Below the pieces are notes generated by a model, which had not been told where the DNA came from, did no database searches, and saw only the letters and a program-made list of their open reading frames with translations. The position numbers were made by a program, and so were the translations under genes. A DNA stretch of 32,000 bases from Alkalilimnicola ehrlichii MLHE-1 (GTDB lineage Bacteria; Pseudomonadota; Gammaproteobacteria; Nitrococcales; Halorhodospiraceae). Below are positions 1-32,000 of the stretch, piece after piece; positions within the stretch are counted from its first letter, which is position 1, and every line of letters begins with the position of its first letter. Location of the stretch: positions 690,001-722,000 of the forward strand of contig NC_008340.1 of NCBI RefSeq assembly GCF_000014785.1, read 5' to 3'.

Positions 1-1800
1 GGCCGTGGCCTGGAGGCGTTCGAGCTGCCGCCCCATGTGCGCGGCTGGATTACCGATGGCGTAGAGCAGGGCACGCGGTCGGATCGCATATTCCAGTGCG
101 CGAAAGACCTTGTACGTGCTGGTGCCACCGAAGGGGAGGCCGTGGCCATCCTGGCGAACCCTGAGCACGGCATCAGCGACAAGCCGCTTCAGGAGCGCGG
201 CGGAGACATTCAAGGCGCTAGGCAGTGGGTGCAGCGTTACGCCGTCGCGCCTGCCCGCCGTGATGTTGAAGCCGAGCCGGACGAGTTCGACGACGAGACG
301 GGAAGCACTGAGACCGCCGGATGGCCGGAGCCGGTGGACCTGTTTGCATCTCGCCCGGTGCCGCCTTTCCCTGCCCAAGTTATGCCGGAAGCCTGGCAGC
401 GCCACGCGGCTGGCCTCAGTGCGCAAACCGGGTTTGACCCTGGTGGCTACCTGTTCGTGATGCTGGCGCACGCGGGCTGCCTGATGGACCACCGAACGCG
501 GGTGGCCGTTAATTCGAGCTGGCGAGAGCCGCCGCTCCATTGGGCTGCCCTTGTGGATTCCAGCGGCGGAGGTAAAACGCCAATCCTGGGCGCAGCAGGG
601 AAACCTGCGATGAGCATTTACAGCGAGATCAACAAGCGGAGTGCCCGCGAGTTGATGGAATGGCACAAAGCGGCGGACAGCGCCAAGAAGGGCGAGGAAC
701 CGCCCCGCCCGATCTGGAAGCAGCGCAATACCGACGATGGGACCATTGAAGGGATGCGCGATGCCCTGGAGGGCAACCCGGAAGGCGTAACCCTCGCCAT
801 TGATGAGCTGACCGCGTGGCTCGGCTCTATGGATGCCTTCACGAGCGCGAGAGGCGCAGCCAGCAAAGACAGACCGGCTTGGTTGGAAGCGTGGAGCGGC
901 AAGGAGGATCGCGTTATTAACCGAGCCGGGAAGGTGAAGGTTATTCCCCATTGGGCTGCTGGGGTTATCGGCGCTATTCAACCCGAAGTGTTGGCCCAGC
1001 AGTTCAAACGCGGGCATGGCAGCAGTGACGGCATGATGCAGCGTTTCATGCTCTACCAACTGCGCCCCGCCGCCGATGGCGACCTGCTGACCGAGCCGGA
1101 TATGCTGGCGGATGCCAGTGCTCACAACGTGTTCCAAGCCGTTGCCGATCTTGCCGAGGAAGGGCCGCAGCACTACCAGCTAGACCGCGAGGCGGTGGCG
1201 CTGCTACAGGACTACATGCAAGCCATTCGGGTGCTTGCGGCCCGCACGCCGGGAGCACGCTTTGCGGAGCACTTGGGCAAGTTTCCCGCCTTCGCGATCC
1301 GCGTTGCCTTGACGCTCCACGTTGTCCACGCCGTGGCCGCCAAAGAGCGCCCCTACACCGTTATAAGCGCGGAGACGATGGAACGGGCGCTAACCATTAT
1401 GCGCGTGCTCTATCGCCATTCTGAGGCCGTTTATACGGTACTGGATGAGGCCAGCGAGGGAGCCCGCCGCTTGACGGTATCTGCTGCCGAGGCGGTGCTG
1501 GCCAAGGGTTGGATGGTGCTAACCCGTGGCGACTTGACCAGGGATGCCACCGGATGGCGAGGGGCTAACAGTGGCGATGCCGAAGCCGCTACCGATCTGC
1601 TGATTGAGTTCGGATGGTTCGCGGATATTACCGACCAAGCGCAGAGAGGCAAGCGGGGGCGGCGCAGTGATGGCCGGTTCGCTGTTAATCCGCGAGTGCA
1701 TGAGGTGTTTATGCAGCACAGCCAGCGGATCAAAAAGGAGCGGGCCGAGCGGTTCCAAGCGATCCACACGGCGGCCACCGAGAGGCAGGGAATTAGTTGA
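1..1800 (+). CDS. DUF3987 / YfjI-like phage or island replication protein (primase-helicase associated), 5'-partial
   Basis: Frame 1 is open from base 1 (GRGLEAFELPPH precedes the track's GTG at 37), so the gene probably starts outside the window. Product carries WPEPVDLF..PPFP..MPEAW, then SSGGGKTP (P-loop-like) and IDELTAW, which is the DUF3987 pattern. The N-terminal TRSDRIFQCAKDLVRAG..EAVAIL resembles a primase C-terminal (PriCT-like) helix bundle. Confidence 0.75.
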   Translation, partial: GRGLEAFELPPHVRGWITDGVEQGTRSDRIFQCAKDLVRAGATEGEAVAILANPEHGISDKPLQERGGDIQGARQWVQRYAVAPARRDVEAEPDEFDDETGSTETAGWPEPVDLFASRPVPPFPAQVMPEAWQRHAAGLSAQTGFDPGGYLFVMLAHAGCLMDHRTRVAVNSSWREPPLHWAALVDSSGGGKTPILGAAGKPAMSIYSEINKRSARELMEWHKAADSAKKGEEPPRPIWKQRNTDDGTIEGMRDALEGNPEGVTLAIDELTAWLGSMDAFTSARGAASKDRPAWLEAWSGKEDRVINRAGKVKVIPHWAAGVIGAIQPEVLAQQFKRGHGSSDGMMQRFMLYQLRPAADGDLLTEPDMLADASAHNVFQAVADLAEEGPQHYQLDREAVALLQDYMQAIRVLAARTPGARFAEHLGKFPAFAIRVALTLHVVHAVAAKERPYTVISAETMERALTIMRVLYRHSEAVYTVLDEASEGARRLTVSAAEAVLAKGWMVLTRGDLTRDATGWRGANSGDAEAATDLLIEFGWFADITDQAQRGKRGRRSDGRFAVNPRVHEVFMQHSQRIKKERAERFQAIHTAATERQGIS

Positions 1801-1805
1801 AAAAC

Positions 1806-1880
1806 TTGTATGCGCGTGCGCGAGTACAGAGTTTATACAAGCCCCTTTTTTACTTTTCTTACTCGTGTGCGCGCATACAA
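1806..1880 (+). repeat. 21-bp inverted repeat (long hairpin) immediately after the replication gene
   Basis: TTGTATGCGCGTGCGCGAGTA (1806-1826) pairs with TACTCGTGTGCGCGCATACAA (1860-1880). The 3 DNA mismatches all become G:U wobbles if the plus strand is the RNA. The 33-nt loop is T-rich (CCCCTTTTTTACTTTTC). Confidence 0.5.
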
Positions 1881-1960
1881 CTAATTCAACTTATTGGGCA
1901 CCGGCTCCAGCGCCGCCCGGTGGCCTTCAATCACCAGGCGCAATCAGCGAGGTAACGACG

Positions 1961-2083
1961 ATGATTGATGCGGAAGTAGCGGAAGAGATTCACGACGCGC
2001 TCGACCAAGCGGACAGCGCCCTGCGCATTGAGGGCGCGGGGGAGGCGTACAAAACCCGGCAATGGCGGGTGGTGCAAGTCTGA
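1961..2083 (+). CDS. Small hypothetical protein (40 aa, MIDAEVAEEIHDALDQ...)
   Basis: ATG preceded by GAGGTAACGACG, nearly the same leader as the capsid gene (GAGGTAACGAGTT-ATG). It is only the 3' part of track ORF 1604..2083. No family recognised. Confidence 0.3.
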   Translation: MIDAEVAEEIHDALDQADSALRIEGAGEAYKTRQWRVVQV

Positions 2084-2202
2084 GCTAGTGGGGGTTTCGG
2101 GGGTTTCTGGGGTTTCTCACAACGATGGGTTCAAAACTGTCAGTGACAGTTCAGACCTATAGAGCGGAACAAACCCTAGAAACCCCACAAACCCCCACTA
2201 GC
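2084..2202. repeat. 119-bp dyad-symmetric array: three GGGGTTT-type iterons on each arm around a perfect palindrome ACTGTCAGTGACAGT; candidate ori or pac/cos site
   Basis: The left arm GCTAGTGGGGGTTTCGGGGGTTTCTGGGGTTTCT (2084-2117) pairs with the right arm AAACCCTAGAAACCCCACAAACCCCCACTAGC (2171-2202) with about 3 mismatches. The central palindrome at 2136-2150 and the outer arms share the same symmetry centre (2143). Confidence 0.65.
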
Positions 2203-2369
2203 TACCGGACCCGAATATAACCCCGCGAAAATCAGGGGCAATTACCCCGGCCTACCCTCGTCATCATGCGGTTCGACTGACAATCCCTCCACAAAGCCCA
2301 TTGCCATGCGGTTCCTGTAGCGGTATCATTGTCCATATCACACCAAAACACACACCAAATGGGCAGGGC

Positions 2370-2735
2370 ATGGGCACGAAACAGACCGACATTCCGAAGC
2401 AATACCGACCGGGCTGGCTGGAATCGCTGGACGGTCGTTATGGCCTTGCCCGTGAGCTGCGTGCCCGCTTCGATGAAGTCTGTAATGACCTTGGTGGTGC
2501 GGATCGTCTGAGCTACATGCAGCGATCCTTGGTGGAGCGTGGTCTGTGGCTGGAGTACTGGCTGGCCCAACAGGAGCAAGCGCTGTCCAAGGGCGGTGAC
2601 TTCGACGTGGGCAAGTGGGTGCAGGCCGCCAACAGTCTCCAGGGTATCTACTCCCGCCTTGGTCTGGAGCGCCGTCAACGTGACGTTCCAGACCTGGCGC
2701 AATACCTGGCGGCCAAGGCCGGGGAGGCGGGCTAA
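2370..2735 (+). CDS. Phage hypothetical protein (121 aa); position and size are compatible with a small terminase or packaging accessory protein
   Basis: Internal ATG of track ORF 2301..2735 (MGTKQTDIPKQYRPGWLESLDGRYGLAREL...). First gene in a chain coupled by start/stop overlaps leading to the large terminase. Function is inferred from position only. Confidence 0.55.
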   Translation: MGTKQTDIPKQYRPGWLESLDGRYGLARELRARFDEVCNDLGGADRLSYMQRSLVERGLWLEYWLAQQEQALSKGGDFDVGKWVQAANSLQGIYSRLGLERRQRDVPDLAQYLAAKAGEAG

Positions 2736-2971
2736 TGGTCATGTGCGCCGCCTGTAAGCACTTCCCTGGCAACGGCCAACTGTGTCCGAAGGCCAAGCGC
2801 CACGCCACGCACCACCCGCGCAAGTGTGACAAGTTCACCGGCCACCGTCTGAGCTTCGCGGTGCTGCAAGCCCGCTCCCTCGCCACGTTCGCCCGCCGCC
2901 GCCTGACCCCGGCCAGTTACCAGCGGGTATTGCGGGATGCGCACCGTCTGGCGGAAGAGGTGAGGCGATGA
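2735..2971 (+). CDS. Small Cys/His-rich hypothetical phage protein (78 aa)
   Basis: Start overlaps the previous stop (TAATG). Contains CAACKHF..C..HATHH..C, possibly metal-binding. Its stop overlaps the next start (ATGA). Confidence 0.45.
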   Translation: MVMCAACKHFPGNGQLCPKAKRHATHHPRKCDKFTGHRLSFAVLQARSLATFARRRLTPASYQRVLRDAHRLAEEVRR

Positions 2972-3342
2972 GCGCCGCCGCACTCAAGATAGAGCGCGAC
3001 GAAAACGACGTGCGCAAGGACTTCACCCCGTCCGAGAAGGTCGCCATTGCCCAGCGGATTGAGGAGGCTATGGCGGGCCGGGTTGGCAATCCCCAATTCT
3101 GCAACACGTTGCAGAATTGGCAGAAGGCCCCCAAGGGCAACTCCCGAGACATCGCCCAGCGGATTGAGGAGGCGTTGGCGGGGCGTCAGGGTCAGCGGAC
3201 AGACTTAGGCAACACGTTGCACAAGTCATCTCCGCAAGGGAAGACCCGCGACATCGCAGCCGACGCCGTGGGATGGTCTGGCGAGACCTACCGAAAAGCC
3301 AAGGCGGTGGTGGAGTCGGGAGACGGGGAGGCGATGCGATGA
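2968..3342 (+). CDS. ParB-like HTH protein lacking most of the ParB N-terminal domain, with an internal duplication
   Basis: ERDENDVRKDFTPSEKVAIAQRI resembles the ENxxR..L..E.A segment of ParB. The C-terminal GKTRDIAADAVGWSGETYRKAKAVV is HTH-like. ATGA overlaps occur at both ends. Confidence 0.55.
   Translation: MSAAALKIERDENDVRKDFTPSEKVAIAQRIEEAMAGRVGNPQFCNTLQNWQKAPKGNSRDIAQRIEEALAGRQGQRTDLGNTLHKSSPQGKTRDIAADAVGWSGETYRKAKAVVESGDGEAMR
3046..3252 (+). repeat. In-frame tandem duplication (about 105 + 102 nt) inside the ParB-like gene
   Basis: ATTGCCCAGCGGATTGAGGAGGC... (3046) recurs as ATCGCCCAGCGGATTGAGGAGGC... (3151). GCAACACGTTGCA is present in both units. The peptides are IAQRIEEAMAGRVGNPQFCNTLQNWQKAPKGNSRD and IAQRIEEALAGRQGQRTDLGNTLHKSSPQGKTRD. 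Confidence 0.7.
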
Positions 3343-4868
3343 CCAACATTGTCGAAGCCTTCACCGACCCGCAGTTGCTAGGCCAGTCGTTTGGCGAGGA
3401 TACCCGCGAGGCTTGGCGTGCTGTCCTGTCAGGCGCGTTCGCCCTGCCGATGGATGATGACCGCCTTGCCCTGTTTAAGCGGCTGTCAGGCGACCGTGAG
3501 CCGCCTCAGCGGCAGGCGCGGGAGCTATGGGCCATTGCGGGCAGGCGCAGCGATAAGACCCATACCGCAGCCGGCATTGCGGTCTACCTGGCGACCATCG
3601 GGGCGGAGCTGGACGGCACCCTGGCCCGCCTGACCGCTGGCGAGCGTGGTGTGGTTCAGTTGCTTGCGGTGGATCGCCAACAGGCCAAGGTTGCGCTTGG
3701 GTACGTTCGCGGCCTGTTCGCTGATAGCCCGGTCATGTCCAGCCTGGTGGAGAAGGAGAACACCGAGGGCGTTTTGCTCCGCAACGGCGTATCTATTGAG
3801 GTGGCCACCAACAGTCACCGGGCCGTGCGTGGGCGCACTCTGCTGGCGGCCATTCTGGACGAATGCGCCTTCTTCAAGGATGAGGCGACCGCAACCCCCG
3901 ATGTAGAGGTTTACCGCGCCCTGGTGCCTTCTCTGGCGACCACCGGGGGCATGCTTGTCGGCATTTCCAGCCCCTACGCCCGCCGGGGGCTGCTCTACAG
4001 CAAGTGGCGCAAGCACTACGGCAAGCCCGGTGATGTGCTGGTGGTGCAGGGCGGAACACTGGACTTCAACCCCACCCTTGATCCCCGCGTTATCGCGGAG
4101 GCGGAGCAGGATGACCCCGAGGCGGCCAAAGCCGAATGGCATGGGCAATTCCGTGCGGATGTTGAGGGTTTTGTAACACGCGAAGCCGTAGACGCCTGTA
4201 CCGTGCCGGCCCGGATCGAGCTACCGCCGGTGGCTGGCGAGCGGTACACGGCGTTTGTGGACCCGTCTGGCGGCTCCAAGGATGCGTTCACGCTGGCGAT
4301 CGCCCACCAGTCTGATGGTGTGGCCGTGGTCGACGCTATCCGCGCTCAGAAGCCCCCGTTCAGCCCGGAGGCGGTGGTTAAAGAGTTCGCCGGTCTGCTG
4401 AAGGAATACCGGATCAGCAAGGTGGTGGGCGACCGTTACGGCGGTGAGTTTCCGCGCGAGCTGTTCCGAAAACAGGGCATTGCCTACAAGCTATCTGATC
4501 GGCCTAAGTCTGACCTGTATCGTGACATGCTCCCGTTGCTCAATTCTGGGCGCGTGGAGTTGCTGGACAATGGCCGATTGCAAAACGAATTGACGAGCCT
4601 GGAGCGGCGCACCAGCCGCGCCGGGAAAGACTCAATAGACCACCCGCCAAATGGCACCGACGATGTGGTTAACGCGGTGGCCGGGTGTATAATTGAGGCA
4701 GCAAAACCCAAAGCCGTTCCCCGCGTGCGGCGGATGGGTGATTCGATCAGTTCCGGTTCCAATTCTGGTTCCAGCGTTCTGGATCGAATCGCGCAAGGTC
4801 AGAAAGCCAGCGGGAGGTTGGCGAGTACGCGCCGAAGTTTTCTGCGAGATGCAGACGGTTTCGGTTGA
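3339..4868 (+). CDS. Phage terminase large subunit (509 aa)
   Basis: The start ATG overlaps the upstream stop (ATGA), so the track's earlier start at 3273 is unlikely. Walker-A-like GRRSDKTHTAA and Walker-B-like LLAAILDECAF are present, and the C-terminal nuclease-like half has FVDPSGG...DAFTLAIAH and HPPNGTDDVVNAVAG. Confidence 0.85.
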   Translation: MTNIVEAFTDPQLLGQSFGEDTREAWRAVLSGAFALPMDDDRLALFKRLSGDREPPQRQARELWAIAGRRSDKTHTAAGIAVYLATIGAELDGTLARLTAGERGVVQLLAVDRQQAKVALGYVRGLFADSPVMSSLVEKENTEGVLLRNGVSIEVATNSHRAVRGRTLLAAILDECAFFKDEATATPDVEVYRALVPSLATTGGMLVGISSPYARRGLLYSKWRKHYGKPGDVLVVQGGTLDFNPTLDPRVIAEAEQDDPEAAKAEWHGQFRADVEGFVTREAVDACTVPARIELPPVAGERYTAFVDPSGGSKDAFTLAIAHQSDGVAVVDAIRAQKPPFSPEAVVKEFAGLLKEYRISKVVGDRYGGEFPRELFRKQGIAYKLSDRPKSDLYRDMLPLLNSGRVELLDNGRLQNELTSLERRTSRAGKDSIDHPPNGTDDVVNAVAGCIIEAAKPKAVPRVRRMGDSISSGSNSGSSVLDRIAQGQKASGRLASTRRSFLRDADGFG

Positions 4869-4909
4869 TTGATGAAAGCGGGTTTTCACTTCAACCGAGG
4901 TAACGAGTT

Positions 4910-6049
4910 ATGACGCATCAAGTGAAGGAAATGGTCGAGGGCGTGGCCCGAGACTTCGAGGGGTTTAAGTCCCGCCAGGATCAAGCCCTGTCCGACCTGG
5001 GCGAGCGCGTGAAGCGTGCCGAGACCCTGGCCGCCCGCAAGGTGGGCATGACCGTGGACAGCGGCGCAGGCATGGGGCCGGAGACCAAGGCGGTCCGTGA
5101 GTGGCTGCGTGGTGGCGACTTCGACCGCAAGGCCCTGAGCATCGAGGATGACGGCCAAGGCGTGACCGTGCGCAGCGATTGGGCGGATCAGATTTTCAAG
5201 CGCATTCGGGAATCCAGCCCGGTCCGGCAGGTGGCTAATAACCTGTCCACCAATTCCAACGAATTGGAGGTTCTGGTTGACCGTGGTGAACCGGACTCAG
5301 CGTGGGTGGCTGAAAAGGGCGACCGCGATCCGACTGCCGCTAGTTTCATGTCTCGGCATAAGATTGCGGTGCATGAACATTATGCGTATCCGAGCGTAAC
5401 CCAGCAATTCCTGGAGGATAGCCGGCTCGACCTGGAGCAGTGGTTGCAGGACAAGATCGGAACCCGTTTCGGTCGGCAGGAAGCCGAATCCTTTATCAAG
5501 GGTGACGGCAACGGCAAGCCTCGCGGCATTCTGGATTACGACACCGTGCCGGATGGTGATTTCGAGTGGGGCGCTGATCCTGCCGATTACACCATCGGGG
5601 CGATCTATACCGGTGAATCGGGTGACTTCCCGAGCAACAATCCCGATAACGTGCTCTACGATGTTGTGGACGCGCTCAAGTCGGATTACCTGGGCAATGC
5701 ACGGTTCATGATGAGCCGCGCCACGATGAACAAAATTCGGAAGCTGCGGGATGGTGACGACCGTGCCCTGCTCCAGATGAGCCTGGCGGAAGGTCGGCCC
5801 AACACGCTTCTTGGGTTCCCGGTGGTGATTGCCGAGGATATGCCGGACCCGGCTGCCGATTCCGAGTCGATCCTGTTCGGTGACTTCGGCCAGGCTTACA
5901 CCATCGTTGACCGGATCGGAGTAAGCGTGCTGCGTGATCCCTACTCCCTGCCCGGATGGGTCCGCTGGTATGTGCGCAAGCGGATCGGTGGGGCGCTGAC
6001 CAACCCCGAGGCCGTGAAGGCCGTGGTGTTCGGCGCTGAGCCGAGCTGA
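4910..6049 (+). CDS. Phage major capsid protein, HK97 family (379 aa)
   Basis: The product has a charged, coiled-coil-like N-terminal region of about 100 aa. This is followed by a typical HK97-fold core pattern (FGRQEAESFIKGDGNGKPRGIL, YLGNARFMMSRATMNKIRKL, ILFGDFGQAYTIVDRIGVSVLRDPYS). RBS is GAGGTAACGAGTT-ATG. Confidence 0.85.
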   Translation: MTHQVKEMVEGVARDFEGFKSRQDQALSDLGERVKRAETLAARKVGMTVDSGAGMGPETKAVREWLRGGDFDRKALSIEDDGQGVTVRSDWADQIFKRIRESSPVRQVANNLSTNSNELEVLVDRGEPDSAWVAEKGDRDPTAASFMSRHKIAVHEHYAYPSVTQQFLEDSRLDLEQWLQDKIGTRFGRQEAESFIKGDGNGKPRGILDYDTVPDGDFEWGADPADYTIGAIYTGESGDFPSNNPDNVLYDVVDALKSDYLGNARFMMSRATMNKIRKLRDGDDRALLQMSLAEGRPNTLLGFPVVIAEDMPDPAADSESILFGDFGQAYTIVDRIGVSVLRDPYSLPGWVRWYVRKRIGGALTNPEAVKAVVFGAEPS

Positions 6050-6205
6050 TGAACACCGCCCGCTCCCGAGGCGGCAATATCGGGAGAGTTCCCCCCAGCC
6101 ACCGGGGCGGCGCAGGCCGAGAGGGTGGACGCGGCAACGTCCTGGCCGTGTCTCAGAACAAGGGCGGGCGGTATGGTTCCACCGCTGCGAAGAAACGGAC
6201 CCGCG

Positions 6206-6241
6206 CCCCCCGAGCGAGATGCTGCGGGGGGCATCTTTTTG
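6206..6241 (+). terminator. Putative rho-independent terminator downstream of the capsid gene
   Basis: A 7-bp all-G/C stem CCCCCCG (6206-6212) / CGGGGGG (6225-6231) has a 12-nt loop and is followed by CATCTTTTTG. Confidence 0.5.
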
Positions 6242-6256
6242 TATGGAGGTGCAACC

Positions 6257-6538
6257 ATGCTGACAGCCGAGGAACGTCTATGGGTGGCCGCACTGGCCCG
6301 GTATGTACAGGACGCACGCGCTCCCAGTGCCTACGGTGACGAGGGCGAGGCGCTGGCGGACCTGGAGGGCGATGCCGTGATACTGCGCCGCCTGGCGGAG
6401 CTGGCGGGCTATGACCCCGAGGCCACGGTGGTGGCGGTGAGGCGGGAGGTGTTGGGTGGTCCGCCTGAACATCCACCGGCGAAACCTGTCCGCCAGCCAG
6501 AAGGCCGCCATCGCCACCGAAGCGCTTGCCATGTATGA
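6257..6538 (+). CDS. Hypothetical phage protein (93 aa, MLTAEERLWVAALARYVQ...)
   Basis: ATG at 6257 is preceded by GGAGG (6244-6248). It is the internal part of track ORF 6125..6538. No family recognised, and the 3' end overlaps the next ORF in another frame. Confidence 0.4.
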   Translation: MLTAEERLWVAALARYVQDARAPSAYGDEGEALADLEGDAVILRRLAELAGYDPEATVVAVRREVLGGPPEHPPAKPVRQPEGRHRHRSACHV

Positions 6539-6830
6539 GGCGGAGGCGAAGGAGAGGCAGCGGGAGAGCGGAAGGTTTGCGGGTAAGGATGCTGAAGGGA
6601 ACCCGGTTGTTCAGGTTCCGGAAATCTTGCCGGAACCTGAATCCGCACCAACGGCCAACAGCGAACGTGCGGCGGTAGCTGATGAGCCCACGGAACAGCC
6701 CAAGCCGTCCCGCTACGAGCAAGAATCCCGCGCCAAGGCCGCCGCAGACTTCGGCACCAATCCGCGCTATGTGTCGGATGCGAAGCGGCCTGAGAACAAC
6801 GCGGCCACCATCTCCAGGTTGTCGAGATAG
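6456..6830 (+). CDS. Second ParB-like HTH-only ORF, possibly a truncated remnant
   Basis: LNIHRRNLSASQKAAIATEAL and ESRAKAAADFGTNPRYVSDAKR match the post-N-domain and HTH parts of ParB-like proteins. The frame only opens at 6441 (TGA at 6438-6440), so the N-terminal ParB/Srx domain is absent. The tail overlaps a convergent small ORF. Confidence 0.4.
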   Translation: MVRLNIHRRNLSASQKAAIATEALAMYEAEAKERQRESGRFAGKDAEGNPVVQVPEILPEPESAPTANSERAAVADEPTEQPKPSRYEQESRAKAAADFGTNPRYVSDAKRPENNAATISRLSR

Positions 6831-6916
6831 CGCTGATAGTCTGCGCGGGCTTGCTCGGTATCCGGGTTGTATCCGTAGTGCTGGCACCAGCGGACGAAGT
6901 CGGTGGGATTGTTCAT
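6767..6916 (-). CDS. Small hypothetical protein (49 aa, MNNPTDFVRWCQHYGYNPDTEQARADYQRYLDNLEMVAALFSGRFASDT); not in the ORF track
   Basis: Found by hand translation of the minus strand. ATG at 6916-6914 is preceded by AGGAG with a 7-nt spacer. It is the only minus-strand ORF in the phage block, and its 3' 64 nt overlap the end of 6456..6830. Confidence 0.35.
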   Translation of the reverse strand: MNNPTDFVRWCQHYGYNPDTEQARADYQRYLDNLEMVAALFSGRFASDT

Positions 6917-6959
6917 GGCCTTGCTCCTATTCGTAGTGGATGAACAGGGAAGGCGGAGT

Positions 6960-7026
6960 ATCAGGCGCTTTCAGGTTGGATGGCCGGGTGGTGTGATGCC
7001 CGTTTTTCCGTCTGTAAGCGCCTGAT
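6960..7026. repeat. Perfect 11-bp inverted repeat between the phage block and the tRNA 3' end
   Basis: ATCAGGCGCTT (6960-6970) pairs with AAGCGCCTGAT (7016-7026) across a 45-nt spacer. On the plus strand the right arm is followed by TTTTC. Confidence 0.5.
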
Positions 7027-7039
7027 TTTCCTAGGTAGG

Positions 7040-7115
7040 TGGTGGAGCCGAGGGGAGTCGAACCCCTGACCTCAGCAGTGCGATTGCTGCGCTCTCCCAA
7101 CTGAGCTACGGCCCC
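7040..7115 (-). tRNA. tRNA-Ala (anticodon CGC), 76 nt with encoded CCA
   Basis: The reverse complement reads GGGGCCGTAGCTCAGTTGGGAGAGCGCAGCAATCGCACTGCTGAGGTCAGGGGTTCGACTCCCCTCGGCTCCACCA. The 7-bp acceptor stem has G3:U70, the alanine identity pair. The D stem is GCTC/GAGC. The anticodon stem CAGCA/TGCTG carries loop AUCGCAC. The T arm is AGGGG-TTCGACT-CCCCT. Confidence 0.93.
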
Positions 7116-7260
7116 GGTGCAGCGCAAATCCTACCACCGCTGGCGTTAAGATAAAAGGGCGCCCATATGGGTGCGGCCGAATCGCGCCAGTAGCGCGGGG
7201 CGCGGCCCGTGCGCCGGTCGTGTTCGGCGTCCTCGTGAGCCTCGGACTGTGGTGCGGGCA

Positions 7261-8394
7261 TCATGGATGCATACGCACCTTTTGAAGTTTGCAGGATCTG
7301 CCGGCGGCGAGCAGCTCGGGGAGTTTGATGTCGGGGTCTTGCTCGCCGGCCTGCACCATGCGCCGGGCGGCGGCCTCCAGTTCGGGGCTGGGCGTGGCCC
7401 AGTCGTGCTCCGGGATGGGTTCGGACCAGGCCTGGATCTCGGGGGGAATGGGTGCGCGGCTCTGGTGGTATTCCCAGGTGGCCAGCCGGAAGGGCAGCTT
7501 CCAGAAGGTGATCAGGTGGTAGAGGTACCAGAAGAAGACGAAGACCCGGCTGGTGAAGCCATCACGAAGGTCTTCGTGGAGTTTCTTGCGGGCGATCTCG
7601 AGGGTGTGGACGCCGTCGTAGGGGAGGTGCTCCCTGGGGTCGATGGGCAAGCCGGAGAAGGTTTTCGTGGGCCGTTCGAGCGTGCCCGGCCCGTGATCCA
7701 TGTAGCGGCGGATGGCCTCCCACAGGCCCAGGGCCTCCTCGGGGAGCGAGGCGGGGAAGAGGGCGGTATAGGACTGTCCGGTTTCCGCGTCCTCGACGGT
7801 GAGGCCGAAGTTGTAGTGGGTCATGGCGCCGTAGGGGGTGGCGCCGCTGCTGGTGGCCATCCAGGCGGTGACGCGCTCGAACGGGGCGACGAGGGTTTGG
7901 CCGGTTTCGGGGTCGAAGCAGGCGACCTCCCGGCGCTGGCGATGGAAGCGCACCGGGGGATGCCGCCGGGCCTGCTTCATGCGGTCGACGAAGCCGTAGA
8001 GGAGGATCAGAAACAACAGGGTGCCGCCGAAAAGGCCGTAGGGGATGGAGACTATGGCGGCATAGAGGGCATTTGCCCAGAATGGTTCGCCATACACGAG
8101 TCCGGCCGCGCCGATAAGCATCGGTGCACCGAGCCCGATAAAGATCACGCCGATGAAGAAGGGCATGCCGATCATGACCTGGTGGGCTTGGGCGGTGTGG
8201 CGGCTGGAGTCCAGATCCAGGTAGGTCTGGTCGATGTGGACGAGGAACTGCTTCGGGTCCATGGGGCGCACCGGGAGCGGTAATGGCAGCGGCGCGAGGA
8301 CCAGCGCCTCGCCGGTGGCGAAGCGGCGCACGTCCCCGGCCCGGGGATGTCCGGAGAGGTCGGGGGCTTCGTTGGTGGGGGCGGGCTTGCTCAT
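7261..8394 (-). CDS. T6SS immunity-like inner-membrane protein, distal paralogue (377 aa)
   Basis: Start ATG overlaps the stop of the upstream paralogue (ATGA at 8391-8394). Two hydrophobic helices (MIGMPFFIGVIFIGLGAPMLIGAAGL and ALYAAIVSIPYGLFGGTLLFLILLYGF) plus a third hydrophobic stretch (RVFVFFWYLYHLITFW). Immunity function is inferred from position downstream of a membrane toxin. Confidence 0.75.
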   Translation of the reverse strand: MSKPAPTNEAPDLSGHPRAGDVRRFATGEALVLAPLPLPLPVRPMDPKQFLVHIDQTYLDLDSSRHTAQAHQVMIGMPFFIGVIFIGLGAPMLIGAAGLVYGEPFWANALYAAIVSIPYGLFGGTLLFLILLYGFVDRMKQARRHPPVRFHRQRREVACFDPETGQTLVAPFERVTAWMATSSGATPYGAMTHYNFGLTVEDAETGQSYTALFPASLPEEALGLWEAIRRYMDHGPGTLERPTKTFSGLPIDPREHLPYDGVHTLEIARKKLHEDLRDGFTSRVFVFFWYLYHLITFWKLPFRLATWEYHQSRAPIPPEIQAWSEPIPEHDWATPSPELEAAARRMVQAGEQDPDIKLPELLAAGRSCKLQKVRMHP

Positions 8395-9566
8395 GGTTTC
8401 CGTGGGGTCCGCTCGTTGTTGCCGTTGCCGTTGCCGTTGCCGCCGTCGTGGTCCGGGTGCCAGTCGGCGATGCCGGCGGCGAGCAGCTCGGGGAGTTTGA
8501 TGTCGGGGGCTTGCTCGCCGGCCTGCACCATGCGCCGGGCGGCGGCCTCCAGTTCGGGGCTGGGCGTGGCCCAGTCGTGCTCCGGGATGGGTTCGGACCA
8601 GGCCTGGATCTCGGGGGGAATGGGCGCGCGGCTCCGGTGGTATTCCCAGGTGGCCAGCCGGAAGGGCAGCTTCCAGAAGGTGATCAGGTGGTAGAGGTAC
8701 CAGAAGAAGACGAAGACCCGGCTGGTGAAGCCATCACGAAGGTCTTCGTGGAGTTTCTTGCGGGCGATCTCGAGGGTGTGGACGCCGTCGTAGGGGAGGT
8801 GCTCCCTGGGGTCGATGGGCAAGCCGGAGAAGGTTTTCGTGGGCCGTTCGAGCGTGCCCGGCCCGTGATCCATGTAGCGGCGGATGGCCTCCCACAGGCC
8901 CAGGGCCTCCTCGGGGAGCGAGGCGGGGAAGAGGGCGGTATAGGACTGTCCGGTTTCCGCGTCCTCGACGGTGAGGCCGAAGTTGTAGTGGGTCATGGCG
9001 CCGTAGGGGGTGGCGCCGCTGCTGGTGGCCATCCAGGCGGTGACGCGCTCGAACGGGGCGACGAGGGTCTGGCCGGTGTCGGGGTCGAAGCAGGCGACCT
9101 CCCGGCGCTGGCGATGGAAGCGCACCGGCGGATGCCGCCGGGCCTGCTTCATGCGGTGGAAAAAGCCGTGGAGGGCAATGAGAAACAACAGGGTGCCGCC
9201 GAAAAGGCCGTAGGGGATGGAGACAATGGCGGCATGCAGGGCGCTTGCCCAAAAGGTGTGGTCGGTCCCGAACGCGGTCGTGCCAATAAGCAACGGAAAA
9301 CCGAGCCCGATAAAGATCACGCCGATGAAGAAGGGCACGCCGATCATGACCTGGTGGGCTTGGGCGGTGTGGCGGCTGGAGTCCAGATCCAGGTAGGTCT
9401 GGTCGATGTGGACGAGGAACTGCTTCGGGTCCATGGGGCGCACCGGGAGCGGTAATGGCAGCGGCGCGAGGACCAGCGCCTCGCCGGTGGCGAAGCGGCG
9501 CACGTCCCCGGCCCGGGGGTGTCCGGAGAGGTCGGGGGCTTCGTTGGTGGGGGCGGGCTTGCTCAT
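8391..9566 (-). CDS. T6SS immunity-like inner-membrane protein, proximal paralogue (391 aa)
   Basis: The true start is MSKPAPTNEA at 9566, overlapping the toxin stop (ATGA at 9563-9566). The track's 586-aa version is an upstream extension over the toxin 3' end. Topology matches 7261..8394, but the tail is different (…IADWHPDHDGGNGNGNGNNERTPRKP). Confidence 0.75.
   Translation of the reverse strand: MSKPAPTNEAPDLSGHPRAGDVRRFATGEALVLAPLPLPLPVRPMDPKQFLVHIDQTYLDLDSSRHTAQAHQVMIGVPFFIGVIFIGLGFPLLIGTTAFGTDHTFWASALHAAIVSIPYGLFGGTLLFLIALHGFFHRMKQARRHPPVRFHRQRREVACFDPDTGQTLVAPFERVTAWMATSSGATPYGAMTHYNFGLTVEDAETGQSYTALFPASLPEEALGLWEAIRRYMDHGPGTLERPTKTFSGLPIDPREHLPYDGVHTLEIARKKLHEDLRDGFTSRVFVFFWYLYHLITFWKLPFRLATWEYHRSRAPIPPEIQAWSEPIPEHDWATPSPELEAAARRMVQAGEQAPDIKLPELLAAGIADWHPDHDGGNGNGNGNNERTPRKP
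8418..8441 (-). repeat. Hexanucleotide repeat (GTTGCC x4 on +, GGCAAC x4 on -) encoding (Gly-Asn)4 in the proximal paralogue tail
   Basis: Read directly as GTTGCCGTTGCCGTTGCCGTTGCC. It is in frame with 8391..9566. Confidence 0.85.
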
Positions 9567-12500
9567 GGTTTCTTCCCGGGTTGCAAGGGCACGGTCGGTG
9601 GGCTGCCGGTGGTCCACGCCCGCCCGGACAAGGGTTGGATGGGGCGTTCGGCCGAGCCGTCCTCTCGTCCGCCGGACAGGGCCTGGAAAAAGGTGGGCAC
9701 CGGGTCGGGGTTGAGGGTGTCCAGGTGGAAGTGGACCTCCCGCTCCAGGCCGGGGACCAACGCGGAGGGGTAGGTCAGGCGCAGGGAGAGGCCGGTCTGG
9801 GCGTTGAGTTCTTCCGGAAACAGCGGCAGGCGCAGGGTCGTGGGCGCGTCGGGCGATGCTTCGAGCTGCTCGGCGAGCGACTGGCTCCAGGGGGCCCACC
9901 ACTGGTCGGGGGCCTTGCGCAGGGCGGCCAGCCGCGCGGCACCGGCGGCGAGATCCTCCGGGGCCAGGTCCGGGATCACCAGTTCCAGTTCCGCCTGCCC
10001 GTCCACCCGGCGCAGGGTGAGCCGGGGTTCGACGAGGGCATTCACCCAGCGGCGCCGGTGGGTCTCCAGATCCAGCCCCGCATCGGCCACCCCCCAGGCG
10101 CTCTGCTCCAGCCAGGTGGCCAGCGCGTCGCGCTGGTTGCGGCGGTACCACCAGAGGCCGCCGAGATAGACGGGGGTGAAGAGCAGGCCGAGGAGGTTGA
10201 CGCGCACGAAGATGGCGACGAAGCGGGCGCTGCGGGTGGCCCAGGCGGCGGCGCTGAGTCCGCCCTCCTGGTAGGCGGAGACCACTAACGTGGTATTCCG
10301 CCAGAAGCCCCAGCCCTGGGTGGCGGTCAGCCCGCCGGACCCGGCCAGGGTGAGGGTGGCGGCGGCCAGGGCCTGGCCATCGCCCCGTTGCAGGGCGTCG
10401 CCCCAGCGGTGGAGGCTGCGGCCGGTCTCCGAGAGCGAAGCAAGAAAGCCCAGGCCGTACGCCCCGGTGCCCAGGTGCCCGGTGAGCCAGCCGAGGCGGG
10501 CGGCCACCGCGCCCCGGGCCATCTGGCTGCGCACCCGGGGTAGCTGCACCGCGAGCAGGCTGATGCCGATGCCCTGGGCGGCGGCGAAGGTGGGGGCCGC
10601 GGCATTGACTAAACCGCCAAGTACTGCCAACAGGTCGCGCAGGCCCCTTTGCTCTTTGTCGCGAAACTCGACGTACGCACTCCCCAGATTGCGCAACTGC
10701 AGCACCGCGATCACCACGGAAAGCCCGTCGCTGCGGAGCACGCGGCCGGCGTCGGCGCGGGTTTGCAGGGGGCGGCCGGCCCGGGCGTCGTCGGCCATGC
10801 GGCGGATCTCCCGGTGGGTGTCGGCGTCCAGCCCCCGCAACTGCAGGCCCACGCGGTTGTCCGTCCCCTTCAGGGGGTTGATGGCGCCGGCCAGGCGCCG
10901 TTCCACGTAAAGCAACTGACCGCGAATGCGCTCGCGGTATTGCTGCATATCCCGCCGGGTTTCCCGGTAGACCCTGGCGTCGATGACGCCCCGGCGGCGG
11001 CGTACCCCTTCGTCCTTCAGGCGGCGGTTCGCGCCGCGTAGCGCCTCGCGGAGGGCGAGGGCCTGGTCCACGTCGGCGTTGAAGCGCCGCACGTGGCGTT
11101 CCGTGGGCAGCTCGACGCTGGCGCCGTGTTCGGCGAACCCCCGCACCATGTCCAGCCAGGCGGCGCCGGGCACGCGGCGCAAGATGTCGTCGAGGTCGAG
11201 GTTGCCGCCGGCCTGGAATCGTTGCAGCGTTTCGTCCAGGGCCTGGGCGAAACGCAGTTCGCGGGCCGGCCGGAAGGTGGCACGGCGCAGCTCATCCAGC
11301 CCCATCGCCGTCTGCCCGAGCTCCCGGGCGGCGGGCAGGGCGTAGGTCTCCCGGATGGCCTGAAGCCGGAGCGCCAGTTGATGGAAGCTTTCGACGGTCT
11401 CGGGCGCCTGCAGGGTGCCGGCGGTTACGTAGGTCACCTGCGCGAGTTCTTCCAGCTCCCGGGCGGCCCGGCGCTGGTCGCCCGGGTGGAGCGTGTGGAA
11501 CAGCGGTTCGTTCCACTGGGGGTGGGCGTCGAGCCAGTCGGCGATGGACTCGGCGGCCTCGTCGGTGCGGCAGATGTCCCGCAGGCAGGCATACTCGGTG
11601 TACAGGGCCTGCTGGAGCTGGTCGTCGAGTGCGGGGTCGAAGTACCAGGCCGCCTCGTGGAAGTGGTTGGTCTCGACCAGGCGGACCCGGTCCTCGGTGA
11701 TGCGATCGAGCAGCGCGTGCCAGCGCCGCAGGTGCGCCCGGTGGGTGTCGAGGAAGTCGCCCATGGCGTCCCGCTCGACAAGCTCGAGCAGCCCCCTGGA
11801 GCCGAGCCCGGCACCCTGCAGCCGCGCCCGGAGGGCGTCGCGCTGCTCGTCGATCAGGTGCTGGTGGCGTTCCCGGAGCTCGGGGCCCAGGGTGTCCATC
11901 ATCTGCTGGCGGGCCTGGGCCACGCGGCGGTGGGCGGGCTCGGCGAACGGGTTGATGGCTTCGAGCAAGCCCTCGCCGCTGCCGAAGGCCCGCCGGGTCG
12001 ATGCCAGGAACCCGCCGGATTCGTGTTCCAGGCTGTTGAGGTAGTCGAGGATGGCGCGCTGCTGTGCTTCGCTGGTCTCCTCGCGCAACGCCCGGAAGCG
12101 GGGGTCATCCACAAAGCCCTCCTCGTCGAGCAGGAAGAGGGATTCGATGAACCCGCCGGCCACGTACCGGGTCTCGTGCTCTCGCGCCCAGCTATCCAGC
12201 CACCCGACCACGTGGTCCTGGTAATCGGCGAGCTCCTGGAGCAGGCCCAGGTCGTCGCGCAGTATCAGGCCGTACAGGCGCTCGTCCGGGACACCCTCCG
12301 GCGCCCAGTGCCCGAGCAGGTCGTCCAGCGTGGTGCGTTCGAAGGGTGCGGGGGGCGGCCCGGCGGGAAAGGCCGCCCCGTCTGTGTCCGAACCGCCTCC
12401 CCCGCCCGATTCGGCCGCCTTTGCCTCGGGTGGCGGCGGTGGCGGGGCCGTCCAGGGGTAGGGGTTTCGTTCCGCCTCCATGGGGCTCTCCGGCGTGCCG

Positions 12501-13240
12501 CTCGCGGGTGGCTCGTGCAGCTCCGCCACGGCCGGGCGGATCCGGTCGCTGGCGAGCAGCGGCTCCACGCTGGTCGGGTCGTCTCCGTCGAAGCCGGCAG
12601 CCGCCCGCGCCAGATCCACGGACTGCATGCGGCGGTTGCGCTCGCCCGGGTTCTCCAGCATGCGGTTGCATCGGGCGGCGCTCCACTGGGCCGTGGCATA
12701 GGCGGCCTGGAGACGAGCGGCGGAGCCGAAGGTGAGATGGGGCGCGCCCTGCGCCTTTTCGCGCCGGTCTTCGGTCACGCCCTCGACCCCATCGAGCAGC
12801 CGGGTCAGGGTCATCGCCTGCAGCCGGAATTCGTACAGCCGGAGTGGCTGCTCGCCGGGAGCGCGCGGTTGCTCGATCACGTAGAGGTACCCCTCCCGCG
12901 CAAGGCGCACGCCGATCGGCCGCGTGCCAAGCGGCGGATAGGGCGCCCGGATCCGGGCGCCGGCGATCGCCTCGGGTTCCACCAGGGCGTAGCGCAAGGG
13001 CAGCAGGGTGATCTGCTCGACCGCCACCTCGCACGGTGCGGGGTGGCAGACGTCGCCCGGTGCCCGGCTGTCCGAAAGGCGCTCGCGGTTCTCCGGAAGC
13101 CGAACCTGCTGCCCGGGGTAAATGCAGTCAGGGTGTTCGATGTCGGGGTTCAGGGTCATCAGGGTTGCCGGGGGCACGCCATGCTGCCGGGCAATGCCCC
13201 AGAGGGTGTCGCCGTCGCGTACGGTGTGTATGGCACTCAT
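9563..13240 (-). CDS. T6SS effector: N-terminal LysM + VasX / BTH_I2691-family-like N-region + C-terminal multi-helix membrane-insertion region (1225 aa)
   Basis: Start MSAIHTVRDGDTLWGIARQHGVPPATLMTLNP...GQQVRLP is a LysM domain, and its ATG overlaps the DUF4123 stop (ATGA at 13237-13240). C-x4-C then ITLLPLRYALV...REGYLYVIE matches the VasX N-terminal pattern. Residues about 838-1032 carry five hydrophobic, Gly/Ala-rich helices. The 212-aa upstream extension in the track overlaps the adaptor gene and is rejected. Confidence 0.8.
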   Translation of the reverse strand: MSAIHTVRDGDTLWGIARQHGVPPATLMTLNPDIEHPDCIYPGQQVRLPENRERLSDSRAPGDVCHPAPCEVAVEQITLLPLRYALVEPEAIAGARIRAPYPPLGTRPIGVRLAREGYLYVIEQPRAPGEQPLRLYEFRLQAMTLTRLLDGVEGVTEDRREKAQGAPHLTFGSAARLQAAYATAQWSAARCNRMLENPGERNRRMQSVDLARAAAGFDGDDPTSVEPLLASDRIRPAVAELHEPPASGTPESPMEAERNPYPWTAPPPPPPEAKAAESGGGGGSDTDGAAFPAGPPPAPFERTTLDDLLGHWAPEGVPDERLYGLILRDDLGLLQELADYQDHVVGWLDSWAREHETRYVAGGFIESLFLLDEEGFVDDPRFRALREETSEAQQRAILDYLNSLEHESGGFLASTRRAFGSGEGLLEAINPFAEPAHRRVAQARQQMMDTLGPELRERHQHLIDEQRDALRARLQGAGLGSRGLLELVERDAMGDFLDTHRAHLRRWHALLDRITEDRVRLVETNHFHEAAWYFDPALDDQLQQALYTEYACLRDICRTDEAAESIADWLDAHPQWNEPLFHTLHPGDQRRAARELEELAQVTYVTAGTLQAPETVESFHQLALRLQAIRETYALPAARELGQTAMGLDELRRATFRPARELRFAQALDETLQRFQAGGNLDLDDILRRVPGAAWLDMVRGFAEHGASVELPTERHVRRFNADVDQALALREALRGANRRLKDEGVRRRRGVIDARVYRETRRDMQQYRERIRGQLLYVERRLAGAINPLKGTDNRVGLQLRGLDADTHREIRRMADDARAGRPLQTRADAGRVLRSDGLSVVIAVLQLRNLGSAYVEFRDKEQRGLRDLLAVLGGLVNAAAPTFAAAQGIGISLLAVQLPRVRSQMARGAVAARLGWLTGHLGTGAYGLGFLASLSETGRSLHRWGDALQRGDGQALAAATLTLAGSGGLTATQGWGFWRNTTLVVSAYQEGGLSAAAWATRSARFVAIFVRVNLLGLLFTPVYLGGLWWYRRNQRDALATWLEQSAWGVADAGLDLETHRRRWVNALVEPRLTLRRVDGQAELELVIPDLAPEDLAAGAARLAALRKAPDQWWAPWSQSLAEQLEASPDAPTTLRLPLFPEELNAQTGLSLRLTYPSALVPGLEREVHFHLDTLNPDPVPTFFQALSGGREDGSAERPIQPLSGRAWTTGSPPTVPLQPGKKP

Positions 13241-14028
13241 CGGGCGCCCCCCAGAACCAGTCGCTCGAGCGTACGGATTCGCTTCCCGGACGGTTGCCCG
13301 ACGTCCAGGAGTACGGCGAGACAGTCCTTTTCTTCCAGCCGGGCTTCGTGGGCCGCCACGAGCGCGACGAAACGGGCTATCTCGGGCTCGTCGTGAAAGC
13401 GGTAGCGCTGCGCGCGCTCGATCAGCCGCGCGCAGCGGTGCTGGCCGCCCGGCTGGCCGGCCAGACCCGAAGCCCGGGCCACAGCCACCCGGAACAGCCA
13501 ACAGGCCTGGGCCCGTAGGTGAGTCATGTGGGCCTCGCTTAGCTGGAACCAGCCTTCGTCGCGCGGGCCGCGTGCCTGGCCCTGGGATGGCGCGCGGATG
13601 GTGATGTCGGTGCCGGGCAGGTGCCAGGCGGTGATCGGCCCACTGAAGGCACGGCGCTCTTCGTAGTCGAGCATGCAGAGCAATGGGACGAGCTGCCCGG
13701 GCGAATAGAAGCGACAGTAGGCGCCCTGCCCGGAAGGCAGTCGCACGCTGATCAGGCTGCGCAGGTGGTCGGCCACCACGGCCGGATCGGCCGGGGATTC
13801 GAGCAGGATGCCGTGATCCCGCCAGGTTTCCGGGGTGGCCAGGAGCGCGCTGCCGGGCGAGGGTTTGACCAGGCAAGGGCTCACGGTGATCGCCTCCTGG
13901 TGCCGGGTGCCAGCAAAGAGTCGCTCGAGTTCGGGGGCGTCATCGTGCTGGTAGGCGAGCCTGGGAGCGTCCGTGGTGGCACCGTCGAGCAGGATCAGAC
14001 CGTTTTCCGGGGTGCGGGTGATAGCCAT
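13237..14028 (-). CDS. DUF4123-family T6SS adaptor/chaperone (263 aa)
   Basis: LILLDGATTDAPRL near the N-terminus and AYCRFYSPGQLVPLLCMLDYEERRAFSGPITAW match the DUF4123 signature (LLDGA ... RFYDPRVL ... FGPI.W). It lies between vgrG and the effector, as vasW does in Vibrio cholerae. Start chosen at MAITRT (14028), 14 nt after the vgrG stop; the track start at 14124 would overlap vgrG by about 80 nt. Confidence 0.8.
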   Translation of the reverse strand: MAITRTPENGLILLDGATTDAPRLAYQHDDAPELERLFAGTRHQEAITVSPCLVKPSPGSALLATPETWRDHGILLESPADPAVVADHLRSLISVRLPSGQGAYCRFYSPGQLVPLLCMLDYEERRAFSGPITAWHLPGTDITIRAPSQGQARGPRDEGWFQLSEAHMTHLRAQACWLFRVAVARASGLAGQPGGQHRCARLIERAQRYRFHDEPEIARFVALVAAHEARLEEKDCLAVLLDVGQPSGKRIRTLERLVLGGAR

Positions 14029-14042
14029 ATCGGCGAGCTCAT

Positions 14043-16226
14043 TCAGGCGTGATCCGGGTCGTCCTGACCCGTCGGGCACGGGCAATCGGCGAGCGGGCAG
14101 TCGCCGTTCGGGCCCCGGTGGCATTGCACCACCAAGGCGGCATCTTGCCCGGCCGCCTGACGCAGCTGGTCGGGTGCCAGCGTTCGTGCGTCGAGCAAGG
14201 CCTCCGGTCCAGCACCGGCCTCGCCGTATTGAACCTCCGGGACGGCGTGGCCCGGCAACAACGGCACCGCTGCCTGCTGGGCGCTCCCGGAGCCTGGTCG
14301 GCCCCCGGAGTTCATGCGGATGCCGGGGCCACTGAGGGTGATGCCGGAGGGGTCGAGCTTGATGAAACTGCCGCCCGCCTGGAGGGTGATCTCGGCACCG
14401 GCGTCGAGAACGACCTTGTTGCCCGCGCTGTAATGGACCTCGCGGCCCGTTTCAACGAGTTGAGAGGTGCCGAAGCGCTGATGCAGCGTGCCCTCCACGG
14501 TGAGATGCTGATCACCGGCAGTGCGCTCGCGCCGCTCGCCCTGCACGGTGAGGTGCTCGTCGCCGTGGATCTCCGCGAGCCGGTCGCCGTGGACGCCCAG
14601 GTGGCTGTGCCGGCCGATGGTCTCGGAGCGGTCGTTGCGGGTGTGCAGGTCGAGATCGCGCTGGGCGTGCAGGTGGATGCGCTCGGCGTCGCGGGCGTCC
14701 TCGAAGTGCAGTTCGTTGTAGCCCTCGCCGCCGTGGCTGCGACTGCGCAGCACGCTGCGGGTCTTGTGCTCGGGCAGCGGATAGGGCGGGGTGTTGTGGC
14801 CCTCGTAGACCCGGCCGGTGATCACCGGCTGATCCGGGTCGCCGGCCAGGAAGTCGACGATCACCGCATGGCCCACCCGGGGCAGGAACAGCCCGCCGTA
14901 GCCGGGCCCGGCCCAGGGCTGGGCGACGCGCAGCCAGGCGCTGGCGTGCTCGTCGTCGGCGGCGTAGCGGTCCCAGGGGAAACGGACCTTGACCCGGCCG
15001 TGCTCATCGCAGTGGATCGCCTCCCCCTCGGGGCCCACCACCCGGGCGATCTGCGGGCCTTCCATCCGCGGGCCGGCGTCCGGGTCGTGGGGCGGGCGCC
15101 AGTCGGTGTCGGCGGGCACAAGGGTGAGCCGGTTGTTCAGCCGGGCCACGCCTGCGGCTGCATCGCCCTTGCCCTCGGCGGCCAGCAGCACGGCGTCCTC
15201 TTCCAGCGCGGCGGGCTGGCGGGCGGTGTGGCGGGCGCCGACCACCTGCCAGTCGCGGCGCCGTTCGCCGGCGTCGTGGCCATCGAGGGTGAAGCGCACG
15301 CCGGGGCGCAGCTCGGCAATATCGCTCTCGGCCTCGGCGGTGTGGGCGTCGGCGCGCAACTGGCCGAGCCGGACCCGGGTGAAGGCCCGGCCGCTGGTCT
15401 CGGTCTTAAACCGGCCGGGGTGGTCGTAGTGCTCGTAGGGGGTGGCCCCCGACTCGGCGCCATCATGCCCGGCTGCCCCGTCCACCGCCTGCGCGTGGAT
15501 CAGCCGCCGCCGGGGGGTGCGGAAATGGCGATCCTCCAGGGTGGCGCGCTGCGCGCGCACCCGGTGGGCCTCGCGCAGGGTGTGCACATGACGGCCCTCG
15601 GCTACGCCGCCGGCGCGGGGGCGGTAGACCCATTCGCCCGCCTGCCCCAACCCCCGATGGGTATCGGTGAACACCGGGCGGTGGCCGCCCTCGGGGGTGT
15701 CGTCGAACTCGTGGAAGTAGACGATGCCCAACTCGGCGGCAAGCCGCTGGACAAAGGCCAGGTCGCTCTCCCGGTACTGCACCAGGTACTCGCGGGGCTC
15801 GGGGCGGTGGCGGACGGCGAAGGCGGCGTCGGTGATGCCATGTTCCGAAAGCAGGGTGTGGAGGACATCCAGCGGGCAGGCGTGCTGGAAGATGCGGGCG
15901 TTGCGGCGCAGGGCAAGGCGCCAGAGGGCGGGGCGGACGACCAGTTGGTAGGCGGTGCGCCGGGCGCCGGTGCGGCCGCGCTGGAACTCGGTGACCACGC
16001 CGTGGACCCGGCGGGTGACGCGGCCGGCCTGATGGATGGCCAGTGCCAGGCCCTGCTCAAGCCAGTCGTCGGGGGCGAGATCGGGCGAGGGGTGGACCAG
16101 GTCCAGGGTCAGGGTGAAGGGCCGGGAGAGGTGCTCATCCAGGGTGAACCCGGTGACCCGGGGCAGGTCGGCCTCCGCCACGCCGGGGCGCGAGAGGGCG
16201 AGGTACAGTCCGTTGTCCGTTTGCAT
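14043..16226 (-). CDS. vgrG: Type VI secretion spike protein VgrG (727 aa) with a short Cys-rich C-terminal tail
   Basis: The N-terminus (RVTGFTLDEHLSRPFTLTLDL) is typical of the gp27-like domain. The gp5-like OB and beta-helix region follows (PRMEGPQIARVVGPEGEAIHCDEHGRVKVRFPWDR; WLRVAQPWAGPGYGGLFLPRVGHAVIVDFLAGDPDQPVITGRVYEG). Repetitive H-x-x-V motifs and ITLSGPGIRMN occur near the end. Confidence 0.9.
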   Translation of the reverse strand: MQTDNGLYLALSRPGVAEADLPRVTGFTLDEHLSRPFTLTLDLVHPSPDLAPDDWLEQGLALAIHQAGRVTRRVHGVVTEFQRGRTGARRTAYQLVVRPALWRLALRRNARIFQHACPLDVLHTLLSEHGITDAAFAVRHRPEPREYLVQYRESDLAFVQRLAAELGIVYFHEFDDTPEGGHRPVFTDTHRGLGQAGEWVYRPRAGGVAEGRHVHTLREAHRVRAQRATLEDRHFRTPRRRLIHAQAVDGAAGHDGAESGATPYEHYDHPGRFKTETSGRAFTRVRLGQLRADAHTAEAESDIAELRPGVRFTLDGHDAGERRRDWQVVGARHTARQPAALEEDAVLLAAEGKGDAAAGVARLNNRLTLVPADTDWRPPHDPDAGPRMEGPQIARVVGPEGEAIHCDEHGRVKVRFPWDRYAADDEHASAWLRVAQPWAGPGYGGLFLPRVGHAVIVDFLAGDPDQPVITGRVYEGHNTPPYPLPEHKTRSVLRSRSHGGEGYNELHFEDARDAERIHLHAQRDLDLHTRNDRSETIGRHSHLGVHGDRLAEIHGDEHLTVQGERRERTAGDQHLTVEGTLHQRFGTSQLVETGREVHYSAGNKVVLDAGAEITLQAGGSFIKLDPSGITLSGPGIRMNSGGRPGSGSAQQAAVPLLPGHAVPEVQYGEAGAGPEALLDARTLAPDQLRQAAGQDAALVVQCHRGPNGDCPLADCPCPTGQDDPDHA

Positions 16227-16262
16227 GGCCAGTCCGTTGGCATGGGGAATCCGTAGTCGATT

Positions 16263-16292
16263 AGCCTAGGAGGGTGCCTTTTGGCTTGTCAA
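16263..16292 (-). promoter_or_regulatory. Candidate sigma-70 promoter for the vgrG module
   Basis: On the minus strand there is a perfect -35 TTGACA (16292-16287), an 18-nt spacer and TAGGCT (16268-16263). This lies about 35-65 nt upstream of the vgrG ATG, in the 153-nt gap after the efflux operon. Motif match only. Confidence 0.35.
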
Positions 16293-16379
16293 GGCATCGA
16301 CCGTCCGGGTGGTTTCCGCTGCATGGGCGGCGTGCCTGGCTGCCCGGAGGGCCGGTGTACGGCCCGGCGATCCACCGGA

Positions 16380-17950
16380 TCAGCGCCCCATGGCCTGAAT
16401 GCCGCGCCGCTCCAGCAGGGAGCCGTCCAGACGGTAAAGCTCGACCAGGGCCTGGCGGTAGCCGATTTCAGCGGCCTGTCGGTCCACCTGGGCCTGTAGC
16501 AGGTCGCGTTGCGCCTGCGAGAGGGCGAAAGCGGTGGCCTGGCCCACCTCAAAGCGGGCGCTCTCGGCCCGCAGGCGCTCCTCCTGGGCGGCAACGGTGG
16601 CCATGGTGGCTGCGATCTGCGCCTGGCTGCGGTCGACCTCCAGCCAGGCGGCCTGCACGTCCATCTGCACTAGGCGGGTCAGGTTGTCGATGCCGAGCAG
16701 GGCCTGTTCCCGTTGTAACCCGGCCTGGCGGTGTTCGGCCTGACCGGCCCGGCGGCCCAGGGGGTGTTCCACCCGAAGGCCTGCCACGGCGTCATAGCTG
16801 CGGCCGTCCAGTTCCTGCACCGCTGAACCGAAGGAGTCGGCAAAGCCGCTCTTGCCCAGGGTGACGAAAAGATCCAGCCGCGGCAGCAGGCCGTTGCGGG
16901 TGCGCACCAGCTCCAGCTCATTGCGCTCCAGAAGCAGCCGGGCCTCGCGCAGTTCGGCCCGGTGCTCCAGGGCGAGCAGCAGGTGGTTGGCCACCGGCTC
17001 CGGCTCGGTGTCCCCGGGCAGCGCGGGGGCGGTCTCCGGGGTCAGCTCCGGGGCCTCGCCCGGGGCGTAGTCGGTCCCGGTCAGTTGCAGTAGCTCCAGT
17101 CGCGCCAGGTCGCGCCGGTTGCGGGCGTCGATCAATTCCTGCCGGCGGAGCGCGGCCTCCGCCTCCAGCGGGGCCAGTTCGGTCTCCGACAGGTCCCCCA
17201 GCCGGATCCGTTCCCGTGTGCGCTCGATCTGTTCCCCGGCCAGCGCCAGCGAGGCTTCGAACAACCCGATCTCGCGTTCCGCCTGCACCAAGTCCCAGTA
17301 GGTGCTCTCCACGTCGGCGATCAGGGCCTCGGTAAAGCCACGCAGTTCGTACGCCGAGCGCAGGGTGTCGAGCTCGGCCTGCTGGACGCGCACGAGGTTC
17401 ACGTCGCGGCCGCGGCCCTGCAGCAGGGGCTGGTTGAGGGTGAGGTTGAGCCGGGAGCGGTGCAGGGCGGTGCCGTCCCGGGCATCTGGGGCGTCGCTCT
17501 CGCTTAGCCGCCGGTCCTGGGTGACGCCCAGTTCCACCTCGGTGCCGGGGGCGAACTGCTGGCGGACGCCGGCGCGCACGTTTTCGCGCTCGCTCTCCAC
17601 GGCAAAGCGGTCGCCGCGGCGGTCATCCAGGCGGTCCTCCCGGTCGCGGCGCACGCTCAGCTCGGCGAAGAGCTCCGGGTCGAAGACCGCCCGCTCGATC
17701 TCCTGGAAGGTGGCGGCGATCTCCGGCTCCAGGCGCTCGGAGCGCAGTGCGGGGTTGGATTCCAGGGCGCGCAGGACCGCCTCCTCCAGGGTGAGGGGCT
17801 CGGCCTGTACGCCGCTGGCGAGCAGCGCCGCCAGGACGGCCAGAAGGCCGGTGCGCAACGGCCCCCACCGGCGCCGGGGCCGGTTCACGGGGGCGCCCGG
17901 GCGGGCCGGTGCAACGAGCGGGCCGGGGTGGCCCGGGTGGCGATCCTGGG

Positions 17951-17954
<4 letters not shown>
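16380..17954 (-). CDS. TolC-family outer-membrane efflux factor (524 aa)
   Basis: A signal-like LLAVLAALLASGVQA is followed by PLTLEEAVLRALESNPAL, and two repeated coiled-coil halves are typical of OEP/TolC proteins. The start overlaps the RND stop (ATGA at 17951-17954). Confidence 0.85.
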
Positions 17955-21030
<3,076 letters not shown>

Positions 21031-21034
<4 letters not shown>

Positions 21035-22260
21035 CCTTCCTGCTCCTCGTCCTGGCGGGCCAGCGCATCGGTCAGCCGTTCCGGCCGCAGCGGGCTGCCG
21101 TCCCGGATCAGGTGCTGGCCGAGGGTGACCACATTGCCCTGCAACGCCGGGCTGAGGATCTGTACCCGGTCGCCGTCCCGCACCCCGGTGGTGACGGTGT
21201 GGTAACGGGCCCGCGGCGGCTGGTCGTCGCCCACATCCTCATCCACCAGGAAGATACCCACCTCATCGCCACGTCGCACCAAGGCGTCGCGGGGCACCCA
21301 GAGGGCGTCCCGGGTCTCGCCGACGGTGATGTGGAGACGGGCGAAGAGTCCGGGCTGCAGCCGGCCCTCCGGGTTGGGGACGGTCAGCTCCAGCCGGGCC
21401 TGGCGGCTGCCGGGACTGAAGCGCGGTGCCAGCCGGTGGACGGTGGCGGGGAAGTCCTCGCCGGGATGGGTGTCCACCCGGAGACGGGCGGCCTGGCCGG
21501 GGTTCAGGTGGGCGTAGTCCCGTTCGGTGACGAAGCCCACGGCGCGCAGGGTGCGGGTGTCCATCAGCGAGACCACCGGGTCGCCGGCGTTCAGCGCGGC
21601 GCCCTCGTCCCGATAGCGCTCGCCCACCACCCGGGTCTCGCCGCCGCCCTCCCAGTCGGCGCGGATCTCGGTCCAGGACAGGCGTACCCGGGCGGCGGCC
21701 AGGGCGGCCTCCCGCTGGGCAATCTGGGCCCGGGCCAGTTGCTCGCGGCTCTGCTCGGCGGCCACCCGCGCCTCGGCGGCCTCCAGCTCCGCCTGGGAGG
21801 CCACCTGACGCTCGCGCAGGGCGCGGGTACGGTCCAGCTCCTTGCGCGCGGAGGCCAGCGCGGCGCGGGTCTCGGCGAGCTGGGCCCGGGCCACGTCACG
21901 GGCGGCCAGGGCCTCGGCCACGGCCTGTTCCTGCTCCTCGCTGTCCAGACGGGCGATGAGTTCGCCGTGCTCCACCGTATCGCCGATGTCCACTCGCAAT
22001 TGGCGCAGCCGGCCGCCGGTGCGCGCCGCCAGGTCGAACTGATTAGCCGCCTCCAGGCTGCCGGTGAAACGGCGCACATCCTCCAGCGGGCCGCGGGTCA
22101 GCGGGGCGGTCTCGACTGCCACCGGTTGCGCCGCACGCTCGCCGGTCAGACCGGGGCCGGCGCCGTCGGGGCCGGTGAGGTGCAGGGCGTAGAGCCCGAG
22201 GGCGGTGATAAGCAACGCGGGCAGCCACCAGCGTAGGGCCTTTATCAGGGCGGATTTCAT
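21031..22260 (-). CDS. RND efflux periplasmic adaptor (membrane fusion protein, 409 aa)
   Basis: An N-terminal anchor WWLPALLITALGLYAL is followed by lipoyl/hairpin segments (coiled-coil AEALAARDVARAQLAETRAAL...) and a beta-barrel C-terminal half. It is the first gene of the three-gene operon. Confidence 0.85.
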
Positions 22261-22510
22261 GGGTTTGTCTTGATCCCCCGGGGGCTTCGGGTGTCACCAC
22301 CATTAGAGCAATGGCGGGTAATGTCACTGTTGCATGATTGTGTCGGAATGTAACGGGGGGCGAGTCGTGGGCCGTGCCCGGATCCCGCTGCGTTGGATCA
22401 TCCGGAGGCGGTCGGGGTTCCCGCCGGCCGGGGCTGCGTTACTGGCACTTCCTGGCGCAGCCGGTACAATGCCGCACTGCAATGCCACCGGGTTGGCCAG
22501 GGAGTGACCC

Positions 22511-23956
22511 GTGCACTGGAGAACCATCCTGCGAATCACCAGCCTGCTGGTGGTCATCTTTAGTTTCAACTTTATCCCGCCACTGGGGGTGTCGCTATTC
22601 TATGGCGATGGCCAGTGGGGGACCTTCGGGTTGAGCTGGCTCATTGTCGCCGTGCTCGGGGTGCTGTTCTGGTTGCCGGTGCGCGCCGACCGCAAGGACC
22701 TGATGGTCCGTGATGGCTTCCTGGTCGTCGCCCTCTTCTGGAGTGTGCTGGGGCTGGTGGGGTCGCTGCCCTTCATGTTCGGCCTGGGCATGACGCCCAC
22801 CGATGCGGTGTTCGAGTCCATCTCCGGGTTCACCACCACCGGGGCCACGGTCATCGTCGGTCTGGATGACCTGCCGCGCTCCATCCTCTATTACCGCCAA
22901 CAGCTCCAGTGGCTGGGCGGGATGGGTGTGGTGGTGCTGGCCGTGGCCATTCTGCCGATGCTCGGCATCGGGGGGATGCAGCTCTACCGCGCCGAGGTTT
23001 CGCGGGTGACCGCCGACGAGAAGCTCACCCCGCGGCTGATGCATACCGCCCGCGCCCTCTGGGCCATCTACCTGACGCTCACCGTGGCCTGCGCGCTGGC
23101 CTACTGGCTGGCGGGCATGACGCCTTTCGATGCCATCGGGCACGCGTACTCAACGGTGGCGACGGCGGGCTATTCCACCCACGATGCCAGCATCGGCTAC
23201 TTCAACAGCGTGACCATCGAACTGATTGCGGTGGTTTTCATGCTGCTGGGCGGGATGAACTTCGCGCTGCACTTCCTGGTCTGGCGCTCGCGCGATCCCC
23301 GGGTCTATCTGCGCACCCCTGAGGCGCGCTTCTTCCTGGGGCTGTTTCTGGCGGCTACGGTGGTGATCGCCAGTGCGCTGGTCTTCATGTCCACCTACGA
23401 GTCGGTATGGGACGCGGTGCGCTATGCCCTGTTCCAGACGGCCTCAGTGCTCACCACCAGCGGGTTCTCCACGGCGGTGTTCGCGGAATGGCCGTTGTAT
23501 ATCCCCCTGGTGCTCGCCAGCCTGTCCTTCATCGGCGGTTGTGCCGGCTCCACCGCCGGGGGGATGAAGGTGATTCGCATCATGCTGCTGTTTAAGCAGG
23601 GCGCGCGTGAGGTGAACGCCACCATCCATCCGCATGGGGTCTATCGGGTGAAACTGGGAGACCGGGCGGTGCCCGAGCAGGTGGTGCAGGCGGTGTGGGG
23701 CTTCTATACGGTCTATATCCTGGCGGCGCTGGTGCTCACCGGGTTGAATATGGCCATGGGCCTGGATATGGAAAGCGCCTTCGGCGCCACCATCGCCTCC
23801 CTCAACCTACTGGGTCCGGGGCTTGGCGAGGTGGCGACCACCTTCGCCCTCCAGCCCGACCCGATCAAATGGATGGCCAGCTTCGCCATGCTGCTCGGGC
23901 GGCTGGAGGTCTTCACCCTGCTGATTCTGTTCACATTCGCCTTCTGGCGAAACTGA
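22511..23956 (+). CDS. trkH: Trk-type potassium uptake protein TrkH (481 aa)
   Basis: GTG start gives MHWRTILRITSLLVVIFS..., closely parallel to the enterobacterial TrkH N-terminus. Repeated M1-P-M2 units carry GFTTTGATV, TVATAGYST and LTTSGFST selectivity-filter-like motifs. Confidence 0.9.
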   Translation: MHWRTILRITSLLVVIFSFNFIPPLGVSLFYGDGQWGTFGLSWLIVAVLGVLFWLPVRADRKDLMVRDGFLVVALFWSVLGLVGSLPFMFGLGMTPTDAVFESISGFTTTGATVIVGLDDLPRSILYYRQQLQWLGGMGVVVLAVAILPMLGIGGMQLYRAEVSRVTADEKLTPRLMHTARALWAIYLTLTVACALAYWLAGMTPFDAIGHAYSTVATAGYSTHDASIGYFNSVTIELIAVVFMLLGGMNFALHFLVWRSRDPRVYLRTPEARFFLGLFLAATVVIASALVFMSTYESVWDAVRYALFQTASVLTTSGFSTAVFAEWPLYIPLVLASLSFIGGCAGSTAGGMKVIRIMLLFKQGAREVNATIHPHGVYRVKLGDRAVPEQVVQAVWGFYTVYILAALVLTGLNMAMGLDMESAFGATIASLNLLGPGLGEVATTFALQPDPIKWMASFAMLLGRLEVFTLLILFTFAFWRN

Positions 23957-23991
23957 ACGCGCTTCCGGGAAAGGCGCGGTGCCGGGGCCGT

Positions 23992-24127
23992 CGTTGTGCT
24001 GGGGGCGGAGGGGGCGTGATTACGGTTCAGGGGTTTAAGCGGCAGGGATGCCGCTTAAAAGCCCCCATGGACGGGTTCACGGCGTCCCCTGAACCGTAAT
24101 CACGCCCCCTCCGCCCCCAGCACAACG
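23992..24127. repeat. 136-bp composite palindromic element: perfect 42-bp inverted arms enclosing a 10-bp-stem inner hairpin
   Basis: Arm CGTTGTGCTGGGGGCGGAGGGGGCGTGATTACGGTTCAGGGG (23992-24033) is the exact reverse complement of 24086-24127. The inner hairpin is TTTAAGCGGC-AGGGAT-GCCGCTTAAA (24034-24059). It lies in the trkH-glgC intergenic region. Confidence 0.85.
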
Positions 24128-24231
24128 GCGACGTGACACGGGGGCGCGCGTTGGCAGGGGTGACGGCGGCCGGTATCCTTACGGGTGCCCTGGGCCGGCG
24201 GGGCGAAACCCCTATCAGCAAGAGGTCGCTC

Positions 24232-25503
24232 ATGTTCCTGGAATGCAACCCCCGCTTCGTCAGCCGCCTCACCCGGGATACGCTGGCGCTGATCATGGCC
24301 GGGGGGCGCGGGGGGCGGCTGTCCAACCTCACCGACTGGCGGACCAAGCCGGCGGTACCCTTCGGCGGCAAGTTCCGGCTCATCGACTTCCCCCTGTCCA
24401 ACTGCATCAACTCCGGCATCCGCCGCATTGAGGTGCTCACCCAGTACAAGGCCCACTCGCTCATCCAGCACATCCAGCGCGGTTGGGGCTTCCTGCGCGG
24501 CGAGTTCGGCGAGTTCGTGGAGCTGGTGCCGGCGCAGCAGCGCATGGACAAGCCGCTCTGGTATGCCGGCACGGCGGATGCGGTCTACCAGAACATCGAC
24601 ATCATCAAGGCGCACAACCCCAGCTACGTGCTGGTGCTGGCCGGCGACCACGTCTACAAAATGGACTACGGCGGCATGATCGCCCGCCACGCCGAGTCCG
24701 GGGCGGCCATGACCGTGGGTTGCGTGGAGGTGCCGCGCAAGCGCGCCTCCGCCTTTGGGGTGATGAGCGTGAACGAAGAGCGCCAGGTGCTGGCCTTCAA
24801 CGAAAAGCCGAAGGACCCCACGCCCATGCCCGGAAACCCGGACCGAGCCCTCGTCTCGATGGGGATCTACGTCTTCGACCGCGACTACCTCTTCCAGCTA
24901 CTGCGCGAGGATGCCGAGAATTTCGACTCCTCCCGCGATTTCGGCAAGGACGTCATCCCCAACGCCATCGCCAACCACAAGGTGCAGGCCTATCCGTTCA
25001 GCGATCCGGTCTCCGGTCAGCAGGCCTACTGGCGGGACGTGGGGACGGTGGACGCCTTCTTCCAGGCCAACATGGAGCTGATCGGCGAGGACCCCGAGCT
25101 CAACCTCTACGATGAGGAGTGGCCGATCTGGACCTACCAGGCGCAACTGCCGCCGGCGAAGTTCATCCAGGGGCGGGACGGCCGGCACGGTACGGCCATC
25201 AACTCCATGGTTTCCGGCGGCGATATCATCCACGGTGCCGAGGTGCGCGACTCGCTGCTCTTCTCCCAGGTGGTGGTGCAGCCTGGGGCCACGGTGCACG
25301 AGGCGGTGATCCTGCCCGATGTCCGGGTGGGGGAGGGTTGCCGGATCCGCAAGGCGGTGATCGACGAGGGTTGCCGGATTCCCGCCGGTACGGTGATCGG
25401 TGAGGATCCGGCCGAGGATCGGCGCCGCTTTTTTGTCACGCCGAAGGACGTGGTGCTGGTCACCGCCGAAATGCTGGGCCAGGAAGTCGCCCACGTCCGC
25501 TGA
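24232..25503 (+). CDS. glgC: Glucose-1-phosphate adenylyltransferase (423 aa)
   Basis: LALIMAGGRGGRLSNLTDWRTKPAVPFGGKFRLIDFPLSNCINSGIRRIEVLTQYKAHSL is the canonical GlgC N-terminus, and a left-handed beta-helix lies in the C-terminal half. ATG at 24232 is preceded by AAGAGG. The track's GTG at 24133 sits against the palindromic element. Confidence 0.9.
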   Translation: MFLECNPRFVSRLTRDTLALIMAGGRGGRLSNLTDWRTKPAVPFGGKFRLIDFPLSNCINSGIRRIEVLTQYKAHSLIQHIQRGWGFLRGEFGEFVELVPAQQRMDKPLWYAGTADAVYQNIDIIKAHNPSYVLVLAGDHVYKMDYGGMIARHAESGAAMTVGCVEVPRKRASAFGVMSVNEERQVLAFNEKPKDPTPMPGNPDRALVSMGIYVFDRDYLFQLLREDAENFDSSRDFGKDVIPNAIANHKVQAYPFSDPVSGQQAYWRDVGTVDAFFQANMELIGEDPELNLYDEEWPIWTYQAQLPPAKFIQGRDGRHGTAINSMVSGGDIIHGAEVRDSLLFSQVVVQPGATVHEAVILPDVRVGEGCRIRKAVIDEGCRIPAGTVIGEDPAEDRRRFFVTPKDVVLVTAEMLGQEVAHVR

Positions 25504-25590
25504 AGGCCGGCCCTTGCCAGGGATAGCTTAACGAGCCGCCGCCAACCCGCTACCCTGTGAATTCATCCACACGAGACGGGCAGGGCTTTG

Positions 25591-28380
25591 ATGGCGGACG
25601 ATCAGCGGCAGGGCGAGGCAGGTACCGGATTGCCGGAGGGGGCCGGCAATGACCAGGCCTGGCATGCACTCTCGTGCGAGCAGGTGCGCCGGCACTGGGC
25701 GGTCACCCGGGAGGGGCTGAGTCCCGACGAGGCCCGGGACCGGCTCGACCGGTACGGTCGCAACGAGCTCAAGCCGCCCGAACGCGCCAGTGCGCTGGTG
25801 CGCTTCCTGCGCCATTTCCACAACATCCTCATCTACATCCTGATTGCCGCCGCCATCGGCACCGCCCTGCTGGGCCACTGGGTGGACACCGGCGTGATCG
25901 CCGCCGTGGTGCTCATCAACACCCTGATCGGCTTCGTCCAGGAGGGCAAGGCGGAGAAGGCCCTGGATGCCATCCGCCAGATGCTCTCGCCCATGGCGGT
26001 GGTGGTGCGCGACGGCAAGCGCCGGGAGGTCCCGGCCGCCGAGATCGTCCCCGGTGACATCATCCACCTGCAGGCCGGCGACAAGGTGCCGGCGGACCTG
26101 CGGCTGCTCGAGGCCAAGAACCTACGCATCGAGGAGGCAGTGCTCACCGGTGAATCGGTGCCGGTGGAGAAGGGGCTGGACCCGGTGGCCAAGGACGCCC
26201 CGCTCGGGGACCGCGCCGGCATGGCCTACTCCGGCACCCTGGTCACCTTCGGTCGCGGGGTGGGGGTGGTGGTGGCCACCGGCGAGCGGACCGAGATCGG
26301 CCGCATCTCCGCCATGCTGGGCGAGGTGGAGAGCCTGCAGACGCCGCTGGTGCGGCAGGTGGAGCAGTTCGGCCGCTGGCTGGCGGCGGTGATCATTGCC
26401 ATCTCCGCGGCCACCTTCGCCTTCGGCTACTGGGTGCGCGACTACCCGCTGGATGAGATGTTCTTGGCCGCGGCCAGCCTGGCGGTGTCCAGCATCCCCG
26501 AAGGGCTGCCGGCGATCATGACCATTGCCCTGGCCATCGGGGTGCAGAAGATGGCCCGGCGCAACGCCATCATCCGCAAGCTGCCGGCGGTGGAGACCCT
26601 GGGGTCAGTGTCGGCGATCTGTTCCGACAAGACCGGCACCCTGACCCGCAATGAGATGACCGTGCAGGTGCTGGCCTTCTGCGACCGGCAGGTGGAGGTG
26701 GACGGGGTGGGTTACGCCCCCCACGGTGGGTTTTCCATTAATGATCGCGACGTCGACCCGGAGGATAACCCGGCCCTCTGGGAGACCCTGCGCGCCGGTC
26801 TGCTCTGCAACGACGCCCAGCTCTACGAGAAGAACGGCGACTGGGTGATGGAGGGCGACCCCACCGAGGGGGCGTTGCTGACCGTGGCGCGCAAAGCGGG
26901 CATGGATCCGCAGCGTCAGCAGGAGCGATACCCGCGGATTGATGTGATCCCCTTCGAGTCCGACCACAAGTACATGGCGACCCTGCACCACGACCACCAC
27001 GGGCACGAGGTGATCTACCTCAAGGGGGCGCCGGAGCGGGTGCTGTCGCTCTGCCGGCGGCAAATGGGCAGGGAGGGCCCGGAACCGCTGGACGAGTCCC
27101 GTTGGAAGGGCCTCATGGACGGGGTGGCGGGCCGCGGCCAGCGGCTGCTGGCCATTGCCGCCCGTGACGGGAAGCCGGGGCAGCGCACCCTGGATTACGA
27201 GCACGTGGAGCAGGGCGATTTCACCCTGATGGCCGTGGTGGGGATTATCGACCCGCCCCGGGACGAGGCCATCCGGGCGGTGAAAGAGTGCATCGGGGCC
27301 GGCGTGCGGGTGAAGATGATCACCGGCGACCATCTGATCACCGCCCGCGCCGTGGGCGACATGCTGGGGATCAACAGACAGGGCGGCGGTCGGGCGCTGA
27401 GCGGGCACCAGATCGACGCGATGGACGACCGTGAGCTGCACAGGGCGGTGGCGGTGACCGACGTCTTCGCCCGCACCAGCCCCGAGCACAAGCTGCGGCT
27501 GGTGGAGGCGCTGCAGGCCGGCGGGCGGATCGTGGCCATGACCGGCGATGGGGTGAACGACGCCCCGGCGCTGAAGCGGGCCGATGTGGGGGTGGCCATG
27601 GGCCACAAGGGCACCGAGGCAGCCAAGGAGGCCTCGGAGATGGTGCTGGCCGACGATAACTTCGCCTCCATTGCCCATGCGGTGGAGGAGGGGCGCACGG
27701 TCTATGACAACATCCGCAAGGCCATTCTGCACATGCTGCCCACCAACGCGGGGCAGTCGCTGACCATCATGATGGCCATCCTCATGGGGCTGGCCCTGCC
27801 ACTCACGCCGGTGCAGGTGCTCTGGGTGAACATGGTCACCTCGGTCACCCTGGCCATGGCCCTGGCCTTCGAGCCCAGCGAGCCGGGGGTGATGCGCCGG
27901 CCGCCGCGCGCGCCGGATACGCCGCTGCTCTCCGGCTTCCTGCTCTGGCGCATCCCCTTTGTAGCGGTGCTGCTCTGGATCGGCACCTTCGGCCATTTCG
28001 TCTACATGGAAGAGGTGGTGGGGGTCTCCGACGAGCTGGCCCGCACCGTGGCCATCAACACCCTGGTGGCCGGGCAGGCCTTCTACCTGTTCAACCTGCG
28101 GCTGATCTACCAGCCGGTGCTGGTGGGCGGGGAGATCTTCAAGTCCCGCGCCATGTGGATGGCCATCGGCGTGTTGGTGGTGCTGCAGCTCAGCTTCACC
28201 TACCTGCCCGTCATGAACACCCTCTTCGGGCTGGAGCCCATCGGGATGGCGGACTGGGGCCGCATCCTCGCCTTTGGCCTGGCGGTCTTCGTGATCGTGG
28301 AGCTGGAAAAGGCCGTGCTGCGGCGGCTGCCCTGGGTGGATACCGGTGAAGGCCAGCGGCAGGCGGCCCCGGTGCGCTGA
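25591..28380 (+). CDS. Cation-transporting P-type ATPase, type II (Ca2+/Mg2+-like), 929 aa
   Basis: Contains TGES (LTGESVPVEK), PEGLP in TM4 (SIPEGLPAIMT), the phosphorylation site CSDKTGTLT, and the hinge TGDGVNDAPALKRADVGVAMG. The ATG at 25591 follows the track's TTG by one codon. Confidence 0.9.
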   Translation: MADDQRQGEAGTGLPEGAGNDQAWHALSCEQVRRHWAVTREGLSPDEARDRLDRYGRNELKPPERASALVRFLRHFHNILIYILIAAAIGTALLGHWVDTGVIAAVVLINTLIGFVQEGKAEKALDAIRQMLSPMAVVVRDGKRREVPAAEIVPGDIIHLQAGDKVPADLRLLEAKNLRIEEAVLTGESVPVEKGLDPVAKDAPLGDRAGMAYSGTLVTFGRGVGVVVATGERTEIGRISAMLGEVESLQTPLVRQVEQFGRWLAAVIIAISAATFAFGYWVRDYPLDEMFLAAASLAVSSIPEGLPAIMTIALAIGVQKMARRNAIIRKLPAVETLGSVSAICSDKTGTLTRNEMTVQVLAFCDRQVEVDGVGYAPHGGFSINDRDVDPEDNPALWETLRAGLLCNDAQLYEKNGDWVMEGDPTEGALLTVARKAGMDPQRQQERYPRIDVIPFESDHKYMATLHHDHHGHEVIYLKGAPERVLSLCRRQMGREGPEPLDESRWKGLMDGVAGRGQRLLAIAARDGKPGQRTLDYEHVEQGDFTLMAVVGIIDPPRDEAIRAVKECIGAGVRVKMITGDHLITARAVGDMLGINRQGGGRALSGHQIDAMDDRELHRAVAVTDVFARTSPEHKLRLVEALQAGGRIVAMTGDGVNDAPALKRADVGVAMGHKGTEAAKEASEMVLADDNFASIAHAVEEGRTVYDNIRKAILHMLPTNAGQSLTIMMAILMGLALPLTPVQVLWVNMVTSVTLAMALAFEPSEPGVMRRPPRAPDTPLLSGFLLWRIPFVAVLLWIGTFGHFVYMEEVVGVSDELARTVAINTLVAGQAFYLFNLRLIYQPVLVGGEIFKSRAMWMAIGVLVVLQLSFTYLPVMNTLFGLEPIGMADWGRILAFGLAVFVIVELEKAVLRRLPWVDTGEGQRQAAPVR

Positions 28381-28429
28381 CCGCCCGGGCTTGGGTGAGG
28401 TGCCGGCCGCGGGCAAGCGGGCGCGGTGC

Positions 28430-30223
28430 TCAGGGGCGGGAGGATCGGCGCCCCGGGCGCAGCAGGTCCAGTAGCAGGCGGGGCAGGTTGTGTCCGGGCT
28501 GCTCAGGGTCGGCCTGGTGCCCGAGGGCCAGGCCCACGTCCGTGACTTCGCGCTTGTCCCGCACCGCCCTCACGATGAGTTCCACCGGTCCGAGCGGTAC
28601 CCGGTCACCCACTACCGGACGACCCTGTAACGCCCGGCGCATGTGCTCGGCAATGGATTCGTCCGGCGGTAGGTCCCCCAAATCGACGCCGTAGGCCGCC
28701 TGCAACGCGGAGAGGGGCTGGTCCGGGTTGATCCGCAACTCGCCGAAGAAGGCCTGGTCGTCCTTGCTCGGCGGGACCGGGCGGGCGAACACCCGGTCCA
28801 GCAAGCCGAGGTAATCGGGTGGGATGAAGATGTAGACGTAATCGCCGGGCTGCAGATGGCTGGCATCCTGGTAGCGGATGGTCTGCTCATTGCGCACCAC
28901 CAGTGACGGCCGCGCCCAACGTGGTAGCGGCTCGCCTTTCCCCACCGGGCTGTCCTCGGTAACCCGGTAAACCGCCAACTCGTGGCGCGGCGCGCCGGGC
29001 AGGGCCAGTTCCACCCGTTCCACCGGGCCGAGCTGTTCGGGCACGATCAGGTTCAGGCGCCGGGCGGCGGGGCGGATGGTCCAGCCCTGGATCAGCAGCG
29101 AGGTGAGCACCATGATGAAGGCCACGTTGAGGAACAGTTGGCCATTCTCCACCCCCGCCACGATGGGCAGTATCCCGAGCAGGATGGAGACGGCCCCGCG
29201 CAGCCCCACCCAGGAGAGAAAGGTGGTGGCCTCCCGTTCCAGCCGAAAGGGCAGTACGCACAGCCAGACGGCCAGCGGACGGGCAATCAGCATCAGGAAC
29301 AGGCCCAGGGCGATGGCCGGCATGGCCACCGGGATGAATTCCGAGGGGGTCGCGATCAGCCCCAGCACCAGGAACATGATGATCTGCGCCAACCAGGTCA
29401 TACCGGCCTGGTACTGACGCAGCTTGGCCGCACCCCGGATGGCCCGATTGCCGGCGACGATCCCGGCCACGTAAACCGCCAGGAAGCCGCTGCCCCCCAG
29501 GTAGCCGGTGGCAGCAAAGAGGCAGAGCGCCATGGCCATCACGGCGATGGGGTAGAGCGCCTCCTCCAGCTGGATACGGTTGACCAGCTCCACGATCAGA
29601 AAGCCCGCCACCAGGCCCATGACCAGCCCCAGCCCCATCTGCTGGCCGAAGCCGAGCAGAAACTGCAGGCCCCACGGCATCTCGGTGCCACCGGCCAGGA
29701 TTAACTCGATGAAGAACAGGGTCAGGAAGATGGCCATGGGGTCGTTGGAGCCGGATTCCACCTCCAGCACCGAGCGGACCCGCTTGTAGATCTTCACCCC
29801 GCCGGCGCGCAGCAGGAAGAAAACGGCGGCCGCGTCGGTGGAACTGACGATGGCGCCCATCAGGAAGGCATAGGGCCAGGGCAGGTCAAACAGGAAGTGA
29901 GCCGCCACACCCACCAGCAACGTGGTGAGCAGGACGCCCACGGTGGCCAGGATAATCGCCGGCCCTGCGGCCCGGCGCAGGGTCTGGACCGGTGTGCCAA
30001 AGCCGGAATCGAACAGGATGACGGCCAGCGCCAGGCTGCCGACGAGGTAGGCCAGATCGGCATCGTTGAAGACGAACCCCAGCCCGTCCTCTCCGGCGAT
30101 CAGGCCGATGCAGAGGAAAACCAGCAGCAGGGGCGCGCCGAAGCGAAAGGCGATCACCGAGGTGAACACCGAGAGGGCGATCAGGCCGGCCCCGATCAGG
30201 ATGAGCGGATAGATCCAGTCCAT
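28430..30223 (-). CDS. K+/H+ antiporter, CPA1 family (NhaP2/CvrA-like) with a C-terminal TrkA-C-like domain (597 aa)
   Basis: The N-terminus MDWIYPLILIGAGLIALSVFTSVIAFRFGAPLLLVFLCIGLIAGEDGLG is typical. About 13 TM helices are followed by a soluble tail of about 200 aa. Confidence 0.85.
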   Translation of the reverse strand: MDWIYPLILIGAGLIALSVFTSVIAFRFGAPLLLVFLCIGLIAGEDGLGFVFNDADLAYLVGSLALAVILFDSGFGTPVQTLRRAAGPAIILATVGVLLTTLLVGVAAHFLFDLPWPYAFLMGAIVSSTDAAAVFFLLRAGGVKIYKRVRSVLEVESGSNDPMAIFLTLFFIELILAGGTEMPWGLQFLLGFGQQMGLGLVMGLVAGFLIVELVNRIQLEEALYPIAVMAMALCLFAATGYLGGSGFLAVYVAGIVAGNRAIRGAAKLRQYQAGMTWLAQIIMFLVLGLIATPSEFIPVAMPAIALGLFLMLIARPLAVWLCVLPFRLEREATTFLSWVGLRGAVSILLGILPIVAGVENGQLFLNVAFIMVLTSLLIQGWTIRPAARRLNLIVPEQLGPVERVELALPGAPRHELAVYRVTEDSPVGKGEPLPRWARPSLVVRNEQTIRYQDASHLQPGDYVYIFIPPDYLGLLDRVFARPVPPSKDDQAFFGELRINPDQPLSALQAAYGVDLGDLPPDESIAEHMRRALQGRPVVGDRVPLGPVELIVRAVRDKREVTDVGLALGHQADPEQPGHNLPRLLLDLLRPGRRSSRP

Positions 30224-30352
30224 GCTGCTAGCCTACTTGGAAAGCCCTCGCTGGTGGACCTCAGCGTGGGTCTTGGGGCATGGCCCGAAGCTCGATCGGG
30301 CCAGTGAAATTCCATGGTATGCTCCCCGGTATTACGACGGAAGGAGAGGGCT

Positions 30353-30703
30353 GTGACGGCGAAACTCCTGGTGGCGGTCATCGCCGATGAACTGGAAGAG
30401 CGGGCTGTGCGGATCGCGAGGGAAGAGGGGGCCCGCGGGGTCACGATACTCTCCGGTCGCGGTATCGGTTTTCCCGAACGCATCACCTTCTTCGGCCTCA
30501 CCTACCGGGGCCTTACCAAGATCCTCCTTTGGGTGCTGCCCGACGCGGCCGCGGAACTCATCTCCGAGCGCCTCAACCGCGAACTCGACCTGATCAAGCC
30601 CGACCAGGGCCTGGCCTTCGTCCTGCCGGTGAGCGAGACCGGGGGGATCGACGTGGAGGCCATCCGCCGGGAGATCATTGCCGGCACCCGGGCCGACGAT
30701 TGA
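30353..30703 (+). CDS. P-II-family (nitrogen-regulator-like) small signalling protein (116 aa)
   Basis: GTG at 30353 lies 2 nt after the strong RBS AAGGAGAGGG. KLLVAVIADELEERAVRIAREEGARGVTILSGRGIGF fits the beta-alpha-beta ferredoxin-like start and T-loop region of P-II-like proteins, and the length is typical. The track's ATG at 30314 lacks an RBS. Confidence 0.65.
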   Translation: MTAKLLVAVIADELEERAVRIAREEGARGVTILSGRGIGFPERITFFGLTYRGLTKILLWVLPDAAAELISERLNRELDLIKPDQGLAFVLPVSETGGIDVEAIRREIIAGTRADD

Positions 30704-30752
30704 CCGTCGACCTTTCCGCTCATCCCACGCGAGCTAAGAAGACAACGAATCA

Positions 30753-32000
30753 GTGAATCAGCTCAAGGAATTTTACGGGATACTCAAGCACGCCTTCCGC
30801 AACCTGCTGCCGATCATTGCGGTGGTGGCCTTCTTCCAGTTCGTGGTGATGCAGGAAGTGCCCGAGGGCATGATGTCCATGGTGCTGGGCCTGGGCATCG
30901 TGGTGCTGGGTGTGGCGCTGTTCCTGCAGGGGCTGGAACTGGGCATCTTTCCCATCGGCAAGAACATCTCCAACGAGTTCGCCAAACGGGGCTCGCTGCC
31001 CCTGCTGATGGTCTTCGGCTTCTGCCTGGGGTTCGCGGCGGTGATCGCCGAACCGGCCCTGATCGCGGTGGCGGATCAGGCGGAGGTGATCAGCGAGGGG
31101 CGGGTGAATGCCTTCACCCTGCGGTTGCTGGTGGCCGGTTCCGTGGGCGCGGTGGTGGCCCTGGGCGTGGTGCGCATCATCCTGGGGCACAGCCTGCACT
31201 GGTACATGATCATCGGCTATATCATCGTGGTTGCCGTCACCTTCTTCTCGCCCGAGGAGATCGTGGGCCTGGCCTACGACTCCGGCGGGGTGACCACCAA
31301 CATCGTCACGGTGCCGCTGATCGCCGCCCTCGGTATCGGGCTGGCGGTCTCCCTGCGCGGGCGCAACGCCCTCACCCACGGCTTTGGCCTGGTGGCGCTG
31401 GCGGTGATGGTGCCCATGATCACCGTGCAGCTCTACGGCATCATGGTCTACACCTTCGGCGAGACGGGCGATGTGGCCGCCAATGGGCTGCAGATGGAGG
31501 CCGAGACCGAGGGGGTGGCCGATCCGGTGGCCGGCAGCGTGCTGCTGGGCATGCTCACGGATCTGGGGCTGATGGTGCGGGACGTGTTGCCTATCATCGG
31601 GGTCATCCTGATCTTCCAGTACCTGGTCATCCGCAAGCGCATCGCCCACCTGCACAAGGTCGTCGCCGGCTTCGTGCTGGTCATCGTCGGGCTGTACGCC
31701 TTCGTGGTGGGGCTGAAACTGGGGCTGTTCCCCATCGGCGAGCGCATGGCCGAGCAGCTCATCGCCCTGGAGGGCTTCTTCTGGCTCTACCTCTTCGCCT
31801 TCACCATCGGGTTTGCCACCACCATGGCCGAGCCGGCGCTGATCGCCATCGGCGACAAGGCGGAGGAGGCGGCCAAGGGCAAGCTCAAGGGCAACGTGAT
31901 CCGGCTGCTGGTGGCGGCCGGGGTGGCCATTGGTATCACTATCGGGGTGCACCGGATCATCACCGGCGACTCCATCCACTACTACATCATGGCCGGTTAT
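30753..32000 (+). CDS. DUF1538-family integral membrane protein with an internal two-fold repeat, 3'-partial; absent from the ORF track
   Basis: Hand translation of the plus strand gives 416 codons from GTG 30753 (in-frame TAA at 30735-30737) to the window end without a stop. The sequence is VNQLKEFYGILKHAFRNLLPIIAVVAFFQ...GLELGIFPIGKNISNEF...AEPALIAVADQAEVIS. A second repeat follows: GLKLGLFPIGERMAEQL...AEPALIAIGDKAEEAA. The 409-aa minus-strand ORF listed here is its antisense shadow. Confidence 0.8.
   Translation, partial: MNQLKEFYGILKHAFRNLLPIIAVVAFFQFVVMQEVPEGMMSMVLGLGIVVLGVALFLQGLELGIFPIGKNISNEFAKRGSLPLLMVFGFCLGFAAVIAEPALIAVADQAEVISEGRVNAFTLRLLVAGSVGAVVALGVVRIILGHSLHWYMIIGYIIVVAVTFFSPEEIVGLAYDSGGVTTNIVTVPLIAALGIGLAVSLRGRNALTHGFGLVALAVMVPMITVQLYGIMVYTFGETGDVAANGLQMEAETEGVADPVAGSVLLGMLTDLGLMVRDVLPIIGVILIFQYLVIRKRIAHLHKVVAGFVLVIVGLYAFVVGLKLGLFPIGERMAEQLIALEGFFWLYLFAFTIGFATTMAEPALIAIGDKAEEAAKGKLKGNVIRLLVAAGVAIGITIGVHRIITGDSIHYYIMAGY

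Follow-up and report, generated by a model that had tools for sequence, protein, structure and literature searches.

A probable auxiliary type VI secretion cargo operon with a VasX/Ptx2-type toxin and mosaic immunity-like genes in Alkalilimnicola ehrlichii MLHE-1

Gene content and surroundings

We analysed 32,000 nucleotides of the Alkalilimnicola ehrlichii MLHE-1 genome (the whole stretch is called the window in the following). Five intact genes occupy the minus strand from 7261 to 16226, exactly where a preliminary description of the sequence had placed them. Read in the direction of transcription, they encode a VgrG, a DUF4123 (Tap) adaptor, a toxin with LysM and MIX/VasX_N domains and two tandem membrane-protein paralogues. 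The locus comprises the following features:

7040..7115, minus strand: tRNA-Ala(cgc), island boundary and attachment point of the neighbouring phage-like element
7261..8394, minus strand: immunity-like paralogue 1, the distal copy (377 aa), whose C-terminal tail differs; DUF6708 match at E = 0.0066
8391..9566, minus strand: immunity-like paralogue 2, the toxin-proximal copy (391 aa); two TM helices precede a large, probably cytoplasmic domain
9563..13240, minus strand: LysM-MIX-scaffold-TMD-CTD toxin of the VasX/Ptx2/BTH_I2691 family, 1225 aa; profile and PDB matches
13237..14028, minus strand: DUF4123/Tap-type adaptor, 263 aa; PF13503
14043..16226, minus strand: vgrG (TssI), 727 aa; Pfam and NCBIfam matches
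16286..16291, minus strand: TTGACA hexamer, candidate -35 element, read directly in the 153-nt gap 5' of vgrG
16380-22260: RND operon (OEP, AcrB-type, MFP), the other flank of the cassette

According to their coordinates, the genes overlap by 4 nt at the tap/toxin, toxin/imm2 and imm2/imm1 borders, while vgrG and tap are separated by 14 nt only. This arrangement predicts translational coupling of the five genes. All of them are identical between two assemblies. The tRNA-Ala and the RND operon were correctly named as neighbours in the preliminary description, but the 'phage remnant' was not: identity with the second, otherwise identical assembly stops exactly at position 7040, the 3' end of the tRNA-Ala, and the phage-like insertion at this site is absent from that assembly. 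The insertion, which measures roughly 11.6 kb and encodes a capsid, may therefore be an excisable element.

As also described before, a scan of the larger ORFs of the 32 kb revealed no hcp, PAAR or T6SS core gene. A core locus lies about 0.7 Mb from the cassette. The evidence for it is the supplement of Boyer et al. 2009, where the MLHE-1 locus CP000453A is listed with TssB, C, E, F, G, J, K, L, M, Fha, Hcp and PAAR. The genome thus has a T6SS core, whose absence the preliminary description had regarded as incompatible with its reading. However, COG0542 (ClpV) and COG3515 (TssA) are not listed for CP000453A, and VgrG appears there only as a 320-aa fragment (Mlg_0043), so that the apparatus could be impaired. 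Two core-locus genes without COG match, Mlg_0055 and Mlg_0056, might include a divergent TssA. In addition, the window vgrG is possibly the sole intact spike gene of the genome; if this is true, no T6SS activity would be possible without the 'auxiliary' operon.

The 153-nt gap upstream of vgrG had been noted for its perfect -35 element. The TTGACA hexamer is present, but the promoter claim has this lone hexamer as its basis. The best -10 candidate, at 18-nt spacing, is TAGGCT, the promoter scan called no sigma-70-like site in 6900-16500, and there was no sigma-54-like match within the gap. That is, neither search yielded a convincing promoter for the vgrG operon.

These findings bear on the possibility that the cassette is a silent relic, whose genes are intact while a T6SS that lacks ClpV or TssA and has a truncated cluster vgrG no longer fires and leaves the toxin undelivered. 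The gaps in CP000453A, the fragment Mlg_0043 and the lack of a recognisable promoter would fit such a relic. Yet the five ORFs are intact and tightly packed, the cassette does not differ between the assemblies, the full-length window VgrG could itself provide the spike, and TssA might be hidden among the two genes without COG match. Moreover, the whole module is shared with Alkalispirillum, whose toxin and immunity proteins both share about 70% identity with their MLHE-1 counterparts. We consider a relic unlikely and favour an auxiliary ('orphan') type VI secretion cargo operon, to which we assign a probability of about 85%.

Spike, adaptor and toxin

All four families proposed in the preliminary description passed their profile tests (VgrG, 265.4 bits; DUF4123, 91.8; LysM, 49.6; VasX-like, 87.1). 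The VgrG matched Phage_GPD (265.4 bits), Phage_base_V (60.5) and Gp5_trimer_C (83.5) of Pfam, and its score of 544.6 bits for TIGR03361 exceeded the curated cut-off of 186.35. Its architecture consists of a gp27-like hub, a gp5 OB fold and a gp5 C-terminal beta-helix domain. From about residue 580 onwards the C-terminal tail is divergent, and it terminates in a 4-Cys motif that was found in 47 of 120 relatives. In an alignment with the paralogue P0009 (88% identity overall), the two proteins are near-identical until about residue 580 and divergent beyond. A paralogous island of another strain combines a near-identical VgrG body with a divergent tail and an unrelated Tap, a pattern which, at the level of sequence, counts in favour of a VgrG specificity logic. 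The closest foreign VgrG (72% identity) belongs to a Thioalkalivibrio module. This module proved uninformative on the MLHE-1 cargo, since its toxin has no significant similarity to that of MLHE-1 (best BLAST E = 2.1) and its immunity gene is at best remotely related to the MLHE-1 paralogues.

The adaptor gene is placed between vgrG and the effector gene and overlaps the toxin start. Its product scored 91.8 bits with PF13503 (gathering cut-off 25.8) and matched the DUF4123 protein of PDB entry 9r8g_B (E = 5.8e-5). By analogy with Tap6 and Tap3, the adaptor would bind both the toxin MIX domain and the VgrG C-terminus.

Within the toxin gene, three features were delineated:

13094..13228, minus strand: LysM domain, toxin residues 5-49; PF01476
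12605..13033, minus strand: MIX/VasX_N domain, toxin residues 70-212; PF20249, predicted Tap-binding module
10163..10726, minus strand: hydrophobic Gly/Ala-rich putative transmembrane (pore-forming) region, residues ~839-1026; hydropathy

The LysM match is full-length (1-43 of 43) and, with 49.6 bits, well above the gathering score of 20.9; the LysM structures 4uz2 and 7r1l match the toxin N-terminus as well (E about 1e-7). VasX_N was recognised with 87.1 bits (threshold 27), and the translation contains the stretches LLPLRY, AREGYLYVI and YATAQWS, which we take to be candidate MIX motifs. The Tap-binding role of MIX domains comes from work on Ptx2 (bioRxiv 10.1101/2025.04.30.651342), whose MIX domain binds Tap6, and on Tke5 (PMC13133200). 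Hydropathy peaks at residues 870-900 and 1008-1026, and the putative transmembrane region shares part of its length with the segment that aligns with the TMD of Ptx2 (residues 817-962). The alignment with Ptx2 (PDB 9qpv_A, E = 4.9e-89) extends over query residues 47-1077 and chain residues 31-1023 and includes the scaffold and the hydrophobic TMD. NCBI names the 1225-aa protein "toxin VasX". Its score for NCBIfam NF041559 (BTH_I2691), 116.8 bits, is below the cut-off of 150, with a match that covers residues 77-1062. A homologue search among the 8000 candidates with most shared words returned at least three relatives. As judged from these alignments, the toxin is homologous to Ptx2, and presumably to VasX and Tke5, along almost its whole length. 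The family is less obscure than the preliminary description had assumed when it saw little characterisation outside VasX: Tke5/Tki5, Ptx2/Pti2 (cryo-EM structure 9qpv) and Bte2/Bti2 have all been studied.

The peptidoglycan-binding LysM domain, together with the fact that VasX was first described as required to kill Dictyostelium (PMC13133200), could also be taken to mean that the toxin chiefly targets the cell wall or eukaryotic grazers instead of bacterial inner membranes. We regard this as very improbable, as neither Pfam nor NCBIfam revealed a hydrolase domain in the toxin, the Ptx2 homology spans scaffold and TMD, and genes for membrane-bound immunity proteins are indicative of antibacterial action.

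Two immunity-like paralogues with a mosaic hairpin

The two proteins encoded downstream of the toxin are at the edge of a known family. With PF20455 (DUF6708), the distal copy scored 16.7 bits (E = 0.0066), below the gathering score of 27, and the proximal copy gave no match. When the family was sized by a full HMMER profile search, 40 of the 53 relatives matched PF20455 at E <= 0.01 (best 8e-11). The MLHE-1 paralogues are therefore, by sequence, best placed as a divergent branch or a sister group of DUF6708. A search by shared words, among the 8000 top-ranking candidates, found at least five relatives. Homologues are encoded directly 3' of vgrG-DUF4123-VasX_N genes in Alkalispirillum (three copies), Vreelandella (three copies) and Pseudomonas zhanjiangensis (one copy); placement after a VasX_N toxin gene is conserved in four genera, often in tandem arrays.

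Two TM helices are kept across the family. A third helix at about residues 285-305 was rejected, given a family-wide median hydropathy of only about 0.8. No sequence match to the immunity protein was found in the PDB. The AlphaFold2 model of the proximal paralogue is mediocre (pLDDT 67), and Foldseek comparison of this model with the PDB gave nothing below E = 0.15; PTB/PH-like and Kir-channel-like resemblances were weak and are not relied on. According to the positive-inside rule and the same model, the bulk of the protein is probably cytoplasmic. For Pti2, AlphaFold3 modelling led to the idea that a beta-sheet binds the sensor region of the toxin (bioRxiv 10.1101/2025.04.30.651342). A cytoplasmic bulk would be hard to reconcile with this idea if Pti2 belonged to the same family and its sheet were periplasmic. 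We considered the P. zhanjiangensis toxin as a bridge between Pti2 and DUF6708 and rejected it, as it is no close Ptx2 relative.

The predicted cytoplasmic bulk, the lack of a PDB relative and the scores below the DUF6708 cut-off would also suit accessory factors, that is, membrane-anchored chaperones or co-effectors that act on the toxin in the producer cytoplasm. However, immunity genes typically stand straight after the toxin gene and vary in tandem copy number, as do these (one to three copies, against 13 in S. rhizophila), and the characterised immunity proteins of the VasX family are likewise found in the inner membrane (PMC13133200). We thus judge an accessory role to be improbable and treat both proteins as putative immunity proteins.

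That the immunity gene is duplicated and locally diversified, as the preliminary description had it, was borne out by comparison of the two copies. The duplication spans 1102 bp (9572-8471 versus 8400-7299) at 96.3% identity, and 33 of the 41 mismatches crowd into one 142-nt patch. The divergent segments correspond to one hairpin in each paralogue:

9156..9344, minus strand: TM1-loop-TM2 hairpin cassette of paralogue 2, codons 75-137, divergent from paralogue 1
7984..8172, minus strand: TM1-loop-TM2 hairpin cassette of paralogue 1, codons 75-137, divergent from paralogue 2

DNA identity between the paralogues is 82% in the hairpin versus 99-100% elsewhere, and the hairpins diverge from each other as much as they do from copies of another genus. 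The nearest relative of the paralogue 2 hairpin is copy 2 of Alkalispirillum mobile. This mosaic suggests that the hairpin sets immunity specificity. We tentatively extend this to a model, for which the odds are below even: the periplasm-facing hairpin tip would be the specificity determinant of DUF6708-type immunity to VasX-family pore toxins, gene conversion would homogenise the rest of the gene, and the hairpins would represent old allelic classes common to Alkalilimnicola and Alkalispirillum. If so, each array would protect against the cognate toxin and, in addition, against a rival allele, and recognition would take place in the membrane or at its surface and not via the soluble beta-sheet domain of the AlphaFold3 models. 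The immunity mechanism in this toxin family is still to be elucidated according to the Tke5 paper (PMC13133200), and hairpin specificity, if true, would offer a handle on it. The two paralogues, which differ almost only in 63 hairpin codons, form a natural chimera for mapping this mechanism. The mosaic pattern of the immunity genes is the one new lead of the locus.

Proposed action and comparison with known systems

Based on the characterised relatives, we propose that Tap contacts both the MIX domain of the toxin and the variable tail at the VgrG C-terminus and thereby loads the toxin on the spike. The T6SS of the core locus, at a distance of about 0.7 Mb, would then fire the toxin into the periplasm of a neighbouring cell, where the hydrophobic domain would exit the helical scaffold and enter the inner membrane from the periplasm. 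The inserted toxin would act as an ion-conducting channel and collapse the membrane potential, and in sister cells the inner-membrane immunity proteins would neutralise the incoming toxin. Going further, the N-terminal LysM domain may tether the toxin to the peptidoglycan of the target periplasm, and the second immunity copy, distinct in little but the hairpin, may guard against a different allelic class of the toxin from competitors.

A. ehrlichii lives at about pH 10 and high Na+. Since most of the proton motive force resides in the membrane potential at high pH, a Na+-dependent, potential-dissipating toxin would suit such a soda-lake organism. Ptx2 acts from the periplasm and dissipates the membrane potential; it depends on Na+ outside the cell and has no activity at pH 5 (bioRxiv 10.1101/2025.04.30.651342). 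If the MLHE-1 toxin shares the Na+ requirement and the acid loss of activity, the conditions of its habitat would be near-ideal, and A. ehrlichii would lend itself to tests of the ecological logic behind potential-dissipating toxins.

A close counterpart is Ptx2-Pti2/Tap6/VgrG6 of P. aeruginosa PA14 (H2-T6SS; PDB 9qpv), which has the same order of vgrG, DUF4123 adaptor, MIX-scaffold-TMD-CTD toxin and immunity gene. By analogy, Tap-dependent loading via MIX and VgrG tail is expected in MLHE-1 too. Unlike Ptx2, the MLHE-1 toxin carries an N-terminal LysM domain and a Pro/Gly-rich insert after MIX; in addition, the immunity gene is duplicated and the operon is distant from the core T6SS cluster.

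The resemblance to V. cholerae noticed in the preliminary description stands, as the order vgrG-Tap-VasX-immunity matches the aux-2 layout (table in PMC13133200). In auxiliary cluster 2 (hcp-2, vgrG-2, vasW, vasX, tsiV2), too, an auxiliary vgrG is accompanied by genes for a DUF4123 adaptor, a pore-forming toxin with a VasX_N/MIX domain and an immunity protein of the membrane (PMC13133200). In contrast to it, the MLHE-1 operon is devoid of hcp, with hcp and PAAR in the main cluster, has no sigma-54 signature upstream and adds the LysM domain and a second immunity copy.

These two additions had been taken for new variants, but both are already in the literature. LysM plus BTH_I2691 is an existing architecture in the Tke5 paper (PMC13133200), and DUF6708 poly-immunity arrays are known from Stenotrophomonas rhizophila, where vgrG3-tap3-tse3-tsi3a encodes a MIX and BTH_I2691 toxin followed, as by the immunity-like genes in MLHE-1, by a DUF6708 immunity gene. 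There, the DUF6708 protein was assigned as BTH_I2691 toxin immunity, and 12 further tsi3 homologues follow in a 'poly-immunity cluster'. MLHE-1 has only two copies, which have diverged from Pfam DUF6708 to below the gathering score, and the S. rhizophila cluster, unlike the MLHE-1 operon, is located inside the main T6SS region. Tke5-Tki5/Tap3 of Pseudomonas putida (K3-T6SS) also belongs to the BTH_I2691 family; Tke5 forms ion-selective, depolarising pores that are neutralised by Tki5 in the inner membrane (PMC13133200), but its gene is part of its T6SS cluster, comes with a single immunity gene and encodes no LysM domain. That is, the design of the MLHE-1 cassette has already been described in other bacteria, and the cluster, while changing no concept, adds one more VasX/Ptx2-type effector module, from a soda-lake arsenite oxidiser.

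Gene order and genomic setting of the island

The island is an intact, probably functional auxiliary type VI secretion system (T6SS) effector-immunity operon of known design. Its recognition as such in the preliminary description was correct, as judged from gene families, gene order and a T6SS listed for the genome. The coordinates and order of the five minus-strand ORFs (7261-16226) were likewise right.

Features of the island and its flanks
7040-7115: tRNA-Ala(cgc)
7261-8394, minus: distal immunity-like ORF, 377 aa
8391-9566, minus: proximal immunity-like ORF, 391 aa, adjoining the toxin gene
9563-13240, minus: toxin ORF, 1225 aa
13237-14028, minus: DUF4123 adaptor ORF, 263 aa from the ATG as in NCBI
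14043-16226, minus: VgrG ORF, 727 aa
ending at 16380, same strand as the island: OEP/AcrB/MFP efflux operon

GC content is high across the window (0.57-0.74). Since vgrG and the DUF4123 gene are spaced by 14 nt and the remaining three junctions are 4-nt overlaps, the five genes look like one translationally coupled operon. The TTGACA hexamer proposed as a -35 element upstream of vgrG is real (16286-16291), but its paired -10 is poor (TAGGCT), and neither a sigma-70 scan of the island region nor a sigma-54 scan of the gap upstream of vgrG returned a site. Transcription by read-through out of the efflux operon is conceivable.

Phage-like genes adjoin tRNA-Ala, as had been noted, but they possibly belong to an excisable element and not to a remnant. 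Products of the element (1-7039, bounded at 7040 by the tRNA-Ala 3' end) include a DUF3987 protein of helicase/primase type, a ParB-like nuclease, a large terminase and an HK97-type major head protein. A second assembly, CP183314.1, is otherwise 100% identical but lacks the element: the match breaks off precisely where tRNA-Ala has its 3' end, and the two genomes show a difference of 11,613 bp. This points to an element of ~11.6 kb that is excisable, satellite-like and capsid-encoding. At the window edge, a 409-aa ORF without Pfam match (30750-31979, minus) adjoins cation transporters (TrkH, P-type ATPase, Na+/H+ exchanger).

The MLHE-1 genome holds one T6SS locus, CP000453A (~42-66 kb), with COGs for TssB, TssC, TssE, TssF, TssG, Fha, TssJ, TssK, TssL, a sigma-54 activator and TssM, together with Hcp (Mlg_0058) and PAAR (Mlg_0059); ClpV and TssA COGs are absent from the listing (Boyer et al. 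2009 supplement). As the island lies at ~0.78-0.80 Mb in the identical second assembly, its earlier label 'orphan' is accurate. Of the vgrG of CP000453A, only a C-terminal fragment of 320 aa is listed, Mlg_0043 (Boyer et al. 2009 supplement), and a homologue search with the window's VgrG as query yielded no further MLHE-1 VgrG among the 120 best matches. The cluster-linked spike may thus be truncated, and the island vgrG may be the sole intact spike gene in the genome. After Mlg_0043 come genes for products of 299, 1099 and 443 aa (Boyer et al. 2009 supplement), a row resembling the paralogous island of another A. ehrlichii strain (vgrG-DUF4123-1095-aa effector-Sel1 array).

Spike, adaptor and toxin

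All family assignments made from sequence inspection were borne out by profile searches. The 727-aa protein is a VgrG by its matches to Phage_GPD, Phage_base_V and Gp5_trimer_C (Pfam) and to TIGR03361 (544.6 bits, cut-off 186). The 263-aa protein matches DUF4123 (91.8 bits, cut-off 25.8) and a solved DUF4123 chain (9r8g_B). In the other A. ehrlichii strain, VgrG is near-identical until ~residue 580 (88% overall) and divergent beyond, and the genes that come next specify an unrelated DUF4123 protein and another effector; a modular cargo-loading logic is thus visible at the sequence level.

The VgrG tail (14043-14130, residues ~700-720) closes with a four-cysteine motif, QCHRGPNGDCPLADCPC. Among 120 related VgrGs, 47, mostly from Halomonadaceae, show the pattern C-x(2-12)-C-x(2-6)-C-x-C within their final 45 residues, even in otherwise unrelated tails; another 52 carry two tail cysteines, several as CxxC. 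The motif may coordinate metal, or form a disulfide knot, at the end predicted to bind the adaptor.

The toxin comprises a complete LysM domain (residues 5-49) and VasX_N (MIX, residues 70-212; Pfam). NCBIfam BTH_I2691 aligns to residues 77-1062 but falls short of its cut-off (116.8 versus 150 bits), and residues 47-1077 match the cryo-EM-solved Ptx2 of P. aeruginosa (9qpv_A, E = 4.9e-89). Two hydrophobic segments (870-900 and 1008-1026, hydropathy) lie inside or adjoin the stretch aligned to the Ptx2 transmembrane domain. The gene is already annotated, since the protein is 100% identical to NCBI 'toxin VasX [Alkalilimnicola ehrlichii MLHE-1]'.

A. ehrlichii MLHE-1 lives in a soda lake at ~pH 10 and high Na+, conditions that would favour a toxin dissipating the membrane potential. 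By analogy, the island toxin would work like its characterised relatives Tke5 and Ptx2. The P. putida toxin Tke5 makes ion-selective pores, which depolarise cells but cause no gross lysis, and the membrane protein Tki5 neutralises it (PMC13133200). Ptx2 dissipates the membrane potential from the periplasmic side, depends on Na+ outside the cell and is no longer active at pH 5; its soluble form buries a hydrophobic domain in a helical scaffold, and its MIX domain binds the adaptor Tap6 (bioRxiv 10.1101/2025.04.30.651342).

Immunity-like paralogues and their hairpin

Neither paralogue reached a Pfam gathering score; the distal copy weakly matches DUF6708 (E = 0.0066). A full HMMER profile search gave a family of 479 cluster representatives (E <= 0.001), and 40 of 53 full-length members match DUF6708. 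Homologues directly follow vgrG-DUF4123-VasX_N toxin genes in Alkalispirillum mobile (three in tandem, after a LysM-VasX_N toxin ~70% identical to that of the island), Vreelandella sp. (three) and Pseudomonas zhanjiangensis (one, with hcp upstream). For the MIX-III/BTH_I2691 toxin Tse3 of Stenotrophomonas rhizophila, the reported immunity proteins belong to DUF6708, and 12 homologues come after the immunity gene. Position, DUF6708 kinship and this precedent support an immunity role.

Two TM helices are conserved in the family, and behind them lies an invariant PPVRFxRQRRE motif that is highly basic. This arrangement makes a cytoplasmic location likely for the large domain and both termini, which would leave only the hairpin tip facing the periplasm. 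An AlphaFold2 model (pLDDT 67) combines helices, one long helical hairpin and a beta-rich domain composed of strands from the N-terminus and from after the TM helices; a structure search returned no significant PDB match.

The tandem duplication spans 1102 bp at 96.3% identity, with 33 of the 41 mismatches in a 142-nt patch. The hairpin (TM1-loop-TM2, residues 75-137) holds 18 of the 21 substitutions in residues 1-365 (binomial p = 1.4e-11), a concentration also seen between copies 1 and 2 of both Alkalispirillum and Vreelandella. DNA identity between the two A. ehrlichii copies is 82% in the hairpin versus 99-100% in the rest of codons 1-365, while between A. ehrlichii and Alkalispirillum it is 75-81% versus 78-84% (62-79% in a patch at codons 241-292). 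The proximal hairpin resembles that of Alkalispirillum copy 2 (79% aa) more than that of the adjacent copy in its own genome (71%), and synonymous differences between the A. ehrlichii copies number 7 in 63 hairpin codons versus 4 in 302 others. By these comparisons, the hairpin patch is old or imported and the remainder of the gene homogenised. Such a pattern would be expected if the hairpin carried immunity specificity and its diversity were maintained; as TM segments evolve fast in general, we offer this as a hypothesis. The island and Alkalispirillum toxins differ most at ~841-880 (scaffold/TMD junction), 261-300 and the C-terminal tail, which is compatible with toxin-immunity co-variation but, with only two toxins, not evidence for it.

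A second mosaic patch, codons 241-292, occurs in the A. mobile locus (5066-8531), where copy 3 shares 87% identity with the A. ehrlichii copies versus ~62% with its own neighbours, a sign that segments other than the hairpin have also been exchanged between immunity alleles. The C-terminal tail of the proximal copy (8401-8470), GNGNGNGNN, is encoded by a GGCAAC-type hexanucleotide repeat just before the duplication junction. The distal copy ends in 12 unrelated residues, whereas the longer tail is retained in each of the three Alkalispirillum copies, so the native 3' end has apparently been lost from the last A. ehrlichii copy.

With Tke5 and Ptx2 studied, the earlier statement that these families are poorly known apart from VasX no longer holds. 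Nor are the features then singled out new: LysM with BTH_I2691 is a listed architecture, and poly-immunity DUF6708 arrays have been described. The hairpin mosaic is the one feature without precedent in the literature we found and the main source of the island's modest interest, the pair being a natural tool for dissecting immunity specificity.

Follow-up and report, generated by a model that had tools for sequence, protein, structure and literature searches.

Why should two genes standing in tandem behind a single toxin gene be nearly identical over most of their length and differ strongly within one short stretch? The question is raised by a pair of putative immunity genes, imm1 and imm2, in the 32,000 nucleotides of the Alkalilimnicola ehrlichii MLHE-1 genome analysed here (the window). 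We consider it moderately probable that the explanation as a whole is a poly-immunity array in which gene conversion keeps a common scaffold, an old hairpin cassette persists, and this cassette has a role in toxin specificity.

The effector operon and its immunity genes

The pair lies at the end of the following series of genes:

14043..16226, minus strand: vgrG spike gene, 727 aa (Pfam Phage_GPD, 8e-79; Gp5_trimer_C; Phage_base_V)
13237..14124, minus strand: DUF4123 (Tap-type) T6SS adaptor gene (Pfam DUF4123, 6.9e-26)
9563..13240, minus strand: gene for a LysM-bearing, pore-forming effector of the T6SS (VasX/BTH_I2691 family; 1225 aa from MSAIHTV)
8391..9566, minus strand: imm2, proximal paralogue (ABI56001.1), 391 aa; exact NCBI match; family HMM 743 bits
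7261..8394, minus strand: imm1, distal paralogue (ABI56000.1), 377 aa; exact NCBI match

The effector, which has hydrophobic helices at about residues 878-889 and 1013-1020, is a divergent member of the VasX/BTH_I2691 superfamily: it scores 86.8 bits against Pfam VasX_N (cut-off 27) and 49.3 bits against LysM, and its sole full-length match is to NCBIfam BTH_I2691_fam (NF041559; 117.8 bits, E 5.5e-34, the curated cut-off being 150 bits). The stop codon of the adaptor gene overlaps the effector ATG at 13240, that of the effector overlaps the imm2 start, and that of imm2 overlaps the imm1 start, each of the three junctions being an ATGA overlap. Effector, imm2 and imm1 are translationally coupled behind vgrG and the DUF4123 adaptor gene, and imm1 and imm2 therefore constitute a small 'poly-immunity' array (at least two homologous genes behind one effector) which is immediately downstream of, and co-oriented with, a VasX/BTH_I2691 effector gene. 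An ORF of at least 850 aa likewise lies directly upstream of imm relatives in 57 other loci, and it was BTH_I2691-type in all eight cases tested. The designation of the pair as tandem immunity paralogues, put forward in an earlier note on this DNA, is thus borne out by genomic context. Moreover, the pair is not an artefact, given that both exact proteins are found in two independent MLHE-1 assemblies.

Both proteins are DUF6708-related and are predicted to be inner-membrane proteins. Against Pfam PF20455 (DUF6708), imm1 reaches 16.7 bits (E 0.0066, residues 127-243) and misses the gathering cut-off of 27 bits, and imm2 has no DUF6708 match in the Pfam scan. The probable homology to DUF6708 is supported transitively, through relatives: a protein with a PF20455 annotation and the NCBI name DUF6708 protein (P0003) exhibits 46% identity across 70% of imm1, and DUF6708 is matched by 29 of the 34 aligned relatives (E <= 0.01; best 5.8e-8). 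An identity as pore-forming colicin immunity proteins was rejected, there being no match to such a family in Pfam or NCBIfam and a best Foldseek E-value against the PDB of 0.13.

The predicted architecture would comprise (i) a cytoplasmic N-terminal segment, (ii) a transmembrane hairpin whose short turn is probably the only clearly periplasmic part, (iii) C-terminal to it a strongly basic, invariant PVRFHRQRRE motif and then a conserved β-rich domain, and (iv) a weakly hydrophobic third helix and conserved helices in the C-terminal part. Two helices are strongly hydrophobic (19-residue hydropathy 2.1-2.3), with hydrophobic helices occurring in 80-92% of 166 family members, and AlphaFold2 models a helical hairpin at residues 64-142 (helices 64-100 and 105-142). 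Eight Lys/Arg residues are located past TM2 and none in the turn. The proteins are thereby predicted to be sited in the inner membrane, where the toxin acts.

A common scaffold with divergent cassettes

Compared ungapped at an offset of 1172, the two repeat copies provide 1102 aligned bases, which confirms that they align without indels, and they differ at 41 sites. The relevant segments are:

7299..8400, no strand assigned: first repeat copy (1102 bp), comprising codons 1-365 of imm1 and the 6 bp preceding them
8471..9572, no strand assigned: second repeat copy (1102 bp), comprising codons 1-365 of imm2 and the effector's final 2 sense codons
7984..8127, minus strand: divergent cassette of imm1, codons 90-137, densest at codons 96-104 (8083-8109), where the hairpin is predicted to turn in the periplasm
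9156..9299, minus strand: matching divergent cassette of imm2, codons 90-137
8391..8470, minus strand: imm2 C-terminal tail IADWHPDHDGGNGNGNGNNERTPRKP, aligning with the tails of three Alkalispirillum mobile copies (..DW.P...G.G.NPKP)
7261..7298, minus strand: C-terminal tail of imm1 RSCKLQKVRMHP, with no relation to the family tail; the array's end marker

The differences are concentrated rather than evenly spread, as had been noticed by eye: 33 of the 41 fall within 142 bp (7986-8127), as against 8 in the remaining 960 bp (at 7337, 7453, 7463, 7897, 7906, 7957, 8166 and 8347). When 41 differences were placed at random 100,000 times, the densest 142-bp window held at most 19, and none of the placements reached 33. 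At the protein level, the earlier estimate of about 18 substitutions in residues 77-136 and three elsewhere becomes an exact count of 18 in residues 77-137 and three elsewhere (163, 311, 353); the peptides quoted with that estimate are correct, and the C-terminal tails are indeed unrelated past residue 365. Since the imm2 tail can be aligned with those of the Alkalispirillum copies, it represents the ancestral type.

The patch had also been described as lying over both N-terminal transmembrane helices. It does touch TM1, the loop and TM2, but the coverage is uneven. Its first part (residues 90-114) runs from the C-terminal third of TM1 through the loop into the start of TM2, with nine changes in succession at residues 96-104 and turn letters YGEP versus TDHT, and its second part (residues 129-137) is the cytoplasmic end of TM2, whereas no residue differs between the copies in 74-89, which make up the first two thirds of TM1, or in the TM2 core VSIPYGLFGGTLLF (115-128). 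No loop other than the core of the patch is predicted to be periplasmic. For codons 86-137 we obtain dS 0.36, dN 0.21 and dN/dS 0.59, and for the flanks dS 0.018 and dN/dS 0.31. This 20-fold higher dS marks the patch as old or imported rather than freshly mutated. Both window genes are intact.

Comparison with the closest arrays extends this picture. In A. mobile, which has three copies where the window has two, the same hairpin patch recurs among the copies together with a second patch at residues 244-290. In the flanks, copies from the same genome are 1-3% apart in nucleotide sequence, and Alkalilimnicola copies are 15-22% apart from Alkalispirillum copies; in the patch, copies from the same genome differ by 26-33%. 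Two loop types (GLxYGEPFW or AFGxDH(R)TFW) combine with the helix-flank types in all four possible ways across three lineages, the imm2 loop AFGTDHTFW being shared with a soda-lake relative (L067) and the imm2 helix flanks with A. mobile copy B. For whole-patch alleles, no clean cross-species pairing was found between Alkalilimnicola and Alkalispirillum.

The survey of homologous loci that the earlier note had called for identified full-length copies in 116 loci, 85 with one copy (some of them interrupted at contig ends) and 31 with 2-5. Near-identical tandem copies break draft assemblies, and copy number is therefore under-counted in public genomes. Certain arrays contain copies broken by frameshift or truncation (e.g., L044 copy 1, L002/L003). 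Among the 77 within-array pairs from the 31 arrays, which are from genomes and metagenomes, median identity is 0.92 for the scaffold, 0.37 for patch 1 and 0.31 for patch 2. The family has two cassettes, in the hairpin and at about residues 240-320, which are shown to form discrete classes that outlive species, are under purifying selection and are re-assorted among array members. In the window, the first cassette alone differs between the copies.

The age of the classes is evident in Pseudomonas, where patch-2 alleles form discrete classes common to several species and scaffolds are homogenised per genome. The patch-2 nucleotide distance is 0.57 for different classes in the same genome and 0.245 for the same class in different genomes, the between-genome scaffold distance being 0.249. 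Within a patch-2 class, dN/dS is 0.07 at a dS of 1.33, which matches the value of 1.30 for the scaffold. The scaffold itself has a dS of 0.25-0.33 within genomes and 1.0-1.5 between them, and all copies in an array carry genome-specific scaffold substitutions.

Origin of the mosaic

We suggest that the scaffold of both copies is held near-identical through inter-copy recombination (gene conversion, and hence concerted evolution), and that the cassette, some 50 codons for the hairpin's tip and inner end, is an old, separately evolving allele which survives conversion. As judged from sequence comparison, this origin is well supported. The proposal of converted flanks around a divergent cassette, already made in the earlier note, gains from the dS contrast, the modules common to other lineages and the family-wide mosaic. 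Flanks and scaffold are closer within a genome, and the patch-2 classes are older than the species, as expected for concerted evolution, although we infer conversion rather than see it as tracts.

Alternatively, a recent tandem duplication might have been followed by import of the divergent cassette from another strain through homologous recombination, with no long-term gene conversion. A flank dS as low as 0.018 fits a young duplication, patch sub-modules match alleles of other lineages, and the cross-species patch classes of Pseudomonas could also have come from horizontal cassette exchange; indeed, the window data fit old duplication with conversion and recent duplication with import alike. 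The wider family speaks against import: arrays occur not only in Alkalilimnicola but also in Alkalispirillum and the soda-lake relative, 31 loci in total having one, and they therefore look ancestral, while genome-specific scaffold substitutions in every copy and the intermediate within-genome dS of 0.25-0.33 fit repeated homogenisation. We thus regard import as unlikely.

It is less probable still that the variable stretches are loosely constrained membrane segments where conversion stalls, with no bearing on specificity, the copies being redundant (serving dosage) or one of them decaying. Both variable regions do fall on hydrophobic helices, AlphaFold2 models patch 2 poorly, and the frameshifted or truncated copies mentioned above exist. 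However, a dN/dS of 0.07 over a dS of 1.3 within a patch-2 class reveals strong constraint, the classes are discrete and do not form a continuum, the helix parts 74-89 and 115-128 are invariant, and the densest changes are located in the polar turn and not in a lipid-facing stretch. Nor is decay indicated in the window, where both genes are intact and flank dN/dS is 0.31.

That the paralogues form a hetero-oligomer, both being required against a single cognate toxin with the hairpins as their mutual interface, seems very improbable. Translational coupling would favour balanced output of the two proteins, and multi-copy arrays are common; yet 85 of the 116 loci have a single copy (some reaching contig ends), so that one suffices in most relatives, and loci carry between 1 and 5 copies, with classes freely re-assorted. 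Finally, a recent duplication with a young patch, changed by positive selection or local hypermutation, would account for the clustering of 18 of 21 replacements in 61 residues, some in consecutive codons with 2-3 base changes, but is contradicted by the 20-fold higher synonymous divergence of the patch, its dN/dS of 0.59, which is not above 1, and the loop and flank modules common to other lineages, and hardly merits credence. A diversity-generating retroelement target was likewise considered and is unlikely, since the substitutions are of all types without adenine bias and the window's annotated genes include no reverse transcriptase.

Orphan immunity genes of Vibrio cholerae are divergent over their entire length; unlike them, the window copies combine a near-identical scaffold with differing cassettes, and ongoing exchange between the copies is therefore indicated. 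The arrangement is otherwise alike, in that a single effector is followed by a run of immunity genes from the same family, and the orphan arrays of the V. cholerae T6SS auxiliary clusters are read, in the available part of the report, as recording other effector alleles or protecting against them (PMC5361080). A close parallel is the vgrG3 operon of Stenotrophomonas rhizophila CFBP13503, for which the accessible text describes Tse3 (MIX-III and BTH_I2691), Tsi3a (DUF6708), annotated as cognate immunity of the BTH_I2691 effector, and 12 homologous genes behind Tsi3a in a 14-kb 'poly-immunity cluster' (PMC13340143). Both loci have vgrG, a DUF4123 adaptor, a BTH_I2691-type effector and then tandem DUF6708-type genes (PMC13340143), the window differing in having only two copies and an effector with an N-terminal LysM. 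Bacteroidales rAID orphan immunity genes, as far as the available portion of that report goes, are rapidly evolving and encode soluble SUKH proteins on a mobile recombinase-associated element (bioRxiv 10.1101/2025.05.03.651265), unlike the window proteins, which are predicted membrane proteins fixed behind their effector. The part of the S. rhizophila report at hand mentions no scaffold-and-cassette mosaic, concerted evolution or allele classes (PMC13340143), and that of the rAID report no conserved-scaffold mosaic (bioRxiv 10.1101/2025.05.03.651265). Tandem DUF6708 arrays have thus already been noted in earlier work, but we found no description of the scaffold-and-cassette mosaic rule in the literature.

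A possible role in toxin specificity

What the cassettes might do is suggested by their position. They would be specificity determinants that contact the toxin's membrane-inserting helices on the periplasmic side of the inner membrane, and one copy might counter the strain's own effector while the other counters a competitor's variant. Pore-forming colicins of the A, E1, Ia and N types are blocked in this manner: their immunity proteins are small integral inner-membrane proteins which stop a toxin arriving from the periplasm by helix-helix contacts within the membrane, with specificity residing in few membrane or loop residues. They have no large cytoplasmic β domain, and the resemblance to imm1 and imm2 is one of mode of action only, which for the latter is predicted.

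For the VasX family itself, VasX/TsiV2 (V. cholerae), Tke5/Tki5 (P. putida) and Ptx2/Pti2 and TpeX/TpiX (P. aeruginosa) are known as pairs in which a pore-forming effector depolarises membranes from the periplasm and is neutralised by an inner-membrane immunity protein, the gene for which is described as single and lies just downstream. The window pair is likened to Tki5, TsiV2, Pti2 and TpiX by description. Published models of this immunity disagree, the proposed contact being transmembrane for Tki5-Tke5 and to a soluble β-sheet for Pti2-Ptx2. Tki5, an inner-membrane protein of ~35 kDa, co-purifies from the membrane with the BTH_I2691-family toxin Tke5 (PMC13133200), and in the AlphaFold3 model of Ptx2-Pti2 the immunity β-sheet touches scaffold helices of the toxin, and not TM helices (bioRxiv 10.1101/2025.04.30.651342). 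The Pti2 model counts against recognition through the hairpin; its contact is on the β-sheet, whereas in the window family the β domain is the most conserved part.

The window represents a minimal natural experiment, in which two proteins that differ at 18 patch residues (plus three scattered replacements and the unrelated C-terminal tails) are set beside one toxin. The family-wide survey in turn indicates which residues to swap, as array members differ in two segments only, both with old alleles on which selection acts. This suggests that tandem arrays of DUF6708-type immunity genes are maintained repertoires rather than duplication debris.

More tentatively, and with rather less confidence, DUF6708-type immunity may be modular, with a conversion-uniform scaffold and two independently re-assorting specificity cassettes, one at the hairpin's periplasmic tip and the other around a third hydrophobic helix, whose discrete and long-lived classes match classes of VasX-family toxins. 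If so, arrays would be combinatorial immunity repertoires against the pore-formers of many competitors, natural chimeras would map the toxin-immunity interface directly, and the design could be one of 'dual recognition', a conserved anchor being joined to variable specificity elements.

The data are consistent with the earlier proposal that the patch recognises the toxin and that the two copies could protect against the cognate toxin as well as a variant, and a role of the patch in specificity appears plausible. Of the 27 effector windows compared, 926-955 and 855-885, both in the hydrophobic region, track patch-1 distance most closely (per-window p 0.007 and 0.017). Once the number of windows is corrected for, this covariation is not significant (family-wise p 0.10), and for patch 2 covariation with the effector was absent. 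In loci L014 and L028 the effectors are 85% identical, yet the proximal immunity genes differ in patch class, and gene position is therefore not predictive of the cognate copy.

The putative immunity genes and their effector

The two tandem paralogues, imm2 (proximal) and imm1 (distal), follow an effector gene on the minus strand:

Genes of the locus
14043-16226, minus strand: VgrG spike gene, upstream of the imm genes
13237-14124, minus strand: DUF4123 adaptor gene, likewise upstream
9563-13240, minus strand: effector gene, 1225 aa, with N-terminal LysM, VasX_N and BTH_I2691_fam
8391-9566, minus strand: imm2, 391 aa, ABI56001.1
7261-8394, minus strand: imm1, 377 aa, ABI56000.1

ATGA overlaps at the adaptor/effector, effector/imm2 and imm2/imm1 junctions indicate that these four genes are translationally coupled. 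Both immunity candidates are found verbatim among NCBI entries of A. ehrlichii MLHE-1 (named hypothetical or transmembrane), and since both are present in two separate assemblies of this strain, an assembly artefact can be discounted as the source of the duplication. Plus-strand ORFs at 7171-8283 and 8283-9455 were rejected as genes, being shadows typical of 68% GC DNA; homologues, family matches and synteny for the imm region all lie on the minus strand.

The effector matches VasX_N above the Pfam cut-off and, at a sub-threshold score, NCBIfam BTH_I2691_fam over its full length. When the Alkalilimnicola and Alkalispirillum effectors are compared, residues ~854-884 stand out as a variable stretch of ~30 residues flanked by highly conserved blocks. 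A peptidoglycan-binding LysM domain (residues 5-49; 13094-13240, minus strand) precedes VasX_N, as is also observed for the effector of Alkalispirillum mobile (locus L001, 1374-5069); among the other seven effectors, an NCBIfam scan gave no LysM-type match.

For imm1, the match to DUF6708 is sub-threshold (16.7 bits; cut-off 27), DUF6708 is matched by 29 of 34 aligned relatives, and one relative with 46% identity is annotated as DUF6708. A survey of one genome per species plus metagenomes provided 143 additional loci, in 57 of which a full-length relative immediately follows an ORF of 850 aa or more, and BTH_I2691_fam was the sole NCBIfam match in all eight upstream ORFs tested. A phmmer search with the window effector as query did not reach the Pseudomonas effectors, which were found by gene position and then confirmed with NCBIfam. 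According to PMC13340143, tandem arrays of DUF6708 immunity genes following BTH_I2691 effectors are already known: Tsi3a (DUF6708) of Stenotrophomonas rhizophila is annotated there as the cognate immunity protein of such an effector, and its gene is followed, "strikingly" in that source's wording, by 12 homologous genes. Toxins of the BTH_I2691/VasX type act from the periplasmic side by depolarising the inner membrane, and immunity proteins resident in that membrane neutralise them (PMC13133200, bioRxiv 10.1101/2025.04.30.651342, 10.64898/2026.08.24.746647). Gene context, the loci of the relatives and this literature thus make the identification of imm1 and imm2, by context, as putative tandem immunity genes a well-founded one.

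T6SS core genes are absent from the window, and the vgrG island represents an orphan module. Its surroundings are as follows:

Elements flanking the locus
37-1800, plus strand: DUF3987 primase/helicase-like gene
4910-6049, plus strand: HK97-type capsid gene
7040-7115, minus strand: tRNA-Ala(CGC), 145 bp downstream of imm1
16380-22260, minus strand: RND efflux operon (OEP, AcrB-type, HlyD-type)
22511-30223, beyond the efflux operon: TrkH, GlmU-like transferase, P-type cation ATPase, Na+/H+ exchanger

The first two genes, along with several small family-less ORFs, belong to a phage-satellite-like island (1 to ~7000, plus strand) which adjoins the tRNA gene and looks to have integrated there. The unusual tail of imm1 ends ahead of the tRNA, and imm1 was thus not truncated by the island.

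A divergent patch in otherwise near-identical copies

The two copies (7299-8400 and 8471-9572) can be aligned without gaps over 1102 bp at an offset of 1172 bp and differ at 41 sites. The mosaic described in the earlier note is borne out, with 33 of these differences lying within 142 bp (7986-8127) and 8 in the remainder of the repeat; in 100,000 random placements of the differences, the maximum in any 142-bp window was 19. Its replacement counts proved exact (18 in residues 77-137, 3 outside that span), and the C-terminal tails are, as it stated, unrelated (beyond residue 365). The patch does lie at the two N-terminal transmembrane helices, as claimed, yet does not cover both evenly: residues 74-89 and 115-128 are the same in imm1 and imm2, and the changes fill residues 90-114, from the outer third of TM1 through the turn into the start of TM2 (with nine successive changes at 96-104), and are also found at the inner end of TM2 (129-137).

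Nei-Gojobori estimates for imm1 versus imm2 are dS 0.36 and dN 0.21 in the patch (codons 86-137) and dS 0.018 and dN 0.006 in the other 313 shared codons. This 20-fold excess of silent change implies that the history of the patch is longer than that of its flanks. A diversity-generating retroelement is an unlikely source, since the substitutions are not biased towards adenine and the annotated genes of the window include no reverse transcriptase, and amino-acid selection after a recent duplication is rejected as the origin of the patch by the silent excess itself.

The orthologous locus of Alkalispirillum mobile carries three tandem copies (A, B and C) of 385 aa each. Copies A and B diverge from one another in this same hairpin region (residues 86-117). 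Copy C is set apart from A and B by a second patch (244-290), in which it is as close to the Alkalilimnicola genes (0.22) as the flanks are (0.15-0.22), A and B being distant from C and Alkalilimnicola alike (0.36-0.41). Within a genome the flanks are 1-3% divergent, compared with 15-22% between Alkalilimnicola and Alkalispirillum; patch 1, the hairpin cassette, differs by 26-33% within one genome. Counted over the whole patch, residue differences leave the trans-species pairing ambiguous (11 between Ae2 and AmB, 12 between Ae1 and AmB and 13 between Ae1 and Ae2, Ae1 and Ae2 being the Alkalilimnicola copies and AmB copy B). The pairing is clear only if the patch is split into loop and helix-flank modules and locus L067, a soda-lake metagenome contig combining an Alkalispirillum-like scaffold with an imm2-type turn (AAFGVDHRTFW vs TAFGTDHTFW), is added. 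All four combinations of turn type and helix-flank type then occur among six sequences, which indicates that the parts of the cassette are older than these lineages and have since recombined.

Cassettes and scaffolds across the family

A survey of homologous loci, as the earlier note had suggested, was performed with a family HMM over all loci and revealed 31 arrays of 2-5 full-length tandem copies (an underestimate, with many matches at contig ends or on 1-2 kb contigs), among which both patch alleles and copy number vary. These arrays yield 77 within-array pairs, whose scaffolds share a median identity of 0.92, compared with 0.37 over HMM columns 70-140 and 0.31 over columns 240-320. In 62 of the pairs conservation is highest in the scaffold, and pairs vary in patch 1 alone, in patch 2 (residues ~240-320) alone, or in both.

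In the Pseudomonas clade (25 genes, ten genomes), five discrete patch-2 classes can be told apart, each common to different species; patch 1 has several classes, likewise cross-species, which are variously combined with those of patch 2. Genome-specific scaffold substitutions are, at the same time, common to all copies of an array. The nucleotide distance in patch 2 is 0.57 between different classes within one genome and 0.245 within the same class between genomes, the between-genome scaffold distance being 0.249; within-class dS (1.33) is close to that of the scaffold (1.30), with a within-class dN/dS of 0.07, and scaffold dS within a genome is 0.25-0.33. Old, selectively maintained cassettes residing in genome-homogenised scaffolds are the hallmark of concerted evolution driven by gene conversion. 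The proposal of the earlier note, gene conversion of the flanks around a divergent cassette, is hence supported by the dS contrast, the module reassortment and the family-wide mosaic. Recurrent exchange of cassettes among strains could contribute to the mosaic as well.

Orphan immunity arrays and fast evolution at immunity interfaces are already known, as stated in PMC5361080 and bioRxiv 10.1101/2025.05.03.651265, respectively. A limited full-text search found no description of a two-cassette mosaic, trans-specific allele classes or within-array homogenisation for this family, and literature searches on whether T6SS immunity genes undergo gene conversion or evolve in concert returned nothing relevant.

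Several individual loci deserve mention. Many family members from draft genomes and metagenomes, among them those of L007, L011, L013, L018, L034, L062, L065 and L067, are located on 0.5-9 kb contigs or at contig ends; several contigs carrying members are shorter than 2 kb, with one match on a 1.3-kb contig in Vreelandella boliviensis and four separate short contigs in Zooshikella ganghwensis. Assemblies thus seem to break at near-identical tandem copies, so that array sizes are under-counted. In Halopseudomonas pertucinogena (L039, 4572-10975), three strong members alternate with three ORFs of ~320-335 aa matching the same HMM weakly (28-37 bits, mid-block only), so that the repeat unit seems to be a two-gene module with a distant paralogue. 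In other A. ehrlichii strains (L002, 4502-10867; L003, 5489-11729), the VasX-type effector is fragmented (three or four ORFs) and the first immunity gene is interrupted, its parts lying in different frames; an intact 288-aa DUF6708 protein devoid of the N-terminal segment and first TM helix follows, and the locus looks to be decaying with one immunity gene kept. The first of five copies in Pseudomonas sp. MPB23 (L044, 7179-8165), adjacent to the effector, has its conserved C-terminal block replaced by an out-of-frame-looking tail (PPNNGPSAPQNWKPPSPNVK...) and is probably frameshifted. In Pseudomonas flexibilis (L005), three mosaic paralogues are 83-85% identical, and the fourth copy (9977-11077) is ~30% identical over most of its length and 70-100% identical to two of the others in HMM columns ~320-350, so that conversion tracts appear able to link even highly divergent members of the family.

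Predicted topology and toxin specificity

Hydropathy reveals two strong helices centred at residues 77-93 and 118-130, with eight Lys/Arg in the 24 residues following the second and none in the turn. Under the positive-inside rule, the turn (~100-107) is predicted to be periplasmic, with the N-terminus and the whole of the protein beyond TM2 in the cytoplasm. An AlphaFold2 model from a 75-sequence alignment (mean pLDDT 72.6, pTM 0.68) comprises the following segments:

Segments of the AlphaFold2 model, by residue
22-61: strands
64-100 and 105-142: helical hairpin
148-215: beta domain
218-234: helix
243-302: poorly modelled segment
C-terminal: helices, confidently modelled

A Foldseek search of this model against the PDB found nothing significant, rows for Kir channels and PTB domains being disregarded (E of at least 0.13). 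Patch 2 includes a third hydrophobic helix, with TM-like hydropathy in 41-63% of family members and a borderline value (1.29) in the window proteins. With the turn as core of patch 1 and this helix in patch 2, the variable parts appear to be membrane-associated and the conserved parts soluble domains.

The toxin would reach the periplasm and insert helices into the inner membrane, where the turn would be the one clearly periplasm-exposed part of the window proteins. From the sequences, the best reading is that the members of an array may each neutralise a separate toxin class, one being the cell's own. As a clean natural chimera pair, the window locus lends itself to mapping specificity towards VasX-family toxins. 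In six Pseudomonas loci, the effectors contain no discrete cassettes, their differences being distributed over the length of the protein, and how similar two effectors are is no guide to which allele the proximal immunity gene carries; since proximal alleles differ even behind effectors that are 85% identical, the cognate copy is not readable from position. An AlphaFold3 model of Pti2 places the contact on a beta-sheet, which is a caution for a recognition role of the patch (bioRxiv 10.1101/2025.04.30.651342).

Covariation was assessed by partial-Mantel tests over 41 related loci, controlling for scaffold divergence. Patch 2 did not covary with any effector window in these loci. The two effector windows that correlated best with patch-1 distance, residues 926-955 (r 0.19 at p 0.007) and residues 855-885 (r 0.17 at p 0.017), both lie in the effector's hydrophobic region, and at a family-wise p of 0.10 this covariation is suggestive but falls short of significance.

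Follow-up and report, generated by a model that had tools for sequence, protein, structure and literature searches.

The 32-kb window analyzed here, a 32,000-nucleotide stretch of DNA from Alkalilimnicola ehrlichii MLHE-1, contains on its minus strand an orphan operon consisting of vgrG, tap (DUF4123), an effector gene, and two immunity candidates of the DUF6708 type. The features are as follows, in window positions and in the order of transcription:

14043..16226, minus strand: vgrG, first gene of the operon, encoding a 727-aa T6SS spike protein (TIGR03361, E 2e-163)
13237..14028, minus strand: gene for a 263-aa DUF4123 (Tap) adaptor (PF13503, E 7e-26), its stop codon overlapping the effector ATG
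9563..13240, minus strand: effector gene, 1225 aa plus stop, encoding a probable LysM-headed toxin of the VasX/Ptx2 family
13091..13240, minus strand: LysM domain, residues 1-50 (Pfam, AF2 fold, Foldseek)
13034..13090, minus strand: low-confidence, probably disordered linker, residues 51-69 (pLDDT, pre-MIX segment)
12467..13033, minus strand: MIX/VasX_N alpha/beta domain, the predicted adaptor-binding module, residues 70-258 (PF20249, Foldseek)
12344..12466, minus strand: Pro/Gly-rich linker, residues 259-299 (sequence, low pLDDT)
10730..12343, minus strand: helical scaffold domain with the equivalent of the Ptx2 "sensor region," residues ~300-837 (phmmer, AF2, Foldseek)
10136..10729, minus strand: putative transmembrane (pore-forming) domain of five Gly/Ala/Leu-rich helices, residues ~838-1035 (hydropathy, AF2, Ptx2 alignment)
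9701..10135, minus strand: C-terminal beta-sandwich, strands at residues ~1073-1173 (AF2, Foldseek, tblastn)
9566..9700, minus strand: poorly conserved C-terminal tail, residues 1181-1225 (identity, dN/dS, pLDDT)
8391..9566, minus strand: immunity candidate A (immA), 391 aa, DUF6708-related, with a two-helix TM hairpin; its ATG overlaps the effector stop codon
7261..8394, minus strand: immunity candidate B (immB), 377 aa, a tandem paralogue of immA

All five ORFs of the operon are intact, with overlapping stop and start codons. The island adjoins a tRNA-Ala gene and a phage-like block of lower GC content, and its own GC content of 69-72% is the same as that of the neighboring chromosomal RND operon. 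T6SS core genes were not found within the 32-kb window, and a literature search on Alkalilimnicola and T6SS yielded no T6SS report for this organism. A promoter scan of positions 6900-16500 found no strict sigma-70 consensus upstream of vgrG. By eye, a TTGACA hexamer is visible ~60 nt upstream of vgrG with only a weak -10 hexamer; no promoter is claimed.

VgrG contains the Phage_GPD, Phage_base_V, and Gp5_trimer_C domains, and the 263-aa form of the adaptor is identical to WP_011628398.1. Upstream Tap homologues occur in 94 of 161 related loci. The presence of an adaptor gene directly upstream of the effector, with vgrG before it, supports the proposal of the first-pass annotation that a DUF4123 protein loads this toxin. 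In 139 of the 161 related loci, the effector is followed downstream by a homologue of immA. The match of immA to PF20455 (DUF6708) is below the cutoff of 27 bits (15.7 bits, E 0.013); among 10 homologues with 31-36% identity that occupy the corresponding place in related loci, scores are 25-40 bits and 8 reach the cutoff. Outside the TM hairpin (residues 77-137), immB is 94% identical to immA. These two downstream genes, named "hypothetical," can now be called immunity candidates.

Minus-strand positions 9563-13240 translate to 1225 codons plus a stop, and the product is 100% identical to WP_011628397.1/ABI56002.1 of A. ehrlichii MLHE-1, so the ORF proposed at first pass is real. The NCBI name for WP_011628397.1 is already "toxin VasX." An extended ORF of 1437 aa starting at a TTG at position 13876 was rejected as the gene because the annotated protein begins at the ATG at 13240, which overlaps the stop codon of the DUF4123 gene upstream. 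Plus-strand ORFs overlapping the effector gene were also rejected, being typical of DNA with 70% GC.

The N-terminal LysM called at first pass is borne out by Pfam (PF01476, residues 5-49, E 3.8e-13, 49.6 bits against a cutoff of 20.9) and by AF2, which models the canonical beta-alpha-alpha-beta fold with a pLDDT of ~90. The model superimposes on the solved LysM domains 7r1l_A, 4uz3_C, and 5k2l with rmsd values of 0.9-1.3 A (Foldseek). The GDTL..IA...LN...PGQ motif positions are retained when the segment is aligned to 4uz2, peptidoglycan or GlcNAc polymers being the predicted ligands, and the closest sequence matches of the segment are bacterial cell-wall enzymes (phmmer). The linker that follows (residues 52-67, pLDDT <50) carries the family's pre-MIX "SDSRxPG..C" segment, which aligns to Ptx2 residues ~31-50. 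In the model, the LysM stands apart as its own domain, joined through ~17 low-confidence, probably flexible residues and placed ahead of the family's usual short leader.

A LysM is rare, being present in only 2 of ~160 related loci, both from one metagenome, whose proteins share 89% and 70% identity with the effector (hereafter the 89% and 70% relatives). This count rests on an exhaustive 50%-representative search and two contig scans, one of which, a genome-contig scan, used a profile built from 11 closer sequences; the LysM was sought in related loci by local phmmer and tblastn with the LysM segment as the query. A word-indexed search of a 5.8-billion-protein set with the full-length query returned the effector itself, the 70% relative, and one LysM protein. 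In the same set, a 48-sequence profile returned nothing further and a query of effector residues 1-75 returned no candidates. The LysM is 87% identical in the 89% relative and 66% identical in the 70% relative, values like those of the core domains and above those of the linkers. Its dN/dS against the 70% relative is 0.64, a noisy value from 49 codons that is not clearly below the whole-protein value of 0.38.

The second domain was assigned to VasX_N (PF20249, residues 70-212, E 1.7e-24, 87.1 bits against a cutoff of 27), and Foldseek pairs the N-terminal AF2 model with the MIX domains of Ptx2 (9qpv, E 1.3e-7) and Tke5 (9r8g_A, E 1.3e-4), in agreement with the VasX-type N-region described previously. 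The motifs listed for it, CHPAPC (65-70), LLPLRYALV (79-87), and GYLYVIE (117-123), are where they were placed; "C-x4-C" is not a conserved motif, since C65 is Ser in the 70% relative and C70 is the only one of its cysteines that is invariant in the family. The Pro/Gly linker noted earlier was confirmed at residues 266-285 (PPPPPPEAKAAESGGGGGSD); the whole linker (259-299) has low pLDDT in AF2 and only 46% identity to the 70% relative.

The core from ~300 to 830, left unassigned at first pass, is the scaffold domain of the VasX/Ptx2 family by phmmer, AF2, and Foldseek. It is all-helical in AF2, with pLDDT mostly 80-97. The model of residues 290-1225 (pLDDT 81.6) has Ptx2 (9qpv) as its sole significant Foldseek match (E 5.6e-21, prob 1.00, TMq 0.48, 959 columns). 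The rmsd to 9qpv is large, in line with what would be seen if the AF2 model represents the extended TMD state reported for Ptx2.

Kyte-Doolittle peaks at residues 839-857, 867-903, and 1003-1030 and five long AF2 helices (840-861, 867-902, 906-952, 955-993, and 997-1035) uphold the five hydrophobic helices first reported, and nt 10145-10729 are correct for residues 838-1032. Their description as colicin-like does not hold: a colicin domain was rejected, since Pfam gave no colicin hit at E<=0.1 and the 50 best Foldseek matches in the PDB include no colicin. The transmembrane domain of Ptx2 is described by its authors as a unique fold (bioRxiv 10.1101/2025.04.30.651342).

Residues 1033-1225, also unassigned before, contain the beta-sandwich (Ig-like) domain of the VasX/Ptx2 family. 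Its strands have pLDDT values of ~85-95, the secondary Foldseek matches of the 290-1225 model are Ig-like/C2 domains, and the beta-sandwich is kept in 35 related loci (tblastn). On these models, it is predicted to correspond to the Ig-like CTD in Ptx2 and to the membrane-binding RBD in Tke5. The tail beyond it (1181-1225) is 42% identical to the 70% relative, with a dN/dS of 0.82 and block-mean pLDDT values down to 53-66 in parts.

By phmmer, the effector matches Ptx2 (PDB 9qpv) with an E value of 4.9e-89, far beyond chance, over query residues 47-1077 and chain residues 31-1023. Its score against NF041559 (BTH_I2691_fam) is 116.8 bits (E 1.1e-33; protein residues 77-1062, model positions 11-840 of 858). 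Because this is below the curated cutoff of 150, the sequence places it in the wider VasX family, outside the curated subfamily model though homologous end to end. The effector has the features of the VasX family, namely, a MIX/VasX_N domain, end-to-end homology, a scaffold with TMD and beta-sandwich, and the gene context, and it is very probably a T6SS pore-forming, membrane-depolarizing toxin of that family, in the Ptx2-like branch, encoded in an orphan operon. All regions left open by the first-pass annotation now map to domains of a structurally and functionally characterized toxin family, and the practical outcome is an annotation.

Ptx2 acts in the periplasm, dissipates the electrical component of the PMF, and binds Tap6 through MIX (bioRxiv 10.1101/2025.04.30.651342). 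Tke5 forms ion-selective pores, its Tap3-MIX complex was studied by cryo-EM, and its beta-rich region binds membrane (PMC13133200, PMC12909789). The membrane-inserting, periplasm-acting toxin proposed at first pass is supported through homology to Ptx2, VasX, and Tke5, for which periplasmic action and depolarization were shown experimentally (bioRxiv 10.1101/2025.04.30.651342; PMC13133200). From homology to these three toxins, we infer the following mechanism. The DUF4123 adaptor would bind MIX (70-258) in the producer cytoplasm and load the toxin onto its cognate VgrG spike, with the scaffold (300-837) shielding the hydrophobic helices (838-1035) in the soluble state. T6SS firing would place the toxin in the competitor's periplasm, where the C-terminal beta-sandwich and the sensor region would touch the inner membrane. 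The five helices would then swing out and insert to form an ion-conducting channel, collapsing the membrane potential. The two DUF6708-type immunity proteins would lie in the inner membrane and protect sister cells.

Pore formation as such probably does not require the LysM. The domain is most likely an accessory module that would attach to glycan strands of peptidoglycan in the target periplasm and increase local retention or concentration near the inner membrane, and the previously suggested retention of the toxin at the sacculus is plausible. We put forward only tentatively a peptidoglycan-tethered pore toxin, in which docking to the sacculus would hold the elongated toxin in the periplasm and favor inner-membrane insertion, the module being convergent with that of TseVF of Vibrio fluvialis if the two families are unrelated. 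Deletion of the LysM from TseVF left toxicity on periplasmic expression unchanged (PMC12861213), and any LysM contribution here may therefore, by analogy, be small or specific to delivery. Dispensability of the LysM, which the first-pass annotation had listed as counting against its proposal, thus has a precedent in TseVF that may extend to this effector by analogy only.

A role in secretion, as an extra loading or recognition element or through contact with the producer's own cell wall during spike passage, would also place the benefit in delivery, as may be the case for TseVF, whose LysM is dispensable for toxicity yet present in ~99% of homologues (PMC12861213). The LysM does lie at the extreme N terminus, next to the adaptor-binding MIX, and the N-terminal extensions of BTH_I2691 proteins are often T6SS related, with MIX, PAAR, Tap, and VgrG recorded beside LysM (PMC13133200, Fig. 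1C legend). T6SS cargo is loaded in the cytoplasm, however, without peptidoglycan polymer; about 158 of the 161 related loci have the same Tap/VgrG arrangement and no LysM; and here MIX and the conserved pre-MIX segment are intact, making a secretion role unlikely. Nor does the island look like a silent, horizontally acquired relic that no apparatus fires and in which the LysM is a neutral fusion. The lack of T6SS core genes in the window, the adjacent tRNA-Ala and lower-GC phage-like block, and the result of the promoter scan are compatible with such a relic, but its ORFs are all intact and translationally coupled through overlapping stop and start codons, its GC content matches that of the RND operon, and the effector, including its LysM, is kept in two diverged relatives, one of which (70%) gives a dN/dS of 0.38 over the whole gene. 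Orphan vgrG-tap-effector-immunity islands are moreover normal for VasX and Ptx2 (PMC13133200, table in Discussion), and we regard the relic as improbable.

Two further readings concern the target. Chitin oligomers are also LysM ligands, chitinase and plant chitin-receptor LysM domains are among the structural matches, and VasX kills Dictyostelium, according to work cited in PMC13133200; an anti-eukaryotic VasX variant directed at chitin-bearing fungi, amoeba cysts, or crustacean surfaces would fit these points. Such a variant is very doubtful beside two dedicated downstream immunity genes, the mark of an antibacterial effector, and best LysM sequence matches to bacterial cell-wall enzymes, while nothing in the sequence separates chitin from peptidoglycan specificity. 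That LysM is usually joined to peptidoglycan hydrolases, families of which are among the NCBIfam matches of the LysM stretch, could instead suggest an enzymatic cell-wall- or lipid-degrading toxin with the LysM as its substrate-binding module. This identity was rejected as scarcely credible: Pfam and NCBIfam scans found no catalytic domain, and all of the sequence after the LysM aligns to the nonenzymatic Ptx2.

The effector belongs to a known toxin family, its sole unusual feature being the front-end LysM, common to a small clade of close relatives only. Ptx2 (Pseudomonas aeruginosa PA14, H2-T6SS; PDB 9qpv) shows homology to the effector that begins in the pre-MIX leader and extends as far as the beginning of the C-terminal domain, and it has the same order of MIX, helical scaffold with sensor region, TMD, and Ig-like CTD; its loading likewise depends on a DUF4123 adaptor, and an immunity gene comes after it. 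Foldseek gives an identity of 22% when the full-length structures are aligned and 35% for MIX. Ptx2 lacks a LysM, its MIX beginning at residue ~36, whereas the effector has in addition a Pro/Gly linker between MIX and scaffold and a second immunity gene. Tke5 (Pseudomonas putida KT2440, K3-T6SS; PDB 9r8g) and VasX (Vibrio cholerae) share the architecture of MIX, alpha-region, and beta-rich region and also lack a LysM. Both are much more distant than Ptx2, with no Tke5 or VasX chain matched at E<=0.01 by phmmer. Tke5, a biophysically characterized ion-selective pore former with a solved Tap3-MIX interface (PMC12909789, PMC13133200), is encoded inside a T6SS cluster and the effector in an orphan vgrG island. 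The combination of LysM and BTH_I2691 is already recorded as 1 of 61 family architectures (CDART; PMC13133200, Fig. 1C), an entry with the same two-part architecture that is listed in that figure without function, distribution, or structure.

TseVF (VflT6SS2; PMC12861213) is the only tested LysM-headed T6SS membrane toxin. Compared by description only, it is similar in size (~1200 aa), in its N-terminal LysM (residues 2-49), in its vgrG-tap-effector-immunity order, and in being periplasm acting and membrane disrupting, and it differs in its immunity protein, which is periplasmic and TPR-like with a signal peptide, whereas the candidates here are TM-hairpin, DUF6708-related proteins. According to its authors, TseVF does not resemble VasX in sequence, in predicted domains, or in structure (PMC12861213). 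LysM heads thus recur on Tap-loaded T6SS membrane toxins, and if the tethering proposal is true and TseVF and VasX are truly unrelated, the LysM would constitute a selectable "periplasmic retention" module acquired convergently by such toxins. The TseVF precedent suggests that any LysM effect lies in delivery or retention rather than toxicity, which would modestly extend knowledge of how T6SS effectors are retained in the correct compartment. The LysM clade, comprising the effector and its 89% and 70% relatives, offers a natural with/without comparison against the ~160 relatives that lack the domain.

The effector (window 9563-13240, minus strand; Alkalilimnicola ehrlichii MLHE-1) encodes 1,225 residues identical to WP_011628397.1/ABI56002.1, which is named "toxin VasX" by NCBI and "Peptidoglycan-binding LysM" by UniProt. 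It is an uncharacterised member, new to the known VasX/Ptx2 family, and is gene 3 of 5 in a co-oriented, translationally coupled series. A TTG start at 13876 from the mechanical ORF list was rejected for it; its start is the ATG at 13240, which overlaps the preceding gene's stop codon. The other genes of the island and its flanks are as follows.

Genes of the island and its flanks
16380-22260: RND efflux operon, flanking the island
14043-16226, minus strand: vgrG (TIGR03361, E = 2e-163)
13237-14028, minus strand: DUF4123 adaptor (263-residue form identical to WP_011628398.1)
8391-9566, minus strand: membrane-protein gene, immunity candidate A, in a tandem pair downstream of the effector
7261-8394, minus strand: membrane-protein gene, second immunity candidate, in tandem with candidate A
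7040-7115: tRNA-Ala(cgc), flanking the island on the other side, directly after the second immunity gene

The effector stop and the immunity start overlap as ATGA. The mechanical ORF of the adaptor (13237-14124) adds 96 nt ahead of the annotated start at 14028 and overlaps the end of vgrG; this added stretch is also conserved in L001, an effector-related metagenome locus (tblastn), and is probably the conserved 3′ end of vgrG rather than a longer adaptor. T6SS core genes were absent from the 32-kb window. A phage-like block on the plus strand (window 1-7115) ends near the tRNA, with a GC content of 60-65% versus approximately 70% in the vgrG/effector island.

Genes of the phage-like block
37-1800, plus strand: DUF3987 helicase
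2968-3342, plus strand: ParB-like
3273-4868, plus strand: large terminase
4910-6049, plus strand: HK97-type major capsid

Portal or tail genes were not seen for this block within the window, so the block may represent a satellite or the remains of a prophage, inserted close to the tRNA.

The first-pass annotation was right in outline, but it listed the effector core and C-terminus as unassigned, which is out of date, and likened the hydrophobic helices to a colicin pore, for which we found no Pfam colicin match at E ≤ 0.1 and none among the top 50 structural matches. The single strong match among PDB sequences is Pseudomonas aeruginosa Ptx2 (9qpv chain A; phmmer, E = 4.9e-89), aligned continuously from residues 47-1077 to 31-1023 of that chain. 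NCBIfam BTH_I2691_fam covers residues 77-1062 with 116.8 bits, under its cutoff of 150. Residues 290-1225 were modeled with AlphaFold2 from a 45-sequence alignment (mean pLDDT, 81.6; pTM, 0.68), giving a large all-helical region, the predicted five long helices (840-861, 867-902, 906-952, 955-993, and 997-1035), and a beta-sandwich at ~1073-1173. The helices lie in the expected Gly/Ala/Leu-rich stretch (838-1035), which has three strong hydropathy peaks. Ptx2 was also the sole significant PDB match to this model in Foldseek (E = 5.6e-21; probability, 1.00; TMq, 0.48 over 959 columns). A high rmsd was expected, given the Ptx2 authors' report that the transmembrane helices of that toxin, buried in the cryo-EM structure, are extended away from the scaffold by AlphaFold (bioRxiv 10.1101/2025.04.30.651342). 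Among the hits ranked next (E > 0.03) are beta-sandwich domains of the Ig-like and C2 types, aligned to the C-terminal domain (CTD). Ptx2 comprises a MIX (VasX_N) domain (36-258), a scaffold (259-816 and 963-999) with a sensor region (315-411), a transmembrane domain (TMD; 817-962), and an Ig-like CTD (bioRxiv 10.1101/2025.04.30.651342), and this map carries over directly to the effector.

Effector domains from the Ptx2 map
Residues ~300-837: scaffold
Residues ~838-1035: TMD and returning scaffold helix
Residues ~1073-1173: beta-sandwich CTD

The core and C-terminus therefore have assignments, as domains of a family whose first structures date from 2025-2026. In the related Tke5, the helical region is enough to kill, and binding to model membranes is a property of the beta-rich region (PMC12909789). 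After the beta-sandwich, the effector ends in a Pro-rich tail of ~45 residues (1181-1225; window 9566-9700, minus strand) that is poorly conserved (42% identity and dN/dS of 0.82 versus the 70% relative, a LysM-headed metagenome homologue).

The N-terminal claims held up: LysM (PF01476, residues 5-49, E = 3.8e-13), VasX_N (PF20249, residues 70-212, E = 1.7e-24), the motifs LLPLRYALV (79-87) and GYLYVIE (117-123), and the Pro/Gly linker (266-285). Only half of the proposed C-x4-C survives, with C70 invariant in the family and C65 replaced by Ser in the 70% relative. Modeling residues 1-300 (pLDDT, 79.4) gave a beta-alpha-alpha-beta LysM (1-50; pLDDT, ~90), a segment with pLDDT of <50 (52-67), and an alpha/beta MIX domain (pLDDT of >90 across most of 110-210). 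In Foldseek, the LysM part superposes on solved LysM domains at 0.9 to 1.3 Å rmsd, and the MIX part matches Ptx2 (E = 1.3e-7) and Tap3-bound Tke5 (9r8g_A; E = 1.3e-4). The segment before MIX, SDSRAPGDVC, pairs with the Ptx2 leader SDSRSPSGTC (phmmer); the LysM was therefore added ahead of the short N-terminal leader usual in the family, leaving the adaptor-binding module undisturbed.

Residues 60-1225 were searched exhaustively against 1.84 billion 50%-identity representatives, yielding 105 clusters at E ≤ 1e-3. Among 46 inspected full-length (at least 900 residues) VasX-family sequences, LysM occurs in 2, the effector and the 70% relative. Scanning GTDB genomes, one per species, gave 205 relatives, the best 80 of which (mostly Pseudomonas, Halomonas, Marinobacter, and Shewanella; 25-34% identity) have none; a metagenome scan gave 110, with LysM in 2 of the best 80, L082 (the 89% relative) and L083 (the 70% relative, on the same contig as L001). 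The fusion therefore marks a small clade. It is conserved inside that clade: LysM identity to the effector is 87% and 66% in the 89% and 70% relatives, respectively, near that of the core domains and exceeding that of the linkers (46-55%) and tail. From 49 codons, its dN/dS of 0.64 is too noisy to be of much help. Both relatives come from JGI metagenome 3300000447 (SR_TP_S13solDRAFT_1001904 and SR_TP_S13solDRAFT_1001820), which suggests that Alkalilimnicola-like strains differing in toxin allele occur together there. L001, at least, has the tap-effector-immunity order seen in the window.

Of 161 related loci, 139 have an immunity homologue downstream of the effector; in the first 81 loci, the diverged tandem copies number 1, 2, 3, and 4 in 33, 30, 10, and 1 loci, respectively. 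All 10 sampled homologues match Pfam DUF6708, 8 at or above the cutoff; immunity candidate A falls below threshold. RQRREVACFD, directly after the second transmembrane helix, is a strongly conserved motif in DUF6708-type immunity proteins. The two window copies are 94% identical with mosaic differences: 1 in nt 1-228, 33 (18%) in nt 229-411, and 7 in nt 412-1095, the flanks being ~99% identical and the 3′ tails unrelated. Such a mosaic points to gene conversion or exchange of a cassette. The divergent block encodes a two-helix transmembrane hairpin (residues 77-137), with an entirely different interhelix loop (96-104), and varies more than any other part across 191 distinct homologues of the family. 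Relaxed constraint could explain this variability, because transmembrane helices tolerate substitution well. The block includes 7 synonymous codon changes, and its synonymous divergence is raised; a hairpin acting as specificity determinant, with flanks homogenised by gene conversion, would fit.

Homology, fold, and gene context place the effector among characterised relatives, by analogy with which Tap (the DUF4123 adaptor) would bind MIX and couple the toxin to VgrG, the toxin would be injected into the competitor's periplasm, the CTD and sensor region would engage the inner membrane, and the membrane proteins encoded downstream would give immunity. The LysM is a rare accessory domain. We rank first, as a speculative and rather doubtful proposal, that it retains the toxin at peptidoglycan, which is topologically sensible because Ptx2 is toxic solely from the periplasm, where peptidoglycan lies. 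A role in delivery, chitin targeting, or no measurable role at all ranks lower. TseVF of Vibrio fluvialis, which like the effector has an N-terminal LysM, kills unchanged without it when expressed in the periplasm of Escherichia coli, and ~99% of TseVF homologues keep the domain (PMC12861213). TseVF (1,197 residues) is Tap dependent, membrane disrupting, and reported to be unrelated to VasX (PMC12861213). The architecture of the effector is itself already catalogued, with LysM among the N-terminal domains paired with BTH_I2691 in CDART's 61 architectures, its function uncommented (PMC13133200, the Tke5 paper). There is thus precedent for a Tap-loaded T6SS membrane toxin headed by LysM.
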